Assembly (NCBI GenBank): GCA_964607285.1
Contig: CAZSJW010000002.1
Coordinates: 5,669 to 69,668 of the forward strand
Origin: an uncultured Pseudomonadales bacterium
Lineage (GTDB): Bacteria; Patescibacteriota; Microgenomatia; UBA1400; PJMF01
Reading direction: 5' to 3'
Length of the DNA: 64,000 nt
The notes under the pieces are model-generated. The model saw only the letters and a program-made list of their open reading frames with translations. It had not been told where the DNA came from and did no database searches. The position numbers were made by a program, and so were the translations under genes. How positions within the stretch are numbered: the stretch's first letter is position 1; every line of letters begins with the position of its first letter. Of this stretch, positions 1 to 64,000 are shown in pieces.

Positions 1-1
1 A

Positions 2-178
2 AAAGCTATTGCCCGAAGTGATGCGCACACAGTTATTGGTGGTGGTGACAGTTTAGCAGCCGCTGAACACTTTGGTTTAGAAATGAAATACTCATACAGT
101 TCAGCAGCTGGTGGTGCAGCTCTAGAGTTTCTGGGTGGAAAAGTTCTTCCAGGCATTAGGCCTTTACTCAAAAAGTAA
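2..178 (+). CDS. pgk: Phosphoglycerate kinase, C-terminal fragment (5' end lies outside the window)
   Basis: Frame-2 translation ...[48 protein letters not shown] matches the conserved PGK C-terminus (GGGDS...GGGA.LE.L.GK.LPG). Confidence 0.6.
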
Positions 179-290
179 TACAAAGTAGATCAACTTTGCA
201 CTCTCAGACAAAAACACTGCATCTGATTATTGACACTACACTCTGCAAACCGCTATTCTGGAGTATGTCGCAACAGGTGTACTTGTTTGC

Positions 291-2531
291 TTGAGTGTGA
301 CAAAAAAACACATGATCAACGGAATTTCATCATTCGACCAAAATCCAGCAACTGGCTCATCTGACGCTGCAACTCCAGTTCAGCCAACTGTTGCAACACC
401 GATGGCTCCACCCACACCTGTAATTCCACTTTTGCCTAGAAAAAAAGCACCAATGCGTGCAATCCTATCTGCAATTGTCATGGTTGTTGTTTTGATTGGA
501 AGCGGTTCAGCCTATTACTTATCTCAGCAGAGTGCTGATGTACGCAATCAGGCGAGCACTGGTTCAACTTTAGTGCAAGAAGATGCTGGAACTCCTACTG
601 CTCCACCCCCTGGTGGATATAACATTCGCTGCTCTTCGCTCGGAAGTCAAACTGGCAACTCGTTTGCAATTAACTGGGATTGTTGGGGTGGTGAGCATTT
701 CCAATGGGCACGCCCTGATCGAATTGATTGGCCAGGGTACCCAGCACCTAAGCCATGGAAAATTGCTGGTTGGCACTGTCCACGACCTAATACTAGTGAT
801 CCAAATAATCCAAAGACCTGTAATTATGGAGATCCTGGAGCTGTTAGAGTTTTCATAACTGACAAGAACACTCTTAGTTACGCACAAGGTCGGCGGGATG
901 GCAATGGCGGTGACGGCTCACCCTGTGACATAAACAGCCCAGATCAAACTCACTGTGTATATCATAACGTTACCAGCTCTACTATTTCGGCAAACGCCTA
1001 CAACAATTGCGGTTTCTTTCAAGCCGATATTTTCGTTCCACATCCAAGTGGTCATCCATGGGATTTTGGCGGAACAACTAAATACCAGGTCTTAGGAGCA
1101 TTTGTCCATGATTTCGGCAACTATGATAATTGCCAACGTGTATTCTGCCCAAGTGCTCCAACAGCACAATGTGTGTATGAAGCTGATGGTACGATTTCTG
1201 CTAATGTAGCCTGGCAAGATAATGGGGCTCCTGTTGGCACAAAGTACATCATCCGCGCTGATCATCAACCAGGAAATACCGCACAGTGCCAAAACACCAC
1301 AACACTACAACCAGTTGGCTGGTACTGCCCTGCAGCAGGAGCAGGAACCAATTGCTACGTCAATCAAACCTGCAATGACCGATTTGTCTACGCTACAAAA
1401 ACCGTTGCTACAGCTACCACTACAGGTCTAAAACTACCCAATCTTATAAACGGTGACACCTATAGTTGGGCAGTCCAAGTTGATCCTAATGGATGCCGAA
1501 TTGAAGCGGGTACATTCAGATGTGCACTGGCAACTCCTTCGCCATCACCTTCGCCATCTCCATCGCCCACCCCAACACCTGTTGTATATAGTTGTAACTC
1601 TGTCTGCAACAACGATGCACAATGCCAAACTGCAAACGCGAACTACTTTTGCTACAAACCATCGATCACTGGCACAACACCTACCGATGATGCAGCTGTG
1701 GATACAAATAGGGCTGTTCTCGGTGTAAATACCGATGAACAATCAACAAGCAGGCAGGTAGCTGCATTAGCTCCCGGAACAGGCGTTCTTGGCAATTGTA
1801 GGCTTAAATCGAATCAAACATCAACAACTTGCCAAGGTACAGTGCCCACACCGAGTCCCACTCCTAGACCAACGCCAAGTCCTACTCCTAGGCCAAGTCC
1901 CACCCCTACCCCAACCCCAGTGGTCGGACCAATGTGTATCAGCATCACACTAAATAGTCGAAACAATCCTCCTAAACTCGGTGACTCTATCACGCTGACT
2001 TGTGGAGCAGTTACAGGTGTCACTGAGTACGAATTCAGAATTCGACAGCCTGATGGCCAAATCATCCCGATTAGCTCACTTAATGGCAGTCGAACCTCAG
2101 TGGCATACCAAATTTCGAGCCAAGGAAAATATGCTGCCCAATGTAGAATCTGTGTGAATAACAATAAGGGAGTTCCAATCTGTCAGGAGTGGGAACCAAT
2201 GCCAGGCGCACCAGCACCAGCCCCGACTCCTACTCCAGTTAGTTGTGTACCCATGCCGCCTTGCGTCTTTGCTCAAGCTTGTGACTTAGCTGAGCCAGTT
2301 GAAGGCTGGTGTCCAGCTAGCCCAGTACCTACTGCATCTCCAGTTGTACAGTGCTCAGATGAAAAGTGTGCGCAAACTGTGCTCTGTTTTGCAGGTGGAT
2401 ATTCTTACTGCAGCACAACACCCCCTACTGTGGGGCAATGCATCTGTCCTGACGGCGCACCACAGAATAAAACAGATGCAGAACAAGCAGAAGAAGCTGC
2501 AGCAACAACACAAGAAACAAAAGCAGAATAA
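291..2531 (+). CDS. Large membrane-anchored surface protein with Pro/Thr/Ser-rich linkers and a six-cysteine module
   Basis: 746 aa. N-terminal cytoplasmic stretch then one TM (AILSAIVMVVVLIGSG), i.e. a signal anchor. Has PSPSPSPSPTPTP and PTPSPTPRPTPSPTPRPSPTPTPTP linkers, many Cys, and one 'YSCNSVCNNDAQCQTANANYFCY' module shared with the next gene. Confidence 0.55.
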   Translation: MSVTKKHMINGISSFDQNPATGSSDAATPVQPTVATPMAPPTPVIPLLPRKKAPMRAILSAIVMVVVLIGSGSAYYLSQQSADVRNQASTGSTLVQEDAGTPTAPPPGGYNIRCSSLGSQTGNSFAINWDCWGGEHFQWARPDRIDWPGYPAPKPWKIAGWHCPRPNTSDPNNPKTCNYGDPGAVRVFITDKNTLSYAQGRRDGNGGDGSPCDINSPDQTHCVYHNVTSSTISANAYNNCGFFQADIFVPHPSGHPWDFGGTTKYQVLGAFVHDFGNYDNCQRVFCPSAPTAQCVYEADGTISANVAWQDNGAPVGTKYIIRADHQPGNTAQCQNTTTLQPVGWYCPAAGAGTNCYVNQTCNDRFVYATKTVATATTTGLKLPNLINGDTYSWAVQVDPNGCRIEAGTFRCALATPSPSPSPSPSPTPTPVVYSCNSVCNNDAQCQTANANYFCYKPSITGTTPTDDAAVDTNRAVLGVNTDEQSTSRQVAALAPGTGVLGNCRLKSNQTSTTCQGTVPTPSPTPRPTPSPTPRPSPTPTPTPVVGPMCISITLNSRNNPPKLGDSITLTCGAVTGVTEYEFRIRQPDGQIIPISSLNGSRTSVAYQISSQGKYAAQCRICVNNNKGVPICQEWEPMPGAPAPAPTPTPVSCVPMPPCVFAQACDLAEPVEGWCPASPVPTASPVVQCSDEKCAQTVLCFAGGYSYCSTTPPTVGQCICPDGAPQNKTDAEQAEEAAATTQETKAE

Positions 2532-2538
2532 ATAAACC

Positions 2539-3756
2539 ATGTTAGAAGCAACGAACCAACCACAAGCGTTCTACACAAAAAACCCAGCTGATGCGCAGCC
2601 AGGCACGGTCTCTTCTGGTGCCAACACAGCATTCAATAGCGCTGGACCACACCCAGCATCGGCGGCTCCTACTCCGCTAGGTTCACCTCCAAAGAAGCAA
2701 TCTGGAAAAAAACTACTAGCTGTGCTTGTGATCGCACTATTTGCGATAGTGGCAAGTGTAGGTGTATTTATTGCTATTAGACAACAACAAGTTGCTGGCC
2801 CACAGGCACCATCTGCACCAACTTCGAAACCTGCCGCCGCTGAGTTTAAATCACAAACATGTACTATCGAATGGGAAGTAGGACCTGAAGCATCTCCAAT
2901 TCCTACCCCAACTCCAAAGCCAACACCATCACCAACTCCAAGCCCAACTCCGAGTCCTATTCCTACGCCAAGCCCGACTCCAATACTAACTCCAACCCCG
3001 TCACCATCACCAAGTCCAGGTGCTATAGTCTGTGGAAGCACCTGTACCACAGATGCACAGTGTGAAACCATAAATGACAGTCACTACTGTCATCCAACTC
3101 TCAAGGTTTGTCGTCTGGAGTCCAACCCAACTAACGCGCAGTGTGCTCCAGTTGTGTTGCCTACACCATCACCGACTCCTTCACCCTCACCAATTACTTA
3201 TAGTTGTAACGGATCATGTACAACCGATGCACAGTGCCAAACTGCCAACTCAGACTATGTATGTGACGCAACGGCGGGTAACAAATGCCGACTTGATAGC
3301 AATCGAACTAACACAAGTTGTGAACCGGCAGTAGCAACCTATGCTTGCGGAAGTACTTGCTCCACAGATGCACAGTGCCAAACAGGTAACAGCGATCACA
3401 TCTGTTATAGTGGCGTATGTCGACTCAGCAACAACCCAACAGCAGACAACTGTCAGTCGGTAGCGTATATCCCACCGCCTCCAGCTGTGGGATGCAATGA
3501 AACCTGTAGCACTAACTCAGATTGTTCGAACAGTAACCATATTTGTTACACAACAGCAGATGGAACTAACAAGTGTCGCCTAGCAAATTACGTAAATAGT
3601 GACACCTGTACTGCTCCACAAGTAGCATATGTACCACCAGCTCAGCCTGAGCTACCTGCGGAGTTACCAAGATCAGGAGCTACAGATTTTATGGACTGGA
3701 TTAAAGCAGGGTTAGTGACACTCGGTATTGGTGCAGCTCTTCTGCTCTTGCTCTAA
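2539..3756 (+). CDS. Surface protein with an N-terminal TM anchor, PT-rich linker, five tandem 6-Cys modules and a C-terminal hydrophobic tail
   Basis: 405 aa. TM KLLAVLVIALFAIVASVGVFIAI. Repeats CGSTCTTDAQCETINDSHYC..CRLESNPTNAQC / CNGSCTTDAQCQTANSDYVC..CRLDSNRTNTSC / CGSTCSTDAQCQTGNSDHICYSGVCRLSNNPTADNC / CNETCSTNSDCSNSNHICY..CRLANYVNSDTC. C-terminus LPAELPRSGATDFMDWIKAGLVTLGIGAALLLLL. Confidence 0.55.
   Translation: MLEATNQPQAFYTKNPADAQPGTVSSGANTAFNSAGPHPASAAPTPLGSPPKKQSGKKLLAVLVIALFAIVASVGVFIAIRQQQVAGPQAPSAPTSKPAAAEFKSQTCTIEWEVGPEASPIPTPTPKPTPSPTPSPTPSPIPTPSPTPILTPTPSPSPSPGAIVCGSTCTTDAQCETINDSHYCHPTLKVCRLESNPTNAQCAPVVLPTPSPTPSPSPITYSCNGSCTTDAQCQTANSDYVCDATAGNKCRLDSNRTNTSCEPAVATYACGSTCSTDAQCQTGNSDHICYSGVCRLSNNPTADNCQSVAYIPPPPAVGCNETCSTNSDCSNSNHICYTTADGTNKCRLANYVNSDTCTAPQVAYVPPAQPELPAELPRSGATDFMDWIKAGLVTLGIGAALLLLL
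3037..3612 (+). repeat. Coding tandem repeat: ~40-aa six-cysteine module, consensus C-x3-C-[TS]TDAQCQT-x-NSD-[YH]-[IV]C ... C-R-L-x-[SN]N-x-T-x(3)-C
   Basis: Four to five successive copies are visible in the translation of 2539..3756. One diverged copy is in 291..2531 (nt ~1598-1860). Confidence 0.5.
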
Positions 3757-3780
3757 GCTAAATACCTACTATGGAAGTAC

Positions 3781-3812
3781 TAAAAGGCCGATGAAAATCG
3801 GCCTTTTTTGTT
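3781..3812. terminator. Rho-independent terminator, bidirectional, between convergent genes
   Basis: aaaaGGCCGATgaaaATCGGCCtttttt: 8-bp GC-rich perfect stem, 4-nt loop, A-run on one side and T-run on the other. Confidence 0.65.
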
Positions 3813-3840
3813 TTTAATAATTTTTTTTATTACCAAATTT

Positions 3841-4437
3841 TTAGGGAACTTTGTGAATTGCAGGAGATGCAATTGGAGTGATCTGCATATCCTTTGTTAT
3901 AGCAGGCGTTGGCGTGACTTCAGGGACAGAGGGTTCATCTGGTTCAAACTCAGGAGTCGGTGTAGCTGTAGAATGCTTAACATACGTTAAAGTAAGATGC
4001 AGCGTGTCTGAGTACTGATCAACTGCTGAAATCCTGAATGATGCTTTGCCTTCTACTTCTTTCTTGGCATACAACGTAGTTCCAGATGCAAACATTCGCT
4101 CATCGATATTATTTATCTTTTCACCAGATTCATTAGTTATTGTTACATTTACAGGGTTAAGTATCACAAACTTGCTACCTTGAGTGCCTACCTCCACCAT
4201 GGACCAATCACCTAAAACTACATCATACCGGTTTTGACTTTGCAAAATATCAACTTGCTTGTTACATTTTTTGCTATCAAACCAGCTTGGACATTCCTCA
4301 TCAAACGTTTCTATCCCGACAACAGCACCGCATGCAGGAAGAAGCAATGCTCCAGCACTAGCAAATGCTAACCACATAAAATCTCTCCGATTCACACGTA
4401 GAATTTCTTGATTGTTCATTGACATATTGTTTTCCAA
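3841..4437 (-). CDS. Hypothetical exported protein with a twin-arginine-type signal and possible lipobox
   Basis: N-terminus MENNMSMNNQEILRVNRRDFMWLAFASAGALLLPACGAV, i.e. RRDF followed by a hydrophobic core then L-L-P-A-C-G. No recognisable catalytic motif. Confidence 0.4.
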   Translation of the reverse strand: MENNMSMNNQEILRVNRRDFMWLAFASAGALLLPACGAVVGIETFDEECPSWFDSKKCNKQVDILQSQNRYDVVLGDWSMVEVGTQGSKFVILNPVNVTITNESGEKINNIDERMFASGTTLYAKKEVEGKASFRISAVDQYSDTLHLTLTYVKHSTATPTPEFEPDEPSVPEVTPTPAITKDMQITPIASPAIHKVP

Positions 4438-4464
4438 TTTTCTACTTTTTACTAGTATAGATGA

Positions 4465-4938
4465 CTATTGTTGCTCACTCACCACTGTATCTCCCTGAGG
4501 AAAAATACCCGCTGCTGCAACTGCGTTTCCCAGTACTGCTGATGCTAAAAGTGAAAGTAGTATAAATGAGGTTTCTGAGTACGCAATGAGATACTCAGCG
4601 GCAACGCTCAGAAACGCAATGAGCACTATGCCCTTAGCAAGCATAAGCTTTTTTTCAGGGTCACCTATAGTCTTTGTCTGCCCTAATGTTTGCAGAATCT
4701 GACACAGGAGAAAAAAACCGATTGATACTGCAGCTACTGGCAGTATGTACTCCAGGTGGCCCTGGTTTTCCCATACTTGATTTGCTGCATCCGTCTGCAT
4801 TTTATCAATACTCAGTAAGTATGAACGTATTACTACAACAGGCGCGACAGTACTCAAAAGGCGCCAATCCCAAGGAATAGTTGAAAGATCGACTAAGAGC
4901 TTCATCAAAGTGGGCAGCTCATTGCGGTTTTTTATCAT
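4465..4938 (-). CDS. Hypothetical small membrane protein
   Basis: 157 aa with several hydrophobic helices (e.g. VAAVSIGFFLLCQILQTL, IVLIAFLSVAAEYLIAY). No motif recognised. Confidence 0.35.
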   Translation of the reverse strand: MIKNRNELPTLMKLLVDLSTIPWDWRLLSTVAPVVVIRSYLLSIDKMQTDAANQVWENQGHLEYILPVAAVSIGFFLLCQILQTLGQTKTIGDPEKKLMLAKGIVLIAFLSVAAEYLIAYSETSFILLSLLASAVLGNAVAAAGIFPQGDTVVSEQQ

Positions 4939-5039
4939 ATCTTCAAATTTCTACGTATTATATATACTTATTGGGATTTGCAAGTCAAGAAGACCTTTGC
5001 ACTGTTTGATTGTTTTCGGTCGGTATATACTAGCTATTC

Positions 5040-6830
5040 ATGTTCTCCCCATCACTTTCATCCTCAGCTTCCTATTCAGTGCGGGCGTTTATAAGTGACC
5101 TCAGGTCAGCTATTCGTCCATACCGTGGTACCTTTCTATTAGGTGTTTTCTTACGCATCACAAGTGACATTGCTGACTTGTACCCTGCCTGGGCGTTAAG
5201 CAGGATTGTGGTCCTTCTGACTTCCGAATCATACTCTTCTGATTTATTAGTTCGACAGCTACTGCTTCTCATGGGCGGGTGGTTCATCGTGGTGGGGTAC
5301 TACAGCGTTGCGCATGGAGCTGCAAAATGGTTTGGGTACCAGGTAGCCGAAAGAGTTGCTCTTGATGTCCGTCTAAAAGCCCTAAAGCACATTTTTTCAC
5401 TTGATATAGCTTGGCAAGAAAAAGAAAACACTGGCAATAAGATCAAACGTATCGATCATGGGAGTCGGAGCCTCGATACTGTCATTCGTATCGTGTTTGA
5501 CGTCATCATTGAAGCTTCACTGAATACTATCGGTATGCTGCTTATTTTCTCGAGTCTGAGCTGGAACCTAGGTATAGCAATGTTGTGTTTCATGCTGTAT
5601 TACTTCATTGTTTCCTCTCGGCTTACAACTAAAGCTTCAAAACAAGCCACAGTGGTCAATGGACTGGAGGAAGATCTGGAAGGCTTGAGCTATGAGTCAC
5701 TAAACAACATAAAAACTGTCAAATCTTTGAGCATCCAGAAAACGCTTGCTGAACGCCTAGGAAAACTGACTGAAAATACTTACAAAGCCATCCGAAAACG
5801 AATCTGGTTGTTTAGACTCCGCTCAAGTATCTTGCACCTCTCATACTTACTCTTTGAAGCATGCATGATCGTATATATCTTGTATGAGATCTTACAAGGC
5901 AACCTATCAGCTGCAGTACTAATTCTGTTTGTTGGCTATTTTTCAAAAGTTGAAGAAGCAATATCAGAGTTAGCTGAGGTCACACATGAGCTGGTTATCT
6001 GTAAAGTCCAGTTTTCCAGGTTAAAAAGTATTCTAGATACGAAACCAACCATTGAAGGAGATCTCATCACAGCGCAACAAGTTGCAATGCCTGCAAATTG
6101 GCAAACTATTGAGCTACGGAATGTATCGTTTTCGTATGAAAATAAAGCCATACTCAATTCGTTCAACCTATCTATTCGGCGAGGTGAGAAAATTGGCATT
6201 GTTGGTTTATCTGGGGCAGGAAAATCAACTCTATTTTCTTTACTCATGGATTTATATGAGAACTATGAGGGAAGTATTCTAATTGACACAGTGCCATTAC
6301 ATAGAATTGATCGCCACGATTACGTAAACCACATCGCGGTTGTCTTACAAGAAACGGAACTATTCAACTCTACACTCGCAGAAAATATCATCATTGGCAG
6401 TCAGCCAGGAAGTTTGTTGAACGAAGAACGCCTAGCTGGAGTAATAAAAAATGCTCACCTTACTGATGTACTAGCTAGATTACCAGAGGGCGCGCAAACA
6501 GTGATTGGCGAAAAGGGGGTAAAATTATCAGGCGGAGAAAAACAGCGACTTGGCATAGCACGGGCTCTGTACCGCCAGCCAGATTTGTTACTGCTTGATG
6601 AAGCAACCTCTCATTTAGATGTGGAGTCAGAGCGAAGAATTCAAGACTCATTACATGAGTTCTTCAGACAAGTTACAGCTGTGGTAATAGCCCATCGCTT
6701 ATCTACAATCAAGGCTATGGATCGAATCCTTGTCATGCAAGGTGGCAAAATTGCGGAGTCAGGGAGTTTCTCTGAGTTACTGCAGGCAAAGGGAATTTTT
6801 GCGCGGCTGTGGGAGCAACAAAAGCTGTAA
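5040..6830 (+). CDS. ABC transporter, fused permease/ATP-binding exporter (MsbA/type I exporter architecture)
   Basis: N-terminal TM domain. Walker A GLSGAGKST, ABC signature LSGGEKQRLGIARAL, Walker B LLLLDEATSHLD, H-loop AHRLST. Confidence 0.85.
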   Translation: MFSPSLSSSASYSVRAFISDLRSAIRPYRGTFLLGVFLRITSDIADLYPAWALSRIVVLLTSESYSSDLLVRQLLLLMGGWFIVVGYYSVAHGAAKWFGYQVAERVALDVRLKALKHIFSLDIAWQEKENTGNKIKRIDHGSRSLDTVIRIVFDVIIEASLNTIGMLLIFSSLSWNLGIAMLCFMLYYFIVSSRLTTKASKQATVVNGLEEDLEGLSYESLNNIKTVKSLSIQKTLAERLGKLTENTYKAIRKRIWLFRLRSSILHLSYLLFEACMIVYILYEILQGNLSAAVLILFVGYFSKVEEAISELAEVTHELVICKVQFSRLKSILDTKPTIEGDLITAQQVAMPANWQTIELRNVSFSYENKAILNSFNLSIRRGEKIGIVGLSGAGKSTLFSLLMDLYENYEGSILIDTVPLHRIDRHDYVNHIAVVLQETELFNSTLAENIIIGSQPGSLLNEERLAGVIKNAHLTDVLARLPEGAQTVIGEKGVKLSGGEKQRLGIARALYRQPDLLLLDEATSHLDVESERRIQDSLHEFFRQVTAVVIAHRLSTIKAMDRILVMQGGKIAESGSFSELLQAKGIFARLWEQQKL

Positions 6831-6835
6831 GACAG

Positions 6836-7312
6836 TTACATGAATGAAGTTGTATTTTGCTGGTAGAGAACAACACCGTCTACTCTACAGCCAGTGCCAC
6901 CATCTAAAGCAAGTGGTCTAGCAATGACGTAAGAGTCACCGGGTTTGTTTAGATCAACACTTTGAGTTTTTTCCTCCGTTTCAAATAGTGTTCCACCTTC
7001 ACCATCTACACCCATCCTCACGTGTGATATCTTTTTACCACCACTCTGAGTTATCTCAATTTTCCCAACGGTGTCTTCTCTTTTTGGATTGGGAGAGTCG
7101 CTTGTTCGCAACACATATTTGTCTCTGTAACCCGGTGGCGTTAAGTCAATTTTGTACCCTGCTGGCACTTCTTTTTTTTGTGCAAAAATCAGGCTGTTCA
7201 AAACTTCTTCCATTGAAATTTTTTCAAGTTGTAGGGGTGTGGGGAAGTGGTAGTACACAATTGCCATAGTGAATCGAGTATAGAAGTTGGACTGCCTAGA
7301 AGCAATTGTCAA
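6836..7312 (-). CDS. Hypothetical protein
   Basis: 158-aa ORF packed between the ABC exporter and the phosphoesterase. No motif recognised. Confidence 0.35.
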   Translation of the reverse strand: MTIASRQSNFYTRFTMAIVYYHFPTPLQLEKISMEEVLNSLIFAQKKEVPAGYKIDLTPPGYRDKYVLRTSDSPNPKREDTVGKIEITQSGGKKISHVRMGVDGEGGTLFETEEKTQSVDLNKPGDSYVIARPLALDGGTGCRVDGVVLYQQNTTSFM

Positions 7313-7333
7313 TATACATTAAATAAGAACATT

Positions 7334-7882
7334 TTATAGCGACACCTCAATAACTTGAGATTGATGAGTTCTAATCAGAGTTGTGTTCTTGTAGAGCAGC
7401 ATAGCGGAAGGACTATCATGTCCACAAAAAATGTAACTTGGTTGTGTTCTATCAACATATGAGCGTACTGCCCGTGAGCCAACATGAACTTCGTCACCAG
7501 GTGTGTCTAATAAACCAAACGGAGCAGCGTGCAGTAAAAGTATGTCCACTCTGGGGAATTGACTCAAGTCGTTCTTTGCCTCTTCTTCACTAAACTGTGG
7601 ACCACCATTTTTTTTGTATCTTGGACAACCTTGATAACCACCAATGGTAATACCGTTCCACTGAACAACCTGTAAGTGAACATTCTGTATTCCTAACTGT
7701 TCTAAATACCCAGGTGTACAGTGGTTGCCATAAACGCCAAAGGAAGGCTTAGATGATAGTTCAGCCTGGATTTCAGTGAAATCATAAATTGATAGATCCC
7801 CAGTTGTAAATAATAAGTCAGCTTGGTGATAGCGGTCCCTGAGTTTTGGATCGTGCTGATCTGAGTAGTGGAGGATATTCAT
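7334..7882 (-). CDS. Calcineurin-like metallophosphoesterase
   Basis: Motifs HYSDQHD, TTGDLS and YGNHC in the expected D-x-H / GD / GNH order. Confidence 0.5.
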   Translation of the reverse strand: MNILHYSDQHDPKLRDRYHQADLLFTTGDLSIYDFTEIQAELSSKPSFGVYGNHCTPGYLEQLGIQNVHLQVVQWNGITIGGYQGCPRYKKNGGPQFSEEEAKNDLSQFPRVDILLLHAAPFGLLDTPGDEVHVGSRAVRSYVDRTQPSYIFCGHDSPSAMLLYKNTTLIRTHQSQVIEVSL

Positions 7883-7918
7883 ACAGGTACTGAATTGTGA
7901 TTACTATATTAGTTTAGG

Positions 7919-8185
7919 CTAGTCTTGATTTGTTCTATTTCGCCTATGCTCTTCTCTAGATTGCTTGATGAAGTCTTGGTGATTTGAATTGGGATCATAG
8001 TATCCTATGTCCTCCGTTGTCTCAGGATCACCCAAATACTTTTTATATAGAGCAGCTAGAAAAGGAAACCACCTGGTTGGCTCACGTGTGCGCTCTGTAT
8101 AGTTGTTCAGCCTAGAAGTTTCTTCGGGAGTGAGTTTACTCATAGGGTGCCCTGCAGGTGGGATTGTTCGTGTCAATGTGAACAA
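7919..8185 (-). CDS. Hypothetical small protein
   Basis: 88-aa ORF. Function cannot be inferred. Confidence 0.25.
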   Translation of the reverse strand: MFTLTRTIPPAGHPMSKLTPEETSRLNNYTERTREPTRWFPFLAALYKKYLGDPETTEDIGYYDPNSNHQDFIKQSREEHRRNRTNQD

Positions 8186-8247
8186 CGCTTATGTTATTAC
8201 GAACCAAATTATAGATGAATTCATCCAAACTATAAAGGATTGGCAGA

Positions 8248-8868
8248 TCATTTTTGCTGACTTTCGGTCTTTTCTGCCTCCTGCTTACGCACCAGCTTAT
8301 ACTTCTTAGAGTCTTTGTATAACGGATGATTCTCGTAATAACCACCTCCGCTGTTGTAATCTTTTACTTTTTCAGGAGTATCGAGAGGTATAAGAGTCAC
8401 TTCATCGCCTCCAGCAGTTTGTAATTCTATGTAATCACCCAAGAAATGCTTATTAAGAGCTTTATCGTAAGCGTATTTGTCCATGCCTTCAGTTGCATAT
8501 GGAATACGCCAAATTAAGTCGTGTGGACGTTTGTACTGCCTGTATTTAATCCCTGTCTCCTCATCAGTAAAATCCTCTATTTGTTTTACATATCCAGATT
8601 TGAGGTGTTTTTCAATGCCAATAAGGGAAAACTCCTCTCTTGCTTTGGCATCGGCAGCAGAATAGGCATCAGTTAATACTTTCATTTTTAGCCATACCCA
8701 GTCACCCTCGCCTTCATTTAGTTGTTTCCAAACTTTCTCTTGCTGTTCTTTTGTACCGTTGGTGAGAAGGTGAACTATGGATTTGTAGATTTCATCAAAG
8801 GAATATTTAGGAGTTGTTGCATCATCATTTGTCTTAGTTGTAACAGGTTTGGCTTTCTGTTTTCTCAT
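8248..8868 (-). CDS. Hypothetical protein at the distal end of the R-M operon
   Basis: 206 aa, charged and Lys-rich, same strand as the upstream operon and separated from it by 10 nt. No motif recognised. Confidence 0.35.
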   Translation of the reverse strand: MRKQKAKPVTTKTNDDATTPKYSFDEIYKSIVHLLTNGTKEQQEKVWKQLNEGEGDWVWLKMKVLTDAYSAADAKAREEFSLIGIEKHLKSGYVKQIEDFTDEETGIKYRQYKRPHDLIWRIPYATEGMDKYAYDKALNKHFLGDYIELQTAGGDEVTLIPLDTPEKVKDYNSGGGYYENHPLYKDSKKYKLVRKQEAEKTESQQK

Positions 8869-8878
8869 AATGCTGACT

Positions 8879-9448
8879 TTAACTGACGGTCATACCTTTT
8901 GATTTCAAATCTTTAACAAGCTCTGCGTAATTAGGGAGTATTGATGCCACCAGATTCCAGTACCTCCTTGAATGACTGAACTCTTTAAGATGGCATAGCT
9001 CATGCACGACTATGTAATCTGCTAAGTGATCAGGTAATAATACAATTCTCCAATTAAAGTTAAGGTTTCTTTTCTTTGAACAGCTTCCCCAGCATGTTTT
9101 TTGATCCTTGATAGTAATCTCATTAAATTTAACTTTCAATTTCCTGTTAAAGCGTTTTACTTTCTTCTCAACTACTTCTAAGGCTTTTACTCTCAGTGCT
9201 TTATCATCCATGTCCGTAATAATTTGAGGCTGGTTCTTATGCAAATCTTCAAAAAAATCCATTTTCTCCAATACCCAGCGTGATTTTTGCACAAGGTACT
9301 GATCAATATTATTTTCTCTGAGGTGATTTGGGGCTGTAACTACGAAGTCCCCAGTGCAATAGACAGTAAGACGCATCCTCTTTGCTCTCTGGCTACGCTT
9401 GAGGGTGTATGCAACTTCCCGATTGTGTAGCAATATTTGTTTTTGCAT
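8879..9448 (-). CDS. DUF45 / YgjP-like (WLM/SprT-like) zinc metallohydrolase, commonly linked to hsdR
   Basis: HExxH motif in VVHELCHLKEFSHSRRYW. The start overlaps the hsdR stop (9448). This family typically follows type I hsdR genes. Confidence 0.65.
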   Translation of the reverse strand: MQKQILLHNREVAYTLKRSQRAKRMRLTVYCTGDFVVTAPNHLRENNIDQYLVQKSRWVLEKMDFFEDLHKNQPQIITDMDDKALRVKALEVVEKKVKRFNRKLKVKFNEITIKDQKTCWGSCSKKRNLNFNWRIVLLPDHLADYIVVHELCHLKEFSHSRRYWNLVASILPNYAELVKDLKSKGMTVS

Positions 9449-12357
9449 TAGAATCTCTTGATAACAATATCAATCAGTCTATTTAGATATTTAGAAAAGT
9501 CCTCAATAGTAATCTTGCCTTTATATTCTTTCAATAGTATCTCTTGTAGAGTTTTCTTGGCACTTTTCAAAAACTCCTCACGTTTTGACGAGTTCTGCCA
9601 TCCTTCATCAAGGATATTCGAAAGTCTATTGTCGATATCTTGCACCATTTCTATGAGCAAAGGTTGTGCAGCATCCTTGATAAACTCCTGCGAGATCACA
9701 AATAGTCCATATTCTCGCAAGTCCAATCCAAGTGCTTTTGCCTCGTCTGCTTTGCCTTTGATGTCATTAAGTAACTCGTAATATCTCTTTATTCTTTCAG
9801 ATAAGTCGATTTGCTGGTTCTCAAACTCCTTTTTAATTGCTGATAGTCTTTCGCTAAACTTAGAAAAGACAGGGTTTGTTTCGACATTGATTGAGATTTC
9901 TTGCTTAATTATTTTCTCCAAGTTTCGAGCTTTTTCATCATCATCCATTTTGTCTAAGCGTTCCAAAGTGTAAAGATCATTTACTTTCAATTCTCGGAAG
10001 TTACGAGTAATTCCTTCATAATCAATTCGCTCTTGTATGAGAGTCTTAACCTTCTCTCCATACTCAGCCAGCATTTCATGGTCAATGCCTTGACTCTTAA
10101 ACTCTTTTACAAAAGCTAAATAGAAACTTGTTATCCATTCAAATTTACGAAGATATTGGGACAAGAATGGATCAGGAGACAGGATTTCAAAAAGCAACTT
10201 CAGCCTACTATATTTGTCAGAGAAAAACTGTTGTTTACGTTCGTTGTCTGTAAATATCTTTAACGAGCGTCTCAGGTTGTCCATTGATGGGTCTTCAATG
10301 TTTATTCCAACGAAAAGATCCATTACTTCACCCAATACTTTGACAAATTCCTCTTTAAGTTTGTCGATATTGAGCATGGCTGAATCAACGATACTTTCGT
10401 CAAAGTTCAACGCATCGTAGAGATTCTTGGTAATTCCGTAATAGTCGATGATTCTTCCGCATCCTTTGTTGGGATACACACGATTGGTACGAGCTATTGC
10501 TTGAAGTAGATTATGATCACGCAAAGGTTTGTCCAGATACATGACTTGTTCAATCGGTGCATCAAAACCTGTTAGAAGCATGTCACAAACCAACAAAAAT
10601 TTGAGCGGACTGTTTGGGTCTTTGAATCGATTGATAATCTTTTCTCGTTCTCGTTTATTTGTGTTGTAGGCTTTTAAGTTATCACTGTCACTATTTGGAT
10701 CGCCAGGAGAGTACACAACTTCTGACCATTCTGGAGAGGTGAGTTGATCAATGAGTGCTTTGTACTTAGCTGTCGTTTCTCGGTCATAACACACGATCTG
10801 AGCTTTGAATCCATTAGGTTCAACGTATAATCGATAATGCTCAACAATATCTCGGGCGACTGCCTCCATTCGTTTGTCGAGTTTCACGAGAGCTTCTTTT
10901 TTACCAAACTTACGCATGAGTATATCTTTTTGCTCTTGGGTTAAATCCGTTGTCATTTCATCAAACTGTTGATCAACTTTCTGTTCATCGATAAAGAATT
11001 TAGAAAGTCTTGCCTCATATGTAACAGGAAGGGTTGCACCATCATCAATAGCTTGCTGAATCGAATAGTAGTCCAAGTATCTTTCACCATCTTGTCCGAA
11101 GTTCCGATGCGTATTGAGAGATGCTTTATCTATTGGAGTACCAGTAAAACCAAAGAAGAAAGCATGCTCCATTGAAGTACGCAAGTTAATCGCAGAAACA
11201 CCCTCATTATCTCGGTGTGCTTCATCTGAAAGAACAATGATATTCTCATTAAGATTTTCAATATCCTTACCAAGTTCCGTGAATTTCTGAATGGTAGAAA
11301 TAAAAATACCTCGCTCAGAATTAAAGATTTTTTGCTCCAAGTCTCGTCTTGAAGTTACTCGAATTACGTTTTTACCACCACAGTTTGTAAAGGTGTCGTA
11401 TATCTGATCATCCAGATCAATACGATCAACCAAAACAAATACTTTTGGATTCTTCAATTCCTTATCAAAGCGTAGTTTCCATGCTGTAAAGAACATGGTT
11501 AAACTTTTACCTGATCCTTGAGTATGCCAAATGAGTCCACGTTTCTTTTCGCCAGCTTTCACACGCTCTACTATTTTGTTTGCAGCTCTTAATTGCTGGT
11601 ATCGGGCAATCTTTTTTATAGTCGATTCTTTTTCCTTTTCAAAGACTATAAAGTTGCTGACAATATCTAACAACCTTTCAGGCTCTAAAAGAGCTACCAG
11701 AGTCATCTCAAGCTGTCCACCAGCCTTTTGTTCGAGTTCTTCATCCTTCCACTGTTGGAAGTACTGTGCTGGAGCATAGGTAGCACCATAAACCGATTTT
11801 AAGCCATCTGTCGCTATGTTATAGCAGTTTGGCCAGAATAGTCTCTGAGCGTTCTTTTCATATCGCTTGAGTTGCCCAACAGCTTTTGAATAATCTACTG
11901 ATTGGCCAGCAGTAGGACTTTTGGCTTCAATATCGACAAGTGGGATACCATTCACAAACACCATAATGTCTGGGCGTATATTCTCAAGATTTCCTTCAAA
12001 ATAGAACTGATTTGTTACTACGAATCGATTGTTGCTTGGGTTATCGAGATCGACTACCAGATAATCACGCATCTTTCCTGTTCGTGGATCTTTAAGGTTT
12101 ACGCCATTGCGATAGAGTTTTAAGAACCCTTCATTTGTGTCGATCTTTTTGACTTCTCGAACAACACCCATTGCTTCATCTTCATCGATATCGTTGATTT
12201 TCTTAATTGCCTCGAGAAGATGAGGTGTAATCACGAACTCTGTCTCAAACTCACGCAACCTACTGAAGACCTCTGGTTTAATATACTCATATCCCAGAGA
12301 TTGAGATAGATATTTGATTATGTGATTTTCGACTGTGTACTGTTCGTTAAATTTCAT
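9448..12357 (-). CDS. hsdR: Type I restriction enzyme R subunit (HsdR)
   Basis: 969 aa. SF2 helicase motif I HTQGSGKSLTMFF and DEAH box LSDEAHRDNEG, with the C-terminal helical region typical of HsdR. Embedded in an hsdM/hsdS operon. Confidence 0.9.
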   Translation of the reverse strand: MKFNEQYTVENHIIKYLSQSLGYEYIKPEVFSRLREFETEFVITPHLLEAIKKINDIDEDEAMGVVREVKKIDTNEGFLKLYRNGVNLKDPRTGKMRDYLVVDLDNPSNNRFVVTNQFYFEGNLENIRPDIMVFVNGIPLVDIEAKSPTAGQSVDYSKAVGQLKRYEKNAQRLFWPNCYNIATDGLKSVYGATYAPAQYFQQWKDEELEQKAGGQLEMTLVALLEPERLLDIVSNFIVFEKEKESTIKKIARYQQLRAANKIVERVKAGEKKRGLIWHTQGSGKSLTMFFTAWKLRFDKELKNPKVFVLVDRIDLDDQIYDTFTNCGGKNVIRVTSRRDLEQKIFNSERGIFISTIQKFTELGKDIENLNENIIVLSDEAHRDNEGVSAINLRTSMEHAFFFGFTGTPIDKASLNTHRNFGQDGERYLDYYSIQQAIDDGATLPVTYEARLSKFFIDEQKVDQQFDEMTTDLTQEQKDILMRKFGKKEALVKLDKRMEAVARDIVEHYRLYVEPNGFKAQIVCYDRETTAKYKALIDQLTSPEWSEVVYSPGDPNSDSDNLKAYNTNKREREKIINRFKDPNSPLKFLLVCDMLLTGFDAPIEQVMYLDKPLRDHNLLQAIARTNRVYPNKGCGRIIDYYGITKNLYDALNFDESIVDSAMLNIDKLKEEFVKVLGEVMDLFVGINIEDPSMDNLRRSLKIFTDNERKQQFFSDKYSRLKLLFEILSPDPFLSQYLRKFEWITSFYLAFVKEFKSQGIDHEMLAEYGEKVKTLIQERIDYEGITRNFRELKVNDLYTLERLDKMDDDEKARNLEKIIKQEISINVETNPVFSKFSERLSAIKKEFENQQIDLSERIKRYYELLNDIKGKADEAKALGLDLREYGLFVISQEFIKDAAQPLLIEMVQDIDNRLSNILDEGWQNSSKREEFLKSAKKTLQEILLKEYKGKITIEDFSKYLNRLIDIVIKRF

Positions 12358-12908
12358 ATTTTTGATTTTTTAATATGCAAGCTGTCAGGCAATAATTGAT
12401 CAATTTCTTTATCGCTGAAAGTAAGTTCCTCGTTAAGTTGTAAAGCCTCCTGGGCTTTTTTATATGCCTTGCTACTTGTGGTTGGGGCAGATTTGTAAAT
12501 AATATCAAGTTCACAGATAAGTTCGTCTCTTCGTTTTATAATGGTATCCTGCTTAATGGAGGAGTTGATAATATCGGCCATCAAACAGACATATTTCTCA
12601 CGAACAAGCCAAAGAGAATTAGCCGCTAACTTATGCCTTGCTGATTGTTTTTCTGGATCAAAACTTAATTGAAAAATACTGAAGCCGAGAGTAATAGCTG
12701 AAAAGATAGCGCTGACAACCAAAAGTTGCTGATCACCAAACACTGTGCTTAACAGTGTCCCTGAAGTAATCCCGATCAGAAGGATATTGATCCACTTGAC
12801 CCTTGAAGCATTTTCGCTTTGCATTTCTGCATCTTTTTCATGGGTCTTATGCGAATAGCAGACTCTACCGAATGATTCTCTAATTATTTTTAGGTTTGTT
12901 GTATCCAT
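12354..12908 (-). CDS. Two-TM hairpin protein with a helical C-terminus (SLATT-like candidate effector partner of the upstream nucleotidyltransferase)
   Basis: 184 aa. Helices LLIGITSGTLLSTVF and LLVVSAIFSAITLGFSIFQLSF are separated by only GDQQ, then ~100 aa of predicted helix. Four-nt overlaps with both neighbours. Confidence 0.45.
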   Translation of the reverse strand: MDTTNLKIIRESFGRVCYSHKTHEKDAEMQSENASRVKWINILLIGITSGTLLSTVFGDQQLLVVSAIFSAITLGFSIFQLSFDPEKQSARHKLAANSLWLVREKYVCLMADIINSSIKQDTIIKRRDELICELDIIYKSAPTTSSKAYKKAQEALQLNEELTFSDKEIDQLLPDSLHIKKSKI

Positions 12909-12912
12909 AAAA

Positions 12913-14163
12913 CTATTTAATGTTTATAAAAAACTTTCCACTTCTTGCCACGCAGACTTCATTTTGTACGATAAAACACTCAACCCAGTGTTTGCCCTGA
13001 TAAAGGGTACTTTCCCATCGAATTTGATTACCAAGAAAGATTTTTCCTCGTAATCCATTTGCTAATAATGCTTCCTGTCCTGTATTTACTACTTGCCAAA
13101 AATACTGAAAGTCACCAGTTGCATTAGTTGTGGCTATATACTTTAAGGACAAGTGTTTTTGTATATTCCTTCCATTTGAGTTTATTCCACCGAACTTTGT
13201 TGTCTTACTTTGATTGTAAATATAAGCATCAATACTAACTCTGCTTCTGTCCACAAAACTCCACTTTAACGGCTCAAAGTGTGAATAATCAGCAAGTGCA
13301 GGTGTCTCACTATCAACGAGTGAGGCAGATTTTTGAAGATGAGCAGGAAAATCACCTCCAAATACTTTTCTCCATTCTTCAACAGCGCTCTCTGGTTTAT
13401 CATTTGCTTCAAATTCACACGCTTTTTTAGCTCTACTCAAAGCGGTATCTAAATGGCTTTTTATATCACTATTTGTTTCGTTTTGGCTAAAATACTCATA
13501 GAAGTCCCGTACCAAGACGGGGTATTCTTTTTCTGAAAATGTTTGGTCACCAAAATAGTCAACTATTTTATTTTCAATCAAATATGACTTCATTTTGATA
13601 GAGCAGCATTCTGTCCATTTCTTAATCATGCGAACCATTGACCTGCTTCTTCCAGTTTTGGCATCTGAATCTTTTATCTTTTTTATCTCAGCTCGAGGAT
13701 CCCATTGTTCCCAGAAACCACCATTCTCTGAATTAGGAATAGTGAATGTCCCGTCTGTGTTTTCCCATGCAGGCAGAAGTTCTACCTGATGATGTGTATC
13801 TGAAAATTCTAATACCACCACCTTACCCCAAGCTTTTATGGGTGTGTTGGGATACTTTTCTTCCAGTATCTTTTTGATATCCTGAAGTAATTGTGATTGT
13901 CCATTTGATTGATTGTCGTTGTACTGATTGTACCTTTCTGGAGGCATAAAAAAGATAACATCAATATCCCTTGCTGGTCTGATATTGGTTTTCTTTCCGT
14001 AAGAGCCGATAAGTAATTTTGTTGATCCGTCATATTCTGTAGTGTAATAGTGGTCGTGTAGCTTGCTGCAAACACCATCATATTTAATCTTGGCATCCTC
14101 AATCTGCCCAGAGGTAAGTTTTATATTTTCAAGAAATTGATTGAAATGATCGTTGATTGGCAT
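12913..14163 (-). CDS. cGAS/DncV-like nucleotidyltransferase (CD-NTase / SMODS-type minimal NTase fold)
   Basis: 416 aa. hGS-x11-DhD motif in LLIGSYGKKTNIRPARDIDVIFFMP and a third acidic strand QVELLPAWE (h[DE]hhPA) about 65 aa later, followed by a ~200-aa C-terminal helical region. Confidence 0.5.
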   Translation of the reverse strand: MPINDHFNQFLENIKLTSGQIEDAKIKYDGVCSKLHDHYYTTEYDGSTKLLIGSYGKKTNIRPARDIDVIFFMPPERYNQYNDNQSNGQSQLLQDIKKILEEKYPNTPIKAWGKVVVLEFSDTHHQVELLPAWENTDGTFTIPNSENGGFWEQWDPRAEIKKIKDSDAKTGRSRSMVRMIKKWTECCSIKMKSYLIENKIVDYFGDQTFSEKEYPVLVRDFYEYFSQNETNSDIKSHLDTALSRAKKACEFEANDKPESAVEEWRKVFGGDFPAHLQKSASLVDSETPALADYSHFEPLKWSFVDRSRVSIDAYIYNQSKTTKFGGINSNGRNIQKHLSLKYIATTNATGDFQYFWQVVNTGQEALLANGLRGKIFLGNQIRWESTLYQGKHWVECFIVQNEVCVARSGKFFINIK

Positions 14164-14164
14164 A

Positions 14165-15325
14165 TTAGTTCACTTCGACCTTTCCGTTAAAAATGTCATC
14201 CATAAGACCTTTTTTCAGAATAAGTAACTGTCGCTTATTTGCTTTTTCGATTGCCACTTTTGAATCAATGCAACTTAAAATATTGGCCACTTTAATTTGT
14301 ACGTCCATTGGAGGTATAGGTATATCTATTTGTTTTAACACCTTCGCCTTTATCCCTTTTACAGTGCCTCCTGTAGCCAGTGATGCAATTTTTTCCTGTA
14401 AAGCATTACTGATAAGCAAATATTTCAGATATGTTGAGTCTAAATCTTCTTTTGGTTGAATAATAATAATTCTTTGAGCAAACGCGACTTTTTCTGTTAA
14501 TCCCAATTGAGCAACATTCCCGAGAGGAGCTTCTGTGGTAAAAAGTACATCGCCTTTTTTAGGAATGCCCCTGGTCATCCATGTTTCGTAATTATCTGCT
14601 TGAATGAATTCTCTTGGCTCAGGATCAACATAACCCATGCGTACATTTTTTGCAGTTATAAGAGGAATACCGTATTCTGTTTTTTTAGGTGTCTTACCTC
14701 TGTAATCAATAAAGTGAGTTGCTTCACCAAGTTTCTGAGTCTTCCATGTAATACTTTCTTCAACAAATAGTTCTTTGATCACACCTTTTTTTAAAAGTTC
14801 AGTTTTTTGAATAATTTGATCAGTTTTAGAGATTTGTTGGTCTATAGAGGTGAAGACTTTGCCATAGTACTCTTGGTTTTTATAAGCGGGTAAAGCAATT
14901 TGTATCGCTTTTAAATCTCCACTGTTGATTGCCGTAAAAGTCGATCCCTGAGAGACAGATGTAAATTGATTCTTAGAGAATTGCAGATAATAATTTAGGT
15001 AATCCTGAGATACATCCTTCTTTGCTCTTATACCTGCTAACCCTCGACCAAGACAGACAGAATTATTGATTGTGAATAGCTCGCCTACTGGAGCACGCAC
15101 TGTCATCAGTGCTGTCCCAGCTTCAACAACTCTTGTGGGTTCTGTTGTCCACTGGTTGGGAACAGCAGCTCCCATCGCATTTACAACAGGTGGTTTACCC
15201 TGAAGAAAGGGCACGCCTGCACCCTCAGCATTATAAGAAGATGAAGGAGGAGACTGTCCCATCGTTACAGTTGCCACTTCATCTAATCTTTTTACTATCC
15301 AGTCATTTGATAATTGGTTCTTCAT
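14165..15325 (-). CDS. hsdS: Type I R-M specificity subunit (HsdS)
   Basis: 386 aa. Two target-recognition-domain halves each beginning with the HsdS signature (LDEVATVTMGQSPPSSSYN...GVPFLQG and LGEATHFIDYRGKTPKK...GIPLITAKNV), separated by a central conserved helical spacer. Confidence 0.85.
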   Translation of the reverse strand: MKNQLSNDWIVKRLDEVATVTMGQSPPSSSYNAEGAGVPFLQGKPPVVNAMGAAVPNQWTTEPTRVVEAGTALMTVRAPVGELFTINNSVCLGRGLAGIRAKKDVSQDYLNYYLQFSKNQFTSVSQGSTFTAINSGDLKAIQIALPAYKNQEYYGKVFTSIDQQISKTDQIIQKTELLKKGVIKELFVEESITWKTQKLGEATHFIDYRGKTPKKTEYGIPLITAKNVRMGYVDPEPREFIQADNYETWMTRGIPKKGDVLFTTEAPLGNVAQLGLTEKVAFAQRIIIIQPKEDLDSTYLKYLLISNALQEKIASLATGGTVKGIKAKVLKQIDIPIPPMDVQIKVANILSCIDSKVAIEKANKRQLLILKKGLMDDIFNGKVEVN

Positions 15326-15798
15326 AGTAATGATGCCTTAAATATTGATCCGAACTCAGCTTTCAATAAGCTCTCGACAGTAACGTCATTCTTGATATTG
15401 AAATTAAAAGTGATATTAAAATCTCTTTTTTCCAGTTGTCCTCTTTCTATACCTTCAATCAGGTCAATACCTTGTGCGGTGATTTTAAAATCTCTCAAAT
15501 GTGATCCTCCGCTTATGTCTTTTACATCTTCATATGAGATAAGTCCTAATTCATTTAGATATGTTAATGCGTTAAAAAGATCCACATCACTGTATGTATT
15601 AAACTTTTCTTCTTTTAAGATACTTTCATTCCTTTGCTGCATTTCAATTCCTTCGATCTTTGTCTCAGGTGTAAGTTTCAGCCTAAAATTCAACATTGCA
15701 TAACTCAGATCAGTTACATTTTTTCTTTGCAAAAGATAAAAATATAAGAGAATTTCACCTGCAATTGTCTTTATTGGAACGATCCTTTTATTATTCAT
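15322..15798 (-). CDS. Hypothetical protein encoded between hsdM and hsdS (overlaps both)
   Basis: 158 aa. Start overlaps the hsdM stop by 8 nt and its stop overlaps the hsdS start by 4 nt. No motif recognised. Confidence 0.4.
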   Translation of the reverse strand: MNNKRIVPIKTIAGEILLYFYLLQRKNVTDLSYAMLNFRLKLTPETKIEGIEMQQRNESILKEEKFNTYSDVDLFNALTYLNELGLISYEDVKDISGGSHLRDFKITAQGIDLIEGIERGQLEKRDFNITFNFNIKNDVTVESLLKAEFGSIFKASLL

Positions 15799-17479
15799 AG
15801 CCTAATTCTTTTATAAACTTAGTTGTTTTTTCATCAATTACGCTTCGTTCTTGTTCGAGCTCCTGAAGCTCTTTCCACACCTGTTTAACATCTATTGCAA
15901 CTTGTTCCTCGTTGGAATCAATGTATCGTTTTACATTAAGGTTATAGTCGTTTTCTTCAAGTTCTTTTATGTCAACAACACGAGCATATTTCTCAACATC
16001 CTCGTATTTGTCATACGCTTTGATGATTTTTTCTATGTCTTGTTTTCGGAGAGAGTTTTGATTTTTTCCCTCCATGAAGTCATGCTCAGCATCAATAATT
16101 AAAATTTTATTTTTCTTATGCTCTGGTTTGTTCCTGTTAAGAATCCAAATAGCAGCAGGGATACCCGTTCCGTAAAAAAGTTTTGGCGGGAGAGCAACGA
16201 TAGCATCAACTAAATTGTGTTTAATAATCTGTTCTCTTATTCTGCCTTCACTGCCACCTCTGAAAAGCACACCATGAGGCAGTACAATGCCTGATCGACC
16301 ATTTGCGTTCATTGATCTAATAATGTGAAGTACAAAGGCAAAATCAGCATTTTTTTGAGGAGGAAGTTCGTAGTCATCAATCCTTCCATATCTGTCATTT
16401 CTAAATACATCAAACTCCCAGTCCTTAATAGAATAGGGGGGGTTGGCTACCACTATGTCGAAGGTCTGTAAGTTTCCTGATTCAGTGAGGAACTGTGGGT
16501 TTGCCAACGTGTCACCTCTGCGGATGTCCGCACTATCGAGTCCATGCAAGAACATGTTAATCTTCGCAATGGCAAATGTACCGATATTTACTTCTTGCCC
16601 ATAGAGATAGAGTGTACGAGCAACTGCCTCGCTAACTTTGCCTTTCAGATAACTGTACGCCTCAAGTAGAAATCCACCTGACCCAACTGTAGGATCGTAA
16701 ACATGATCCTTCTGATGTGGTTTTAGAATACCTATGATTACTCGCTCAACTTCTCGAGGGGTATAAAACTCCCCACCTTTTTTACCAGCATCAGCAGCAA
16801 ATTGCTTGATAAGGTATTCGTAAGCATCACCAAGTAAGTCAGAGCTAATGTAATTACTACCAAAATTGTACTGTGAGAAGTGGTTGAGAAGTTTTTGCAG
16901 TGTTTCGTTGGGGAAGCGGTCTTTGTTGGCAAAGTCCAGATCATCGAAAATACGATCCAGCTTTGGACTGTTTACATTAGCCAGTTTGTCAAAAATTTCA
17001 TTTAGTCTTTTTCCTATACCTTCTGACGTGTTTTCGATAGCTGACCACTTACAGTCTCGAGGAACTTGGAAACGATGGTTATAATCTGCTTCTGCCAGTG
17101 CAGGATTACCATATTCATCCATCACTTTTTTATATTCTTCGTCCCATACGTCACTGATCCGTTTATAGAAAAGAAGGCCAAAAATATACTTTTTATAGTC
17201 CGAGCTATCTATTTTTCCTCTTAGAATGTCTGCACTTTTCCAAAGAAATTGCTCAAGTTGAGCAAGAGTCAGCTTACTTCCTGCTTTTTCTATCAGAGTT
17301 TGAATGTCCTGTTTTCGGTATTTGCGGTCTTGGCGTGCACCAACTCTGAGGGGAACGAGTACTCCGCTCTTTTCCCAGTTACGAAGGGTATCTGGATGAA
17401 TGTTGAAGATTTTAGAAACTTCACCTATGGAAAGGAGATCAGCATTTTCTTCGAGTACCTTATTTGCGATTGTTTTCAT
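15791..17479 (-). CDS. hsdM: Type I R-M N6-adenine DNA methyltransferase (HsdM) with an N-terminal MerR/excisionase-type HTH
   Basis: MTase motif I DPTVGSGGFL and motif IV ANPPYS. N-terminal ~60 aa LSIGEVSKIFNIHPDTLRNWEKSGVLVPLRVGARQDRKYRKQDI resembles an HTH_17/MerR excisionase-type DNA-binding domain. Confidence 0.9.
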   Translation of the reverse strand: MKTIANKVLEENADLLSIGEVSKIFNIHPDTLRNWEKSGVLVPLRVGARQDRKYRKQDIQTLIEKAGSKLTLAQLEQFLWKSADILRGKIDSSDYKKYIFGLLFYKRISDVWDEEYKKVMDEYGNPALAEADYNHRFQVPRDCKWSAIENTSEGIGKRLNEIFDKLANVNSPKLDRIFDDLDFANKDRFPNETLQKLLNHFSQYNFGSNYISSDLLGDAYEYLIKQFAADAGKKGGEFYTPREVERVIIGILKPHQKDHVYDPTVGSGGFLLEAYSYLKGKVSEAVARTLYLYGQEVNIGTFAIAKINMFLHGLDSADIRRGDTLANPQFLTESGNLQTFDIVVANPPYSIKDWEFDVFRNDRYGRIDDYELPPQKNADFAFVLHIIRSMNANGRSGIVLPHGVLFRGGSEGRIREQIIKHNLVDAIVALPPKLFYGTGIPAAIWILNRNKPEHKKNKILIIDAEHDFMEGKNQNSLRKQDIEKIIKAYDKYEDVEKYARVVDIKELEENDYNLNVKRYIDSNEEQVAIDVKQVWKELQELEQERSVIDEKTTKFIKELGYE

Positions 17480-17853
17480 ATCTATATCTATATCTTCTCA
17501 TCCACTTGGGTGAGGGTTGAGTTAGAGTATAGTACTTAATTCGAAAAAAAGCAAGAGAAATGTTTCATAGGTTTTCATAGGTTAGTAAATACCTTCGTTT
17601 TTAGTACCCACATTAAAAAATGCGATATGGACTATCAAATCAACCCATGTGGACGACCCAATTTGACACAGTTTGTTCGGCTGTTACGCTATAACTATAC
17701 ACATTAAATAATTAAATTAGATTGATATGGCAATACAAAATAGAGATTATAAGAAAAAGAGAATTAGTAAACCTTCAGCTCTACTCTCCCAAGCAGAAAT
17801 TATCAGGAAGATCAACGCTTCGACCAGAAAATCAAAAAAGTATTTAGAGTTAC

Positions 17854-18789
17854 TTGCATGGAAATATGGAAAATAACCTTATTGTCATTAACCAAAATCA
17901 ACTGAATCCATTTGAATGGCCAGAGAAACTCTTTGACCACCTTGATGTCTCAGAAAATACTCGTCAAGAATATAGTTCAAGAGTCAAAGCATTCACGAGT
18001 TTCATTCAGAAACAAGGTTTTACCAAAAATAGTTACTTAGAATATAAGAGACACCTGTCGCAAAGAACAGATTTTAGTGTGAGTACCAAAAATAAGTACC
18101 TAATTGTGGCAAGAGTGTACTGCAAGGAACTGCATAGGCAAGGATATTTACCCATAGACATCACTCAGAACATCAAGTCATTCCAACAGTCAAGAAAACA
18201 TAAAAAGGATGGATTTTCGGAGGAAGAAGTACAAAAAATCCTCACTTATATTCAAGGTCAAGACAATAATAGAGACACCTGTCGCAAAAAAGCATTGTTA
18301 AGCCTGCTGATATTGCAAGGACTAAGGCAAATAGAGGTAGTTAGGCTGAATATAACTGAAGTAGATTTGGTTTCACAGGTTGCATTTGTTCGAGGCAAAG
18401 GACGAGATGATCTTGAATTGATTGATTTACACCCAGTCACAACATCAGCTCTCAAAGAGTACGTTAGACGGTACAGGATTGCAGATGGAGCGTTGTTTAC
18501 CAGCAGTAGCAATCGAAATAAACACCAGCGATTAGAAACAAGAACGATCAGCAACATTCTTAAACCTATTTTTCAGAATCTTGGCATAGGAAAAACTGTA
18601 CATGGTTTTCGCCATTACTTCACAACAAAGCTCATCCAAGCATATAAAGGTGATTTGCTTACTGTCGCCCAGTACACAAGGCATAAGAGTTTGGAAACAC
18701 TACAAATTTACAACGACAATATCAAAAGGAAGGAGGATTTACCAAGATATTATGAAACATTTGGCAGTATCAATTTTGAATCCAAATAA
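17854..18789 (+). CDS. Tyrosine site-specific recombinase (phage integrase / XerC-like family)
   Basis: 311 aa with an N-terminal SAM-like core-binding region. C-terminal catalytic signature R...HGFRHYFTT...LQIY (R-H-R-Y set). Divergent from hsdM. Confidence 0.8.
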   Translation: MHGNMENNLIVINQNQLNPFEWPEKLFDHLDVSENTRQEYSSRVKAFTSFIQKQGFTKNSYLEYKRHLSQRTDFSVSTKNKYLIVARVYCKELHRQGYLPIDITQNIKSFQQSRKHKKDGFSEEEVQKILTYIQGQDNNRDTCRKKALLSLLILQGLRQIEVVRLNITEVDLVSQVAFVRGKGRDDLELIDLHPVTTSALKEYVRRYRIADGALFTSSSNRNKHQRLETRTISNILKPIFQNLGIGKTVHGFRHYFTTKLIQAYKGDLLTVAQYTRHKSLETLQIYNDNIKRKEDLPRYYETFGSINFESK

Positions 18790-18834
18790 AGGCTCAATTA
18801 GAAATAATACTTATTACAAGTAATTCAAAAATCT

Positions 18835-19530
18835 ATGAAAACTAAACAACAAAAACATCCTATCATTCCAGTAGAAACCGAGGATACAAAACTAACGAGA
18901 TATCGAGGGTTTGAGTTAAGAACCAAAAATAACCTTCCACTGGATCAGTGTGTTTCTGCACTACAGAAGGCAATTCGGAGAGGTTTAGAAGATCGAGCCT
19001 TATATTTTATGCAGGAATTGATTGATAGTGGGTTCGTTAATTACTTTTGGAGAAGGATGTCCATAATAGTGCTTGAAGACATTGGGCTTTCTGATCCACA
19101 GGCAGTAATAATGATTAACTCCCTTGCTCAAATGAATGAGCGTTTGAACCATAAGAAAGAAATCAGAGACACCTATTGCCCTGGAATGGCAGTCTTGTAC
19201 TTATGTAGGGCAAGTAAGTCTCGAGAAGTAGATTATGCACTGGATTGGATAGACCTCAAACGAAAAGAAGGATTTACAATAGAGCCTGAAGATTATGATC
19301 AGGATTGTCATACCCATGTCGGTAGAGAAAAGTTAAAACAAACTGCAAAGGAGACTGGTAAAACGTATGACGATCTTGTGGATGAGAAGTTCTATTACGA
19401 AGGCATATTAGCCAACAATCCTGTTTCAGTACAAAAAGATCGATGGAAAAAGAAGGTCTGGGATATCCGCAAGCTTGATGAAAAGAAAATAAACCTTAAA
19501 TATGAGGTGGACGAACTAAAAGAGGTCTGA
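18835..19530 (+). CDS. Stand-alone MgsA/RarA C-terminal-domain protein; the AAA+ ATPase module is absent
   Basis: SALQKAIRRGLEDRALYFMQELIDSG...RRMSIIVLEDIGLSDPQAVIMINSLAQMNERL...MAVLYLCRASKSREV tracks the RarA C-terminal block (SALHKS.RGSD.DAALYWLARML..GED...RRL...ASEDIGLADP.AL...A...RLG...LA.AV.YLA.APKSN). No Walker A/B motifs anywhere in the 231 aa. Confidence 0.5.
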   Translation: MKTKQQKHPIIPVETEDTKLTRYRGFELRTKNNLPLDQCVSALQKAIRRGLEDRALYFMQELIDSGFVNYFWRRMSIIVLEDIGLSDPQAVIMINSLAQMNERLNHKKEIRDTYCPGMAVLYLCRASKSREVDYALDWIDLKRKEGFTIEPEDYDQDCHTHVGREKLKQTAKETGKTYDDLVDEKFYYEGILANNPVSVQKDRWKKKVWDIRKLDEKKINLKYEVDELKEV

Positions 19531-19743
19531 TAGTGGGAGTTTTAGATTCTTTGCAATTTTTTGCAGTACTTCAACTGATGGCGTGTTTCTTCCTTGTTCG
19601 ATAAAGCCCATATACTGCCTACTGACTTTAATTTTATCTGCCAATTCTTCTTGAGTAAGTCCTATCTCTTTTCTTTTTCTTTGAATACGCTTACCTAATT
19701 GCTTTGGGAGAGTTGCATTTTTTCTCATACCTTTATTATTCAA
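19516..19743 (-). CDS. XRE/Cro-C1 family HTH transcriptional regulator
   Basis: 75 aa. LTQEELADKIKVSRQYMGFIEQGRNTPSVEVLQKIAKNL is a classic HTH_3 signature. Confidence 0.75.
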   Translation of the reverse strand: MNNKGMRKNATLPKQLGKRIQRKRKEIGLTQEELADKIKVSRQYMGFIEQGRNTPSVEVLQKIAKNLKLPLSDLF

Positions 19744-19844
19744 GGTATGTGCTCAATATCCACTAACTGCCACTTAGCAATTAGCCTGGAAAACCCTTTA
19801 CTTTTGATAACTAACAGTTATAATGGTTTTATATAAAAATACCT

Positions 19845-20393
19845 ATGAAAAAAGCAGTTTTAATCGGTGCAGGCATTTTAATTTTGGTCAGTATCGCCAT
19901 CAACGCAAGTATTCCAACAATTAAGAAAACTATTCTCACGGGGATGGAACAGGGGAAAATCACAATGAAAAGTAATACTTCTCCAAAAAACAAAGAGGAT
20001 GAGATTGAAAAGGCAGTTAAATCAGTCATAGATGACAAGCACCTAAAAGAGTTTAGCGTTATTCCTTTGGAAGATGGTAAATTCAATGTCACCGTTGCAT
20101 TTTATGTAGACGATTCTCAGGATTTAGCTGCATCAGCAGTAAAGTTAAAAACAACAGAGGTATTTGCTTCACTGTTCATCAATGATGTGGGAGTTAATGA
20201 AGTATGGGCTTTCGCTTGGTATCCTTATCAAAGCTCAGATGCTCAAATGGTATTAAAGTCCAAAATGAATAAAGAGTTAGCTGATAAAGCGGAGCACAGT
20301 AGCAAGATGACATTTCAGTATGATGCTGAACGACTAATGATTATCGAAAAATCCTCCTATACAGAGCTCCCTGTAAGCGTAGTGACTCCATGA
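19845..20393 (+). CDS. Hypothetical secreted/membrane-anchored protein
   Basis: 182 aa with an N-terminal hydrophobic signal (AVLIGAGILILVSIAINA). No motif recognised. Confidence 0.4.
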   Translation: MKKAVLIGAGILILVSIAINASIPTIKKTILTGMEQGKITMKSNTSPKNKEDEIEKAVKSVIDDKHLKEFSVIPLEDGKFNVTVAFYVDDSQDLAASAVKLKTTEVFASLFINDVGVNEVWAFAWYPYQSSDAQMVLKSKMNKELADKAEHSSKMTFQYDAERLMIIEKSSYTELPVSVVTP

Positions 20394-20499
20394 CAAATCC
20401 AATTCAATTCCAATAAAAGCCCAATACACTCCAGTACAGACTCCAATAATGTGCAGAAAATAGTCCAATAAAAAGCGTCGTTACAGGGGTCTTGTCTTG

Positions 20500-20775
20500 G
20501 ATGATACCGACAGTTTAAGGCTAAAATTACACGCCTCTGTATTGGAGGGCGTACCAGTTTATTGGATGATTACTCTCCTACTCAGAGTTGCCAATACTAC
20601 AATCGCTCCATGACACTCCCTGCACAACACCCTAAAACATCCTGATTTCACCCTGAACAGCCACATTTTTACTCCATGACAAAATGACCAAAATCAGGTG
20701 AGTGTAGACGATTTTAAGGCTAAATCGATACCCACCTGTCATGGGTGAGTATTTTTGTCATGGGTCATTATAGGT
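20500..20775. repeat. Non-coding region with direct and inverted short repeats (iteron-like; candidate origin or operator region of the element)
   Basis: Direct repeats TTTAAGGCTAAAAT (20514) and TTTAAGGCTAAATC (20713). Paired TGTCATGGGT copies at 20737 and 20757. The reverse complement CCATGACA occurs at 20608 and 20675. Inverted arms CCTGATTT (20641) / AAATCAGG (20691) and CAGGTG / CACCTG are also present. Confidence 0.45.
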
Positions 20776-20996
20776 CTATTCTACTGTGACATTTAGGCTT
20801 TCTGCTCCTTACTACTACCTTTTTAGTATCTTATTGCTTGAGTAAGCAGTCTTTCTAAAAACAGTATTAGTGTATTGATAGAAAGGATTTTGTTTATAAC
20901 TCAAGGCTAATTTACCTGTTGGCAAAAAGGATTATCCACACATAGAAAGGCCAAATTATAAAATGATGTATTTTGATATAATTCCCTCATATTGAT

Positions 20997-21884
20997 ATGA
21001 ATATAAAACCGATAGAAATTGATATTGAGGATAAAAGGTTGTACGCACAAATAGCGTTCTTAGTAGATAGTCCAACCTTTATTGATCGTAATATCCAGAG
21101 CATCCGAAAGAGGTTCAAGATCGAGTCCACTTTTGAGGCTGATGACTTTAATTCATGGGAAAATCATATTCTCACACTTGCTGGATATAATCTCGAAGAG
21201 TATTGGACGATGGATAAAGTAGGCTCTAATGCTAAAAATCCAGACGATAACGAATGGAAAAGAAAAATACAGTGGTTAAGAAGTACCCAAGCCAACTTTC
21301 TTAAAAAAGCATCTATTCAAAAGGATTTTATGGAGTCGATAGTTAAATTGAGAAAATTACATAATTATCCCCCTCTCTTTGATTCAGTAATCCAACAAGC
21401 CGTTCTTTTTCATCGAGTAACACATTTCAAAACTGCTGTGGGTACAGTCAGCTATGACACTCTGCCAATTTCCTCAAATAGTGATGAGGCAGTTATGGCT
21501 ATTATTGTCACACCTTTTTCTACGCAAGAAGATATTTTGTCAGCCTTTAACGAAGCTAAAAAATTAAAACATGAGTACGTTTTTACGAACCCTTTGGATG
21601 AAAAATTAGGAAAAGATACCATCCCTAACATCAGGCGTGATCGCGAATGGTATTGGCAAATTTTTAATGGAAAAAGACAGCATGACATTGCAGTTTCTGA
21701 GAATAAAGGAGCTGCTTATTATGCTGATGTGAAGAAGAAAATGAAATTTGCAGGAGATTTGCCAGATAAACAAAGAGCTGAGTACGAAAGATACATTGAA
21801 TACATCCGCAACTATACGGAAACAATCCGTAAGGCTGTCAAAAGATACGAGAAGGAACTTCACCGCCACTTAGTCTCCTCGTAA
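20997..21884 (+). CDS. Hypothetical protein (element cargo)
   Basis: 295-aa ORF directly after the repeat region. No motif recognised. Confidence 0.35.
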   Translation: MNIKPIEIDIEDKRLYAQIAFLVDSPTFIDRNIQSIRKRFKIESTFEADDFNSWENHILTLAGYNLEEYWTMDKVGSNAKNPDDNEWKRKIQWLRSTQANFLKKASIQKDFMESIVKLRKLHNYPPLFDSVIQQAVLFHRVTHFKTAVGTVSYDTLPISSNSDEAVMAIIVTPFSTQEDILSAFNEAKKLKHEYVFTNPLDEKLGKDTIPNIRRDREWYWQIFNGKRQHDIAVSENKGAAYYADVKKKMKFAGDLPDKQRAEYERYIEYIRNYTETIRKAVKRYEKELHRHLVSS

Positions 21885-21948
21885 CTGTCATAATTTCATT
21901 TTCACCTTCCCTTGCTAATCTGTACTCATACCAAATTGAGCACAGATT

Positions 21949-22191
21949 ATGAATACAGAAGATAGATATTACAAAACCAAATCCCTCATCCTCGCTGCGT
22001 ACCTCCTAACGACTAAAAAAGTCCCTTTTGCTGGCATCAACAAAGCTAATCCCCGAGAATCCATTTTTCTTTTTGAGAAACCTGACGTTTGTGAATCTCT
22101 GGTTAATGAGTATTGGCTGGATCGTGCTGTCGTAAATCCCAAAGAATTGAATGCTAAGTTGTCGGAACTTAAAGACCTAATTTTTAGCTAA
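21949..22191 (+). CDS. Hypothetical small protein
   Basis: 80-aa ORF. Confidence 0.25.
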   Translation: MNTEDRYYKTKSLILAAYLLTTKKVPFAGINKANPRESIFLFEKPDVCESLVNEYWLDRAVVNPKELNAKLSELKDLIFS

Positions 22192-22193
22192 CT

Positions 22194-22379
22194 ATGATAC
22201 TAACCATTAAAGAAGCACGAGAATTATTAGGAGAAAAAGGTAGTAAATACTCTGAAGGTGATTTAGAGGAGATTATCAATCTTTTCTCACATCTTGCTGA
22301 TCTAATTGTTGATCAGTATTTAGCTCAAAGAGCAATGGATAAGGAAGTGGAGCTTCTCCCTACAACGCCAGATACATAA
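22194..22379 (+). CDS. Hypothetical small protein
   Basis: 61-aa ORF, 2 nt after the previous stop. Confidence 0.2.
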   Translation: MILTIKEARELLGEKGSKYSEGDLEEIINLFSHLADLIVDQYLAQRAMDKEVELLPTTPDT

Positions 22380-22406
22380 CTCTGACGGATACAAATTGAA
22401 ATAAAC

Positions 22407-23141
22407 ATGGCAAACAGAAGAATGCTCAGTAAAAGCATATGCACATCAGAACAGGTCAACAGCCTCCCGCTTGAGTGCCAACTATTATTTAGCTGGATGA
22501 TTACTCATGCTGATGATGATGGAAAAATGAAAGGCGGTGCTCCTACAGTTCGTGGTTTGGTATTTCCAATGAAAGAGTACACCGTAATTCAGGTTGAAGA
22601 AATGCTCCAGAAGATTAAAGATGCTGGTCTTATTTGGAGGTGGGCTGTTGGAAATGAAACATTCATCCAATTTCCAAAATGGAAGCGCCATCAAAATATT
22701 CGCGCTGATAGGCATCATCCTTCAGAAATTCCATCGTTTGATAGTGATGGAAACCAATCGGATACCACTGGTATACCAAATGACAACCAAACTGATACCG
22801 AAGATAAGGAAATAAAAGATAGTGTAGATAAGGGTAATGAAAAAGAAAATAAACTATGGGAGAGGGAGTCTGAGGGAGAACCTACTCTCATTCCAACTTA
22901 CACACCTAAGTCAATGAGCGATCATGCAGCGTTAAGAGCTTGGAATACATTTGATAAAAAGCATCCAGAGCTATTAGAGACACGATATTTAATGCCGATT
23001 AAATCAGGTGTTAGAAGCACAGTTTTGATTACGATTACTAACGACATAATAAAAGATCACACGATTACCGATAAAGGAAAGGAGTTTGAAGAAAGAGTTA
23101 AAAAGTATATGAAACAAAACTCTATCGAACAGATTAAATAA
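22407..23141 (+). CDS. Hypothetical protein, possibly a phage/plasmid replication-associated protein
   Basis: 244 aa. Conserved-looking N-terminal half (…WMITHADDDGKMKGGAPTVRGLVFP…WKRHQNIRADRHHP) and an acidic low-complexity C-terminus. Placed between the repeat region and the serine recombinase. Function is inferred from context only. Confidence 0.3.
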   Translation: MANRRMLSKSICTSEQVNSLPLECQLLFSWMITHADDDGKMKGGAPTVRGLVFPMKEYTVIQVEEMLQKIKDAGLIWRWAVGNETFIQFPKWKRHQNIRADRHHPSEIPSFDSDGNQSDTTGIPNDNQTDTEDKEIKDSVDKGNEKENKLWERESEGEPTLIPTYTPKSMSDHAALRAWNTFDKKHPELLETRYLMPIKSGVRSTVLITITNDIIKDHTITDKGKEFEERVKKYMKQNSIEQIK

Positions 23142-23179
23142 CCGATATACTGTTAATAACTCTTACTTTCAGTTAGCAA

Positions 23180-24736
23180 ATGAACACAACTAAACAAAAT
23201 ACTAAAATGAGAGCCTGTTTGTATTTAAGGTTCAGTGATCCTAAACAAATTGGCAATACAAGCTTTGAAACTCAAGAACAGCTTTGTAGAAATGCTTGTC
23301 TTGCTGACGGATTCGAGGTGACTGAAGTAGTAAGAAATGAAGCTGTCTCAGCAGATAAAAATAAAACAGCAAGAATTATTGAACTGTTAGACTTTTGCAA
23401 GAAAAACAAAAGTAAATTTGAAGTTTTAATGGTCTTCAAGCTGGATAGATTTGCCAGAGGTCAGGAACAGCATCACTGGCTAAGGGGTCAGCTTACAAAG
23501 CTTGGAATCATACTTCGTTCAGCTACAGAGCGCATTGATGAGTCCCCATCTGGAAAATTAGTTGAGGGTGTTCTGGCTGCTGTAAATGAGTACGACAACG
23601 AAGTTAAACGGGAAAGAGTCAAATTGGCTATGTGGGCAAGGGTCGAACAAGGTTTATGGCCATGGGGTGCACCCACAGGGTATAAGGATGTACATCAGGC
23701 AGGAGTAAAGCTATCTCCGAAAGCAAAAGACGATAATGTGTGGGAGATCGTAAAGACAGAGATTTTTGAAAAGTATGCGACAGGTGTCGTAAGAAAAACT
23801 GATATTGCAAAAGTGCTACAAAAAAGAAAGATAAAAAACAATAAAGGTAGAATTATTAGGTTCTCAGAGCAATCAATTGATAATATCCTCAACAATATTT
23901 TCTACACAGGATACTTGGTAAACAAAGAAGGAAAATTCATTAAAGGTTTACATCAGCCAATTATTGATATGACTTTATTCGAAAGATGTAAGCAAGTCCA
24001 AATAGGGTTATCTAACCATGCTACCCAGAAAAGACAATATAATCATCCCGACTTTCCTCTGCGTCGTTTTGTGCAATGTGGTGAGTGCGGTAAGCCATTT
24101 ACAGCGTGTTGGGCTAAGTCTGGTCGCTATCCCTACTACTATTGTCGGAATAAAGAATGTCCCAAATTTTCCGTAAGTGTAAAAAAGGCAGATATTGAAA
24201 ATGAATTTCTTTCATATGTAAAAAATGTGAAGCCTGTGGATGATCTTGTACCAATTTTTAATAAAGTTTTTATTAGAAAGTATGAGATTAGAGAGAAAGA
24301 AATTAAGGGTGACTATCTACATAAGCTCAATGAAATCAAGTTACTGACAGATCAAGAGGATTACTTTGTTCAAAGTGGGAGAGATAAGATATTGCCTCCA
24401 AATATCGTAAAAAAGAATGTTGAAGATTTGGAACAAAAAATTACCATAGCCAAAATTGGATTAACAGAGATACACGCAGAAGAACTGGATGTAAACGCTA
24501 TGCTTATATTTGCAAGGGATTTTATTCGAACGATTGAATTTACCTGGTACTACGCTCCAATTGAGTACAAAGTCAAACTACAAAGGGCAATTTTCCCTGA
24601 AGGGCTGAAGTACCATTTTACAGGCTTTTCGAACTCCAAAATATCCCGTCCATTCAAGCTAATCAATGAAGTAGTAGATAAAAATTCAAATGTTGTGAGC
24701 CGAGAGGGACTCGAACCCCCGACCAGAAAGGTATAA
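23180..24736 (+). CDS. Large serine recombinase (resolvase/invertase catalytic domain + recombinase domain + zinc ribbon)
   Basis: N-terminus ACLYLRFSDPKQ...FEVLMVFKLDRFARG is a resolvase catalytic domain with the Ser nucleophile in the R-F-S-D context. Cys cluster CGECGKPFTACW...YYYCRNKECP. The last 13 codons are the complement of the tRNA 3' half. Confidence 0.8.
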   Translation: MNTTKQNTKMRACLYLRFSDPKQIGNTSFETQEQLCRNACLADGFEVTEVVRNEAVSADKNKTARIIELLDFCKKNKSKFEVLMVFKLDRFARGQEQHHWLRGQLTKLGIILRSATERIDESPSGKLVEGVLAAVNEYDNEVKRERVKLAMWARVEQGLWPWGAPTGYKDVHQAGVKLSPKAKDDNVWEIVKTEIFEKYATGVVRKTDIAKVLQKRKIKNNKGRIIRFSEQSIDNILNNIFYTGYLVNKEGKFIKGLHQPIIDMTLFERCKQVQIGLSNHATQKRQYNHPDFPLRRFVQCGECGKPFTACWAKSGRYPYYYCRNKECPKFSVSVKKADIENEFLSYVKNVKPVDDLVPIFNKVFIRKYEIREKEIKGDYLHKLNEIKLLTDQEDYFVQSGRDKILPPNIVKKNVEDLEQKITIAKIGLTEIHAEELDVNAMLIFARDFIRTIEFTWYYAPIEYKVKLQRAIFPEGLKYHFTGFSNSKISRPFKLINEVVDKNSNVVSREGLEPPTRKV

Positions 24737-24768
24737 GCTTTCCGCTCTACCGACTGAGCTATCGGCTC
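24696..24768 (-). tRNA. tRNA, 73 nt, anticodon UAU as read (AUA-decoding Ile-type, or another identity if the anticodon is modified); no encoded CCA
   Basis: Reverse complement GAGCCGA-T-A-GCTC-AGTCGGTA-GAGC-G-GAAAG-CTTATAC-CTTTC-TGGTC-GGGGG-TTCGAGT-CCCTC-TCGGCTC-A folds as a perfect cloverleaf (7-bp acceptor, 4-bp D stem, 5-bp anticodon stem, U33, A37, T-loop TTCGAGT). Confidence 0.75.
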
Positions 24769-24887
24769 ACGGTCGCTATTATACCCGCTGTCGATCTGTC
24801 TGGAAAGGACACGCCATAGATCCACTCCCTCTAGCCTTTCACTTGACTAAGCTGTAAACTGAGAGTTGAACTTTTTTGGAAAGATGT

Positions 24888-25928
24888 ATGTTCACAGTCA
24901 TTAAACGCCTCGGATTAACAATTAAAAAACGCTGGAAACTATCCCTGTTTGCATTACTAATACTTGGTGGTGCTGGATATTACTACTACCAGCAAGCACA
25001 AGCGGCTGCAATCCCAAAGTACAGAACTGAACAACCAACTCGCCAAGATCTAACACAAACTCTTGCAGTTTCTGGCATTGTTGATGCCAAAGAAAAAGCT
25101 CGTATGCGATTCATGGCGGGTGGGAAACTAACATATCTTGGAGCTCAAGAAGGTGCTGCAGTAAAAAAAGGGCAAACAATTGCAAACATCGACCAAGCAA
25201 CCCTGCAAAGGGAGCTTGAACAGCAGCTCAATCTTTACACACAAGAACGCTTGGATTGGGAGAACACACGAGACGGTATCAAGGACCGAGCGATCGATAC
25301 AACAGAAAATCGGAGTGTAGAACAAGAGCAGCTAGATCTGCGCAACACGGTACTCAGTGTCGAAACCAAAGACATAGCCATTCGCAACACTCGGCTCGTT
25401 GCACCATTTGCAGGCATACTTACGGTCAGTCCGTCTACTGTCACTGGTGTACAAATCCAGGCTACTGACTACTTTGAACTCATCAACCCTGAGAGCCTAA
25501 TCTTCCGAGGTGCTGTTGATGAAGCTGATATTGCCCTAGTACAACTCAACCAAACAGCTTCACTTTCCCTTGATGCCTTCCAGGACCGCAGTATTGAAAC
25601 TTCTGTAAGCTACATTGCACTTACCAGTAGCCAAGGAAATAGTGGGACTGTTTTTGCTGTTGAGTTTCCGCTTTCCTCCACCAGTCTGCAAGAAGGTGTC
25701 CGCCTCGGAATGAATGGTGATATTGAAATCAAACTAGCTACCGTACGTAATGCACTTACCATCCCTGTGATTGCCACTCGTGAACGGGAGGACAAAGTCT
25801 ATGTTGATATTGTCGAACCATCTGGAAGTTTGCGTGAACAAGAAATCACTGTTGGACTTGAAACTGAAGACTATGTAGAGATCCTTAGCGGTCTGCAAGA
25901 AAGCGATAGTATCGCTGTTCCAGAATAG
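24888..25928 (+). CDS. HlyD-family periplasmic adaptor (membrane fusion) subunit of a MacAB-like efflux system
   Basis: N-terminal TM (LSLFALLILGGAGYYYY), then coiled-coil and beta-barrel/lipoyl-like segments typical of membrane fusion proteins. Precedes MacB-like ATPase and permease genes. ATG at 24888; the ORF track uses a TTG at 24876. Confidence 0.7.
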   Translation: MFTVIKRLGLTIKKRWKLSLFALLILGGAGYYYYQQAQAAAIPKYRTEQPTRQDLTQTLAVSGIVDAKEKARMRFMAGGKLTYLGAQEGAAVKKGQTIANIDQATLQRELEQQLNLYTQERLDWENTRDGIKDRAIDTTENRSVEQEQLDLRNTVLSVETKDIAIRNTRLVAPFAGILTVSPSTVTGVQIQATDYFELINPESLIFRGAVDEADIALVQLNQTASLSLDAFQDRSIETSVSYIALTSSQGNSGTVFAVEFPLSSTSLQEGVRLGMNGDIEIKLATVRNALTIPVIATREREDKVYVDIVEPSGSLREQEITVGLETEDYVEILSGLQESDSIAVPE

Positions 25929-25934
25929 TTTCGT

Positions 25935-26690
25935 ATGAACTCACCAACGCCTCTGCTCCGTCTTGAGATGGTCAACAAGACATACACACTCGGAGACTCA
26001 ACTATCACAGCGCTAGATGCAGTCTCTGTAACGATTCACACTGGTGAGTTTATTGCAGTCATGGGCCCTTCAGGTTCAGGCAAATCAACGTTTCTGCAAG
26101 TAGCCAGCATGCTTTCAGAGCCAACTACTGGACAGATTTTTTTGCATGAAACTGACGTTACCCAGTATGATGAAATCGCCCGTGCTCGTTTACGAAACAA
26201 AGAAATTGGCTTTGTTTTTCAACAGTTTAATTTACTACCACGTACCAGTGCTATCGATAATGTCAGCTTGCCACTCATCTACGCAGGTATTGGAGCATCC
26301 GAGCGCAAAAAGCGAGCCATAGAGTTCTTAGAACTAGTTGGACTTTCTGATAGACTCCAAAACACCCCTGCCCAGCTATCAGGCGGACAGCAACAACGAG
26401 TAGCAATTGCCAGAGCACTGGTCAACCACCCATCAGTAATTTTTGCAGACGAGCCAACTGGCAACTTAGATTCAAAAAGTGGTGATGAAATTAAAGATCT
26501 ACTTACAACATTGCATAAACAAGGTAAAACTATCATCATGGTGACACACGAGGAAGATGTAGCAGCCATTGCTAAGCGATTAATCGTATTTAAAGATGGA
26601 AAAATAGTGCGTGACTCAGCCCATAGAGGTACAACTAAAACTAAGTCTAAAAAACAGCAAAGTGACCACATCAAGGTGAACATAGCATGA
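25935..26690 (+). CDS. ABC transporter ATP-binding protein (MacB/LolD-like)
   Basis: Walker A GPSGSGKST, Q-loop, signature LSGGQQQRVAIARAL, Walker B IFADEPTGNLD, H-loop VTHE. Confidence 0.85.
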   Translation: MNSPTPLLRLEMVNKTYTLGDSTITALDAVSVTIHTGEFIAVMGPSGSGKSTFLQVASMLSEPTTGQIFLHETDVTQYDEIARARLRNKEIGFVFQQFNLLPRTSAIDNVSLPLIYAGIGASERKKRAIEFLELVGLSDRLQNTPAQLSGGQQQRVAIARALVNHPSVIFADEPTGNLDSKSGDEIKDLLTTLHKQGKTIIMVTHEEDVAAIAKRLIVFKDGKIVRDSAHRGTTKTKSKKQQSDHIKVNIA

Positions 26691-27898
26691 ACGCCACATT
26701 CGTCTTCAGCATAGCGGTTAAAGCAATTCTCACCAATAAGTCTCGCTCATTTCTGACTACTCTTGGTGTCATCATAGGTGTGTGTTCAGTTGTGCTGCTG
26801 ACTTCCATTGGCAATGGTTTGCAAGCATACGTGACTGAACAATTCAACGATCTTGGCTCTAACAACATCATTATTCTCCCCGGAGACATTTTTGGTGAAG
26901 ACGGAGGCTTTAGCCAAGAAGGTCAAGAATCTGCTGTTGCTAACTCTAAATTAAAAATTTCAGATGTCCGCGAGATTGAACGCCTTCGTGAATTTATTGA
27001 GTTAGCTGCCCCAATTTCCCAACAATCTTCTACTGTTTCTTATCGCAGTGAGGACAAGCGTACAACAATCCTGGCTACAACGGCAAACTATGCCGAAGGA
27101 TACAACACTCCAACTATCAAAGGACGGTTTTTTTCAGAAGCAGAAGCTGATACGAGTAAACGCGTAGCTGTGCTTGGTTTCAAACTTGCAGATGAGCTAT
27201 TTGGCAACATCGACCCCATAGGCAAAAACATAAAAATTAGTGGGCAAACCTTTGAAGTAGTAGGTGTGGCAGAAGAAAAAGGGGGTGGCTTCGGTGGTCC
27301 TTCCTTTGACACCTATATTTACATGCCAATCAATACAGCATTTAAGCTCTTTGATACAGATTCAGTGGTACAAATTATTGCCAAGGCAAAAGACAAAGAC
27401 AGGCTAGAAGAATCCATACAAGCTATAGAGACAGTCATGGGTAAACGGCTCAAAGAAGATGAGTTCTCTGTTATTGATCAATCTCAAATTTTGGACACTA
27501 TTAATCAAATACTTGGGGTACTAACTGTTGGTCTGGGCGGAATAGCTAGCATTTCCTTAGTGGTTGGTGGGATAGGCATCATGAATATTATGTTGGTTTC
27601 AGTTACGGAGAGAACTCGCGAGATCGGCTTGCGAAAAGCCCTGGGAGCAACCCCAAACTTGATCTTGCTTCAGTTTCTGACTGAGGCTGCTCTTTTATCA
27701 CTGCTTGGTGGCTTGATTGGCATCGGATTAGCATACCTGGGTTCGCTTGCACTCCAGAGTGTGTTCCCTGCTAAGGTTACTATGGATGCTGTACTCTTGG
27801 CTTTTGGTGTTTCTACCGCTGTCGGGTTAGTATTCGGTGCAGCGCCTGCAAAACGTGCTGCCAACTTATCTCCAATTGAGGCTTTGCGATATGAGTGA
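26687..27898 (+). CDS. ABC transporter permease, FtsX/MacB-type (large periplasmic domain plus 4 TM)
   Basis: 403 aa. N-terminal TM, ~220-aa extracytoplasmic domain, and a C-terminal FtsX-like 3-TM bundle (…GGIGIMNIMLVSVTERTREIGLRKALGA…). Overlaps the ATPase stop by 4 nt. Confidence 0.8.
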   Translation: MNATFVFSIAVKAILTNKSRSFLTTLGVIIGVCSVVLLTSIGNGLQAYVTEQFNDLGSNNIIILPGDIFGEDGGFSQEGQESAVANSKLKISDVREIERLREFIELAAPISQQSSTVSYRSEDKRTTILATTANYAEGYNTPTIKGRFFSEAEADTSKRVAVLGFKLADELFGNIDPIGKNIKISGQTFEVVGVAEEKGGGFGGPSFDTYIYMPINTAFKLFDTDSVVQIIAKAKDKDRLEESIQAIETVMGKRLKEDEFSVIDQSQILDTINQILGVLTVGLGGIASISLVVGGIGIMNIMLVSVTERTREIGLRKALGATPNLILLQFLTEAALLSLLGGLIGIGLAYLGSLALQSVFPAKVTMDAVLLAFGVSTAVGLVFGAAPAKRAANLSPIEALRYE

Positions 27899-28532
27899 CG
27901 CTAGACCAGCAGCAATTTTTGATTTTGACGGCACAATTGCAGATACCATGCTAGTAATTGCTGCAAGTTACAATGCACATGCACCTGACTATGGACTACC
28001 ACATGTTGCCCCCGCTGATTATGATCGAATTCGAGAGCAAGGGGCAGCAAAATTCATGAAAAGTTTAGGTCTCTCGGCATTTCGGTTGTTGCGCTTCATA
28101 CAGCTGGTACAACGTGATATGCGCGAAAATATGGAGAAAATCAAGCCTTTTGCTGGGATACCAGAAGTACTGCATAAGCTACACAAAACATACGAACTGG
28201 CAATTGTGACCTCTAATCAAGAGGACATCGTGTCTGCTTTTCTACAACGCCACGATCTGTCTGGAGTTTTTAGCCACATTCGCTGCGAAAAAAACTACTT
28301 TGGCAAAGCACCCATCATTAAAAAAACAGTTCTGGAGCTGGCAAGCTTAGATTCAGCTATATATATCGGTGATGAAGCCCGTGATGTGGTCGCAGCCACC
28401 AAAGCAGGCGTACCCGCAATTTCAGTGACCTGGGGATTTGATTTGGAACCAGCTCTGCTGGCTGCACATCCTGTTGCTATTGCCCACACTCCCCTTGAGC
28501 TGCAAGCTGCCATCACTCACCACTTGGGCTAA
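27891..28532 (+). CDS. HAD-superfamily hydrolase (phosphoglycolate-phosphatase-like)
   Basis: Motif I AAIFDFDGTIADT (DxDGT), motif II VTSN, and a C-terminal GDxxxD-type motif IGDEARDV. ATG at 27891 overlaps the permease stop; the ORF track's 27837 start is an upstream in-frame extension. Confidence 0.7.
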   Translation: MSDARPAAIFDFDGTIADTMLVIAASYNAHAPDYGLPHVAPADYDRIREQGAAKFMKSLGLSAFRLLRFIQLVQRDMRENMEKIKPFAGIPEVLHKLHKTYELAIVTSNQEDIVSAFLQRHDLSGVFSHIRCEKNYFGKAPIIKKTVLELASLDSAIYIGDEARDVVAATKAGVPAISVTWGFDLEPALLAAHPVAIAHTPLELQAAITHHLG

Positions 28533-28558
28533 CCTCAGCAAAGTGCTACTATCAAGGT

Positions 28559-28960
28559 ATGGCTATTCTAAAAAAATTAGTTGTTGTTCTAGTTGTAGTA
28601 GGCGTTGGTTTGGCAATTTGGCACCGAGTCGCACCCGAGCAGTTTGCCAACACCCTTAACCCTGTATCTGCACAGTTGGAAAAACTAGGTATTGCTGGGA
28701 GGTCGCAGTCATTGGGCGCAAGTCTAAGCTCCTCGGCTACGTCTCTAACTGAGAAAAAAGAAACTGCAGCAATGCAGGGAGAATTAAAAACGCTGACAGA
28801 ACGAGGAAAAGTTGCAGTAGAAGAAGCGCAAAAAGTGCTCGGCAAAGCTATTGAGGTTGATGAGAACTCAGACAAGGCTGCGCATGAAAAAGCACTTGAG
28901 TATGGGAAGTATGTGTATTGTAAGCAAGTTGTTGAGGATTGGGAAAAAAACAACGAATAA
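28559..28960 (+). CDS. Hypothetical N-terminally anchored small protein
   Basis: 133 aa. N-terminal TM (LVVVLVVVGVGLAIW), then a charged helical region. Confidence 0.35.
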   Translation: MAILKKLVVVLVVVGVGLAIWHRVAPEQFANTLNPVSAQLEKLGIAGRSQSLGASLSSSATSLTEKKETAAMQGELKTLTERGKVAVEEAQKVLGKAIEVDENSDKAAHEKALEYGKYVYCKQVVEDWEKNNE

Positions 28961-28990
28961 ATATTTTATTACTAAAATCACATTTCAAAT

Positions 28991-29539
28991 ATGCTTGAGC
29001 AAAATGAAATTTTTCTAGAAAATTTTCTTTCAAATCCTGAGAGTGAAGATGCAGACAACTTTGAGCTCGTTGAGGGTCATCAGAATCTTATCCTGACTAC
29101 TGAAAGAAATTATCAAGAACTCAAGTCGCTAACTGATCAACTATTTAATGTTCCTAAAGTTGAAGAACAGAGCTCTCAGAACACAGATGAAAGTAATATT
29201 CATGTCAGAGTAGAACAACTACTTGCTTCACTATCTTCTACGCCTGAGTCTCTACTTGAGAGTGTCCCGCTTGAAACCGAGCTCTTTCAACTGAAGATTC
29301 ATTTGCAAAATGAGTATGAAATCGCAAATCAAAACTATTGGCGACAACGAATGGTCACGCAAGATGTTTCAAACAGCCTGAGTTATTTAGAATGGCAACG
29401 ATTTGAACGTTTCCCAAAGTTACAAAAATCCATTAGAAAAGCATTTCTGGGCATAAAATTGAAAAATGCAGAGAAAAAGAACTTAAGTCTAAAGCAAGGC
29501 AGGTTAAACTACTTAAAGAATACGGAAAAGGTATTTTAA
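28991..29539 (+). CDS. Hypothetical acidic protein, translationally coupled to the next gene
   Basis: 182 aa. Its TAA stop overlaps the ATG of the 1267-aa ORF (TAATG). Confidence 0.35.
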   Translation: MLEQNEIFLENFLSNPESEDADNFELVEGHQNLILTTERNYQELKSLTDQLFNVPKVEEQSSQNTDESNIHVRVEQLLASLSSTPESLLESVPLETELFQLKIHLQNEYEIANQNYWRQRMVTQDVSNSLSYLEWQRFERFPKLQKSIRKAFLGIKLKNAEKKNLSLKQGRLNYLKNTEKVF

Positions 29540-32500
29540 TGGATTCTGCTAAAGCTTTTGAAGTCTTTGCGCAACAGCTGACTATTGACCAATCAGTGCT
29601 TCGACCTATACAGGTGCAATTTATTAGAGAGCAGATCCTGCCAAACCTCACTTCAGATTTGGCTGCAAAAGTAATATCTCAGGAGGATGCCACTGATTTT
29701 TTGAAAAATTTACTTTCATTCTTAGAACATAGAGATTCAGACCAATCTTCAAATGAGTATCTGCTTCAATTGAGAACACACATAAATTATCCAGGAAAGT
29801 TCAACAATTATTTACATGTATGTGGGGAACTGATTAGTAAGACGGATCGCCAGCAAGTACAATTTCTGGTTCAACATGAAGCACATATTGAGATGCTCAG
29901 AATAAAAGAGATTTTGAACTCTGTTAACAGTCACGCAAACTGGAGTTCACACCGAGATAGCTCAATAGGGAATCATATTCAAGTTAAAAGCACTCTACCA
30001 TTCCCCTTTATTCCAAAACCTTTAGCATTCGATCAGTACGGGAACATAAATGAAAAAATCAATTTCAATTTTTGGAGGGCAGTAAACACTTCTGAGAGCC
30101 TGAAACCCATATATGGAGAGCTTCTTGTTCAACAAGATGCAGAGTTATACAGTCAAATTATAGACAAGTCACTCAATGATAATGAAGGCACTTACATTCA
30201 AAAATTAATTGACTTTCCGAAACCCGATAGTATTCATACTTTGTGTCTTATTGCAGCTGCAGATTATCAAAACTACCGAACGTACCATGCCAACAGTGTC
30301 TTGCATCGTTTAGCAAAAAGATCAGATTGGCCTACTCTGGTCGACGCAGCAATATCACAACATCCACACCTTGAGAGGGTAAAAGATCAACTATTGGGCT
30401 GGGATTTTAGCGGATACAACAGCAACACATCTTTCAGACAATCATTTAGTAACGTAGCTTTCGACATTGTAAGTCAAAGCGATGAGAATACAGATCATAG
30501 AGTATTTAAACTAGCTGCCGAAAGCTTGCCCAACCAGAATCTCATACCTAAGATCAAAGAAAGCAAAGAGCTAAGTGATGAACAGGTAGAATTGCTAAGA
30601 AACGCACTTGTAATTGCGGAAACAACCGTACATACAAACTACACTGGGTATGCTTTTGGTAATACGTTCCGTCGTTGGGCAATCATTTTAGCTTCAGACA
30701 AAACACAAACTGACATCGCTCGTCAGACATTAAGCTCACTTGCATCCTTATCAAAAGAAATAATTAAACAAAAATCTAATCCGATACTGCTCGATTACTT
30801 TCTAACCACAGCCGTTTCACTGCTGGATGTAGGACAAGATGCTGAGACATTGGAAGCAATTGCACAGTATCCACAACTTTGCCCAGCAGCCTTTGAGGGG
30901 GAAGGTAAGAATATATCTAGCGTGTACGTATCTGAGTTGTTTAAAAAAAACCCAGAGCTACTAAAAGTTCGTTCACTACCCTCGGTAAACAATTTGCTAG
31001 CCGCATATAAAAATAATGACTCTATATTATCTGAGATAATTTCATTATTAAGCAATAATTCAATTTCCATAGAAAGAGCAACGGAGCTACCAAGTCTGCA
31101 CCCCAATCTCTTCCTAAACCACCGCTTCTATCTTGCGGCCGCATATCCTGCAATATATCTCTCCGACACTAAAGCTGTAAACTTCTTTTTCGAGTTGGAA
31201 ACTATTTACTCAGAAATGGATACTACGCTGGTATATGAAGTATCAAAAGGAATTGACAAAGGTCTGCCAAAAGATCTTGCAAAAATACTGCCTAAGCAGT
31301 TACCAATTATTTTTGATGTCACCATGAACTTTGCGCGCGCAAGTTTATTCGACAAGCCACACCTAGCATTGCGAGACATGCGGCAAGTCAAGTTTTTGAA
31401 AGAATTTATAGGAAAACATGGACCCTTAGCAAATCAACTGATATCAGATTGGACATATTGTTTACAGCAAGAAGCGATTATGCCAAATGACACAGATATT
31501 GTTATGGAATTTTGCGACAAATTCAGACTAATGACACCAGAAATTATAGGTGGTTATAAAATTGCCAGAGAAAATGGTCAAGGAGATGTGTACTTAGATT
31601 CAGTCATGAATTCTGCCCAGTCATTAATTAGAAGTGTTCCACCAACAGAAACTGAACGAGGTTTGCCATATTATGCTGCACTGGTACGGGGCATTTTTCC
31701 AAACAATGCTGGCCAGTATGGCAAGTATGAGGCTATAGCTAGTTGTAGTGATAGGTCAAGTGATATTGAAAAATACAAGTTTGAGGAGAGATACATTCTT
31801 GATTTAGTTGACGTAACTAGCATCAAGTTAAAAGAAGGTGAAACTTTATCTAAAGAAGCTATTCATCCAATCACCGATGTTATTTACCAGATTGCACATC
31901 ATTTTGAATCGCAAACTTACGAACCAGAAAAAATGCAAGCTCAACTTGCTCAGGAAGTAGAGGCTGTAATGTTGACAGCACTACAATCACCAGACAAAGA
32001 ACTCAATCAGCAGCTATCAGCAGCCAACTCTATTGAAGAAAAACTGTTTTTACTACTTGCAGCGGTTAAGTATGGCAAAATGAAACATTTAGAACCTACT
32101 GTAAAACAGTTGCTGATCACTTATGAATTTGCATACTTCCAAGACGTACGTGAGTACATAAACGGTACAAACGATCGAGTGAACGGTTCTTTAAATCCTG
32201 ATTATTCCTTGCTTACTGAGCTACATTCTTTCTATGCAGATAGACTAAAAGAAATTAATAGGAAAATTATTAAATCAGCTTGGCAAAATACAGCAATCCA
32301 AAATTATCTAAAGGATGTATATAAAAAACTTGCGCAAGAAAAAGTAGTTGAAGAAAAATATGTACTTTCAAAAAAATTGAGAATAGAGAATCTTGGTATC
32401 AGTGAACCATTTCTCAAGCGAATTGCTGCAACGCTAAAGAATAAAAATGGTAGGGAGTCCTCTGTTGAAAAAGTCGCATCTCTCATTAATCGCTATGAGC

Positions 32501-33342
32501 GAATGACAATGGGGTTTACCCAACATAATAATGCTAGTGATGGCAATGAGGCACAGGCAATCATAGGTCAAATAGTTGCTCAAAAAAATAAATCTATTGC
32601 AGCTTGGCAAGCATTAACTGGTGAGCAGCTTGACCCAAGCCAAGTCTTCTTAAATGAAATCAACCTTTCGCAGTACATGGACCACATAACTCGGAATTTT
32701 GAGGGAACAATCTCCGACGAAGGATATGCCAGCTACACTGGAGAACTATTTGCGTCAGTCTATGAGGAGGAAATGCTCATCTTGGAAGGAGAACTAGATA
32801 AATTTGTCAGCAAATCAGGTAAAAAACGCAGAGTTCTAAATGGTTTTATTTCTAAAACCAAAGAGAGTGCGCATGCCCGAATGGTTGGTGGTGTCTGCGT
32901 CAGTCGAGATACACCAAGCAACAATACTGAAAACATGTGGGACATGGAAAACTACTTTCAATTTGTCTACCAAGATCCTGAAACATTGCGCTGCGTTGGG
33001 CTTTGCCTACTACATGAATATAGTGATCAAGGGAAGAAAATATTGACCGTCTCCATTAACCCTTCTGCCACATACCTACAAAATATTGATGAAAAAGTTC
33101 TTTTTGATAAAACACTAATTGAGTTAGCAAAATTTGCTAAGAGTAATGGCTTCGATATGATATGTTCATCTAGTAACGAGGCAATCAGGACTAATCGGAC
33201 TGGCGGACTATTTGAAAAAGCCTTTAAAGCTCATGTGGAAAGAATTAATAAAAAGTTCACTTTTTCAGAAGCAAAAATTTTCTCATATAATCCCGCCTAT
33301 TCCATGAAGGAAATGGATATATTGTGGGAAAATGGCAGCTAA
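29539..33342 (+). CDS. Very large hypothetical cytoplasmic protein (1267 aa) without recognisable catalytic motifs
   Basis: Long uninterrupted ORF with coding-like composition. No TM and no Walker or other motif recognised. The C-terminal ~150 aa (…VGGVCVSRD…CVGLCLLHEY…) looks like a compact alpha/beta domain. Confidence 0.45.
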   Translation: MDSAKAFEVFAQQLTIDQSVLRPIQVQFIREQILPNLTSDLAAKVISQEDATDFLKNLLSFLEHRDSDQSSNEYLLQLRTHINYPGKFNNYLHVCGELISKTDRQQVQFLVQHEAHIEMLRIKEILNSVNSHANWSSHRDSSIGNHIQVKSTLPFPFIPKPLAFDQYGNINEKINFNFWRAVNTSESLKPIYGELLVQQDAELYSQIIDKSLNDNEGTYIQKLIDFPKPDSIHTLCLIAAADYQNYRTYHANSVLHRLAKRSDWPTLVDAAISQHPHLERVKDQLLGWDFSGYNSNTSFRQSFSNVAFDIVSQSDENTDHRVFKLAAESLPNQNLIPKIKESKELSDEQVELLRNALVIAETTVHTNYTGYAFGNTFRRWAIILASDKTQTDIARQTLSSLASLSKEIIKQKSNPILLDYFLTTAVSLLDVGQDAETLEAIAQYPQLCPAAFEGEGKNISSVYVSELFKKNPELLKVRSLPSVNNLLAAYKNNDSILSEIISLLSNNSISIERATELPSLHPNLFLNHRFYLAAAYPAIYLSDTKAVNFFFELETIYSEMDTTLVYEVSKGIDKGLPKDLAKILPKQLPIIFDVTMNFARASLFDKPHLALRDMRQVKFLKEFIGKHGPLANQLISDWTYCLQQEAIMPNDTDIVMEFCDKFRLMTPEIIGGYKIARENGQGDVYLDSVMNSAQSLIRSVPPTETERGLPYYAALVRGIFPNNAGQYGKYEAIASCSDRSSDIEKYKFEERYILDLVDVTSIKLKEGETLSKEAIHPITDVIYQIAHHFESQTYEPEKMQAQLAQEVEAVMLTALQSPDKELNQQLSAANSIEEKLFLLLAAVKYGKMKHLEPTVKQLLITYEFAYFQDVREYINGTNDRVNGSLNPDYSLLTELHSFYADRLKEINRKIIKSAWQNTAIQNYLKDVYKKLAQEKVVEEKYVLSKKLRIENLGISEPFLKRIAATLKNKNGRESSVEKVASLINRYERMTMGFTQHNNASDGNEAQAIIGQIVAQKNKSIAAWQALTGEQLDPSQVFLNEINLSQYMDHITRNFEGTISDEGYASYTGELFASVYEEEMLILEGELDKFVSKSGKKRRVLNGFISKTKESAHARMVGGVCVSRDTPSNNTENMWDMENYFQFVYQDPETLRCVGLCLLHEYSDQGKKILTVSINPSATYLQNIDEKVLFDKTLIELAKFAKSNGFDMICSSSNEAIRTNRTGGLFEKAFKAHVERINKKFTFSEAKIFSYNPAYSMKEMDILWENGS

Positions 33343-33395
33343 GAATACTTGAATAACTATTCTATACACAAAGCTGCTACTGCTCGCTGATTCAG

Positions 33396-35783
33396 CTACA
33401 AATTACTCCTACTCTGAATCTCAATCTCCACAGCCTCACGATCCTTGCCATACGTCAGCCGTGATAAGTCCTTAATCATTTCTGCTTGCTTGGGGTTCAT
33501 CCGCGCCATCACCGCATCCATGTCCTTTTGCAAAGACATACTAAACGGTGGCACAGGCTCGTTTTTGACGATGGTTTTAATGTAAACATGATATTTCTCA
33601 ATGTTTGTTAAGTCATTTTCATTAAATGTCGGTGCAAACTCGTGCTGCAAGAAGTTTGCATCTGGCACACCAACGCGGAAGGAAACCATTGTACCGACGT
33701 TTCCAAACACTGCATTCTTTACTTCTTCATCAATCTGCCCAATAAACTGATTGGCAACAATGAGACTCAAACGATACTTACGAGCTTCAGACAAAATCAC
33801 CGCAAAGTCCTCGGTGGCATAGTTCTGGAACTCGTCCACATACAGGAAAAAGTCCTTGCGGTCCGCCATGGGAATATCTTGCCGACTCATTGCGGCAGTA
33901 AGCACTTTCGGCACTAGGATCAAACCTAAAAACTTAGCATCTTCTTCTCCCAAAATACCCTTGGACAAGTTGCACAAAATGATTTTTTCAGCATCCATTG
34001 CCTGGCGAATATTGAATGAGCTTTCTGGCTGACCAATAATATTACGCATAGTTTTGTTGGTCACAAAGCGACCAAACTTGGACACAATGTAGTCCAGAAC
34101 TTCAGACTTATGAAAGTCGGAGGTTTGGGCAATTTGATCAGTCCAATAGCGTTTCACCACTGGATCTTTCACAATTGGCAGCAACTGGTCGACATACTTA
34201 CTATCAGTCAAAGCGCGCACTAACTCAATAAACGTGGTGCCTTTTTTATACATGATAGTCAACATAGCATTGCGAATAGCATGCTCAAACCGCGGACCGA
34301 TAATACCTGTGCGGTGCGGATCGTACAACTTATACATAAGCCCGATGACTGAACCAACCACAAAGTGACGCTGTTCTTCTGTGTCTGCTTCCATCATGTT
34401 CAGACCCATTGGTCGAGTCAAATCTGACGGATTAAAGTAGATCACATCGTCTGCGCGCTCGGGCGGCATGAGCTGTAAAATATCCTCCACAAACTCACCA
34501 TGAGGATCAATTGCACAGACACCTTTGCCATTTTCGATGTCCTGCAAGATCATTTCTTTCAAAAACTCTGACTTACCAGTACCTGTTTTACCAATAATGT
34601 ACATGTGACGCCGTCTGTCATCTTCGGAAATATGTACTTCACGAACTTCACCCCGATATTTTGATTTGCCCAAGCGCAAACCAGTGGTAGGGATATTGTG
34701 CGGTGCGGGAGCATGTTTCGCGGTCAACCATCGAATATGATGTGTTTCCACCGTTTTGTTTGGCAGATGGAAAATTGTAGCTAGTTCCTCAGGGTTTAGG
34801 ATAAACGTGCCTTTGTTGAAAAGAGGCATATATCGATAAATAAAATCAATCATGTACAGCTGTTTAATCCAAACTCTGTGACGCTTAAACGTGTTGTATG
34901 CAGAGGTAAACTGGGCAAATGCACCAGTGATGTTATTCATGTGAGACTCAGCTGAGTCTTCTTTTTGTGCAGATACCAAAACTCTCAGAGATACTCGAAA
35001 TCCTGGCTTTTCGATTTTATTGCTGATACTCTCCATCTCCTTAGGGTCATGGCCATAGGTTGCTTTTTGAGGGTCTGCTTCTCGTTTTTTCTCACGCTGT
35101 ATGTACGAGCGTGCTTGATTTTGCCATCTTTTGCCTGTGGGCTGGAGCAGTAACTGTACTATTGCGCCTTCACCCTCGCTCATTTTAGAAAGTGCTGAAG
35201 TAAGTAAAGACAAACCATCGGTGGGGAGATCCTTGTAGTTCTTGAGCGGGTAATAACTTGCTTTCTCAAGTGTCAGACTTGCAAAAGATACTCTACCTTT
35301 TTCACTGAAAATATTGACTTCATCGGTCTCTTTTATGTCTGCATTTGGGTAGGCTCCATGAATTTGTTTTTCAACTAAGTCGCGTATTCGTTTCGGACAG
35401 TTTACATAAAATGCAATTTCTTCCTTAAGGGCCACGATTTCAAAAGAAAATATGTCCTCTACTTTAGTCCAAGCCCAAAAACCATGTTTCTTCAAAGAGT
35501 ACAATCCCGCGAACATTTGCTCTGCTGCATCAATCTTAATTTCATTTTCTTTTGGAAGGCGAACCAATAACGTAACAAAATCCAGTGAGTATGCCTCTCT
35601 ATTGCGATGCTTCCACCACTGGAACAACATATATAAGAAAACAAGTATGATCGCACTAGATAGTACAATCAGTATGAAACTGGAAATCAAGCCAACAGCT
35701 GAACCAGTTAGGTCAGTTGTGGCTAGTGTTTTTGCTGTATCAACTGCAGTTTTTGCTGCACCCTCAGCTGCGTTTGGTTCCAT
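33396..35783 (-). CDS. Membrane-anchored P-loop ATPase of the type IV secretion/conjugation family (VirB4/VirD4/TraG-like, DUF87/AAA_10-type)
   Basis: 795 aa. N-terminal TM hairpin (LISSFILIVLSSAIILVFLYMLFQWW). Walker A IIGKTGTGKSE followed by AIDPHGEF, and Walker B FFLYVDEFQNY. This architecture matches T4SS ATPases or coupling proteins. Confidence 0.55.
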   Translation of the reverse strand: MEPNAAEGAAKTAVDTAKTLATTDLTGSAVGLISSFILIVLSSAIILVFLYMLFQWWKHRNREAYSLDFVTLLVRLPKENEIKIDAAEQMFAGLYSLKKHGFWAWTKVEDIFSFEIVALKEEIAFYVNCPKRIRDLVEKQIHGAYPNADIKETDEVNIFSEKGRVSFASLTLEKASYYPLKNYKDLPTDGLSLLTSALSKMSEGEGAIVQLLLQPTGKRWQNQARSYIQREKKREADPQKATYGHDPKEMESISNKIEKPGFRVSLRVLVSAQKEDSAESHMNNITGAFAQFTSAYNTFKRHRVWIKQLYMIDFIYRYMPLFNKGTFILNPEELATIFHLPNKTVETHHIRWLTAKHAPAPHNIPTTGLRLGKSKYRGEVREVHISEDDRRRHMYIIGKTGTGKSEFLKEMILQDIENGKGVCAIDPHGEFVEDILQLMPPERADDVIYFNPSDLTRPMGLNMMEADTEEQRHFVVGSVIGLMYKLYDPHRTGIIGPRFEHAIRNAMLTIMYKKGTTFIELVRALTDSKYVDQLLPIVKDPVVKRYWTDQIAQTSDFHKSEVLDYIVSKFGRFVTNKTMRNIIGQPESSFNIRQAMDAEKIILCNLSKGILGEEDAKFLGLILVPKVLTAAMSRQDIPMADRKDFFLYVDEFQNYATEDFAVILSEARKYRLSLIVANQFIGQIDEEVKNAVFGNVGTMVSFRVGVPDANFLQHEFAPTFNENDLTNIEKYHVYIKTIVKNEPVPPFSMSLQKDMDAVMARMNPKQAEMIKDLSRLTYGKDREAVEIEIQSRSNL

Positions 35784-35801
35784 AGATCCTATGTTGTATA
35801 A

Positions 35802-36629
35802 CTACTCTTTCGCCTCTACCTGGCGATATATTACTTTCCCTGCAAACATTTTTATTATTTTGTGGCTCCACTCTACTAGCCATCGAATACTAAACTTAGC
35901 ACTTTTTTTCTGTCCTTCATCTTCAATTGCTTCAGTAATTGGCAAAACAACCACTGGCCGAGTTGGATATGCCGCTTTTGGCTGTTCAGTTGTACCATCC
36001 GCAATCACCACCTCATGTGGTGAGGTTTCAGTGTGATCAGTAACTCTCTGTATGAAGCTTTCAACCTCCACCGGAATTTCTGGGCTTGGTTCTTGCTCCA
36101 CGTACTGAACGCCCGCCGCTAACTCTGTAGCATGTTGATCACTAGATACAGCCCGCTCCTTTGCAACTGGTCTACTCGGCATGCCTATTGGGTTTAGCGT
36201 GTTCGCTCCAGCTGCAACCGCGATTGGCAAAGCTTGGTCGAGTACAGTGGGTTGTACAGATGGTGTGGGCGAAGCCACTGGCTGCGGCGGAACGGACTGT
36301 GCTACTGCTGGTTTTTCTGCTTCAATTTGATCGAGTACGGCACTCAAAATATCTAATTTTTGCCCATCGGGAACTTCTACTACTGGAATCTCAATATCTG
36401 ACTGCTGCTGGGGCAAAGCAGCCTGGACTGCGGTAGGCGCATCAGGAGTATTAGGCACAACAGGAACAGTAGGTGCTACTGGAACTGCTTGCTGCGAAAT
36501 TGGCTGCGCAGACACTACAGGATTCGTATTGATCGCTCCAAAGGTAGATCTTAGTTTTGTCCCCAAGGGAACAGGTGACACAGTGTTCTGTGGCAGAGTG
36601 CCAGAAGGCACTGCAGAAACGTCTTGCAT
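35802..36629 (-). CDS. Pro/Val/Ala-rich low-complexity protein, co-transcribed upstream of the T4SS-like ATPase
   Basis: 275 aa, PVV/PTV/PQP-rich. A C-terminal amphipathic segment FSIRWLVEWSHKIIKMF is the only structured-looking part. Confidence 0.35.
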   Translation of the reverse strand: MQDVSAVPSGTLPQNTVSPVPLGTKLRSTFGAINTNPVVSAQPISQQAVPVAPTVPVVPNTPDAPTAVQAALPQQQSDIEIPVVEVPDGQKLDILSAVLDQIEAEKPAVAQSVPPQPVASPTPSVQPTVLDQALPIAVAAGANTLNPIGMPSRPVAKERAVSSDQHATELAAGVQYVEQEPSPEIPVEVESFIQRVTDHTETSPHEVVIADGTTEQPKAAYPTRPVVVLPITEAIEDEGQKKSAKFSIRWLVEWSHKIIKMFAGKVIYRQVEAKE

Positions 36630-36695
36630 GGTACAAATACTATAGCATCTTTTAGCACCTAGGAAATCCGAAAAACTATCTCAAACAGACATATT

Positions 36696-37256
36696 TTACT
36701 CATAGAGAATTAGTTTTGAACCATCATTGATACCTAGTCTCTGAGCTTCCCCCGCAGGTAACTCTAACACTAGCTCAATATCTTGTGGTGATCTGTAGCT
36801 TTCTAGTGAAAATATTGGTGTGCTTAATTTTGGATGTGGCACCTCTCTTTCAATCCCAACAACAAAACCTTTACTCAGCCAAACAATATCCAAATCAAAC
36901 TGCATCTCTTTCATCCAGAAACTAGTCTGAACTGCTGTGGGAAATACAAAAAGCATGCCATCTGCTCCGATATTGCTTCGGTTGCTCAAACCCTGAGTAA
37001 TGCTTTCCCCAGTATTCACCACTTCAACCTCAAGGGGCCTACCATCTATAACTACGGTTTGTTTTGATGTATCTGGCACACTAAGTAAGTGCCGCCAAGT
37101 TGTAGTAAATTCAGTATCCTTGGTACTCAACACAGCCACTCCATTTCCATCAGTAAACTTAAGGCGAACTTGACTATACACAAGTAACCCACAGCCCACA
37201 AGCAATGCTGCAGCTATAGTTAACAACAAAAACCTACCTGTTTTTATTTGATTCAT
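36696..37256 (-). CDS. DUF192 (COG1430) domain protein with an N-terminal TM anchor
   Basis: GMLFVFP....FWMKEMQFDLDIVWL matches the DUF192 core (…MLFVF…FWMKNT.IPLDIIF). Confidence 0.5.
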   Translation of the reverse strand: MNQIKTGRFLLLTIAAALLVGCGLLVYSQVRLKFTDGNGVAVLSTKDTEFTTTWRHLLSVPDTSKQTVVIDGRPLEVEVVNTGESITQGLSNRSNIGADGMLFVFPTAVQTSFWMKEMQFDLDIVWLSKGFVVGIEREVPHPKLSTPIFSLESYRSPQDIELVLELPAGEAQRLGINDGSKLILYE

Positions 37257-38076
37257 GTCTCTTTTTTAAGTACACGTTGAAAACTCCAAAGCTCACTAAA
37301 AAAACTATACTAGCAAACAACACTAGCTGATTTATAGACATACCAAGAGCAACTCTGCGCACATCGATTCTCAAAAAATCTAGTAAAAATCTGAGTAAGG
37401 AGTAATACACCAGGTAGAAGTAAAACACAGTGCCATCCCCAATTTTTTTACTGATCCCACGTACATGTAACCAAATAAAAAGCCCAAAGCCCATCATAGC
37501 AATCCCTTCATATGCAAATAATGGATGAAAGTAACTGACATCTTTATACCCAGTAACTCTCTGTCTTTCAGCAATGTGAATGGCCCAAGGCAAATTGCTA
37601 GGAGCACCGTACAACTCTTGATTGATAAAGTTTGCAAACCGCCCAATGGCTTGGGCAAAGGGCAAACCAATCGCTATGAGATCAAAGACTAAAAACAAGG
37701 GGATTGTGTTCTTACCAAAGTAACGTAAACATCTGTGTATAACACTAATACCAACCAGCATACCAACAATTCCTCCCAATATACTTGCTCCACCTTCCCA
37801 TATGTGTAGTACCGCAGAAAATTGAGAGCGATACAAATTCCAATCAGTTATCACATGCCAGATGCGTGCACCAATTACTCCACCAAGTACTCCCCCATAC
37901 ACATATGGGTTCAGTAAGCTTTTTGCAATTCCAAGTCTCTTGGCGTAATTTGAGCTCAGTGTATAAAATACAACTCCAGCGATACCAAGTATTAATCCAT
38001 ACATATAGAAATGAATTGGTCCGATCGTGAATGCCGTAGGTAGCCCATATGGACCTGAAAACTGTGCTGTCACCAT
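37234..38076 (-). CDS. lgt: Prolipoprotein diacylglyceryl transferase
   Basis: Multi-TM protein with the Lgt signature GRFANFINQELYG (G-R-x-x-N-x-x-N-x-E-x-x-G) and an N-terminal HFYMYGLILGIAGVVFY segment. Confidence 0.8.
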   Translation of the reverse strand: MVTAQFSGPYGLPTAFTIGPIHFYMYGLILGIAGVVFYTLSSNYAKRLGIAKSLLNPYVYGGVLGGVIGARIWHVITDWNLYRSQFSAVLHIWEGGASILGGIVGMLVGISVIHRCLRYFGKNTIPLFLVFDLIAIGLPFAQAIGRFANFINQELYGAPSNLPWAIHIAERQRVTGYKDVSYFHPLFAYEGIAMMGFGLFIWLHVRGISKKIGDGTVFYFYLVYYSLLRFLLDFLRIDVRRVALGMSINQLVLFASIVFLVSFGVFNVYLKKRHESNKNR

Positions 38077-38561
38077 ACAAATAAAAAACTAAAAGTAACA
38101 AGAAACAACACCATACCAAGCACTATCCGCTGCACCTCCAAATCACTCAATGAACGCTGGAGCTGCCATAAATATTTCTCACTAATTTGTTGTGGTTCAG
38201 AATACAACATGACCATTTCTGAAACCAAGCTGGAAGTAATACCTAAAAACAACCCTATAGCAAGCACACTTGCTGTTGAAGTCAGCACAAAAACTCCAAT
38301 AGGAATCAGTAACAAAACAAAAAGAATAGAACGAGTCAGAGGCCTCACAATGTCTGTTGGCTCTGTATATAACGAAGCAAGCCATACATCATCAGCAATC
38401 ACCATTAGGGTACCGATGCTGATACCAAAAATAAAGAAACCGAGTTCAATCAGACCCGCCTCCTCTTCCCAAACAAACAATCGGTACAGACCAATGTACA
38501 GCAAAACTAATAGTGCCTGAAACAGAATTCTTAGTATTGGTTTCTGCAACGTTTGACGCAT
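38070..38561 (-). CDS. Hypothetical integral membrane protein
   Basis: 163 aa, four predicted TM helices. Overlaps the lgt start. Confidence 0.35.
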   Translation of the reverse strand: MRQTLQKPILRILFQALLVLLYIGLYRLFVWEEEAGLIELGFFIFGISIGTLMVIADDVWLASLYTEPTDIVRPLTRSILFVLLLIPIGVFVLTSTASVLAIGLFLGITSSLVSEMVMLYSEPQQISEKYLWQLQRSLSDLEVQRIVLGMVLFLVTFSFLFVW

Positions 38562-38562
38562 A

Positions 38563-39816
38563 TTACAATGATAGTTTGAGTTCGATAATTTTTCTAGCGG
38601 ACTCGTCTACTTTTGAGGCAAATGTGGCGTTAATGCGATACTCACTAAGCAAAACTTGCATGACTTTTTTTTGATCCTCAAGTGAAACACGTTCTCCAAG
38701 CAATAACAGTGTATCTCCAGCTGCCACAGCATCTAACACAATATCTTCAAGCTTTCGGATTTCTGAGCCAGGTTGTTTACGAACAGAGTTCATATCAAGA
38801 GCATCAGTAATCAATACAGTATCGGGAAAAACAGTAAGCAGTTCCTGCACACAATCTGGACTAAGACTGCAGGGAATGTTGGCATATTGATTTTTCACCC
38901 CAACATGACTAATCATGACTGGAACTGTAGGAAAGTTTTGTATCATAGTGCGATACAACGCCACATCATCTGGTGAAACGGTGATTGAGTCAAATTGCTT
39001 GTGCAGATCAAACTTGGTAGCACCAATTCCAGGAAAATGTTTATACACTGGAATAATACCTGCAGAAGTAAATGCTCGGACAAAGTCAGCAGCAGCTAGA
39101 GACACTAAAGTGGGATCAGAGGAACAAATTCTAGAAGCATACACAGAACTATCAGTTGCTCGGTCAAGCACGGGACCAAGCACCATATCTATACCCGCTG
39201 CAGTAAGTTCTCTTGCTGAACTTTCCAACAATAGCGTTCTTTGGGCTTTCGGTAGTGCACATATTTCTTCCCAAGAGGGCAACTGAGAAAACCCCTCGCC
39301 CTGCAAGCGTTGAACTGTGCCTCCTTCATGATCTACAGTAATGATTGGACGAAGATACTTAGCTTGGCTCAGTGGGCCGACGACTTTGGTTTGACTCAAC
39401 AACAGTGATACCTCCTCAGCACTCAATGAATCATCAACTAGCAGATATCCACCTGGGTGCAACTGTGCAGAATTACTAGCAGAATCAGAAAGCTGATCAA
39501 CAGTCCTCAAGTAGTCTGAAAAAACTGCAGAACTACTAGCTGAGGTTCTTTGACTAATCTCTGGAAAATCTCGCAGAGAAAGAGGCAACACGAGCAGCTG
39601 CGCAATTTTTTCTTCTGGTGTCATAGTTTGTAGTAACTCCACTGCTGAAACAGGTTCAGGCGAGGGAGTTACCACGGGGGTTGGGCTAACCACTGGCGTT
39701 GGATTCGAAAACATTGCACTATTTGAAAAAGGCTTGGTCACATAGTTGTAACCACTCAAGAGCGTTACCGCAAATAAAAATATGATGAGGACACCAGTCG
39801 TCCACTTTGTGGGCAT
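38563..39816 (-). CDS. nagZ: Glycoside hydrolase family 3 N-terminal domain protein (beta-N-acetylhexosaminidase NagZ-like), N-terminally anchored
   Basis: GH3 motifs ITVDHEGGTVQRL and KHFPGIGAT, and the catalytic-region LITDALDM. N-terminal TM. Confidence 0.7.
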   Translation of the reverse strand: MPTKWTTGVLIIFLFAVTLLSGYNYVTKPFSNSAMFSNPTPVVSPTPVVTPSPEPVSAVELLQTMTPEEKIAQLLVLPLSLRDFPEISQRTSASSSAVFSDYLRTVDQLSDSASNSAQLHPGGYLLVDDSLSAEEVSLLLSQTKVVGPLSQAKYLRPIITVDHEGGTVQRLQGEGFSQLPSWEEICALPKAQRTLLLESSARELTAAGIDMVLGPVLDRATDSSVYASRICSSDPTLVSLAAADFVRAFTSAGIIPVYKHFPGIGATKFDLHKQFDSITVSPDDVALYRTMIQNFPTVPVMISHVGVKNQYANIPCSLSPDCVQELLTVFPDTVLITDALDMNSVRKQPGSEIRKLEDIVLDAVAAGDTLLLLGERVSLEDQKKVMQVLLSEYRINATFASKVDESARKIIELKLSL

Positions 39817-39864
39817 GAAGTCATTATACGATGAAATATGTACAATTCCCAGATGTGAATCTGA

Positions 39865-40179
39865 TCATTTCTTCTGTTTTTCAGCTTTTAATTGTTTTAG
39901 TTTCCACATAAACAATCTTGCCTTGCTGCGCGCCGATTGTGCATCTGCAACAAACGATAATGAACGCTCTAACAGAATCCTATCTTCAGTTTTTGCCAAA
40001 CGCATGTATAGTGATTTATGTTTCAAATCATTGAGCTCAACAGCTAATCGGTATCCAAAATCTTGAAACTCCTGAGTAATATATCCACCTTTATCTTCCA
40101 AAGCGAATCCATCTAACAAGCTGGCTAAAGATTGAAAAGCTGGTTTTTTTGATTTACTCACTGTCATGATCAGATACAA
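39865..40179 (-). CDS. Hypothetical small protein
   Basis: 104-aa ORF, basic C-terminus. Confidence 0.25.
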   Translation of the reverse strand: MYLIMTVSKSKKPAFQSLASLLDGFALEDKGGYITQEFQDFGYRLAVELNDLKHKSLYMRLAKTEDRILLERSLSFVADAQSARSKARLFMWKLKQLKAEKQKK

Positions 40180-41398
40180 TGTGCGCTTCTTGCACTAGCA
40201 CACTAAACAAAACACCAACTGCAGCAACTACAAAAATAGTAAACCAACTGAGCGGGATAAACAAAAACACCAGAGCAAAAAGTAACCAAAACATAATTGC
40301 CCCCATACTCATCACCATTTCCCTATAGGTGTAGTATGAAAGTGCTTGAGCCCCTTTTCCTCGACGCATATACTGCATATCAAAGTGTAACCAATGAAAG
40401 TTTGCCGTGAGCTTTTCAAGCATATCTACAAACGCAATTGACCATACAGATAAAATTCCTGTCCGTACAAACCATAGAAGTGACAACAGCCCTCCAGATA
40501 TCATAAACGGCTTTTTATTTGTATTCTTAGCCACGTAAAAACCAGTAAAAAATGTCACTACAAGTGCTAAGAATAGTGAAAGGGTGTACAGGAATCCCAC
40601 TTCATCAATAGCACCCAATAGTAAAAAGACATAGAGTGGCCAAACAAAAATAACTACGTCGTGGAAATACCGACCAATGAAAGAAAGTGATAACCGCCGA
40701 TATGTTGGTTCACGCAACCACTGACCCAACTCATACCAACTAATGCTGTCGCGTTCATGGCCCAGTTCCAAACCGATTGCAAATAGCAAACTAATCAACG
40801 TACCAACAATACCAAACAGGAATAATGACTCAATCCCAAATGCTACAGCCAACACACCACTAACTGCAGGTGTAATAGCCGCCATAAGTTGCAATAAAAA
40901 CTGCATTGTGGTCAAGTCCTGACCTACATGGTGCTTGTTCATACTTTTACTAAGCACCACATAAAAGCTATTCCAAAAAAAATTCAGTTGTATAGCTTCA
41001 AGCACCATTGCTCCCCAAATAAACATGGGCTGTTCTTGACTGTAGTATAAGCATAAAAATGCTAGCAACTGCACAGCGATACCAATAACCAATCCTTTTT
41101 GATATCCATATGCGCTAAGCATCCTCCCAATTGGAATGGCACTCACCAACACCACAATACGAACAATAAGGAAAAAAATAGCAATCATTAAGACGCCGCG
41201 CTGCAAATTGCTTAAACCAAAACTATCAAACCAATGAACTTTCAAGCCCAGTTGGAATAAAAATATTGGCAAAAAAATGAAGGTAAACTTATTTACTAAA
41301 TCCCGCATAATCCTCATACCATACAAAAGGCGCATGTTGCGACCTGTATCTATACCAAAATGCGGTAAATGTAGGTGATAGGCGTGTATTCGAGGCAT
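40154..41398 (-). CDS. Integral membrane protein (~12 TM; possibly an MFS-type transporter)
   Basis: 414 aa, almost entirely hydrophobic helices. No signature motif could be assigned with confidence. Confidence 0.4.
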   Translation of the reverse strand: MPRIHAYHLHLPHFGIDTGRNMRLLYGMRIMRDLVNKFTFIFLPIFLFQLGLKVHWFDSFGLSNLQRGVLMIAIFFLIVRIVVLVSAIPIGRMLSAYGYQKGLVIGIAVQLLAFLCLYYSQEQPMFIWGAMVLEAIQLNFFWNSFYVVLSKSMNKHHVGQDLTTMQFLLQLMAAITPAVSGVLAVAFGIESLFLFGIVGTLISLLFAIGLELGHERDSISWYELGQWLREPTYRRLSLSFIGRYFHDVVIFVWPLYVFLLLGAIDEVGFLYTLSLFLALVVTFFTGFYVAKNTNKKPFMISGGLLSLLWFVRTGILSVWSIAFVDMLEKLTANFHWLHFDMQYMRRGKGAQALSYYTYREMVMSMGAIMFWLLFALVFLFIPLSWFTIFVVAAVGVLFSVLVQEAHIVSDHDSE

Positions 41399-41434
41399 AA
41401 AGAGCGAGGATGAGCCGCAACTGCATCTTTTAGG

Positions 41435-41998
41435 TTAAGAATTTACCGCTAACGTAACTTTCTGGTCTATTTCTCGCTGCATGAGTGGGAAAACTGATTG
41501 CTGCAATTGCATGATCTCAGACTCTGCCATGCGTTGCAATACATAGTCTCTTCCAGGAATTAGACGCTCCCCATCTCTAGAATCAATGCCAATCCTACCG
41601 TGCCAGAAACGATCTGTGCCAAGTTGCTCAATTACCGAACTCACACCATTGTGTACTTTTGGACCTGTGCCATAGCCCAATTTGTACTCTCCAAACACTA
41701 TATCCAAATCATCATACACAACTACTAACTCAGTATAACCAGCTTGTGTGACTGCAGACTTGTAATACTCAAGTACTGCTCGCACGACCTCCCCGGACTC
41801 ATTCATGTATTTTTCTGGTAACACTAGTAGCGTTTCAATTGGTGCATGCAGCTTAGCAATACTTGCATTTACTTTTCCAACCCGCTCAAACCTTACATGC
41901 TGCTGGTCTGCTAAAAACTGTACTGCGCGCTTACCCGCGTTGTGCCGCGTCAGCTCATATTCTGGAACGGGGTTGCCTAAACCTACAATTATTCTCAT
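41435..41998 (-). CDS. pth: Peptidyl-tRNA hydrolase
   Basis: MRIIVGLGNPVPEYELTRHNAGKRAV matches the Pth N-terminal signature (GLGNPG.EY..TRHN.G). The ORF-track start at 42028 is an upstream extension. Confidence 0.8.
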   Translation of the reverse strand: MRIIVGLGNPVPEYELTRHNAGKRAVQFLADQQHVRFERVGKVNASIAKLHAPIETLLVLPEKYMNESGEVVRAVLEYYKSAVTQAGYTELVVVYDDLDIVFGEYKLGYGTGPKVHNGVSSVIEQLGTDRFWHGRIGIDSRDGERLIPGRDYVLQRMAESEIMQLQQSVFPLMQREIDQKVTLAVNS

Positions 41999-42056
41999 GT
42001 CGTAATTGTAGCAGCCATGCACAATCATGTGCAGGGTAGTATAATTTGCTAATCAT

Positions 42057-42926
42057 ATGGTAGCTAAAAAATCAAATCAACCTTTTTTTTCCATTGTCAT
42101 CCCTACTTTAAATGAAGAAAAATATGTGCCGTTACTCCTCAATGACTTAGTTAATCAAACCTTTCAAGACTTTGAAGTAGTTCATGTGGATGGGAAATCT
42201 GAAGACATAACTATGTCTGTGGCAAAGGAAGCCGCTAAGCATTTGGCGTTTAAACAAATTTCTACTCCAGTGCAAAACGTCAGTTATCAAAGAAACAAGG
42301 GTGGTCAAAAGGCAGCTGGTGAATGGGTATTATTTATTGATGCAGACGTTCGTTTAAATCAATTTTTTCTTGAAGATTTAAGAGCTCAGATGTCTTTTAT
42401 TCCTTCAGGCTCTATTTTTACAACCTGGCTAAGTCCAGATGAAAATCAAGCTATTACACAAACAGTCAGCCAAGGAATTAACTTAGCCTACGAATTTTAT
42501 AGAATCATTGGTAAACCTGCTGCCATTGGTGCATTCATTGGTGCGCACTACAGCGTGCTTGAACATGTTCAGTTCGATGAAACTCAAAAAGTTATGGAAG
42601 ACGCGCTCTTTATTGAAGCCGCTGCACAGCACGGTCACCCATTCATAATTTTCAGATATCCTCGTTTCACTTTTTCCTTCAGGCGACTGAGAAAAGAAGG
42701 CACACTAAAACTTGCCAAGCAAGTTGTTCTCATGAATCTTAGATATATTCAAGGAAAAACGTTCGAAGAGGACAACCATGGATACGTCATGCATGGTGGC
42801 GAGTATTACACAACTCAATCACCATCCATATTCTGGGGAATGGAACAGTATCTTCGAGCAGCTTCAAAAAAGCAGCTGGCACAAACCCGCAGATTGCTCG
42901 ACTCAATTAAAGAGCTAGAGTTTTAA
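42057..42926 (+). CDS. Family 2 glycosyltransferase
   Basis: N-terminus FSIVIPTLNEEKYVPLLLNDLVNQTFQDFEVVHVDGKSED (GT-A fold) with the DxD-type FIDADV. Confidence 0.7.
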   Translation: MVAKKSNQPFFSIVIPTLNEEKYVPLLLNDLVNQTFQDFEVVHVDGKSEDITMSVAKEAAKHLAFKQISTPVQNVSYQRNKGGQKAAGEWVLFIDADVRLNQFFLEDLRAQMSFIPSGSIFTTWLSPDENQAITQTVSQGINLAYEFYRIIGKPAAIGAFIGAHYSVLEHVQFDETQKVMEDALFIEAAAQHGHPFIIFRYPRFTFSFRRLRKEGTLKLAKQVVLMNLRYIQGKTFEEDNHGYVMHGGEYYTTQSPSIFWGMEQYLRAASKKQLAQTRRLLDSIKELEF

Positions 42927-43757
42927 TAAACCCTTTTCTTTTAAAACATCTTCACATAACGCTGCAATTTCAGAAAACAACTTGGTTCGTACAAATTGCA
43001 ACACCATAACATGGTGTGCATTCGGCAAAACTGTCAGTGATAAATGTTTGTTTGCCTCCACAATAGGTAGCAACTTCCGTACAGGATATATGAGGTCGTC
43101 AGCACCTTGTAGAATGTGTGTAGGCACTTTGAGTAACCGCAAATACTCAGCAGCTGAAAACTGCGCTGCTTTCCATAGCAACTGTAAATACGTAGGTAGT
43201 GACGTGTGTAACACATCCTGAAATACTCGTCTTACAGAAAATTGACCTGCGTTCATCACACTCGTAAAATCTCTCCTCTTTGCGATGTGAGTTTTTGGAA
43301 TGATCGCATACATGCTGTTGAATACGCTATCGAAAAATCGCTTTCCAATAGTATGCACCGCTAACTCCCCAACTATTGGCAGTTGTTGACCCGTACTAAT
43401 CAAAATCAACTTTTCAAGTCTGCCCATCTTTTCAGCAAGTACCAAACTGACTAAACTCCCATAGCAATGTCCGACCAACACTGTCGGCAGTTTAGGTAAT
43501 GCTGATAACTGTTCGCAGATGAGTTCTGCTTGTGCAGTAACACCATACATTTCAATCGGATACTGCCTGCTTGATCGCCCTTGACCTGCTAAATCAAATG
43601 CTACAGTCTCTACTGGATACTTTCTCTCAAGAATTGCTCTCAGCTCATTCCACACACTGCTTTCACCACCAAGGCCGTGCAGCAGCACTACCCTTAACGT
43701 AGGTGTATGGATACTGCTTTGTGTAAAAAAAAGAGGTTCTGAATGTGTTTCAGCCAT
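42915..43757 (-). CDS. Alpha/beta-fold hydrolase
   Basis: VVLLHGLGG oxyanion-hole region and nucleophile elbow LVGHCYGS (G-H-C-Y-G; Cys or Ser variant). C-terminal His in HHVM. Confidence 0.55.
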   Translation of the reverse strand: MAETHSEPLFFTQSSIHTPTLRVVLLHGLGGESSVWNELRAILERKYPVETVAFDLAGQGRSSRQYPIEMYGVTAQAELICEQLSALPKLPTVLVGHCYGSLVSLVLAEKMGRLEKLILISTGQQLPIVGELAVHTIGKRFFDSVFNSMYAIIPKTHIAKRRDFTSVMNAGQFSVRRVFQDVLHTSLPTYLQLLWKAAQFSAAEYLRLLKVPTHILQGADDLIYPVRKLLPIVEANKHLSLTVLPNAHHVMVLQFVRTKLFSEIAALCEDVLKEKGLLKL

Positions 43758-43758
43758 C

Positions 43759-45546
43759 TCAAAACTGTTCTAACTCTATAACGGTAGTAGCATCTTGATA
43801 CCCTTTGTCTTCTCGAATTTTTAATAATCGAGGAAATCGTAACGCTACCCCAGCAGTGTGAACTGGTGATTTTGTAATTTCATCTGCAGCTACCTCAACT
43901 ACAATGCTTGGGGATATCCAAACATCTGGTAACAAGCCTTTCTCCACAAGAAACTGTTTTGGCTGAACTTGTACTGCCTCTGTATCAAACAATTGTCTAA
44001 GAGTAGTAAGCTGTTCATCACTAATACCTGTCCCAATTTTGGCTACTGTTTTGATTGAGTCAGAAACCTCATCACGGACACCAACCAAAAAAGCTCCCAT
44101 GCCAAACTGTGCGCGTTTTCCACGACCTCGGTAGTATCCCATCACAATCAAATCCAGTGTGTCTGTCAACTTTCCACGCGTCCCTTCTTCCTCTTTGATT
44201 TTCACCCATGACCAACCTTTGCGACCACTTTGATAGAGCGAGTCCACTTTCTTTATTACTGCACCTTCTAAACCTTCAGTCAAAAAATGCTCGTGTAGTT
44301 CTTTCAGTGTATTCGGGTCTGTTGTCTCAGTCACCTCCGTAATTACAAATTGTTCATTTTGCTTAATTAAATTGTTTAATAGCTCTTTTCTTTCTCGCAA
44401 TGGCCTGTGTAAAAGACTTACATTGTCTTGGACTAACACGTCAAAAAAATAGTAACGCAGTGGTACACTCTCTGACACAGCTGCAATATCGTGCTTACGT
44501 TTACGGGTGATTGTTTCCTGAAATGATTTTAGTTGACCTGTTAGAGGATCATACCCAATTGCTTCTCCGTCAAAAACAGCACTACCTGGAATCATCGAGA
44601 GCAATGCTACTAGCTCAGGAAACATATGCGTAGCATTCTCAAGATTTCGGGTAAACACTTGAACAGACCGAACACCATCTAGTACTGCACCTACATGGAT
44701 TTGCACCCGCAATCCATCATACTTGGGTTCAACAAAAACGGTTCCCATTTTCTCAATAATTTCTGCCGCAGAGTTCAACCGCTGACACAGTGCTGGCACG
44801 ACAGGTACACCGACTGCTGCATTGTAGCTCTGCAAGAAAACCTCAATCGCATCAGGTTGTGTGCGACTTCTCAGAAATCCATCTGCCAAGCTACCAATGT
44901 CTGCCTTCTTCTGGTATGCATCCTCTAATAATGGCCTGTATCTCTTATCACCCGATGCTGCCCACGAGAGAGCGTCAAGCAATGTCATTATGGAAAAACC
45001 CAGCCTAAGTTTTCCCAAGACAATACGCGCGATAAATTTCCCAGATATTGGTCCAACCGCTTTGAGCAGATCAGACAGTAAAGCCACTTTTCGCTCTTGC
45101 GAACCTGCACCACTTTCTTTTGCAATAGCAACTAACTTCTCATGGACAGCACGTATCGTGAGCACGTCACTGGTTCGTGGCAATTTTTCCAAGACTGTTT
45201 CGGTAACCAGACCAATATCACCTATTTGTTTGTATAATTGTTCAACTTCCGTACTTTTGTTTGAATTATCAAACTCAATAAACAAGGTATTCTGTGAGTT
45301 TTTGTCTACTGCAGTAGCTCCTGCATCCCAAACAACTCCTAAGGTTCTGAGAAGCATTTTGGTAGACAATTGAAACTCTAATGATTGATATGCAGGAACA
45401 AGACTCCCTTGCAATAAATAATTGGCTTGGGCAATTTCGTTTTCATCTAGTTGTGTATACAGATCAGCAAGCTCAGCCGTCATCTCTAACCTGCTAGAAA
45501 TCGACTCTAACGACTGAAGATATTTGGCAAAAACTGAAAATAACAT
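43759..45546 (-). CDS. ATP-dependent DNA ligase
   Basis: Adenylation motif I EPKYDGLRVQIH (KxDGxR), downstream nucleotidyltransferase motifs (EGAVIK…), and a C-terminal OB domain. ~595 aa is typical of bacterial or archaeal ATP-dependent ligases. Confidence 0.85.
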   Translation of the reverse strand: MLFSVFAKYLQSLESISSRLEMTAELADLYTQLDENEIAQANYLLQGSLVPAYQSLEFQLSTKMLLRTLGVVWDAGATAVDKNSQNTLFIEFDNSNKSTEVEQLYKQIGDIGLVTETVLEKLPRTSDVLTIRAVHEKLVAIAKESGAGSQERKVALLSDLLKAVGPISGKFIARIVLGKLRLGFSIMTLLDALSWAASGDKRYRPLLEDAYQKKADIGSLADGFLRSRTQPDAIEVFLQSYNAAVGVPVVPALCQRLNSAAEIIEKMGTVFVEPKYDGLRVQIHVGAVLDGVRSVQVFTRNLENATHMFPELVALLSMIPGSAVFDGEAIGYDPLTGQLKSFQETITRKRKHDIAAVSESVPLRYYFFDVLVQDNVSLLHRPLRERKELLNNLIKQNEQFVITEVTETTDPNTLKELHEHFLTEGLEGAVIKKVDSLYQSGRKGWSWVKIKEEEGTRGKLTDTLDLIVMGYYRGRGKRAQFGMGAFLVGVRDEVSDSIKTVAKIGTGISDEQLTTLRQLFDTEAVQVQPKQFLVEKGLLPDVWISPSIVVEVAADEITKSPVHTAGVALRFPRLLKIREDKGYQDATTVIELEQF

Positions 45547-45609
45547 ATCTACTTATTATATGTCCAAAACCGTATGTGTACGATTAGCGGTTACACCGTA
45601 ACAGACTGC

Positions 45610-46731
45610 CTACTCTAGTAGTCTATACCTTACTCCTTTAGTCACTCCGTGCTTATCAATTACTCCTTTTGCGATCAAGTCCTTAACATCACGCAAGATT
45701 GTATCAACAGAAACATTCGGCAACACTTTTTGCATATCATCAGATGTAACTTCATCTTGTTGCTGAAATAGTTCCAGCATGATGATCTGCCGTTCTGACA
45801 AAGCTACCTGCTTGCCCAACTGGCGTTTAAGCTTTAAATCTTTAGACAACTTTGTAACTTGGTTTTTCACTTTTTCTAACTCTAAAGCCAAACCATAGCA
45901 AAAGTACTCCAGCCAATAGGTCAAGTTGGACTCGCCACTCTGCTGTACAGAAAGTAGTGCTTGATAGTATGCTTCTACGTCACTATCAATATATTGCTCG
46001 AGGGAAAAGAACTTTTTAAAATCATATCCCAATGCATACATTACCAAGCTTGCCATAGCTCGAGCAGTTCTCCCATTACCTTCTAAAAATGGATGAATAT
46101 ACACAAGCTGATAGTGAGTAATTGCTGCTCTAAATATAGCGTGCATATTCTGAGCTACGGCTGAGGTTCCCCAGCTGAAAAAATCTGTGACAAGATAGGG
46201 AATCTCAACTGCAACTGGTGGTCGAAACACTACATTTCCCGAGCTGGCACTTTTCACAATCACTTGCTTATCCCGAAAGTACCCTGCGTATTTTTCTTCT
46301 ATTACTCTCAGAACGGTCAACTTATGAATTGTAAATAATGTGTCTGTGGTATAAATCTGAGCAATATCAGGATGCCGCTGTGAGTCTATCCAGTTGATAA
46401 CATTTCTGTAATTGATAACTTCTTGAACATCGCGCTCTCGAGCCATTAACCCCGTGCGCCGAATCATCTCTGTGGTATCACTCACATCATCAAGTCTCAC
46501 CACTTGTTGTGCTTGCTCCTCAGTTAGATCATTGCCTTCAATTTTTGTCCCAAAGTGAACTGTTCTCGTAAATGCTTCATCTCTAAACTTTGCTTCCCAT
46601 GCAGGTACTAACGCCGCTTGATCAATAACCGCCTTTGCAGCCTCTATACGGGAAATGTACGTGAGCAGGTTGTTTGTGATGGAAAAATTAGGAGTATACA
46701 TTGCGTCTGTCTGTGGTGGTTTGATCACCAA
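45610..46731 (-). CDS. Fic-family protein (AMPylation/Doc-type fold) with a C-terminal winged-helix region
   Basis: Canonical Fic motif HPFLEGNGRTARAMASL (HPFx[DE]GNGR). Confidence 0.8.
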   Translation of the reverse strand: MVIKPPQTDAMYTPNFSITNNLLTYISRIEAAKAVIDQAALVPAWEAKFRDEAFTRTVHFGTKIEGNDLTEEQAQQVVRLDDVSDTTEMIRRTGLMARERDVQEVINYRNVINWIDSQRHPDIAQIYTTDTLFTIHKLTVLRVIEEKYAGYFRDKQVIVKSASSGNVVFRPPVAVEIPYLVTDFFSWGTSAVAQNMHAIFRAAITHYQLVYIHPFLEGNGRTARAMASLVMYALGYDFKKFFSLEQYIDSDVEAYYQALLSVQQSGESNLTYWLEYFCYGLALELEKVKNQVTKLSKDLKLKRQLGKQVALSERQIIMLELFQQQDEVTSDDMQKVLPNVSVDTILRDVKDLIAKGVIDKHGVTKGVRYRLLE

Positions 46732-46800
46732 TTACTAGTAGTATACTGAATATTTTTGCAAAATGTGCAGATATTTTTTCCCAAATGGTATACTGAATGC

Positions 46801-47103
46801 ATGGCTGAAATAAAACCCCCTGAAAAAATAACTGAGCTACCGCTGGCTGTAGTAAAAAATATGATTGTGCTTGCAACCAGTGGTTTTGGCGTGGTGGTTG
46901 CATTGGCTTGGAATGAATTAATCAAAGCAGTAGTAGAACAATATATTGATCCCTTGTTGGGTAAAAGCAGTGGGGTCATCTCACTCCTCATTTATGCAGT
47001 TGCCATGACACTGCTCGCAGTGTTTGTAACCATGCAGCTTGGCAGCCTCGAGAAAAGACTAGAGAGCTTGCGAAAATCTGGAAAATCAGAAGAAAAAAGA
47101 TAA
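46801..47103 (+). CDS. Hypothetical small membrane protein
   Basis: ~100 aa with two TM helices. An in-frame ATG at 46801 has better context than the ORF-track start at 46756. Confidence 0.35.
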   Translation: MAEIKPPEKITELPLAVVKNMIVLATSGFGVVVALAWNELIKAVVEQYIDPLLGKSSGVISLLIYAVAMTLLAVFVTMQLGSLEKRLESLRKSGKSEEKR

Positions 47104-47111
47104 TACAGGTA

Positions 47112-48038
47112 CTATTCTTGCTTGTTAGCCTGCACCAACTGCCAGACAACCTTCGGTACTTCTTGCACTAATTCCGAAGCACCAAAAAACACCCCTTGTT
47201 GTTCATACAACCGATTTCCTGCAAGCTTATTAGAAAGGCTTCCAACTATTGCCGCTACCGAGCTTTCTTGAGTGCACGCTAGTGCTGCAACTAATCCTGC
47301 TAACACGTCACCAGTCCCGCCTTTGGTCATGCCAGCATTGCCTCCTGGAATCCTAACTACCGTTTGAGAATGAATAACAATATCCTCTTTGCCCTTAATT
47401 ACCAACACAGCCTGGTGGAGCTCCGCTGCTGCCCTCAGCAAGTGTTCATCAGTTTCTAACACTTTCTCTAACGGAATTTCTTTAAAGGATGGCAGTTTTT
47501 GTAAAATGCGCTCCAGTTCACCCTGATGTGGGGTCATAATCGCACCTTGCGGTAAAAACTCTGGATGCATCATTTGTAAAGCGCCAGCATCTAATATCCA
47601 CTGCTTTTCAGGAAAACGAAGCAGTAAATGATTGACTATCAGCTCTGTGTCAGAATTCCATTCCTCTGCAGTAAGTTCGCGCTCAAAGTCTGCACCGCTT
47701 CTGCTTAGTGAACCTTCATGACGCTCCATGCCAGGCCCAATCAACACACAATCAGCCTCAGATATGTAGGCAGGAATTTCTCCACGGGGAATAACAATTC
47801 CATTCCAAAACTGCCCCTTAGCATGTTGTATGAGCTCATTTGTACTAGGAACTGAGGCATAAAAAACCATATCTACAAACTGAGCAGCAGTATCTAGACT
47901 CCACTTGCTCGCAGCATGAAATAACTCCGACCCTCCAATGAGCAGTAGTTTTCCATTTTGACCCTTATGCGACTCCTCCATTGGGAACTGAAAGTGACTG
48001 CAGTACTCTTGTAGGTGTGTTGGTATCTGGATCATAAT
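47112..48038 (-). CDS. ADP-dependent NAD(P)H-hydrate dehydratase (YjeF C-terminal / carbohydrate-kinase-like domain)
   Basis: KLLLIGGSELFHAASKW and the C-terminal GGNAGMTKGGTGDVLAGLVAALA motif. The ATG at 48038 avoids a 47-nt overlap with recF. Confidence 0.65.
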   Translation of the reverse strand: MMIQIPTHLQEYCSHFQFPMEESHKGQNGKLLLIGGSELFHAASKWSLDTAAQFVDMVFYASVPSTNELIQHAKGQFWNGIVIPRGEIPAYISEADCVLIGPGMERHEGSLSRSGADFERELTAEEWNSDTELIVNHLLLRFPEKQWILDAGALQMMHPEFLPQGAIMTPHQGELERILQKLPSFKEIPLEKVLETDEHLLRAAAELHQAVLVIKGKEDIVIHSQTVVRIPGGNAGMTKGGTGDVLAGLVAALACTQESSVAAIVGSLSNKLAGNRLYEQQGVFFGASELVQEVPKVVWQLVQANKQE

Positions 48039-48042
48039 TGAA

Positions 48043-49098
48043 TTATTCTTGAATAACAGTGTGTAAGACTTGCAGTTGTGGTTGCACACTCCGAACTATT
48101 TCAATTGTTTCTGGCTCGGTGGATGTAATTATACTTTGATACTTTGGGATAAGTGCAAGTGCATGCTGTTTACTGTCTGCATCAAGCTCAGACAAGATAT
48201 CGTCCAACAATAACACAACAGGCATTTTGAGTCGTTGTGCGTACCGTAACTCACACAGCTTCATCCACAGCACTGCCATTCGCTGCTGACCACGAGAACC
48301 AAACGCCGCAATATCTCGTCGTTCACCCCCGATTGGTAATGAAACTGTAAAATCATCGCGGTGTGGACCAATGAGACTGTGCCCAGCAGCAATTTCCCGC
48401 GGCAGATACTGTTTCTGCCGTTCCTCAGACATCACTGATGGTACGTAATTGACTGTAAACGGTAAAGCAAAATCTGCTGCACTACAACTATGTAAAAAAT
48501 CACGGCGAAATGTTTGCACTTCTGTGCCGTGCTTGAGTACACCTGCATTCCAATACGTTAACGCTGCTACTGATTGCTCACCGAGCTTGACTTGCCCCAA
48601 TAGCTTGTTCCGCCTAGTCAATGTTTGTTCATATGCTTTCAAAGCTCTCGCATACGCTGCGTGTAAAACTTGCAGTGCGTCATCCAAAAATGCCCGTCTC
48701 CGACCAGTCGAGCCTTCAATCAGTCTCATATCCTCTGGCCGAAACAGTACTGGGAAAACTCTACTCACCGCATCTTGCTTTCTACGCCTGATGCCATTAA
48801 CACTAAATAACCTACCCAGTGTTCTCTTGCCCTGCACAAGCCCACGGGTCACCATAACCTCAACAGTATCTTGCTCAATGACGGCCTGTACTCGCCCTAA
48901 TTCTGCACCAAACAAAATTAAATCAGATATTTGCTGCGCTCTAAAGCTATTTCCTGTCATTGCTAAGTACGCAACTTCTAAAATTGTGGTCTTGCCACTT
49001 GCGTTGGCTCCAACAATCACAACTGCTGGCTGCTCAAATCTAAGCTGGAAGCTCGAATACGACCGTAAGTTATGCAAAGTAAGTGACGAAAGTGTCAT
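48043..49098 (-). CDS. recF: DNA replication and repair protein RecF
   Basis: N-terminus LTLHNLRSYSSFQLRFEQPAVVIVGANASGKTTILEAVYLAMTGNSFRA (Walker A). SMC-like signature and Walker B (VVLLLDDILSELD) near the C-terminus. Confidence 0.8.
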   Translation of the reverse strand: MTLSSLTLHNLRSYSSFQLRFEQPAVVIVGANASGKTTILEVAYLAMTGNSFRAQQISDLILFGAELGRVQAVIEQDTVEVMVTRGLVQGKRTLGRLFSVNGIRRRKQDAVSRVFPVLFRPEDMRLIEGSTGRRRAFLDDALQVLHAAYARALKAYEQTLTRRNKLLGQVKLGEQSVAALTYWNAGVLKHGTEVQTFRRDFLHSCSAADFALPFTVNYVPSVMSEERQKQYLPREIAAGHSLIGPHRDDFTVSLPIGGERRDIAAFGSRGQQRMAVLWMKLCELRYAQRLKMPVVLLLDDILSELDADSKQHALALIPKYQSIITSTEPETIEIVRSVQPQLQVLHTVIQE

Positions 49099-49125
49099 GT
49101 CACGATCATATCGTACTTATAAGCC

Positions 49126-50850
49126 TTATTTTCGTTCAATATTGAAAAATGAAAACCCCGTTTGTGGAATTGAGATATATCCAGGAGCACGAGTATTGAA
49201 TGCTTCCTTAAACTCGGCACCACTCATTGAAACTGACCCACGATTTGTTTGGAACGTAACGCTTGTAGTCTGGCCAGAGTCGCTATGTGAGACCGATGGT
49301 TTACCACTGATGCTAGTGACGGGATTACTCACTAACTTTCGCACCTCTTCCATACTATATGGATCACCCGACTGCCCACCAACCGCACAGCTTTTTATAG
49401 TTACGGGGAGAATTCTTCCTGTATCCGCACCACCAGGATCTTTCCGTAATAGCCATGTATTCAAAATATCAGACATCTCCTCCTCTGAAAGCCATGCCTT
49501 CCTACCACAGGATGATGAGTCATTTCGATATCCCTGCCTATACCAGGCTTTGTAGAACCATGGTGAGTTACCTTTACTCTCCCAAGCTCGACTTGTCCAA
49601 TCACCACTGCCATTTTTATCTGTAGTATCCCAACCAGAAGTTGAGAGGTACCCACCTGAAGTTGAGGAATAATAAGTAACTACATCTTCTAAAACTTGAC
49701 CTCTGGTCTCCTGGACTGCCTGTTTCCACTTTTCTGGGACACTCGCAGCCTTACTGCCCGAATATACTTGGCAAGCTTCTGTGGTACAAATTGATTTTCC
49801 ATCTTGTTTGTATCTGTATGCATAGGTGCGAGCAGCAACGGCTTGTGCTTTTAGTGCTTCAATTGGCCAATCAGATGGCATTTCGGCAATACCATACAAG
49901 TATTGATCCTCGAAAGGAATCGAGCCAACACCAGTCACATTAATTGATCCACCTGTGTCCTTACTGGTTGGTTCTTTCCCATAGTACGCTTGCAAAATTT
50001 CTTTGAATGATTGACCTGCATCAGCTCGAGCTTTTGCCCCGTACTGACTCATGCCTTTTCGATGTGTATACGCCCCGAATGAAAAAACTGCAAATGAACC
50101 ACTCGGTGCGTTATCTCTAAAACCTGCGATTGAGGCGTCATAATCAGAGCCAATTGGTACATTCCCGGCACTGGTGGTAGTTGAACCCGAGCGTGCAGCT
50201 AAAACAGCTTGCTGTTGCGCCGAAAGTGCTGCAATTTTTCCCGAAAGTTCTTTTTGGTATGACTTTGCTTTTGTGATCTCGCCTTGAAAAAAAGCTGCTT
50301 GTTCATCAAGTTGTTTTTCTAAGGCAGCCAGTTTCTGTTGATCTGACTCTAGTTTCTTCTTATCAGCTTCCAATCCTACAATGTCTGTGCCAATATCCTG
50401 AATGAGTCGATTATCCTGTGCTTTAATTGAGCTACGATATGCCAAGTCCTTTGTCAAATCACTGGCATCACCCGTTGAAACAAGAGCGAGCAATGGTGAG
50501 TATGTTCGTGTCTTTTTATACTGTTCAAAGATTCGCCTTGAAAGCAATGCGTACTGATACGACAAGGCTTTTTCACGCTGATCAATTGTTTTTGAAAGGT
50601 CTAGAGCTTCAGCTTTTGCACGAACAATCCCTGCCCGAGCGTTGTCAATTTTTGACTCTAAAGTATCCACTTCTTTTTCAAGTGGCTTAGTAGCATCTTC
50701 CGAAAGCTTTTTTAGATTTGCTAAATCATCAATTTGCCTCTGGAGTTCCTGAACTTCATCAGCAAATACGGGCATCTGGTTTTGAAGCAGTCCAGATGTG
50801 TAAATGAGCATCAATACTATACTCGAGGCGAGAACTCTACGTATACGCAT
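49126..50850 (-). CDS. SpoIID/LytB-domain protein with an N-terminal coiled-coil region (probable cell-wall remodelling protein)
   Basis: Signal/TM, then ~200 aa of heptad-like charged repeats. C-terminal GMSQYGAKARADAGQSFKEILQAYYG matches the SpoIID/LytB signature. Confidence 0.65.
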   Translation of the reverse strand: MRIRRVLASSIVLMLIYTSGLLQNQMPVFADEVQELQRQIDDLANLKKLSEDATKPLEKEVDTLESKIDNARAGIVRAKAEALDLSKTIDQREKALSYQYALLSRRIFEQYKKTRTYSPLLALVSTGDASDLTKDLAYRSSIKAQDNRLIQDIGTDIVGLEADKKKLESDQQKLAALEKQLDEQAAFFQGEITKAKSYQKELSGKIAALSAQQQAVLAARSGSTTTSAGNVPIGSDYDASIAGFRDNAPSGSFAVFSFGAYTHRKGMSQYGAKARADAGQSFKEILQAYYGKEPTSKDTGGSINVTGVGSIPFEDQYLYGIAEMPSDWPIEALKAQAVAARTYAYRYKQDGKSICTTEACQVYSGSKAASVPEKWKQAVQETRGQVLEDVVTYYSSTSGGYLSTSGWDTTDKNGSGDWTSRAWESKGNSPWFYKAWYRQGYRNDSSSCGRKAWLSEEEMSDILNTWLLRKDPGGADTGRILPVTIKSCAVGGQSGDPYSMEEVRKLVSNPVTSISGKPSVSHSDSGQTTSVTFQTNRGSVSMSGAEFKEAFNTRAPGYISIPQTGFSFFNIERK

Positions 50851-50964
50851 ACTATATCTTCATTCTATAACAAATTGGTTGCTCAGGGAAAACCAATTTC
50901 TCACTTATCAATTTACCTAGAATTGCGATACAATAAGCACGTAGTCCAGCACCACTCGAACATT

Positions 50965-52260
50965 ATGAAGAATTTTCGCAGAGTACTCATTCGCTCATTT
51001 TTTTTGTTGCTGCTTTCTTTGGTATCAATTGCAAACTTACTGAGCCCAACACAGGTCTACGCAGTAGATAATTGTGCTGACACATATAGCATCTTTACTG
51101 ACTCATTTACTGTGAGCTCCAATGAAATTCTCAATGGTGACATCGGCGAAAGTCTGTCTATTTCTCTTTCAGGATTCTCTCCTGGCCTTACATACAATAT
51201 ATATGGCATTACCGTTAATCCAAACATAGCTACCTCTATTAAACAGCCACTAACTGTTGCTGGAGGCAAAGCTACTATCATGCTTACCGATCCTAGTTAC
51301 TTCTACATGCCTGATTATAATCTCGACCAGCCTTGGCTTTTGCATATTGAGGCAGTAGATTCCAGAGGTGATGTTGCTTGGGATTGTGCGATAAGTGAGA
51401 GCTTTTACACTATTAAAAAGGCAGTGTTTAGCTGTGCTCAGCTTGTTGTTTCACAGGATCGATCCGTAGATGTAGATGGCGATGGTGTTCCAGATATGTG
51501 CCACCAAACACCTACTAATGGTGGCTGCATTGATGCTACAGCCGATATAGTGATTTCTGGGTACATATACAAAGGCAACCAACCTTCAGCAAATCATCGG
51601 ATCAATACCGATATAGGTGGAGCTGGTGGTAGAAATGAAAAAACAGATACAACTGCAGCAGATGGATCTTTCAGTGTTACATATCCTGCCCAAGAACCTG
51701 ACACTTATAGACTCAGAGTTGAAGGGAAAACTGTTCCAAGCATCGGTTTTAACATCTGTAACCTTTCAGACTTTATTCGCATAAAACCACAGTGTGATGA
51801 CGCACCTGCGGGTGGACTACCACCAGAGTGTTCGATCACCAAACCTCCAGCACCTCTTCCTGGCCAACCACCGGGTCCTGTGCGAGGTGCAATTGATTCG
51901 TTTTCCTTCTGTTCACAAATCAATGACCCAGCACTCAAGATTGAGTGTTTAGATTGTGCAGGGGGTGAAAAAGGCTATGCAGGTGTCTGGACAGCAATTG
52001 GCTGTATAAAACGTGAACCTGAAGCAATTGTTCGTAAATTTATGGTTGTAGGCATCAGTACAGGTGGTGGTGTAGCACTGCTCAGTTTCCTCGCCGCTGG
52101 GTTTACCCTAAGCACTTCGCAAGGTGATGCCAAACGCATCGATGATGCTAAACAGCTACTGACTGCCTCAATTACTGGTTTGCTTTTTATCATTTTTTCG
52201 GTCACAATTCTTGAATATATTGGGTATTCAATACTTGGTATTCCAGGCTTTGGCGGATAA
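50965..52260 (+). CDS. Secreted Cys-rich adhesin-like domain fused to a C-terminal two-helix TrbC/VirB2-like pilin module (paralog 1 of 11)
   Basis: Signal peptide MKNFRRVLIRSFFLLLLSLVSIANLLSPTQVYA. ~330-aa Cys-containing ectodomain (DVDGDGVPDMC…). C-terminus has hydrophobic helix, ...STSQGDAKRIDDAKQLL..., then a second hydrophobic helix. ATG at 50965; the ORF-track start at 50734 would overlap the upstream gene. Confidence 0.5.
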   Translation: MKNFRRVLIRSFFLLLLSLVSIANLLSPTQVYAVDNCADTYSIFTDSFTVSSNEILNGDIGESLSISLSGFSPGLTYNIYGITVNPNIATSIKQPLTVAGGKATIMLTDPSYFYMPDYNLDQPWLLHIEAVDSRGDVAWDCAISESFYTIKKAVFSCAQLVVSQDRSVDVDGDGVPDMCHQTPTNGGCIDATADIVISGYIYKGNQPSANHRINTDIGGAGGRNEKTDTTAADGSFSVTYPAQEPDTYRLRVEGKTVPSIGFNICNLSDFIRIKPQCDDAPAGGLPPECSITKPPAPLPGQPPGPVRGAIDSFSFCSQINDPALKIECLDCAGGEKGYAGVWTAIGCIKREPEAIVRKFMVVGISTGGGVALLSFLAAGFTLSTSQGDAKRIDDAKQLLTASITGLLFIIFSVTILEYIGYSILGIPGFGG

Positions 52261-52265
52261 CCACT

Positions 52266-52793
52266 ATGCTGCATTTTTCCAACATTATCAAAACAGTGAA
52301 TATTACTCGGTTACTGCTAGTAGGATTATTGTTCGTTGCACTGAATGTGGGAACAGTAAGCAGCGAGTCAAACCAGGTATTTGCAGCAGAAACTTGTTAC
52401 GAAACTTGTATTAGAATAGGTGGTAGTCCTGGAAAATGTGAAGATGACTGCGGTGGTCCTCCTGTTGATGTATTCAACCCAAAAGCAGGTCCCAGCTCCG
52501 AAACGTTTGATTTTCTCAACCCATTAGAACTCGGTTCAAAAGCTAGCACGCTTTCCACTCCTGGAGGGATAATTTCTGAAATCTTGGTATTTATTTTCCC
52601 TCTAGCTGGGTTAGTTCTATTCTTAATGCTTGTATGGGGTGGCTTTGAAATACTAATTGGGGGTGCAAACAAGAAATCAATTGATACAGGTAAACAGCGC
52701 ATTACTTCAGCACTCACAGGATTTTTCTTACTCTTTAGTTCGTACTGGATTACTCAAATCCTAGAGTACATTTTTGGCGTTGCAATTCTGTAA
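52266..52793 (+). CDS. Pilin-like two-helix protein (TrbC/VirB2-like fold), paralog 2
   Basis: Signal peptide, Cys-containing head (CYETCIRIGGSPGKCEDDCGG). C-terminal module ...LFLMLVWGGFEILIGGANKKSIDTGKQRITSALTGFFLLFSSYWI. Confidence 0.5.
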   Translation: MLHFSNIIKTVNITRLLLVGLLFVALNVGTVSSESNQVFAAETCYETCIRIGGSPGKCEDDCGGPPVDVFNPKAGPSSETFDFLNPLELGSKASTLSTPGGIISEILVFIFPLAGLVLFLMLVWGGFEILIGGANKKSIDTGKQRITSALTGFFLLFSSYWITQILEYIFGVAIL

Positions 52794-52800
52794 TCTGTAT

Positions 52801-53499
52801 CTATCCACCGAATCGTCTTTGTCGCTGCTCGTACTCAGCAATCGCTCGATCAAGTTCTGTTGGCGTGAAGTCGGGGTACAAGACTTCTGAAAAGCACAAC
52901 TCTGAGTACTCACACTGCCAAAGCATAAAACCAGACAACCTCTGTTCACCACCCGTTCTAATGATCAAATCTGGGTCTGGTATACCATCTGTATCAAGAT
53001 ATTTTGAGATTGTGGCAATAGATATGGGTTCTGATTTTTTCTCTTGATCTAAAACAAGTTTTGAAACCGCCCTAACTAACTCATCACGGCCACCATAATT
53101 CATAGCAAAAATGACAGTTATGCCAGTATTCTGAGAGGTGGCTGCAACAGCTTTTTTTACTTGGTCTTGCACATCACTGGGAAAACGCGTGATATCACCA
53201 ATTATCCGCAACTTGACATTATTTTCTGTAAAGAGAGTGATCTTTTTTTCAAACCCAGCGCGAAATAACTGCATGAGCAACTCAATCTCCCTCGGACTAC
53301 GCTTCCAATTCTCAGTGCTAAACACCCAAAATGTCAGGTACTTCACACCTAGTGTAGCTGCATGCCTGATCAGTGGTTCAAATGTTCTTTCGACTGCATT
53401 TTCGTGGCCTTGAATTACTGCTAAGCCATGAGAGCGTGCCCAACGGCGATTTCCATCAGCAATAATTGCAATATGTTGCGGTATTGTTGTTTGCCCCAT
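52801..53499 (-). CDS. uppS: Undecaprenyl-diphosphate synthase (cis-isoprenyl transferase)
   Basis: HIAIIADGNRRWAR and FSTENWKRS motifs, plus the C-terminal RTGGEQRLSGFMLWQ motif. Confidence 0.85.
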   Translation of the reverse strand: MGQTTIPQHIAIIADGNRRWARSHGLAVIQGHENAVERTFEPLIRHAATLGVKYLTFWVFSTENWKRSPREIELLMQLFRAGFEKKITLFTENNVKLRIIGDITRFPSDVQDQVKKAVAATSQNTGITVIFAMNYGGRDELVRAVSKLVLDQEKKSEPISIATISKYLDTDGIPDPDLIIRTGGEQRLSGFMLWQCEYSELCFSEVLYPDFTPTELDRAIAEYEQRQRRFGG

Positions 53500-53507
53500 A
53501 CGACTCT

Positions 53508-54317
53508 TTACTCTACAGCTATTGCCGTACCCAGCACTGGTTTTCCTGAAATAGCATCTGAAAGACTACCGTGTTCAATCCCATCAATAATCAAACCAGG
53601 AATGCCTTGTTTTGCAAGTGAGAGTGCTTCATTGACTTTGTGCAACATCCCACCTGTCACATCAACCCCATCTGAACCCGTTAGCATAGACTCATATTCT
53701 TTGTAATTGTCCTGTGTTATCAGAGGAATTGTATTTCCAGAAAGATCATACACACCATTAGTACGGCCACAATGAATAATTTGTGCCGCAGTATATCCAC
53801 GCTTCTGTAAGTCTATAGCTAAATAGCCAAGCACTCTCTCAGTAGAAAAAATTGTGCAGCCACGTTTTTTATCAAGAATTGCATCTCCATATACAACTGG
53901 GATCATATCCATCTGAAGTACTTGCTCAATACTTCTAGTATCAATTGACTCTAACTCAAAATTACTTGCGCCCATCGTAGAAAGCGGACTGATAGACACA
54001 GCATTCACACCCGCCAGCAATAAAGCCTCCATCACAATTTGATTGAGTTGTTTTGCCGCATGAGCTACTGCGGCAAGCCCTTGAAAACTTTCTTCTGTGA
54101 GAATTCCTTTATGCGTTTGATATCTGTGCGCAGGAACGTGCGCAAATGATCCTGCCCCATGACCAATTACAAGCTTCACCCCAAGCTGAGTAGCTCTATA
54201 CACTTCAAACGCTATCTTTTGTAAAGCATGCTCTCTGACACTATTAGCCACTTGTTTATCAGTGATAAGCGAGCCACCAACTTTTATAAAGTATATTTTT
54301 TGTGTTGGGTTAAACAT
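53508..54317 (-). CDS. Isopentenyl phosphate kinase (amino-acid-kinase fold)
   Basis: N-terminus IYFIKVGGSLITDK and VIGHGAGSFAHVPA (IPK HGGGSFGH-type motif). 269 aa. Sits between IDI and UppS genes. Confidence 0.55.
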   Translation of the reverse strand: MFNPTQKIYFIKVGGSLITDKQVANSVREHALQKIAFEVYRATQLGVKLVIGHGAGSFAHVPAHRYQTHKGILTEESFQGLAAVAHAAKQLNQIVMEALLLAGVNAVSISPLSTMGASNFELESIDTRSIEQVLQMDMIPVVYGDAILDKKRGCTIFSTERVLGYLAIDLQKRGYTAAQIIHCGRTNGVYDLSGNTIPLITQDNYKEYESMLTGSDGVDVTGGMLHKVNEALSLAKQGIPGLIIDGIEHGSLSDAISGKPVLGTAIAVE

Positions 54318-54956
54318 TTAGTTTTTCCTCACGCTGCTTGATTGTTCCAAACGCAGCCAATTAGTTATTCGTTGTCGAAGTGCACGATCTGAACTCATCA
54401 GTGTAAACCATGGCGCAAATGAAGCATCTAGGTTTACTGCATCTGATACCTCTGTCCAAGGCACCCACTGCACAGCTGATACTTCCTTTTCATTTGGCGC
54501 AGCCGTACCGAAGTACCATCCAGTAAAAATATGATCAACTTCATTTTCACTATATAGATCAGAGCACTTAGTTTGGTAAATCAATGTGTATACATCCGTA
54601 AGATTTTCTACATCATGTATGTCTAACTCATATGCAAGTCTTTTTTTTGCACACTCTAGGTAACTCTGTCCAGGTTCAACATTTCCACACACAGTGTTAG
54701 CCCACTGCTCCGCTCCAACCAACTTTTCCGTACTTCGCCGTTGCATAAGCAACTCAACTACCCCATTGTCTATTCTAAATAAAAACACAGATATTGCTCG
54801 ATGTAGCAAACCATCACCTAGGTGAGCTGTTACGACATCTGTCACGCCAATCTCAGCATCGTGCTCATCAACTAGCTGCACCTGCCTATTCATCAGTTTT
54901 CTAAGAGCATCTTCTTTATAACTTACCATGACAAATACAATAGTCGCAAAAACCAC
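54318..54956 (-). CDS. idi: Isopentenyl-diphosphate delta-isomerase, type 1 (Nudix fold)
   Basis: LLHRAISVFLFRIDNGVVELLMQRRSTEKLVGAEQWANTVCGNVEPGQSYLECAKKRLAYELDI follows the IDI-1 pattern (HRAFSVFLFN…LLLQRR…K.TFPG.WTNTCCSHP..GE). Confidence 0.7.
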   Translation of the reverse strand: MVFATIVFVMVSYKEDALRKLMNRQVQLVDEHDAEIGVTDVVTAHLGDGLLHRAISVFLFRIDNGVVELLMQRRSTEKLVGAEQWANTVCGNVEPGQSYLECAKKRLAYELDIHDVENLTDVYTLIYQTKCSDLYSENEVDHIFTGWYFGTAAPNEKEVSAVQWVPWTEVSDAVNLDASFAPWFTLMSSDRALRQRITNWLRLEQSSSVRKN

Positions 54957-54972
54957 TCAAAATCACGCAAAA

Positions 54973-55320
54973 TTAGTGAGATTTTCTAAACACATTCGAG
55001 AAGCGATACAATAAGTAGAATAAAATTACTTGCCAATATACACAAAAAAACGCAACAATATTGCCAATAAAAGGCAGAATATCACAAGCAAAGTTGGGCA
55101 GCGATGCACAAGGAAACAACAAGCCCACTACTGGAACAATAATGGCTCGCCATAAAATCGTTGTGAGCGCAAGCATCACTGTTGGGGTCACTGTTAGCCA
55201 GATTAATGATGAGTCCTTGACCAAAGATTGCATCGTCAAGTACGGATGCAGTAATAGACCAGCAGAGACTCGAGCTACTGCATACATCGTTCTAACTAAT
55301 AGTAGTTGTAGCACTCTCAT
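54973..55320 (-). CDS. Hypothetical membrane protein
   Basis: 115 aa, three hydrophobic helices. Confidence 0.3.
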   Translation of the reverse strand: MRVLQLLLVRTMYAVARVSAGLLLHPYLTMQSLVKDSSLIWLTVTPTVMLALTTILWRAIIVPVVGLLFPCASLPNFACDILPFIGNIVAFFCVYWQVILFYLLYRFSNVFRKSH

Positions 55321-55538
55321 AGTTGCATGATCTCAATAAACACTGCAGTCAGGAATGCACATGCCAATGACACCTGCCAAACATGATTGGCTATAAACGT
55401 GGTGAAAAAACTAAGGGAGGTTGGCAAAATAGGATTTGCCGATAACCGTGCTTGTAATCGTGCTTCAGACTCAAGTACTTTTAGAAAGTCTTCAACATCT
55501 GAGGAGTGTTTTTTATTTTTGCTCATACTATTTTGCAA
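55317..55538 (-). CDS. Small single-pass membrane protein, candidate anti-sigma factor
   Basis: 73 aa. Cytoplasmic N-terminus and C-terminal TM. Start overlaps the stop of the ECF sigma gene region. Assignment is positional only. Confidence 0.3.
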   Translation of the reverse strand: MQNSMSKNKKHSSDVEDFLKVLESEARLQARLSANPILPTSLSFFTTFIANHVWQVSLACAFLTAVFIEIMQL

Positions 55539-55541
55539 AGT

Positions 55542-56096
55542 CTACTCCAACACTACTTTTGACCAAACAGTTTTAAACTCAATTCTTGCCCGAAATAGCT
55601 CTGCTTCCACAGCCTTGATAGTTCTACCAACAATATGAGCTATTTCTGCAACTGATTTCCCATCAACATACTTGAGCTGCAGCAACTCACTCTGCGTTGC
55701 CTTCATTTTGCTTAGAACGACAACTACGCCAGCTGTGCTATTTGCATACGCTTCTCCCTGATCTGAAATCTCAAGAGAATCGAGTTCCAAAAACTGCGAG
55801 AGGGGCAGTGACTTCAATGCTCGCTTTGCATACCGTCTGCGATAGTAGTCAGCTATTTCATGACGAGCTATTGCACACATCCAAGTCCACAAGCTTGATT
55901 TTCCAGAGAACAAAGGTAGTTGCCGCAACGAATTCACAAAAATTTCTTGCACAATATCTTCAGCGTCAGCTTTACTCGAAATTTTTCCCGACACGTACCG
56001 TAATAATTTACTGTGGTATTGTATAAACCACGATCGTACAGACTGCGGATTGCCAGACTTCAAGGAATCAAGTAATTTTGCATCTGAAATGTGCAT
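55542..56096 (-). CDS. RNA polymerase sigma factor, ECF (sigma-70 group 4)
   Basis: Region 2 DAEDIVQEIFVNSLRQLPLFSG…WTWMCAIARHEIADYYRR and region 4 SVAEIAHIVGRTIKAVEAELFRARIEF. Confidence 0.75.
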   Translation of the reverse strand: MHISDAKLLDSLKSGNPQSVRSWFIQYHSKLLRYVSGKISSKADAEDIVQEIFVNSLRQLPLFSGKSSLWTWMCAIARHEIADYYRRRYAKRALKSLPLSQFLELDSLEISDQGEAYANSTAGVVVVLSKMKATQSELLQLKYVDGKSVAEIAHIVGRTIKAVEAELFRARIEFKTVWSKVVLE

Positions 56097-56163
56097 CTTG
56101 CGTCAATAGTGATTTTAACCATACACTAGTTAGTACCAAGTACTATATAATAACACGTACAAT

Positions 56164-56529
56164 ATGATTGGACTTCTGGTTGGTATCGTTGGAAAAGCCT
56201 ATGCGCAAGTGGACTGTTCCCCTGGCGCAGGCGGACTAAACTTGGCAAACTGCCTACAACTGAGTGATGGTCAATATGTTCGAGATGTTTATACAAGCCC
56301 TGCGTTTCTCGTAAACCTAATCGTACGCAACTTGTTCATTGTTGCTGGTATTGTGCTTTTTTTCATGATCATGCTCGCAGGATATAAATTTCTTTATAAA
56401 GACAAAGGTGGTCTGGAAGATGCAAAACAAATTCTCTTCAACGCCGTCATTGGTTTTGTCATCATGTTTTCAGCTTACTGGGTAGTACAATTAATCGCGC
56501 TTATCACTGGAGCAGACATTAGAATTTAA
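56164..56529 (+). CDS. Pilin-like two-helix protein, paralog 3
   Basis: Signal peptide, head with a Cys pair (DCSPGAGGLNLANC). Module ...IVLFFMIMLAGYKFLYKDKGGLEDAKQILFNAVIGFVIMFSAYWV. Confidence 0.5.
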   Translation: MIGLLVGIVGKAYAQVDCSPGAGGLNLANCLQLSDGQYVRDVYTSPAFLVNLIVRNLFIVAGIVLFFMIMLAGYKFLYKDKGGLEDAKQILFNAVIGFVIMFSAYWVVQLIALITGADIRI

Positions 56530-56531
56530 TT

Positions 56532-56981
56532 ATGCATCGTCTACGCCAACTACTACCTCGCCTCATGATGCTCATCATGATTGCAAGTGTGTTTTTGGTT
56601 CTACAAACACCAACTGTCTTTGCTCAGGCTGGTGATCCTTTTGGCACGATAGATACTCCTCCTGGTGTCGAGGTGATCAACCAACGATCAGGTCTGGGAG
56701 CTGATGAAATCCCTATTCTTTACTTCATTAGCATGCTTATCAGGCTAACAACTATCATAGCGGGTGTATGGGCACTACTTAATTTTATTCTGGCTGGCTG
56801 GGCGTACTTAGGCTCAGGGGGAAACGCTCAAGCACACACACAAGCAAGAGACCGTACAACCATGACTGTTCTTGGCTTGCTGCTTATGGTAAGTGTATAC
56901 ACCATTGCAGGCGTGATTGGCTTGATTTTCTTCGGAGACGCAAGTTTCATACTGAACCCAACCATAACAGGACCACTATGA
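56532..56981 (+). CDS. Pilin-like two-helix protein, paralog 4
   Basis: Module ...VWALLNFILAGWAYLGSGGNAQAHTQARDRTTMTVLGLLLMVSVYTIAG. Overlaps the next gene by 4 nt. Confidence 0.5.
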   Translation: MHRLRQLLPRLMMLIMIASVFLVLQTPTVFAQAGDPFGTIDTPPGVEVINQRSGLGADEIPILYFISMLIRLTTIIAGVWALLNFILAGWAYLGSGGNAQAHTQARDRTTMTVLGLLLMVSVYTIAGVIGLIFFGDASFILNPTITGPL

Positions 56982-57526
56982 GGTTTTTTTACTCTAAACT
57001 TACGCTTTCAGTCGCTTTTTTACTCATACTTTTTATGGTTTCTGTCTTTGCTCCAACTGCTGCCCAGGCGCAACAAGGCGGTTGTGTTCGTCCAGGGCAA
57101 TGTATAAATGGTAAGCTGTGTGATTGTCTTGATGGTATGGGATGCTTCCCATCTAATCAGACATGTACCGTTGATGACCCTACCTCAATCACAGGTACAG
57201 TCACTCCCCCACAAGGTGTCGCCGAGTACAATTCCTTAGCGGGAGGTATAGGCATCCTCTCCTTTGCTTCAAAGATTATTTTTTTACTAAACGTAGGTGC
57301 AGGTTTCTTTGCCATGTATAACTTCTTGACCGCGGGACTTATGTACGTGACAGGAGCAGGTGACAGTGGTGCCCACACGAAAGTAAAAGATAAACTCACC
57401 TTTACTTTCGTAGGTATAGCACTAATCGTTTCTACCTATACATTGGGAGGACTGATTGGTTTGATTTTCTATGGAGACGCCAGCTTTTTACTAAATCCAC
57501 AGCTGCAAGGAGCACTGGAGAACTAA
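56978..57526 (+). CDS. Pilin-like two-helix protein, paralog 5 (Cys-rich head)
   Basis: Head GGCVRPGQCINGKLCDCLDGMGCFPSNQTC. Module ...FAMYNFLTAGLMYVTGAGDSGAHTKVKDKLTFTFVGIALIVSTYTLGG. Confidence 0.5.
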   Translation: MRFFYSKLTLSVAFLLILFMVSVFAPTAAQAQQGGCVRPGQCINGKLCDCLDGMGCFPSNQTCTVDDPTSITGTVTPPQGVAEYNSLAGGIGILSFASKIIFLLNVGAGFFAMYNFLTAGLMYVTGAGDSGAHTKVKDKLTFTFVGIALIVSTYTLGGLIGLIFYGDASFLLNPQLQGALEN

Positions 57527-57532
57527 TCGTAG

Positions 57533-57934
57533 TTGTTATATACTATCTCTAATATGTTTGTCATACTCCCCACACTTATTGCGCAGTTCGGCGGTGGCTT
57601 TGATACTACAAACATGCCACTTAGCCAGGGCTCTGACACTGAGGAAGGTGCTCTTACTAATTTTGAGTTAATTATCTCCAACTTTATCGGCTTCATGACA
57701 GTGCTTGCAGGCATTTTTTTTATTGTCTACTTCATAATCGCTGCATTCAACTGGGTCACCTCTGGAGGAGACTCCGGAAAGCTCCAAAGTGCACGAGATC
57801 GCATGTTGCACGGAATTTTAGGATTAATAATAGTTGTTGGTAGTTACGCAATAGTCGGTTTACTGGGTACAATCATTGGTTTAGATGTACTTAGACCAGC
57901 AGATGCCATTCGAGATACATTAATCCCAAGGTAA
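57533..57934 (+). CDS. Pilin-like two-helix protein, paralog 6
   Basis: Module ...IFFIVYFIIAAFNWVTSGGDSGKLQSARDRMLHGILGLIIVVGSYAIVG. Confidence 0.5.
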   Translation: MLYTISNMFVILPTLIAQFGGGFDTTNMPLSQGSDTEEGALTNFELIISNFIGFMTVLAGIFFIVYFIIAAFNWVTSGGDSGKLQSARDRMLHGILGLIIVVGSYAIVGLLGTIIGLDVLRPADAIRDTLIPR

Positions 57935-57939
57935 TACTC

Positions 57940-58383
57940 ATGCACTCACCATCAAAACACACACAGTATCTAAGCAAGGTGACACTAGTTGGATTGTTTG
58001 CAACTCTATTTTCTCAGACAACTCAAGTTTCAGCTCAAATTAGCAACCCCGCCATTAAAGAACTAGGCTCAGCAGATAATGTCACGGCGGCAGAAAGTGG
58101 CTCACTATTTGCAGGATACTTTGTCTCTCTCTGGAGTTCCGTCATTTCACTTGGTGCAGTTGCAGTGCTCATTTACTTCGTATGGGGATCATTTGAGTGG
58201 ATCACTGCAGGTGGCGATTCAGCCAAAACAGATAAAGCACGCCAAAGGATCACAAACGCTATGCTTGGTCTATTTATTCTTGTGAGTACATTTGTTATCA
58301 TTAACTTTATGAGCTTCCTGTTCTTCGGTGATGAGTTCCAAATTCTCAGAATTACATTCCCAGGAGCTAGCACAGGACTATAA
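57940..58383 (+). CDS. Pilin-like two-helix protein, paralog 7
   Basis: Module ...AVLIYFVWGSFEWITAGGDSAKTDKARQRITNAMLGLFILVSTFVIIN. Confidence 0.5.
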   Translation: MHSPSKHTQYLSKVTLVGLFATLFSQTTQVSAQISNPAIKELGSADNVTAAESGSLFAGYFVSLWSSVISLGAVAVLIYFVWGSFEWITAGGDSAKTDKARQRITNAMLGLFILVSTFVIINFMSFLFFGDEFQILRITFPGASTGL

Positions 58384-58385
58384 GT

Positions 58386-58775
58386 ATGGCTTTTATTGCT
58401 GACATTCCAACTGAACCAGGATCTGGGGGTGGACCAGTAGATGGTGCATTACTCGATTTCAAGAACAAGTCGATTGATGTTCTGCCAGGAGTAGATACCG
58501 TAACGGCATACTCACCTGGAGGTAGTTTCGGTGCTTTGATCGGTCAAATCATGAGCATCGCCATGACAATCGCAGCGATATTACTTCTGCTCTATTTTGT
58601 TTGGGGCGCAATTGAGTGGGCTGCTTCAGGTGGAGACAAAAGCAAAATCGAAAAAGCCCGAGGGAGAATTTCAAACGCGATTACAGGTATTATCGTACTA
58701 TCATCCACAGCAGCAGTTATCATGATCGTTCAATCCTTCCTTGGTATTGAGATTCTCAAGTTTACAGGTTTATGA
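58386..58775 (+). CDS. Pilin-like two-helix protein, paralog 8 (terminates at a TGA that is followed by an in-frame open extension)
   Basis: Module ...LLLLYFVWGAIEWAASGGDKSKIEKARGRISNAITGIIVLSSTAAVIM. Stop TGA at 58773-58775. Confidence 0.5.
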   Translation: MAFIADIPTEPGSGGGPVDGALLDFKNKSIDVLPGVDTVTAYSPGGSFGALIGQIMSIAMTIAAILLLLYFVWGAIEWAASGGDKSKIEKARGRISNAITGIIVLSSTAAVIMIVQSFLGIEILKFTGL

Positions 58776-59070
58776 AATCCTGACTATGGTGGTGGCGGCA
58801 TCAGCGGTTATCCCAATGGTGGTGGTGGCGGAAGTGGTGGTTCTGGCGGAGGATCTGGCGGAGGATCTGGCAGTGGCACCTGTACTCTTGGACAAGGTCT
58901 CCTCAACGACGGCGGTGCTGGTAACTACTGCACACAAGGTGCGGCTATGGTTGAGTGTCACGGCCCAGACACTCACCCAAATGGGAGCTATACTTATAAC
59001 CACTACGATCCTTGTTACTGTATAGACGGCACACAGTATCAACGACCTAATTACGATTTTGGTTCATGTT
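58776..59070 (+). other. In-frame, stop-free 98-codon extension beyond the TGA of 58386..58775, encoding a Gly/Ser linker plus a 6-Cys module; no start codon of its own
   Basis: Translation NPDYGGGGISGYPNGGGGGSGGSGGGSGGGSGSGTCTLGQGLLNDGGAGNYCTQGAAMVECHGPDTHPNGSYTYNHYDPCYCIDGTQYQRPNYDFGSC*. Same frame as the upstream pilin gene. The first in-frame ATG is at codon ~65 and has no RBS. Confidence 0.4.
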
Positions 59071-59075
59071 AAAAC

Positions 59076-59110
59076 TTGACTCTAAGATCGCTAACTCTGT
59101 ATAATGAATT
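59076..59110 (+). promoter_or_regulatory. Near-consensus sigma-70-type promoter upstream of pilin paralog 9
   Basis: TTGACT (59076-59081), 18-nt spacer, TATAAT (59100-59105), followed by a second TGTTATAAT. RBS AGGAG 7 nt before the ATG at 59169. Confidence 0.5.
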
Positions 59111-59168
59111 GGTACTCTGTTATAATAATTACAACAACGTACATAAGTACGATACAATAAGGAGCGCA

Positions 59169-59573
59169 ATGAAAAATGCCTTAAGAAAAATTTCTACTCT
59201 GGGAGCCAGTGTTAGTGCTGGACTTCTTACTGTAGTCTCTGCCGTACAAGCTCAGGGTGTGGACATCGCTCCAATCAACCCAGGACAAGGCTTCTTCGAC
59301 GACGTAGGTGTACTGATCAACGGCTTATTGAGTTTCGTTATGGTTCTTGCAGCACTACTCGTTTTTATGTACCTCATCTGGGGTGGCATCGAATGGATCA
59401 CATCTGGTGGCGACAAAGGCAAGACAGAGTCAGCACGTAATAAAATTACCTCAGCTGTTATCGGTTTGATTGTCTTGGCTGCTTCGTATGCCATCTTGCT
59501 ACTCGTCCTAAGCTTCTTAGGCTTCGGTAGCTTGAATGACGTCTTCGATAACATTAAACCTGTAGCAAACTAA
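59169..59573 (+). CDS. Pilin-like two-helix protein, paralog 9
   Basis: ATG at 59169 with an AGGAG RBS; the ORF-track TTG start at 59076 is the promoter -35. Signal peptide MKNALRKISTLGASVSAGLLTVVSAVQA. Module ...LLVFMYLIWGGIEWITSGGDKGKTESARNKITSAVIGLIVLAASYAIL. Confidence 0.55.
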   Translation: MKNALRKISTLGASVSAGLLTVVSAVQAQGVDIAPINPGQGFFDDVGVLINGLLSFVMVLAALLVFMYLIWGGIEWITSGGDKGKTESARNKITSAVIGLIVLAASYAILLLVLSFLGFGSLNDVFDNIKPVAN

Positions 59574-59594
59574 TATATTACTACACAACTCAAA

Positions 59595-59624
59595 CCCTCC
59601 GTTGCAAAACGGAGGGTTTTTTGT
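59595..59624 (+). terminator. Rho-independent terminator after pilin paralog 9
   Basis: CCCTCCGTTgcaaaAACGGAGGG followed by TTTTTTGTTG (9-bp stem, 5-nt loop, T-run). Confidence 0.7.
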
Positions 59625-59685
59625 TGAAACAGAACGTTTTCATTACTACTAGGCAGTACTGATATATTTTTATATACTACCGCTC

Positions 59686-60276
59686 ATGTCAAAAGGTGGT
59701 TCAATCATTGCTACAACAATCCTTTTTTTGGGTTTGGTGCTGTACAGTACCCAATCGGTCTTTGCATCGGTGAGCTCAGAACACAACATTATTCGGGGAG
59801 CAGATGGCGTGATCTACATATCTACAGAACTTAATGACACCCAAGAGTTGAGCAACATACCCTCTAATTTAAAGTCAAATCAAACTCCCGCCCCCTCACA
59901 AATTGACCAGACTAAACCTTCACCTGCCACTCCTTCTGCTACTCCAAATTCCACTCGCAAAATCAAAGGAGTTAAACCAATAACTATGCCTGAGGGGTTT
60001 TTTGCAAATATTACAACACTAATTAACGGATTACTGCGCGTAGTATTCCTAATAGCTACGTTACTCACTTTTTTGTTTCTCCTGCGTGGTGGTTTCTCCT
60101 GGATTACATCTGGGGGTGATCGAGGCAAACTTGAAAGTGCTAGAAGTACCATACTTGCTGCAGTCATTGGATTGATAATCGTAAGTGCCAGCTACGCCAT
60201 TCTCACCATAGTGATCCAACTAATTGGTTTCAATTCCCTAGAACAAGTATTCCAACAAGGGCTCACTCGCCAGTGA
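59686..60276 (+). CDS. Pilin-like two-helix protein, paralog 10 (Pro/Ser/Thr-rich head)
   Basis: Signal peptide; head QTPAPSQIDQTKPSPATPSATPNSTRK. Module ...LLTFLFLLRGGFSWITSGGDRGKLESARSTILAAVIGLIIVSASYAIL. Confidence 0.5.
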   Translation: MSKGGSIIATTILFLGLVLYSTQSVFASVSSEHNIIRGADGVIYISTELNDTQELSNIPSNLKSNQTPAPSQIDQTKPSPATPSATPNSTRKIKGVKPITMPEGFFANITTLINGLLRVVFLIATLLTFLFLLRGGFSWITSGGDRGKLESARSTILAAVIGLIIVSASYAILTIVIQLIGFNSLEQVFQQGLTRQ

Positions 60277-60305
60277 TCATAAGACTTGCTATAATGGAAA
60301 TATAT

Positions 60306-60746
60306 ATGAAATCATTCCTTGCCAAATCCAAAAAAATTCTCTCTGCAACCACTGCCTACCTTGCGCCACAAATAGCATCACTCGTGATTGCAACACAGGT
60401 ACACGCGCAGTCTGAATGGACGGGAGTCTGCGTGGGCGGAGGATCTGAAGACCCCAGTGTCAAGGATGTAGCAACAATTCAAGGGTTAGAGTGTTTGATT
60501 GCAAATGTATTTAGTGTTGCAATCACCTTGATTGGACTTGCAGGTTTTGTGATGTTCATAATTGGTTCATTTCGCTGGCTAGCATCTGGGGGCAACTCAA
60601 AACAAATCGAAACTGCCAAAGGCAGCATGACCTATGCAGTTGTGGGACTCGTAACTTCGCTGAGTGCATTTATAGTTATAGAGTTACTTGCCTCTTTCAC
60701 TGGGGTAACCATTCTTCGCACCTTTAGCATCCCAACCTCTAACTAA
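60306..60746 (+). CDS. Pilin-like two-helix protein, paralog 11
   Basis: ATG at 60306 with TATAAT at 60290-60295. Signal peptide; head with Cys (GVCVGGGSEDPS…GLECL). Module ...FVMFIIGSFRWLASGGNSKQIETAKGSMTYAVVGLVTSLSAFIVIE. Confidence 0.5.
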   Translation: MKSFLAKSKKILSATTAYLAPQIASLVIATQVHAQSEWTGVCVGGGSEDPSVKDVATIQGLECLIANVFSVAITLIGLAGFVMFIIGSFRWLASGGNSKQIETAKGSMTYAVVGLVTSLSAFIVIELLASFTGVTILRTFSIPTSN

Positions 60747-60783
60747 CTGAACATACAGAGCATTATCCAGTATAATAAGTACC

Positions 60784-63700
60784 ATGCGTGCAGCAGCCAT
60801 TGCTCTCCTAGCATTTTTTTATCTTAGTATTGTGCCTCTTTTAGTGCCTGCGCAAGCACAATCTGGTGCTGCTGCCACACTGGCTGCAGACATTGATGAA
60901 TTTTTCTCCCGAGGAGCTACTGGTTTTATTGTTTGGCAATACGGTGGTGACTACAACGGCAGGCAAATTGCAGTCGACCAATTCACTTTTTACCGTGACA
61001 GAGACACTGAAATATGTGCTGTCATGAAAGAAAAAGCCTCTGCAAACCCTGGAAAATTTATTGGCGTCAATATCAATAATATTGGTGCTATTGAATTTAC
61101 GGGTGGCGTGGCTACAGACCACTTTACATGGTTAAAGGCAAATTGTGGTGTGAGCGTGGTTCGTGTGTTTGCAAAGATCGAGGGTGCTGCGGGTGTACAA
61201 AATGCCCTCACCGCTGGTGAGCAAGCAGGAGTACAAATACTTGTTGCTATTGGTGACTATAGCAACGGTGGTGGTGGTATGCCGCAAGGTGCAGACCAGT
61301 CTTGGTACGAAACAGGCTACAAAGGTGAGTACCAAGCACTTGTGCAACAGCTGGCCGCACTCAAAGGCCATTCTGCGCTATACGGTTTTGAACTTGCAAA
61401 TGAGCCACACTGTGGCGGCAACGCCGCGGCAATTGAAGCCTACAAAAACTGGGGAATTGCCATTAGTGCGCTTTTAGGACATCCAAAAGTAGGATATGGC
61501 CAGATGGCAAGCCAAAATACTACCAGATGTGATAGTCCAGGTCCTGGTGACTTTTCTATCACCAATGCTGTGCCTGGCATAACAATGACCTCAGCACATT
61601 ACTACTCTACTCAAGAAAAAGCCAATGCTCTTTTAGCATTGACACAAAGCTTGCAAATTGGCAAACCGTTCTACATTGGAGAAGCACCACCAGGAGATAT
61701 TGGAGCAGAAGGAAGTACCTACAATGCTGATGACGCCTGGTACTACCTCCACCCTATTCGTGGTGTATCTCCAGGTGGAAATGTCCCTGAAAGATCTACG
61801 GATATCATTCGTGAAGACCTTGCCAATCAAGGCTACCAAACATACTGTGCTGCATCCGATGCAACAATCAAGCTTGAGGTGAATACTGTGGATATTATGG
61901 AACGCTTTATTTCCTTGTACGGTGGTGTGGATCTTGAAACCACCTCGACCTACGATCAAAGTACCATGAACAGTCGCACTCCTTTGTACCGTGATGTTGG
62001 CGGAAAGCGATTTTACAACTCCTCCATCGAGGAGTATTTTGGCTACATAGATAGCATCAATGAGTCCCCTAGTCGGTCTGAAATTCAAACTGCACCTGTA
62101 AACTCATTACTATCAGCTGAACAGCGCTGCATTCAATCAGTCAGTGCGCTGACAGCCGCTGAACTCATGTGTGAACGGCTCAAAGATTGGGAGAAATGCG
62201 CCTTGTTCTCCAGACCAGTTCCCACTACGGACTGGAATGTGAAACAGCTACTTGAGAAAATTGGTGCCGTTATGGAACACAGAGCTGGTGGCATATCTGC
62301 TGGGTGTAGGAAGCTTTTTGGCGGTACTGGTTCTACAGAAAGCTATACAGAACTGCAAAAAGCAATCCTTAACACGCCATACTACTTGGACAGGTCATAT
62401 CGTTTAGGATTTCTCGTCACAACCATTGAATATAAACGATACAACCCACCCGATCTTTTCAACTTTTTCTCAGCGAAACATCGTGGTAATGATGCTGCAC
62501 AAGAAGACCCAAGACATGAAGTTTTAATCACTGCATTCAAAATTCCCGATATCCTCACAAACAAAGGTGGCGGTGAAACAAGCGGACATACGTACTGGGA
62601 TGATCCAGCCATGATCACTCGTAATACCTTAGTCCCCAAAAAAACAGGTTTTGATGTGTTCAAGCAAGGAGCGGAAACACTGCGAAATGAAACTAAGGCC
62701 ATGGCTAAGGCAGCAAGTAACCAAACAAGCAGTTCTACTATTTACTGCATCAAAAACGGTGTCGGAAGTCCCGCTTGTCAGGACGAGCTCGGAAAAGCCA
62801 TTGTCGATTTGATAAACGGCAGAAGCCCTAGCTGTGATGCCAATACAGATGAGCCAGTTTCCGAGATAAGCGATTCAGGCCAAATTCCGTTTGGTATTGT
62901 ACCCGTAACGGATTCAGGATTACTTTTTAGACCTGGATATGGGTTTGGAGAAGAACTTTTTGTAGAATTATTCAAAAATTATGACGATTTAACTAGTCAA
63001 AACCCACATCTTGCTAAAACAGATCCAGTGTTATCACTTTTTAAAATTGCAGGTGGCTGGCAACTCGGTCCAACGGCGCAGGCCAAGTTCTACCTCGTCT
63101 ATCCAATGGGGTATGAACTTGAAGAAGTGACAAACGTACTGCAAGGCACCTTTTTCACTGCTGAACAAATCAGCACCCTCACTTCCAAAGATCCGCCAGC
63201 AGATCGTTTTGAACTAAAAAATGTCAGTAGCGGCTTGAGCGGAGGAACTGCAAGTAAATCCTTCCCTGATACAACTGATCCAGGAAGCTGTCAGCCTGTG
63301 ATCAATCCCACCACTGGCCTTCCGTTCAGAGACCCAGAAACTGGTCAGATTGTTACGAAGTGTCCAGAAAAGGAATTTTCATTAAGTATCTTACAAACTG
63401 GTGGGGGCGGCAGCGCGCTCACAGGAGCTAGACTAGGATACTGGTTGCGCAAGCTGCAACTTACCCTGAACCCAATTTTTACCAAATCATATGCGTATAT
63501 CCAATCTTGCAGAACGACGGAACAGTTTCTTTTGGGCACTTGTGCTGGAGGACCTGTGCTGACGCCATCGTATGGTAATGGTTCAGCATCCGATCCCAAC
63601 TGTGGCATTGGTTTTCCAACTGGGGATGAGATCAACCCGCCATACGAAGCACAGTCTCCACTTGTAGCTGGTATTACCCAAGTACCAAAAACACCATACT

Positions 63701-64000
63701 TCGGTCGAGCTATGTACTACGGGAAAGGGTTAATGAACCAGGTACTGGAAAATAGACGAGCTCAATTTCCAGAAAGCATGGTCAAGGACTGCGAAAATGG
63801 AACTGATCCCAAATATATCGGGTGCGTTGCACTACTGAGAGCTGGAGATATGGGTCGTGAGATTTGGATGCAACGTCCTGGGCAAGAGCCTGAAGGGCCA
63901 TTCTTAGTTATAGACGTGGCTTCGAAAAAAGATATTTCCTGTTTACTTTCCAGAGAGTGGATTGTTGACATAGACTGGCGAACTGCTGAACGCTGGGGTA
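60784..64000 (+). CDS. Very large secreted protein with an N-terminal glycoside hydrolase family 5-like (TIM-barrel) domain; 3' end beyond the window
   Basis: Signal peptide MRAAAIALLAFFYLSIVPLLVPAQA. GH5-like acid/base motif GFELANEPHCGG (NEP). The ORF stays open for >1070 codons to the window edge. It is missing from the ORF track, presumably because no stop lies within the window. Confidence 0.55.
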   Translation, partial: MRAAAIALLAFFYLSIVPLLVPAQAQSGAAATLAADIDEFFSRGATGFIVWQYGGDYNGRQIAVDQFTFYRDRDTEICAVMKEKASANPGKFIGVNINNIGAIEFTGGVATDHFTWLKANCGVSVVRVFAKIEGAAGVQNALTAGEQAGVQILVAIGDYSNGGGGMPQGADQSWYETGYKGEYQALVQQLAALKGHSALYGFELANEPHCGGNAAAIEAYKNWGIAISALLGHPKVGYGQMASQNTTRCDSPGPGDFSITNAVPGITMTSAHYYSTQEKANALLALTQSLQIGKPFYIGEAPPGDIGAEGSTYNADDAWYYLHPIRGVSPGGNVPERSTDIIREDLANQGYQTYCAASDATIKLEVNTVDIMERFISLYGGVDLETTSTYDQSTMNSRTPLYRDVGGKRFYNSSIEEYFGYIDSINESPSRSEIQTAPVNSLLSAEQRCIQSVSALTAAELMCERLKDWEKCALFSRPVPTTDWNVKQLLEKIGAVMEHRAGGISAGCRKLFGGTGSTESYTELQKAILNTPYYLDRSYRLGFLVTTIEYKRYNPPDLFNFFSAKHRGNDAAQEDPRHEVLITAFKIPDILTNKGGGETSGHTYWDDPAMITRNTLVPKKTGFDVFKQGAETLRNETKAMAKAASNQTSSSTIYCIKNGVGSPACQDELGKAIVDLINGRSPSCDANTDEPVSEISDSGQIPFGIVPVTDSGLLFRPGYGFGEELFVELFKNYDDLTSQNPHLAKTDPVLSLFKIAGGWQLGPTAQAKFYLVYPMGYELEEVTNVLQGTFFTAEQISTLTSKDPPADRFELKNVSSGLSGGTASKSFPDTTDPGSCQPVINPTTGLPFRDPETGQIVTKCPEKEFSLSILQTGGGGSALTGARLGYWLRKLQLTLNPIFTKSYAYIQSCRTTEQFLLGTCAGGPVLTPSYGNGSASDPNCGIGFPTGDEINPPYEAQSPLVAGITQVPKTPYFGRAMYYGKGLMNQVLENRRAQFPESMVKDCENGTDPKYIGCVALLRAGDMGREIWMQRPGQEPEGPFLVIDVASKKDISCLLSREWIVDIDWRTAERWG

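Follow-up and report, generated by a model that had tools for sequence, protein, structure and literature searches.

The lactococcal plasmid type I CBASS pUCCL631_167/168, which is experimentally antiphage and shows an Abi-like phenotype, combines a PF18186 SLATT protein (190 aa) with a CD-NTase that carries a C-terminal AGS-C domain (408 aa), the same family and domain make-up as the gene pair described here; it differs in standing alone on its plasmid, where it was reported not to be co-localised with other systems (PMC11381338). Screens in E. coli also validated AGS-C cyclases and SLATT effectors; AGS-C is present in about 40% of type I CBASS, and clades F and G each include branches that have this domain and branches that lack it (Richmond-Buccola et al., bioRxiv 10.1101/2023.05.21.541620), a presence/absence pattern that is paralleled within one locus family in our data. 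EcCdnF04-SLATT6 is likewise a minimal two-gene operon of a CD-NTase-AGS-C and a SLATT-class membrane effector that gives broad antiphage defence (bioRxiv 10.1101/2023.05.21.541620), but its effector is SLATT6 instead of SLATT_4, its hosts are gammaproteobacteria, and no embedding in a restriction-modification (R-M) operon was reported.

Embedding of other defence genes between hsdS and hsdR has been documented for DarTG2 (PMC12255303), TgvAB (PMC11411939), PrrC and RloF. The RRDM island of EPEC has the order rptR-hsdM-hsdS-darT-darG-hsdR-M48 peptidase, and its authors call the site a potential recombination hotspot for defence systems (PMC12255303); it resembles the present locus in its co-oriented hsdS-hsdR cargo, the M48/YgjP-type peptidase after hsdR and the 5' HTH regulator, and differs in that the cargo is a DarTG2 toxin-antitoxin and in that its regulator RptR is a small protein of its own, while the MerR-type HTH of the present locus forms part of an HsdM fusion. 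TgvAB on V. cholerae VPI-2 is a two-gene defence system embedded in a type I R-M cluster; it works alone, the whole R-M cluster being somewhat more protective, and is a GmrSD-like type IV restriction system against modified DNA, not one of signalling or abortive infection (PMC11411939). RloF is the embedded example from C. jejuni. Overall, embedded genes have the same orientation as their host system in 96.7% of cases. The PrrC anticodon nuclease (EcoprrI) is an abortive-infection effector encoded between hsd genes; it stays physically masked by the R-M enzyme until a phage anti-restriction peptide activates it. No such coupling to R-M is evident for the CBASS studied here, which is mostly free-standing.

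The window, i.e., the whole stretch of DNA analysed (64,000 nucleotides of contig CAZSJW010000002.1), contains a type I R-M set that is complete by Pfam: HsdM, an HsdS that has two target-recognition domains, and an HsdR made up of nuclease, motor and C-terminal domains. The set forms one operon, in which two minus-strand ORFs of 416 and 184 aa sit between hsdS and hsdR. The operon order is MerR-HsdM / slot A / HsdS / slot B / HsdR / YgjP peptidase, and the features of the locus are as follows:

8248..8868, minus strand: 206-aa ORF, last gene of the conserved block, 95-97% identical in the related loci L055-L057
8879..9448, minus strand: YgjP-like (M48-type) metallopeptidase directly downstream of hsdR (Pfam YgjP-like 5.4e-44)
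9448..12357, minus strand: hsdR, type I restriction/translocase subunit (Pfam HSDR_N, SWI2_SNF2, ResIII, T1R_D3-like, T1RH-like_C)
12354..12908, minus strand: SLATT_4 two-TM effector, 184 aa, ATG start (Pfam, NCBIfam, PADLOC, AF2)
12913..14163, minus strand: CD-NTase (CBASS cyclase), 416 aa, ATG start (Pfam, PADLOC, AF2, Foldseek)
14165..15325, minus strand: hsdS, type I specificity subunit with two target-recognition domains (Pfam Methylase_S 1.1e-35, 2 stretches)
15322..15798, minus strand: 158-aa ORF that overlaps the genes on either side and fills the second variable slot (hsdM-hsdS)
15791..17479, minus strand: hsdM methyltransferase, fused at its N terminus to a MerR/HTH_17 helix-turn-helix at residues 15-65 (Pfam N6_Mtase 2.3e-109, HsdM_N, MerR_1 3.3e-10)
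17854..18789, plus strand: tyrosine recombinase that belongs to the conserved island and is divergent from hsdM (Pfam Phage_integrase 1.7e-20)
23180..24736, plus strand: large serine recombinase (Pfam Resolvase, Recombinase, Zn_ribbon_recom)
24695-24768, minus strand: tRNA-Ile(TAT) gene, overlapped by the 3' end of the serine recombinase gene

The first-pass annotation had described two co-oriented genes between hsdS and hsdR with gaps or overlaps of 1-4 nt, and the ORFs and the junctions read from the sequence bear this out: the hsdS stop codon TAA is separated by a single T from the cyclase ATG (1-nt gap), the cyclase TAG is followed by tttt and the SLATT ATG (4-nt gap), and an ATGA common to the SLATT stop and the hsdR start produces a 4-nt overlap. 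Because of these 1-4-nt gaps and the ATGA overlap, the cassette is probably co-transcribed with the hsd genes, and translational coupling with them is also probable. In GC content the pair (0.36-0.38) is no different from its flanks, and a promoter/terminator scan of the locus gave counts at chance level.

The predicted assignment of the 416-aa protein as a cGAS/DncV/SMODS-type cyclase, made initially from a GS-x11-DID signature and a later QVELLPAWE strand, was upheld by profiles and structure alike. It matches Pfam SMODS PF18144 over its full length (1.2e-33; 117 bits vs. a cutoff of 26.5) and, in its C-terminal part, Pfam AGS_C (1.3e-27, 96.8 bits, residues 293-416), while its best PADLOC match is the oligonucleotide-cyclase PDLC00796 (2.3e-91). 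With 106 bits against a cutoff of 200 for the NCBIfam equivalog CBASS_cyclase_b, it does not qualify as a member of this curated subfamily at equivalog level. The signature consists of G53-S54, 11 residues, D66-I67-D68 and, further on, E128 within QVELLPAWE; G53, S54, D66 and D68 are invariant among 30 homologues, and E128 is conserved in ≥ 90% of them, aligning with the Asp of 'VDAVPAF' in PaCdnD. The third catalytic acid is thus a Glu where Asp is usual, and this Glu is nonetheless conserved. In the AF2 model (pLDDT 88.1), which has the bilobed cGAS/DncV-like fold, the NTase core and helical lobe take up residues 1-272 and are followed by a disordered linker at 276-291; the AGS-C domain beyond it is all-beta, with ten beta strands between residues 309 and 415. 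The model's best Foldseek match in the PDB is PaCdnD (6p82, E 3e-17, TMt 0.76), other top matches being EcCdnC, BfCdnB, EcCdnD, DncV and cGAS. Non-cyclase NTases are absent from the top 50 matches; instead of AbiEii or antibiotic NTases, the model matches CdnD, CdnC, CdnB, DncV and cGAS. On these profiles and this model, the protein is assigned as a cGAS/DncV-like nucleotidyltransferase fused to an AGS-C domain. The nearest solved structure belongs to clade D, whose type I cyclases are reported to be without AGS-C (bioRxiv 10.1101/2023.05.21.541620). Compared with the published description of an internal activation loop of about 30 aa in the protease-sensing clades A, D and G (PMC12991175), the modelled cyclase is without such a loop.

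The 184-aa partner, which had been likened to SLATT proteins for its two-TM hairpin and helical region, matches Pfam SLATT_4 PF18186 along profile positions 3-165 of 165 (5.3e-56; 189 bits vs. a cutoff of 27), NCBIfam SLATT_4 NF033632 (3.7e-40; 137 bits vs. a cutoff of 55) and the PADLOC 2TM effector PDLC00696 (6.6e-65). Kyte-Doolittle hydropathy places hydrophobic segments at residues 39-58 and 62-82 with the turn GDQQ between them, and the AF2 model (pLDDT 88.2) is all-alpha, with helices at 3-57, 60-82, 85-114 and 120-140 and the hairpin at 58-59; the domain after the TM hairpin is predicted to be helical and cytoplasmic. To our knowledge no SLATT structure has been solved, and Foldseek on the SLATT model gave no significant match (best E 0.08), so that pore formation or membrane disruption by this protein is inferred by analogy. 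Pfam, PADLOC and inspection of the ORFs found no Cap2, Cap3, HORMA or TRIP13 gene adjacent to the pair, which is therefore classed as type I CBASS.

By analogy with the described operons, nucleotide signalling, membrane disruption and antiphage function would be expected of the pair. The CD-NTase with its C-terminal Ig-like AGS-C domain would stay inactive until a phage-derived cue appears and would then make a cyclic oligonucleotide, which may activate the SLATT_4 two-TM protein; the activated effector would compromise the membrane, and the infection would be aborted. Restriction would in this way act as the first line and abortive infection as the backup, both inherited and presumably expressed together because the cassette is probably co-transcribed with the hsd genes.

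The statement in the first-pass annotation that type I operons normally have nothing between hsdS and hsdR was contradicted by the related operons, since 48 of 59 in the metagenomes carry co-oriented cargo at this position, from about 45 families, and all substantial ORFs in the slot share the orientation of the host operon. Among this cargo are Shedu, AbiEii, Abi_alpha, AbiLi, AriA-like ATPases, Fic, HEPN and a Cap15-type CBASS. The placement of the cassette is accordingly not anomalous, because the hsdS-hsdR gap is a known and heavily used cargo slot, and the pair has what is typical of embedded cargo: co-orientation, alternative cargo in homologous operons and free-standing copies.

Turnover at the slot is visible in L055, where HsdR and YgjP are both 99% identical to those of the window and yet an unrelated 2-gene cassette occupies the slot; DNA homology with L055 is lost within the hsdM 3' end (15870) and picks up again 10 nt ahead of the hsdR ATG. 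HsdS proteins are just 24-51% identical among otherwise near-identical operons. As hsdS and cargo turn over jointly while the flanking hsdM and hsdR stay conserved, the pair could be viewed as a decaying, non-functional remnant that moved along with hsdS during specificity swapping, although we consider this most improbable: both ORFs are intact and of full length relative to the profiles, the catalytic residues and 33 SLATT positions show no variation among homologues that are 50-80% identical, and both AF2 models are confident.

Recurrence of the pair in homologous R-M loci, which had been named as the observation that would tell a system from a chance insertion, was found for the hsdS-hsdR slot, and the composite operon is present again in at least eight other loci (L052, L053, L054, L056, L057, L032, L033 and L007, the last being a divergent type I operon). 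Most loci that share the composite operon have Patescibacteria-like relatives. The pair is mostly free-standing: the order cyclase then SLATT is found in 43 of 51 species-level loci, just 3 of these 43 lie within a type I R-M operon, about 90% of the species-level loci with the pair hold it outside any R-M operon, and free-standing pairs are also present on plasmids of cultured bacteria. The abundance of free-standing copies and the cassette turnover both favour a module that works autonomously. The pair is very probably an autonomous type I CBASS that occupies a known cargo slot, is co-transcribed with the R-M genes and resides on a recombinase island, probably in a Patescibacteria-like genome.

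The PrrC precedent suggests another arrangement, in which embedding reflects a functional dependency and the SLATT_4 CBASS guards restriction, being silenced by or monitoring the R-M complex and responding when DNA-targeting immunity fails or is overloaded; the cassette could sense anti-restriction proteins or restriction products, and would fire when a phage anti-restriction factor disables HsdR/HsdM or upon restriction DNA fragments. The tight gene junctions are compatible with it, and the same CBASS subtype is independently embedded in L007 and also, on a Microcystis plasmid, in a type IIG/DrmD-like module, where it lies between a type IIG/DrmMI-like methylase and an HKD-Snf2 helicase. Moreover, the embedded SLATTs of the R-M lineage form one clade, whatever the cyclase partner, and that many R-M operons of this lineage have kept one SLATT lineage could mean more than hitch-hiking. 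PrrC, however, hardly ever occurs other than embedded in type I R-M, whereas only 3 of the 43 species-level pair loci are embedded and about 90% have no R-M neighbour; near-identical R-M operons hold unrelated cargo or none, and type I CBASS operons protect alone in heterologous hosts. Cyclase partners from distant clades, some carrying the AGS-C sensor domain and some lacking it, have furthermore replaced one another, which is hard to square with a specific Hsd interface. We therefore regard a guarding role as unlikely; if true, a restriction-guarding CBASS would be the counterpart of PrrC or PARIS among cyclic-nucleotide systems. The proposal of a hybrid immune locus made at the outset holds for genetic linkage and, probably, for co-transcription; no evidence of mechanistic coupling between CBASS and R-M was found, and the linkage is supported as genetic.

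The CBASS and its host operon are accompanied by recombinases. The tyrosine recombinase occupies the same position in L052, L055 and L056, serine recombinases also adjoin the operon in L052-L054 and L056, and the overlap of the serine recombinase with tRNA-Ile(TAT) is a probable end of the mobile island. Both recombinases on the island, together with the TA-like/Abi modules hosted by the slot (e.g., AbiEii and Fic) and a Phd-like antitoxin gene that adjoins the free-standing copy on a Rhodococcus plasmid, would suit a cassette that acts mainly like a toxin and keeps the mobile island or the R-M operon stable instead of countering phage. Such a role appears very unlikely, as an antitoxin-like partner is absent, two-gene type I CBASS operons are experimentally antiphage, and the catalytic and signalling architecture is conserved. 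Type I R-M systems, in addition, are not strongly addictive.

In mechanistic terms the locus adds little, as it holds a standard type I CBASS at a site at which one would expect defence cargo. Together with the Cap15-type cargo, it documents CBASS with two different effector types in the hsdS-hsdR slot. The first-pass annotation knew of no characterised example, which needs qualification for the arrangement in general, since analogues with other cargo exist (DarTG2, TgvAB, PrrC), and stands for CBASS, which we did not find described as hsdS-hsdR slot cargo in the literature searched. The type I R-M lineage itself, with two hypervariable slots, is apparently common in Patescibacteria-like genomes, and because more than half of the hsdS-hsdR cargo families are without annotation, the cargo provides a ready guilt-by-embedding list for organisms with poorly known immunity. 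The combination of closely related SLATT effectors with distantly related cyclases, with and without AGS-C, represents a natural experiment, and these pairings could help define the contribution of AGS-C and the signal read by SLATT_4.

The remaining genes of the locus are conserved to different degrees. The MerR-HsdM fusion is also present in L052-L057, and YgjP was seen downstream of hsdR in most related loci in which the contig extends beyond hsdR (70 YgjP hits), making the peptidase a conserved companion of the R-M lineage. The 206-aa ORF has no family match in Pfam, PADLOC or NCBIfam, YgjP has none in PADLOC, and homology with the relatives stops at about position 8177, past the 206-aa ORF. 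For the 158-aa ORF, PADLOC and NCBIfam gave no match and Pfam a weak DUF2513 match alone (0.0024, below the cutoff); its one homologue, in L077, occupies the same hsdM-hsdS slot.

ORF calling resolved the 8.2-17.5 kb region of the window into one co-oriented string of minus-strand genes, in which a 416-aa and a 184-aa ORF lie between hsdS and hsdR of a type I restriction-modification (R-M) operon.

Genes of the R-M operon (window coordinates)
17479..15791, minus strand: hsdM
15798..15322, minus strand: 158-aa ORF in the hsdM-hsdS slot
15325..14165, minus strand: hsdS
14163..12913, minus strand: 416-aa ORF (cyclase)
12908..12354, minus strand: 184-aa ORF (SLATT_4)
12357..9448, minus strand: hsdR
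9448..8879, minus strand: YgjP-like metallopeptidase gene
8868..8248, minus strand: 206-aa ORF (p206)

The tight spacing of the two ORFs and their shared orientation with the hsd genes, both proposed in the first-pass annotation, were recovered: read directly from the sequence, a single T separates the TAA stop of hsdS from the ATG of the cyclase gene (1-nt gap), tttt lies between the TAG of the latter and the SLATT ATG (4-nt gap), and the SLATT stop and the hsdR start share an ATGA overlap. The GC content of the pair (0.36-0.38) was equal to that of the flanks, and a scan for promoters and terminators returned no more of them than expected from shuffled sequence. Residues 15-65 of HsdM (17285-17437, minus strand) constitute an N-terminal fusion to a MerR/HTH_17-type helix-turn-helix, conserved in the related R-M operons L052-L057, that might provide operon autoregulation in place of a separate regulator like RptR of the EPEC island. 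A second variable slot lies between hsdM and hsdS (0-2.8 kb in relatives); the 158-aa ORF that occupies it here (15322-15798, minus strand) overlaps both hsdM and hsdS, matched DUF2513 only below threshold, and had as the sole homologue found an ORF of locus L077, likewise in the hsdM-hsdS slot.

The 416-aa protein had been proposed to be a cGAS/DncV-like cyclase on the basis of a minimal nucleotidyltransferase (NTase) signature, and both the signature and the assignment held. The motifs are present as quoted (G53-S54, eleven residues, D66-I67-D68, and later QVELLPAWE), and in an alignment of 30 homologues (50-81% identity) G53, S54, D66, and D68 were invariant and E128 was conserved in ≥ 90%. 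The protein covered the entire Pfam SMODS profile (1.2e-33), matched AGS_C over residues 293-416 (1.3e-27), and was matched by 35 PADLOC oligonucleotide-cyclase models, the best over its full length (2.3e-91). The nearest solved chains by sequence were those of P. aeruginosa CdnD (2e-8), whose catalytic Asp aligns with E128. An AlphaFold2 model built from the 30-homologue alignment (mean pLDDT 88) placed an NTase core and helical lobe in residues 1-272, joined by a disordered linker (276-291) to an all-beta domain at the C terminus; in a Foldseek search against the PDB its top matches were CD-NTases alone (best PaCdnD, E 3e-17, TMt 0.76), followed by EcCdnC, BfCdnB, EcCdnD, DncV, CdnG, CdnE, and cGAS. 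AbiEii/DUF1814, antibiotic NTases, CCA-adding enzymes, and generic Pol-beta NTases were rejected as identities: none was among the top 50 Foldseek matches, and the sole non-CBASS NCBIfam matches, an archaeal CCA-adding NTase and the DS2_2 antiphage NTase, scored marginally, well under their cutoffs. According to a 2026 preprint (PMC12991175), an internal loop of ~30 residues lets clade A, D, and G CD-NTases sense the prohead proteases of phages. Unlike these enzymes, the modelled cyclase has no internal disordered loop, its disorder being confined to the linker, and an EcCdnG-like protease-cleavable activation loop was therefore rejected.

The suggestion that the 184-aa partner is a SLATT-type protein with a two-TM hairpin followed by a helical region was likewise borne out. 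It covered the entire Pfam SLATT_4 profile (5.3e-56), matched NCBIfam SLATT_4 (3.7e-40) and the PADLOC 2TM CBASS effector (6.6e-65), and is hydrophobic at residues 39-58 and 62-82, with a turn of four residues joining the two segments; its AlphaFold2 model (pLDDT 88) showed a long helical hairpin and then a helical domain, for which Foldseek returned no significant match in the PDB. Since no Cap2/Cap3 or HORMA/TRIP13 gene accompanies the pair, it was classified as a type I CBASS composed of an AGS-C-bearing cyclase and a SLATT effector. The domain architectures of both proteins are those of a lactococcal plasmid system with antiphage activity and an Abi-like phenotype (SLATT PF18186 of 190 aa, NTase/AGS-C of 408 aa; PMC11381338). 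The CD-NTase-AGS-C fusion occurs in ~40% of type I CBASS operons, AGS-C being Ig-like, clades F and G having branches both with and without it, and the phage families sensed correlating with it; operons of this type with SLATT effectors gave strong defence (bioRxiv 10.1101/2023.05.21.541620).

The pair is very probably an autonomous type I CBASS cassette that is co-transcribed with the R-M genes. Restriction would act as the first line against incoming unmodified DNA, and phages escaping it would activate the cyclase, whose cyclic-oligonucleotide signal would lead to SLATT-mediated membrane failure and abortive infection.

Recurrence of the pair between hsdS and hsdR in homologous loci, a check put forward in the first-pass annotation, was found in L052-L054, L056, L057, L032, L033, and L007, and the pair is therefore not a one-off insertion. 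The closest cyclase homologues with long contigs retrieved (81%, 72%, and 72% identity) all lay in the same R-M arrangement (L052-L054), in the order MerR-HsdM, 0-3 small ORFs, HsdS, cyclase (AGS_C), SLATT_4, and HsdR, followed by YgjP in L052 and L053. A SLATT_4 of 60-74% identity was also present in L056 and L057 (HsdR 96-97% identical to that of the window) and in L032 and L033 (71-73%), but there its partner is a short cyclase of 291 aa that lacks AGS-C and shares only 48% identity with the window cyclase over residues 1-272. L007, from a WWE3 genome, is a divergent type I operon (HsdR 35% identical) with an embedded long cyclase and SLATT. The records of the nearest relatives mostly bore the names of Patescibacteria/CPR lineages (Roizmanbacteria, WWE3, Parcubacteria, and Saccharibacteria). 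The window cyclase had no exact entry in the contig index, and a single-protein scan of genome contigs with it found no relatives, but an alignment-based scan of species-dereplicated genomes did: the cyclase was followed by SLATT in 43 of 51 loci. Of these 43, only three have hsdS and hsdR as flanks, and in one more a type I system lies at a distance of 3 kb. Free-standing pairs also occurred on plasmids, among them those of Rhodococcus and Aliivibrio.

Several of the compared loci showed variants of the cassette. L002 (9956-12694) carries two tandem cyclase genes ahead of SLATT, and in L013, L014, and L019 a short cyclase ORF is separated from SLATT by ~600 nt, which may reflect splitting or a frameshift of the AGS-C domain. 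On plasmid p1 of the cultured strain Microcystis aeruginosa NIES-2481 (L139; NZ_CP025929.1:41333-53908), a short cyclase of 293 aa and SLATT_4 are bordered by a type IIG/DrmMI-like methyltransferase of 1124 aa on one side and a DrmD-like HKD+Snf2 helicase of 1094 aa on the other; all four genes share one orientation, and a ZorA-like MotA protein is encoded downstream.

The first-pass annotation took an empty hsdS-hsdR interval as the norm for type I operons, which is wrong for this lineage and in general. A metagenome scan with HsdR recovered 80 related operons of this lineage (61-77% identity); hsdS and hsdR were both visible in 59, of which 48 carried 450-3000 nt of cargo in the slot. Every substantial ORF of this cargo was co-oriented, and the ORFs fell into ~45 sequence families. 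Annotated cargo comprised Shedu SduA (at least six loci), AAA_15/AriA-like and AAA_13 ATPases, AbiEii, Abi_alpha, AbiLi, Fic, HEPN_Apea, PADLOC 'PDC' candidate families, and IS200 transposases. None of the 80 operons held a SLATT_4 CBASS in the slot; two loci (L075:2884-4427 and L124:4287-5827) contained a different type I CBASS, in which PADLOC cyclase models recognised the 313-aa NTase and the partner is a 201-aa Cap15 with Cap15_CD_rec and Cap15_TM domains; this is a second, independent CBASS capture by this R-M lineage. Locus L055 was nearly identical to the window in HsdR (99%), YgjP (99%), p206 (96%), and HsdM (90%), with two unrelated genes in the slot; DNA homology broke off at 15870, within the 3' end of hsdM, and resumed at 12367, 10 nt ahead of the hsdR start. 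These genes (L055:7736-9995) encode a 432-aa coiled-coil protein with marginal SMC/JetC-like matches only and a ~319-328-aa protein with a relative in the same slot of L064, and by embedding they are a candidate new defence pair. More than half of the cargo families in the slots of L058-L137 matched nothing in Pfam or PADLOC (e.g., L058:954-2117, L076:414-1250, L082:5314-6018, and L077:7165-7998) and form a compact list of candidate new defence genes.

In rough neighbour-joining trees of both proteins, the embedded cyclases fell into three separate clades: the long cyclases of the window and L052-L054 lay among free-standing long forms, the short ones of L032, L033, L056, and L057 grouped with the free-standing L037 near Streptomyces enzymes, and that of L007 grouped with L009. 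All SLATTs embedded in this R-M lineage fell, together with that of L037, into one clade. The window SLATT was 71-75% identical to those of L052-L054, L056, L057, and L032, 60% to that of L033, and 59-60% to those of the free-standing long-cyclase loci L001 and L016, whereas the cyclase showed the reverse pattern (65-67% to L001 and L016, 48% to L056). Homology (blastn) between the window and L056 and L057 started exactly at the SLATT start codon (12910). The SLATT lineage thus appears to have been kept with the scaffold while the cyclase, along with hsdS, was replaced; as the SLATT stretch was only 60-72% identical at the DNA level, compared with 86-96% for hsdR, the exchange was not recent. 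Effector shuffling is the more commonly noted direction, opposite to that seen here. Such a replacement would imply that both cyclase clades make a signal readable by SLATT_4.

One SLATT lineage has persisted in the slot, and this CBASS subtype has been embedded independently in further methylase/helicase modules, one of them on the Microcystis plasmid; both observations favour the main rival reading, a PrrC-like guard relationship between the CBASS and the R-M enzyme. Free-standing pairs predominate, however, and cargo turnover is rapid, so that we regard a guard as quite improbable. An addiction module and a decaying passenger are both unlikely descriptions of the pair. The hybrid R-M and abortive-infection locus envisaged at first pass stands only as genetic linkage with probable co-transcription; the predominance of free-standing pairs and the turnover of slot cargo point to a self-sufficient cassette.

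The initial impression that no characterised example exists stood for CBASS as R-M cargo but not for embedding as such, already described for DarTG2, TgvAB, and PrrC, the last likewise between hsdS and hsdR. A literature search that included the Payne 2024 preprint and its supplements yielded no description of CBASS as type I R-M cargo, although absence there is not proof. [quoted passage not shown] 'Guilt by embedding' has been systematised, with 96.7% of embedded genes co-oriented with the host system (bioRxiv 10.1101/2024.01.29.577857). The type I CBASS with AGS-C/SLATT architecture and the hsdS-hsdR cargo slot are therefore both known already and are joined in the window system, an incremental addition given that the generality of embedding is already catalogued.

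Beyond hsdM lie recombination genes and a tRNA, the sole match in an Rfam scan of the window.

Mobility features (window coordinates)
17854-18789, divergent from hsdM: tyrosine recombinase
23180-24736, plus strand: large serine recombinase, overlapping the 3' end of the tRNA-Ile(TAT) gene
24695-24768, minus strand: tRNA-Ile with the rare anticodon TAT

Genes for an MgsA_C-domain protein and an HTH_3 protein are also divergent from hsdM and, like the tyrosine recombinase, occupy the same positions in L052, L055, and L056. These conserved genes, the serine recombinase at the tRNA, and the end of homology with relatives at ~8177 place the R-M/CBASS operon in a mobile island of ~16 kb (about 8177-24768), for which the overlap of the serine recombinase with the tRNA 3' end is the likely integration site; when the two ends of the island were compared for att sites, neither a common repeat of ≥ 10 bp nor another copy of the 3' half of the tRNA turned up. 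Elsewhere, the window encodes a VirD4/TraD-like coupling-protein homologue (33396-35783, minus strand) and an archaeal/eukaryotic-type ATP-dependent DNA ligase (43759-45546, minus strand; TIGR00574, 1e-105).

Follow-up and report, generated by a model that had tools for sequence, protein, structure and literature searches.

What kind of proteins are encoded by the eleven plus-strand genes that lie between positions 50965 and 60746 of the window (the whole 64-kb stretch of DNA analysed here, from an ultrasmall bacterium of the Patescibacteria), and do they form a shifting repertoire or a fixed set?

The array and its shared module

The eleven open reading frames, which have a C-terminal two-helix module in common, are listed with their matches to the Pfam family PF18895 (T4SS_pilin), whose cutoff is 26.6 bits.

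g1, 50965-52260, plus strand: large-headed pilin-family protein, 431 aa
g2, 52266-52793, plus strand: 175 aa, four-Cys head; PF18895 E 1.2e-8, 35.3 bits, above the cutoff
g3, 56164-56529, plus strand: 121 aa, one Cys pair; PF18895 E 1.1e-5, TrbC E 0.0012
g4, 56532-56981, plus strand: 149 aa, no Cys; PF18895 E 0.0015, below the cutoff
g5, 56978-57526, plus strand: pilin-family protein, 182 aa, six-Cys head
g6, 57533-57934, plus strand: 133 aa; PF18895 E 3.5e-6, 27.4 bits
g7, 57940-58383, plus strand: 147 aa; PF18895 E 2.5e-6
g8, 58386-58775, plus strand: 129 aa as called, no signal peptide, stop codon TGA at 58773-58775; PF18895 E 2.5e-8
g9, 59169-59573, plus strand: putative major pilin, 134 aa, minimal head; PF18895 E 4.3e-9, NCBIfam NF045849 E 2.1e-8
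g10, 59686-60276, plus strand: 196 aa, Pro/Thr/Ser-rich head; PF18895 E 9.9e-6
g11, 60306-60746, plus strand: 146 aa from ATG 60306 (the reading frame opens at GTG 60273), conserved Cys pair; PF18895 E 4.7e-8

An HMM built from the C-terminal 100 residues of these genes gave 11 matches in the 64-kb window, all within the array, confirming the eleven-gene family that a first-pass annotation of this DNA had proposed. The motif by which that annotation defined the module is present in a strict form, W-[ILVA]-[TA]-[SA]-G-G-[DN]..K...A-[RK], in g6-g11, but is degenerate in g1-g5 (for example STSQGDAKRIDDAK in g1 and YKDKGGLEDAK in g3). Between paralogues the modules are 13-57% identical, with a mean of 26%. 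The Cys content of the heads was as previously described, with 12 residues in g1, four in g2, two in g3, six in g5 and two in g11, and none in g4, g6, g7, g9, g10 or g8 as called; the Pro/Thr-rich stretch lies in g10. Judged by eye, eight genes start with a canonical signal peptide, in most cases with A|Q at the likely cleavage site, in agreement with the secretion proposed at first pass, but g3 and g6 have only short hydrophobic N-termini and g8 has no signal peptide.

Family membership and fold

PF18895 matched nine of the eleven array genes, six of them above threshold, and 118 of 124 orthologues. The NCBIfam profile NF045849, a Mycoplasma ICE "pilin-like conjugal transfer protein", matched 49 of the same 124 without a competing family; the alignment with g9 (E 2.1e-8) spans 74 of the 80 profile positions and scores 33.8 bits against an equivalog cutoff of 40 bits. 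AlphaFold2 returned a helical hairpin with a pLDDT of about 90, in g9 with helices at residues 46-78 and 83-116. The layout of signal peptide, helix, positively charged loop and helix is that of VirB2-type proteins, so the T4SS-pilin topology suggested at first pass was borne out. The sequence likeness to TrbC/VirB2 proper (PF04956) is weak: its best score was 19.5 bits, below the 27.9 cutoff, and it matched 11 of the 124 orthologues, no better than a noise family, the curated match being PF18895 instead. An hhalign comparison with a VirB2 profile aligned in register at E 0.02-0.07. On these profile comparisons, the array proteins belong to the Patescibacteria T4SS pilin family PF18895 and are VirB2-like.

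No pilin was found among PDB sequences by profile search or by Foldseek. The array gave no Pfam match to type IV pilin families and lacks the class III signal peptide and the N-methyl motif. There were a few weak matches to unrelated TM families, and no holin or immunity family, the alternative that the first-pass annotation had named, competed with the pilin matches (best holin E 0.44).

The heads of g1 and g8

The g1 protein consists of a signal peptide, two beta-sandwich domains, a Pro-rich linker, a Cys-rich juxtamembrane motif and the two-helix module. Its ectodomain of ~330 aa had been called adhesin-like, which it is, because both beta-sandwich domains are Ig/macroglobulin-like (MG-like). 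The 12 Cys of g1 are invariant or near-invariant among orthologues, and g1 and g2 are kept as a pair in ~22 loci.

The called g8 ends at a stop codon beyond which the reading frame goes on, a detached head that the first-pass annotation had overlooked:

In-frame g8 continuation, 58776-59072, plus strand: 98 codons for a Gly-rich linker and a six-Cys domain, detached by the TGA

Over 1193 bp, a sibling contig (L001) differs from this one only in having TGG at the g8 stop codon. Orthologues of g8 in L002, L004, L007, L011, L012 and L019 are 190-222 aa long and carry the same six-Cys domain, with Trp at the position of the TGA in L002. As read from these alignments, a TGG to TGA change has cost g8 its C-terminal Cys-rich head. 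Such C-terminal heads in the g8 orthologues fit only one topology, and therefore the best explanation is that both termini of the pilin-family proteins are outside the cell, with the short positively charged hairpin loop facing the cytoplasm.

In four genomes (L065, L068, L075, L081) the modules of g7 and g8 are fused in one open reading frame, and the public library contains single polypeptides made up of 2-17 modules. Since neighbours are fused in relatives, the paralogues would be expected to assemble together rather than to alternate.

Conservation across related loci

Among 81 related loci, 529 of 534 adjacent gene pairs follow the order g3-g4-(g5)-g6-g7-g8-g9-(g10)-g11. For each paralogue, dozens of Microgenomatia genomes have an orthologue at the corresponding position, with collinear best hits: orthologues of g3 occur in 65 loci, of g6 in 72-74 and of g11 in 77, the last with conserved W.GVC and GLEC motifs, and those of g4 are likewise collinear. 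Module identity was 48-66% between orthologues, against a mean of 26% between paralogues. Across the array we found neither DNA repeats able to drive gene conversion or inversion nor any long repeats, silent cassettes or invertible elements. These observations, together with the conserved Cys scaffolds of the heads, speak against the ongoing duplication and diversification, and against the antigenic variation, that had been proposed for the locus. Comparison of the loci is best explained by an ancient, ordered and fixed set, conserved across Microgenomatia and without recent expansion.

Two members are, on sequence comparison, lineage-restricted duplicates: g5 of g4 (47% module identity and an 80-nt DNA stretch that is 70% identical; g5 is present in only about 25-30 loci) and g10 of g9 (57% module identity, the highest among paralogues). 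The heads evolve faster than the modules, with identities of 15% versus 58% in g1 and 23% versus 63% in g2, but their Cys scaffolds are conserved among orthologues. The "hypervariable" heads of the first-pass annotation are therefore variable on long time scales only.

Expression signals of g9

The most conserved member of the array is g9, which has more than 1000 homologues, the best 120 listed being 56-84% identical. It is flanked by two sites:

g9 promoter-like site, 59076-59105, plus strand: TTGACT-18-TATAAT, near-consensus (11/12), the best match in the 10.7-kb region
g9 intrinsic terminator, 59592-59619, plus strand: 12-bp stem with 6 GC pairs and a T-run, the best in the region

Among the array genes, only g9 has an AAGGAG Shine-Dalgarno site. 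A promoter match of at least 10/12 precedes the g9 orthologue in 68% of the 81 loci, compared with 0-18% for the other genes, and a hairpin with a folding energy of -10 kcal/mol or below, with a T-run behind it, comes after the gene in 84%, compared with 0-6%. The median upstream gap over these loci is 92 nt for g9, 85 nt for g10 and 47 nt for g11; for the closely spaced genes g2-g8 it is 2-11 nt. First in the tightly packed block of g3-g8 is g3, whose ATG comes 12 nt after a TATAAT box, as in leaderless-type starts; a TATAAT just upstream of the start codon is conserved in 44 loci. In the best reading of these signals, from which all expression levels here are deduced, g9 would be the main, strongly expressed subunit and the other ten specialised minor ones. 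The first-pass annotation had overlooked that g9 is set apart.

Neighbouring genes

The genes that interrupt and flank the array, and the T4SS ATPase of the window, are as follows:

Intervening cassette, 52801-56096, minus strand: ECF-sigma/isoprenoid genes between g2 and g3 (Pfam)
Undecaprenyl-PP synthase, 52801-53499, minus strand (Pfam)
Amino-acid-kinase fold, probably isopentenyl phosphate kinase, 53508-54317, minus strand (Pfam)
NUDIX, IDI-like, 54318-54956, minus strand (Pfam)
Two small membrane proteins, 54973-55538, minus strand, within the cassette
ECF sigma factor, 55542-56096, minus strand, divergent from g3 (Pfam)
Large secreted protein, 60784-64000, plus strand: more than 1072 aa, running off the window, signal peptide, N-terminal domain weakly GH5-like
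VirB4/VirD4-class T4SS ATPase, 33396-35783, minus strand: 795 aa, N-terminal TM segment (Pfam DUF87, TrwB_AAD_bind, TraG-D_C)

Pfam agrees with the earlier description of an interrupting ECF-sigma/isoprenoid operon. In 52 of the 81 loci the ECF sigma gene precedes the array in divergent orientation, and we saw no ECF-type promoter upstream of g3. The giant secreted protein reported after the array has a signal peptide and a NEP motif, but its GH5 similarity is weak (Pfam Cellulase E 0.0048 for the L002 orthologue; E 0.0026 to the GH5 mannanase 3ziz in PDB); it directly follows the array in 37 loci.

The VirB4 noted at 33.4 kb was recovered by Pfam as a VirB4/VirD4-class ATPase 15 kb upstream of g1, with NCBIfam and PDB matches in the Walker A region only. 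None of the 81 loci has a T4SS ATPase within 10 kb of the array. Downstream of it in 35 loci is a polytopic protein that matches the Mycoplasma ICE families MMCAP2_0566 and Mbov_0396, which are neighbours of the pilin-like gene in those elements. This VirB6-like protein lies ~6 kb downstream of g9 in relatives; here its expected place is just beyond the window.

A putative filament with one major and several minor subunits

We consider it probable, if by no wide measure, that g9 is a major pilin accompanied by specialised minor pilins whose heads are disulfide-rich or Ig-like, and that these work with a monoderm-type T4SS. With a promoter, Shine-Dalgarno site and terminator to itself, g9 would be produced abundantly and make up the main part of a filament or conduit of VirB2 type, and the low-expressed g3-g8, with g10, g11 and the g1-g2 pair, would be dedicated minor subunits. 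This split is proposed because g9 alone combines the best promoter, the best terminator, AAGGAG and the strongest conservation; contact between unlike subunits is suggested by the g7-g8 fusions and the multi-module chains. The heads, whether disulfide-stabilised, Ig-like (g1) or C-terminal (g8 orthologues), would face outside, as argued by their Cys scaffolds, the g1 domains and the position of the g8 heads, and might contact a host cell or cell wall. A type IV secretion machine of the monoderm, MPF-FATA-like kind would power their assembly, with the ATPase 15 kb upstream and the polytopic VirB6-like protein as its parts; the Mycoplasma-ICE-like neighbour and the VirB4/VirD4-class gene are what suggest this link. 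The large GH5-like protein would be a conserved partner that might hydrolyse glycans or the cell wall. To our knowledge, none of the T4SSs of Patescibacteria has been seen to form a filament. Against a pilin stand the weak VirB2/TrbC sequence links, the want of a clear signal peptide in g8 and, marginally, in g3 and g6, the fact that the T4SS ATPase never adjoins the array, and the nearest Mycoplasma relatives, which are known by sequence family and are VirB3-like according to PMC12857230.

Alternatively, the hairpins may sit in the membrane as components of the channel or platform of a monoderm T4SS (VirB3-like, in a ring or bundle) and display their heads at the surface without any extracellular filament, which we think rather unlikely. 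Pili are not known from Gram-positive-type T4SSs (PMC12102498, PMC12857230); small membrane proteins of Mycoplasma ICEs, encoded beside the VirB6-like CDS16, are the closest named relatives and are called VirB3-like in a review; the fused chains would be polytopic membrane proteins, and g1 with its ectodomain resembles an anchored adhesin. However, VirB3 has no signal peptide and a cytoplasmic N-terminus, whereas most array members have cleavable signal peptides and, as predicted, both termini outside; separate PrgI/VirB3 homologues are reported in Patescibacteria (PMC12102498), a pilus lattice could also accommodate fusions through external linkers, and a single, very conserved gene signalled for very high expression suits a polymer better than a part of fixed stoichiometry.

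We hold it improbable that the paralogues are alternative pilins for antigenic variation or host-range switching, generated by ongoing duplication and diversification, an idea also voiced as speculation in PMC12102498. The wholly different, faster-evolving heads, the duplicates g5 and g10, the g8 head switched off by one SNP here and not in the sibling contig, and a precedent cited there, the arrays of VirB2 paralogues in Anaplasma and Bartonella, would suit it, but strict collinear orthology reaches over several candidate phyla-level groups, no two paralogues exceed 57% identity, recombination substrates were not found at the array, one expression architecture with a single strongly signalled gene is fixed, and fused neighbours imply co-assembly. 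A chance resemblance of an unrelated two-TM family (holin, bacteriocin immunity protein or generic anchor) to pilin topology is very improbable: two-helix hairpins match easily by chance, links to VirB2 proper fall below significance and a few weak hits to other TM families occur, but the matches to PF18895 and NF045849 are repeated and specific, synteny with a relative of Mycoplasma ICE conjugation proteins is conserved, and a homologous array is essential within the Southlakia T4SS cluster (PMC10633639).

Comparison with known systems

VirB2-like pilin arrays are already published from Patescibacteria, especially Microgenomatia and Saccharimonadia (Quinonero-Coronel et al. 2025, PMC12102498), which the first-pass annotation had overlooked, and the present array adds one more example. 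That paper counts 441 arrays of 2-11 genes, with a mean identity of 25% and a maximum of 54%, compared with 11 genes, 26% and 57% here; PF18895, the tandem layout and the monoderm T4SS background are the same. Southlakia epibionticum has six essential pilins in its T4SS cluster (Wang et al. 2023, PMC10633639), and pilin array and T4SS are both essential there (also PMC12857230); that array is inside the cluster, whereas ours lies 15-20 kb from the ATPase. Beyond the excerpts of PMC12102498 and PMC10633639, our analysis adds the class-wide positional orthology of every member, the nested g9 transcription unit, module fusions and C-terminal heads.

The TrbC/VirB2 pilins (PF04956; T-pilin, F-pilin TraA, archaeal CedA1/8dfu) likewise have a signal peptide, often A|Q, two hydrophobic helices, a short positively charged loop and both termini outside. 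The array differs in a similarity below family thresholds and in its monoderm host, and shows no sign of cyclisation. Classical VirB2 systems have one pilin plus VirB5, whereas a locus of the present kind encodes as many as a dozen different subunits, whose heads are large and diverse and lie at the N or the C terminus.

The best named sequence relative of g9 is Mbov_0395/MMCAP2_0565 (NF045849) of Mycoplasma ICEs, called VirB3-like by one group (PMC12857230). Both systems are monoderm and MPF-FATA-type, and the neighbouring polytopic families match too, but per the literature the Mycoplasma elements have one or two such genes, no array, and serve DNA conjugation. Divergent VirB2-type genes also stand in tandem in Anaplasma and Bartonella, as cited in PMC12102498, with a presumed role in evading the immunity of animal hosts; unlike them, the set described here is conserved gene by gene across a whole bacterial class, with no recombination substrates found at the array. 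By analogy only, since fold and machine are unrelated, type IV pili and type II secretion (PilA with FimU/PilVWXE; GspG with GspHIJK) may follow the same major/minor logic, pairing an abundant subunit with strong signals and an ordered operon of scarce paralogues with distinct outer domains.

Results

An array of eleven proteins with a common two-helix module

The last ~90 residues of eleven plus-strand open reading frames (g1 to g11, in order, 50965-60746) align as a helix, a short polar loop and a second helix. A profile HMM built from this module alignment found exactly these eleven matches in the window, which confirms the eleven-gene array with a shared two-helix module described in the first-pass annotation; an alignment of the C-terminal modules was among the checks that it had proposed. 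Hydropathy windows and the alignment revealed two hydrophobic helices joined by a short, positively charged polar loop in g1-g11, and the AlphaFold2 model of g9, another of the proposed checks, predicted a confident hairpin (residues 46-78 and 83-116, pLDDT 88-94). Module identity between paralogues ranges from 13 to 57%, with a mean of 26%. The loop motif W-x-[TA]-[SA]-G-G-[DN]..K...A-[RK], thought at first to be common to all members, is kept in its strict form in g6-g11 but is degenerate in g1-g5.

The heads, as we call the regions outside the module, are as diverse as the annotation had them: those of g1, g2, g3, g5 and g11 contain 12, 4, 2, 6 and 2 Cys, respectively, the g10 head is Pro/Thr-rich, and g1 carries an ectodomain of ~330 residues. 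By inspection, signal peptides were canonical in eight of the eleven proteins, marginal in g3 and g6 and lacking in g8; where present, they are of the ordinary type I kind. A topology with both termini outside fits the positive loop as well as the Cys-rich heads, which lie at the N-terminus in the array and at the C-terminus in g8 orthologues.

Family assignment

A Pfam scan matched PF18895 (T4SS_pilin, the Patescibacteria-type VirB2-like pilins) in nine of the eleven proteins, six of them above the gathering score of 26.6 bits: g2, g6, g7, g8, g9 and g11 scored 27.4-36.7 bits, and g3, g4 and g10 19-26 bits. Neither g1 nor g5 matched on its own; most g1 orthologues have a precomputed PF18895 hit. 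Congruently, 118 of 124 orthologues from relatives matched this family at E ≤ 0.01, and the earlier assignment to a pilin family is thus supported.

The comparison with PF04956 (TrbC/VirB2) suggested in that annotation turned out differently, as no array gene reached the gathering score of 27.9 bits (best g3, 19.5 bits, E 0.0012; g9, E 0.016). Among the orthologues, PF04956 was matched by 11 of 124 at E ≤ 0.01 (the best one at 2.9e-4), about as many as matched the noise family WLS-like_TM (13 of 124). When aligned with hhalign to a VirB2 alignment, the modules were in register at a non-significant E of 0.02-0.07, the power of this comparison being limited by a narrow VirB2 set (at least 55% identity). 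A PDB sequence search with a profile of g9 orthologues returned chance CD20 matches only, and Foldseek found no match to the g9 model below E 1 in the PDB.

The best named sequence relative was the NCBIfam family NF045849, the Mbov_0395/MMCAP2_0565 pilin-like conjugal transfer protein of Mycoplasma integrative and conjugative elements (ICE). g9 aligned with 74 of its 80 profile positions at 33.8 bits (E 2.1e-8), below the equivalog cutoff of 40 bits, and 49 of the 124 orthologues matched it at E ≤ 0.001 with no competitor family. Judging from these alignments, g9 is homologous to NF045849, yet it lies outside the equivalog.

Other families were also considered. The proposed comparison with type IV pilins and pseudopilins gave no N_methyl or pilin-family Pfam hit of that kind at E ≤ 1 for any of g1-g11, and the N-termini lack the class III prepilin motif G|F/M-x-x-x-E. 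Holins and bacteriocin immunity proteins, named in the annotation as unrelated two-TM families that would speak against a pilin, were represented by a single hit of g6 to Phage_holin_3_6 at E 0.44, and neither appeared among the families matched by the 124 orthologues.

Orthology and gene order

We compared the array with 81 related loci from Pacebacteria, Woesebacteria and Microgenomates MAGs, many of which carry the wrong label "Pseudomonadales". Each array gene has an orthologue at the corresponding position in this set. Of 534 adjacent gene pairs, 529 are in non-decreasing order along g3-g4-(g5)-g6-g7-g8-g9-(g10)-g11; two of these genes, g5 and g10, arose as duplicates of g4 and g9, respectively, and are restricted to some lineages. 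The remaining two genes, g1 and g2, are conserved as a pair, which in some genomes lies directly against g3 (L043, L072, L078). Orthologous modules are 48-66% identical, a lead of 5-31 points over the next paralogue. Among orthologues the heads diverge faster than the modules (15% vs 58% identity in g1, 23% vs 63% in g2), and the heads retain their Cys scaffolds; in g1, 12 Cys are invariant or nearly so.

The first-pass annotation had read this diversity as ongoing duplication and diversification, possibly for antigenic variation. Our results do not support that reading. The only DNA common to paralogues is an 80-nt stretch, 70% identical, shared by g4 and g5, and a repeat search found no DNA repeats or meaningful inverted repeats able to drive gene conversion or switching. 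No recent duplicates or silent cassettes with common DNA tracts were found, and the paralogues are at most 57% identical. Because of the positional orthology, the kept order, the higher identity to orthologues than to paralogues and the lack of recombination repeats, the array is an ancient and fixed set, and this speaks against ongoing duplication and antigenic variation alike.

Expression signals single out g9

The most conserved member is g9, with more than 1000 homologues, the best 120 listed being 56-84% identical over ~134 aa, and its head is the smallest of the array. Upstream of it lies a promoter-like site, TTGACT-18-TATAAT, which at 11/12 is the best match in the 10.7-kb region; its terminator is also the best of that whole region, and within the array only g9 has an AAGGAG ribosome-binding site. 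Across the 81 loci, the median upstream gap of the g9 orthologue is 92 nt, compared with 2-11 nt in the packed genes g2-g8, 85 nt for g10 and 47 nt for g11. A promoter match of at least 10/12 precedes the g9 orthologue in 68% of the loci and the other genes in 0-18%, while a stable hairpin followed by a T-run lies downstream of the g9 orthologue in 84% and of the others in 0-6%. Together, these predicted signals are what characterises a major subunit whose gene is embedded in an operon for minor subunits.

A probable head loss in g8 and natural fusions of the module

The g8 gene ends at a TGA (58773-58775) that is followed by 98 in-frame codons (to 59072), which encode a 6-Cys domain preceded by a Gly-rich linker. 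In a sibling contig from another assembly (L001, where this stretch is 151-450), the codon is TGG and the sequence is otherwise identical over 1193 bp, and intact g8 orthologues of 190-222 aa occur in L002, L004, L007, L011, L012 and L019, with Trp at the stop position in L002. Since the sibling contig, the L002 orthologue and the conserved codons 3' of the TGA all agree, the C-terminal head of g8 was probably cut off here by a single nonsense change; sequencing error, strain polymorphism and leaky read-through are alternatives. For low-level UGA read-through by tRNA-Trp we found nothing in support. An alternative code in which TGA is sense was rejected, as g4 and g10 end normally in TGA, long ORFs are intact under table 11, and the difference from the sibling contig is a plain TGG/TGA SNP.

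In four genomes a g7-type and a g8-type module occur in a single ORF (L065:9028-9843, L068:4402-5229, L075:9015-9809 and L081:221-874), giving two hairpins with a ~50-aa external linker between them. A search of a public protein library with the profile of the eleven modules matched 88,356 cluster representatives. The top matches (P0361, P0362, P0363, P0364 and P0381) are single chains of 2-17 tandem modules behind one signal peptide; in one example, 17 modules are contained in 1775 aa. Both the g7-g8 fusions and the multi-module chains are compatible with side-by-side packing of hairpins whose two termini lie outside.

Neighbouring genes and secretion machinery

The genes that accompany the array in the window are:

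between g2 and g3, minus strand: cassette of undecaprenyl-PP synthase, amino-acid-kinase fold protein, NUDIX/IDI-like protein, two small membrane proteins and ECF sigma factor
55542-56096, minus strand: the ECF sigma factor gene, with the two small membrane proteins; at 52 of 81 loci it lies upstream of the pilins and is divergent from them
33396-35783, minus strand: T4SS ATPase of the VirB4/VirD4 class, 795 aa; TM segment at the N-terminus, TraG-D_C hit
from 60784, plus strand: large secreted protein of >1072 aa with a signal peptide, running off the window

Pfam assignments bore out the ECF-sigma/isoprenoid operon said to break the array. Control of the array by this sigma factor was considered and rejected: in 44 loci the region upstream of g3 has a conserved housekeeping-type TATAAT box near the ATG and no ECF-type promoter, despite the conserved divergent linkage. 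Boxes resembling TATAAT precede the start codon by only 7-12 nt in g3, g10, g11 and the large gene after the array (56140-56166, 59673-59688, 60290-60308 and 60771-60786, respectively), which suggests that their transcripts may be leaderless or near-leaderless.

The annotation had proposed to look for a cognate T4SS. The ATPase resembles named families and solved type IV coupling proteins (DotL, TrwB) around Walker A only, and naming it VirB4 rather than a VirD4-like coupling protein is not secure. Pfam and NCBIfam searches of the window for VirB6, VirB3 and VirB8 found none near the ATPase, and in none of the 81 loci is the T4SS ATPase within 10 kb of the array. In 35 loci, ~6 kb downstream of g9, a gene encodes a protein of ~540-600 aa that has a signal peptide, an outer domain of ~150 aa and five or more TM helices (for example L002:16054-17811 and L004:15945-17558), whose counterpart here would sit just past base 64000 of the window. 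There are weak matches between this protein and two Mycoplasma ICE families, MMCAP2_0566 and Mbov_0396 (5 of 32 members each, best E 9e-7), the genes of which adjoin the pilin-like gene and VirB4 in those elements. This polytopic protein is a candidate VirB6-like channel part; VirB6 is described as scarce in Microgenomatia in the survey of Quinonero-Coronel et al. (PMC12102498).

The large secreted protein directly follows the array in 37 loci. The annotation had called it giant and GH5-like; its length and signal peptide hold, but the GH5 signal is weak (Pfam E 0.0048, PDB 3ziz E 0.0026, NEP motif present). Visual inspection had also hinted at a lytic-transglycosylase-like domain near the C-terminus, but no tool confirmed it.

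A possible heteromeric pilus

Such pilin arrays are already in the literature. Across 383 assemblies of Patescibacteria, Quinonero-Coronel et al. (PMC12102498) counted 441 VirB2-like arrays with 2-11 genes each, commonest in Microgenomatia and Saccharimonadia, with a mean identity of 25% and a maximum of 54%, and they speculate on host-range adaptation. In Southlakia, Wang et al. (PMC10633639) showed the series of pilins within the T4SS cluster to be essential. For the one Patescibacterium that is genetically tractable, the T4SS and its pilin array are essential to life as an epibiont, their function having been called completely unknown (PMC11665869, PMC12857230), and a 2025 review considers this system a possible first Gram-positive-type T4SS that makes a pilus (PMC12857230).

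The sequences show membership of a pilin family, features compatible with the topology, a kept gene order and conserved expression signals at g9. Going further, we propose, as slightly more likely than not, that g9 would polymerise and make up the body of a filament or conduit of VirB2 type. The remaining ten would be minor subunits displaying specialised heads, and a monoderm T4SS would assemble these subunits for contact or exchange with a host cell. As context for a VirB4-dependent machine there are the ATPase at 33396-35783 and the VirB6-like polytopic protein downstream in relatives. The main rival, which we consider less likely, is that the hairpins remain in the membrane as parts of a channel or platform, which would be consistent with the "VirB3-like" reading of the Mycoplasma proteins. 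A bolder reading, which we consider less likely than not, is that the locus is the parts list of a heteromeric VirB2-type monoderm pilus, with g9 as its major subunit and at least six universally conserved, non-redundant minor subunits, whose distinct disulfide-rich, Ig-like or C-terminal heads would form a host-contact tip or decorate the shaft. This reading draws on the class-wide nested transcription unit of the major pilin and on the natural module fusions.

If the heteromeric pilus is real, the Patescibacteria pilin would go back to MPF-FATA conjugation systems, namely to their small "pilin-like" membrane proteins, as in Mycoplasma ICE, and not be a loan from diderms; the ICE link also bears on the origin of monoderm T4SS "pilins". 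Should all eleven proteins be fixed parts that assemble together, with a single major subunit among them, rather than interchangeable variants, the question moves from a pilin for each host to the role of each minor subunit in one machine. Our additions are modest: a putative conserved major/minor architecture and an affinity to Mycoplasma ICE, which make an open question on an essential system more testable. We know of no T4SS pilus for which a heteromeric major/minor architecture has been described.

Other genes in the window

A low-GC island (8248-24736, GC 0.36-0.39) contains a type I restriction-modification system (hsdR 9448-12357, hsdS 14165-15325, hsdM 15791-17479), with a SLATT_4 two-TM effector (12354-12908) and a SMODS nucleotidyltransferase (12913-14163) between hsdR and hsdS, as well as an integrase-like gene (17854-18789) and a serine recombinase (23180-24736). 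Two long plus-strand ORFs encode proteins of 746 aa (291-2531), with a faint S-layer-glycoprotein hit only, and of 1267 aa (29539-33342), convergent with the ATPase gene and with no TM segment or family hit. The array is preceded by a housekeeping context (43759-50850) with an ATP-dependent DNA ligase (43759-45546), a Fic protein (45610-46731), an NAD(P)HX dehydratase-like protein (47112-48089), a protein that looks RecF-like by sequence (48043-49098), and a 574-aa coiled-coil SpoIID-domain protein (49126-50850) that is conserved beside g1 in relatives.

Follow-up and report, generated by a model that had tools for sequence, protein, structure and literature searches.

Is the stop codon of a pilin gene that is followed, in the same frame, by a further 98 open codons a recoding signal, or does it interrupt a longer gene? 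The gene lies at positions 58386 to 58775 (stop included) on the + strand of the 64,000-nucleotide stretch of DNA analyzed here (the window), where it is annotated as a pilin of 129 aa that ends in a TGA at 58773 to 58775. Past this TGA, 98 sense codons (58776 to 59069) run up to a TAA at 59070 to 59072, and their translation leads from NPDYGGGGISGYPN through GGGGGSGGSGGGSGGGSGSG into a 64-aa module with six Cys residues. The initial annotation, whose coordinates and translation of the TGA, the Gly/Ser linker, and the six-Cys module agree with those obtained here, had offered three origins for it: programmed UGA read-through or recoding, a fusion gene hit very recently by a nonsense mutation, or an error in sequencing. 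It had also described the extension as lacking a start of its own, and this is the case because the earliest in-frame ATG, GTG, or TTG past the TGA is the ATG at 58947, in the middle of the module.

The same annotation considered an open run of this length improbable by chance. As far as the run itself is concerned, this stands, the probability of 98 open codons being ~0.003 with the base composition of the window and ~0.010 with the local composition. The 67 ORFs with 120 aa or more are followed by a median of 12 open codons after their stop; the longer runs, five in all, each correspond to the next gene in the same frame. However, two further frames are also open over the GGN-rich stretch, one on the + strand (58741 to 59025, 94 aa) and one on the - strand (58770 to 59042, 90 aa), and openness alone is weak evidence because GGN-rich DNA keeps other frames open too. 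It is protein homology that identifies the frame past the TGA as the coding one.

A homology search with the whole 98-aa extension gave no match and a query without the linker succeeded, the Gly-rich words having presumably interfered in the former. When 1.84 billion representative proteins were searched exhaustively with HMMER, the 64-aa module (the head; 58878 to 59069, + strand) gave 159 hits, and all full-length matches are C-terminal in pilins of 170 to 250 aa or lie in fragments of such pilins. No stand-alone module gene was found in this search, the sole short match (P0011, 57 aa) being a fragment from a 386-nt contig with a cluster-mate of 188 aa. Orthologues with an independent start for the module, a possibility raised in the initial annotation, were likewise not found. 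Instead, the pilin, a Gly-rich linker, and the module occur as one continuous protein in at least 25 Patescibacteria protein clusters. The ORF is also uninterrupted in four related loci (L005, L006, L007, and L008), from which the window differs by the TGA at 58773 to 58775. The related loci are from Patescibacteria MAGs; L005 and L006 were recovered by a DNA-level metagenome scan and carry pilin, Gly-rich linker, and module in one ORF. A protein search with the pilin plus the module added 18 further fused relatives, together with the window's own annotated product (P0151). The subfamily is defined here by the alignment A3, which contains 25 fused relatives and the window.

As judged from these alignments, the extension of 98 codons constitutes the last two-fifths of a conserved pilin-linker-head fusion gene that is interrupted here. 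The TAA at 59070 to 59072 (+ strand) is the ancestral stop of the fusion gene; in L007 and L008, the intact genes end with a TAG at the aligned position. The annotated product P0151 (129 aa, identical to the window pilin) has a single occurrence in the protein collection, from an NCBI contig of 118,852 nt, and this public annotation overlooks 98 codons of intact domain behind the stop.

In the interrupted gene, the first 129 codons (58386 to 58772, + strand) encode a VirB2-like domain (PF18895, T4SS_pilin; Pfam E = 2.5e-8, 34.3 bits against a cut-off of 26.6). Two hydrophobic helices around a short basic loop (W..W..GGDK.K...AR) can be read from the sequence, and W78, G83, D84, K87, and A91 are invariant or nearly so across the family (A3). 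Behind the stop, the translation gives the junction motif and a Gly/Ser flexible linker (58776 to 58877, + strand), in which a perfect 12-nt tandem repeat of 2.5 copies is detected by TRF (58842 to 58871).

The in-frame TGA between these two parts (58773 to 58775, + strand; context UUA-UGA-A) occupies the position of a Trp codon. A comparison of the DNA at the stop site (alignment A2) gives GGT TTA TGA AAT for the window, GGT CTG TGG TCT for L007, and GGT TTG TGG AAC for L008; TGG is therefore common to the two closest relatives at the aligned codon, and the window differs from it by one G>A at the third codon position (58775). The proteins of these two relatives are P0152 (222 aa; locus L007, Logan SRR29109022) and P0095 (211 aa; locus L008, GCA_020049755.1). 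Both proteins read FTGLW(S/N)PDYG where the window gives FTGL-*-NPDYGGGG, and the junction motif NPDYGGGGISGYPN of the window is also found in them, as SPDYGGGGTTGYPP in P0152 and as NPDYGSGG in P0095. Read with Trp, the window frame would give FTGL-W-NPDYGGGG, with EILKFTGLWNPDYGGGGISGYPN as the predicted junction peptide. Moreover, none of the 25 fused relatives in A3 has a stop at this codon, all of them carrying a sense codon, so that the comparison of orthologous loci proposed in the initial annotation does reveal a sense codon under the stop. Over the pilin part, the identity between the window and P0152 is 73%, and no relative closer than ~73% over this part was found in the databases searched, which sets no bound on the age of the G>A change.

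The module downstream of the stop is undecayed. Across A3, Cys is invariant or nearly so at six positions, the motifs DGG.G.YC, A.V.C, and Y.H..PC.C and the terminal C are conserved, and the post-stop frame of the window retains all of these motifs along with the invariant Cys, Gly, Tyr, His, and Pro residues. Its identity to the C-terminal domains of 22 pilin proteins is 52 to 70%. Scored against a leave-one-out profile, the window module reaches 94.1 bits and ranks 8 of 26, with 83.8 bits for P0152 and 79.5 bits for P0095. Also, pN (0.29 to 0.31) is far below pS (0.88), with synonymous sites saturated and the same picture being expected from a very recent stop.

AlphaFold2 with the family alignment predicts a confident small beta-rich domain (mean pLDDT of 86.5, pTM of 0.72), for which a Foldseek search found no structural relative with E < 0.9 in PDB or BFVD. 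No Pfam family was found for the module, and no family member matches Flg_new. Kinship with this Listeria-Bacteroides repeat (PF09479) was rejected, the profile-profile probability being 0.2%. The matches to Flg_new proteins involve module residues 30 to 63 and giant proteins with 4 to 18 matched stretches, with phmmer E values down to 1e-70; they are spurious, a weak single-sequence similarity that is multiplied by the number of repeats. More generally, summed scores on repeat proteins call for caution, half-module matches to near-identical repeats having reached E values of 1e-70.

The window module also has features of its own. A 12-nt in-frame insertion (58962 to 58973, encoding PNGS) is unique to it and missing from all 25 relatives. 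P0152 is the nearest relative for the pilin part and the junction, but the module is closer to the distant P0153, P0154, and P0157 (67 to 68%) than to P0152 (54%), and it is without an inserted loop (NASGNYSP-like) that is common to P0152, P0095, and P0163. The gene thus has a mosaic look, which could be due to exchange of modules via the Gly-rich linker DNA or to derived changes in the P0152/P0095 lineage. A Tajima-type relative-rate count gives 12 versus 3 for the window module, a count confounded by derived features common to P0152, P0095, and P0163. Faster change in the window module was rejected, and the excess is discounted because the window module is nearer to the family consensus and the relatives carry the derived loop.

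The interrupted gene is the sixth of a tandem array of nine VirB2-like pilin paralogs (56164 to 60746, + strand), recognized by PF18895 and by synteny with L007. A PF18895 match is present in 8 of the 9 genes, with E values up to 1.5e-3, and 6 are above the Pfam cut-off. A divergent ECF sigma-factor gene (55542 to 56096, - strand) precedes the array, and directly after it a large ORF (60784 to 64000, + strand; >1072 aa), whose N terminus carries a signal-like segment and for which Pfam gave no match, runs off the window end. The synteny with L007 holds gene for gene, from an ECF sigma gene through nine pilins, among which the fused one is again the sixth, to an ORF of >1105 aa at the same place. 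The large ORF may be a conserved partner of these pilins. Neighboring pilins are 65 to 84% identical between the window and L007. The next pilin (134 aa, ATG at 59169) is 84% identical and lies behind a strong and conserved sigma-70-type promoter (59076 to 59105, + strand; TTGACT, 18 nt, TATAAT; 11 of 12 matches in a promoter scan), in which the window, L007, and L008 share CTTGAC ... TCTGTATAAT without a difference; an AAGGAG ribosome-binding site is located between this promoter and the ATG. The promoter marks the end of the transcription unit that holds the interrupted gene. Elsewhere in the window, there are a tenth pilin (52266 to 52793) and a VirB4/TrwB-like ATPase with DUF87 and TrwB_AAD_bind domains (33396 to 35783, - strand), the latter adjoined by an ORF of 1267 aa without Pfam hit (29539 to 33342, + strand). 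The ATPase and the 1267-aa ORF are probably T4SS components, ~23 kb from the pilin array.

Additional modules are seen on other pilins. The paralog at 56978 to 57526 (+ strand) has a Cys-rich segment at its N terminus, after the signal peptide (CVRPGQCINGKLCDCLDGMGCFPSNQTC), with a weak match to TNFR_nem (E = 0.09). This suggests that such modules occur at either pilin end, the array apparently decorating its pilins with Cys-rich modules at both. At the array position of the interrupted gene, the orthologues L001, L002, L003, P0168, P0170, and P0172 have very different C-terminal tails. These can be G/S/P/N-rich, of 33 to 40 aa, short and ending in Cys, or Cys-rich and unrelated to the head (P0168: ...SCAARSGACRSSCVTGSSSVGQMNCGSGLTCCVAGPR); G/S/P-rich tails are found in L001 and L002 and other Cys-containing tails in P0168 and P0170. 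Two orthologues at the same position, L004 and P0171, have no tail at all. The pilin C terminus thus appears to be a hot spot for the gain and loss of modules, and the variability of the tails among orthologues would fit a fast-evolving contact surface.

Several explanations could account for a stop within this fusion gene. One of them, a reassignment of UGA to Trp (code 4) or Gly (code 25) or its use for selenocysteine, has in its favor the ancestral Trp, which code 4 would also give, and the use of code 25 by some Patescibacteria-related lineages. However, TGA is a genuine stop elsewhere in the window, where it ends 13 of the 64 non-overlapping ORFs, several of them via ATGA stop/start overlaps, and where, over 19,295 codons, TGG is found in frame 220 times and TGA not once apart from the present case. 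Two neighboring pilins end with TGA where L007 likewise has a stop (TGA and TAA), the TGA at 58773 to 58775 is the only one that splits a gene within the window, and the sole other TGA flanked by long open runs divides two genes, each with its own start. The initial annotation had already held a global code-25 reassignment to be unlikely, and these counts confirm it. No suppressor tRNA or tRNA with anticodon UCA was found within the window, where the only tRNA is a tRNA-Ile with anticodon TAT (UAU) (24695 to 24768, - strand; ARAGORN; Rfam, 70 bits); in most bacteria, AUA is read by a lysidine-modified CAU tRNA, and a genomic UAU anticodon is uncommon. Selenocysteine was rejected because the homologues carry Trp rather than Cys or Sec at the stop position and no SECIS or structure is found, a SECIS_4 match 100 nt downstream scoring 16.7 bits against a gathering score of 38. 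A reading of UGA as an amino acid throughout this genome is therefore highly improbable, and the same low probability applies to the module being an independent small gene or its open frame a compositional accident. Three frames open in GGN-rich DNA would be compatible with an accident, but not so the resemblance of the module to 22 pilin C-terminal domains; as for a separate gene, translation from the earliest start (ATG 58947) would remove two Cys, no signal peptide is present, and the one short protein among the matches is a fragment. For practical purposes, UGA reassignment, selenocysteine, and a separate gene behind the stop are refuted. Frameshifting by +1 or -1 and re-initiation were also rejected: the ATG overlapping the TGA gives an ORF of only three codons (ATG AAA TCC TGA), and the other open frames are low-complexity and without homologues. 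This ATG is missing from L007 and L008. The stop lies inside ttATGAaa (58772 to 58783), the usual stop/start overlap motif.

A UGA kept leaky by selection and fixed, which would give mostly head-less subunits and a small head-tagged fraction by Trp-tRNA, as with the coat and A1 proteins of Qbeta, is a better candidate, although still an unlikely one. The stop falls exactly at the domain boundary, it is the only stop codon that near-cognate decoding turns back into the ancestral Trp, and the module is fully conserved, the lineage-specific in-frame insertion included. The UGA is followed by A, a context that Engelberg-Kulka reportedly found to be leaky in E. coli in 1981, and Qbeta offers the precedent of a structural subunit extended by UGA>Trp read-through. 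Nonetheless, the stop is unconserved, with a sense codon in 25 of 25 fused relatives, two of them with FTGLW, and the window holds no second example. The programmed read-through isoform of the initial annotation would be expected to leave traces that are not seen: the 141 nt around and downstream of the UGA are no more stably folded as RNA than shuffled sequence (MFE z-score of +0.89, with an equal or better fold in 163 of 200 shuffles), and Rfam gives no element at threshold near the stop, only sub-threshold noise. Besides, a single base change in a single lineage is indistinguishable from a fresh mutation. That TGG>TGA is a fixed and selected "dimmer switch", with mostly bare pilin and a few percent head-tagged via UGA>Trp decoding, is for us improbable; if true, it would represent a cellular counterpart of Qbeta coat/A1 read-through, on a T4SS pilus. 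Less easily dismissed, but with the odds clearly against it, is that the TGA comes from an artefact of sequencing or assembly, or from a minority allele, the true codon being TGG in an ordinary intact pilin-head fusion gene of 228 aa. The 98 downstream codons are perfectly intact and near the family consensus, one base separates the window from its relatives, and nothing corroborates the TGA because the sequence is single in public data. Against this, consensus substitution errors are rare, and the 64 kb hold no other split genes, with intact ORFs of 1267, 969, 795, and >1072 aa, which argues against an error-prone assembly. More likely, and in our view probable, is that the G>A is a true nonsense substitution of very young evolutionary age, perhaps a variant of the population that entered the MAG consensus. 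A real mutation is favored over an error because the rest of the assembly is clean and the loss of a domain has natural precedents at this position. On the other side, the undecayed downstream frame, with its 12-nt insertion, is equally expected from an intact gene or from selected read-through. Taken together, a recent nonsense mutation or an assembly error, rather than a programmed recoding signal, is most likely; both had been listed initially and both fit with relatives in which the gene is one ORF with TGG.

According to the favored explanation of a young nonsense substitution, the ancestral gene would have encoded a VirB2-like T4SS pilin (two membrane helices around the GGDK-K/R loop), a Gly-rich linker, and a 64-aa disulfide-type head with six Cys, and a single G>A would have turned the Trp codon at the pilin/linker boundary from TGG into TGA. 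The main product would then be a tail-less pilin of 129 aa, with the head switched off. This truncated product is probably a viable pilin form because naturally tail-less orthologues exist (L004, P0171), and the event would be the loss of a head and not the death of a gene because the truncation leaves a pilin equivalent to those forms. Head-tagged protein would arise solely when the Trp-tRNA outcompetes RF2 and reads the UGA as a near-cognate codon (typically 0.1 to 1%). Stop-codon read-through amounts to 1e-3 to 1e-2, and at UGA it reflects Trp-tRNA competing with RF2 (PMC10570021). Such decoding would put the ancestral residue back in place, so that traces of head-tagged pilin from background reading of UGA are plausible, their level presumably low.

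A comparison with known systems helps to place this locus. In Qbeta, the coat UGA is read as Trp by the normal Trp-tRNA about 1 time in 15, giving a minor extended A1 subunit (PMC8067240). The likeness resides in a UGA at a domain boundary, with Trp being, in the window, the ancestral residue. However, the Qbeta stop is conserved and essential, whereas the window stop is absent from every relative, and there is thus no evidence of selection on it. Genetic codes 4 and 25 also place UGA where relatives have an amino acid, but UGA terminates elsewhere in the window genome. A further counterpart is an ordinary nonsense-interrupted gene in a MAG, with a single substitution, an otherwise intact ORF, and a truncated product in the annotation (P0151). 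Unlike in an ordinary young pseudogene, the truncation here coincides with the boundary of two domains, and the pilin that remains is complete and probably functional, which would bring the case closer to domain loss than to gene death.

As for the array, VirB2-like pilin arrays (PF18895) are described in Patescibacteria, with 441 arrays of 2 to 11 genes and low identity between paralogs, in the part of PMC12102498 covered here. Like them, the window has tandem divergent paralogs, nine in this case, and an ATPase in the same window. What the interrupted paralog and at least 25 clusters add to that scheme is a C-terminal Gly-rich linker and a six-Cys domain, the latter not being mentioned in the same part of that source; in contrast to the intact head-bearing clusters, the window head is cut off by the stop codon. 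This head-bearing subfamily of Patescibacterial VirB2-like pilins is undescribed and is a modestly interesting by-product of the analysis, which otherwise was mostly clean-up, turning an apparent recoding site into a single-base interruption of a conserved fusion gene.

Finally, pilins of the VirB2/TraA family have both termini facing outward and the basic loop toward the cytoplasm or lumen. Since both termini face outward, the head would be displayed on the pilus surface, with six Cys able to form disulfides, and its role may be adhesive. A linker-tethered six-Cys domain without Pfam family or structural relative recurs at one position of the array, and the interruption offers a natural test of the amount of head-tagged pilin that basal UGA>Trp read-through can supply. 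The six-Cys head is a candidate host-contact adhesin on a pilus that is reported as essential in a cultured relative.
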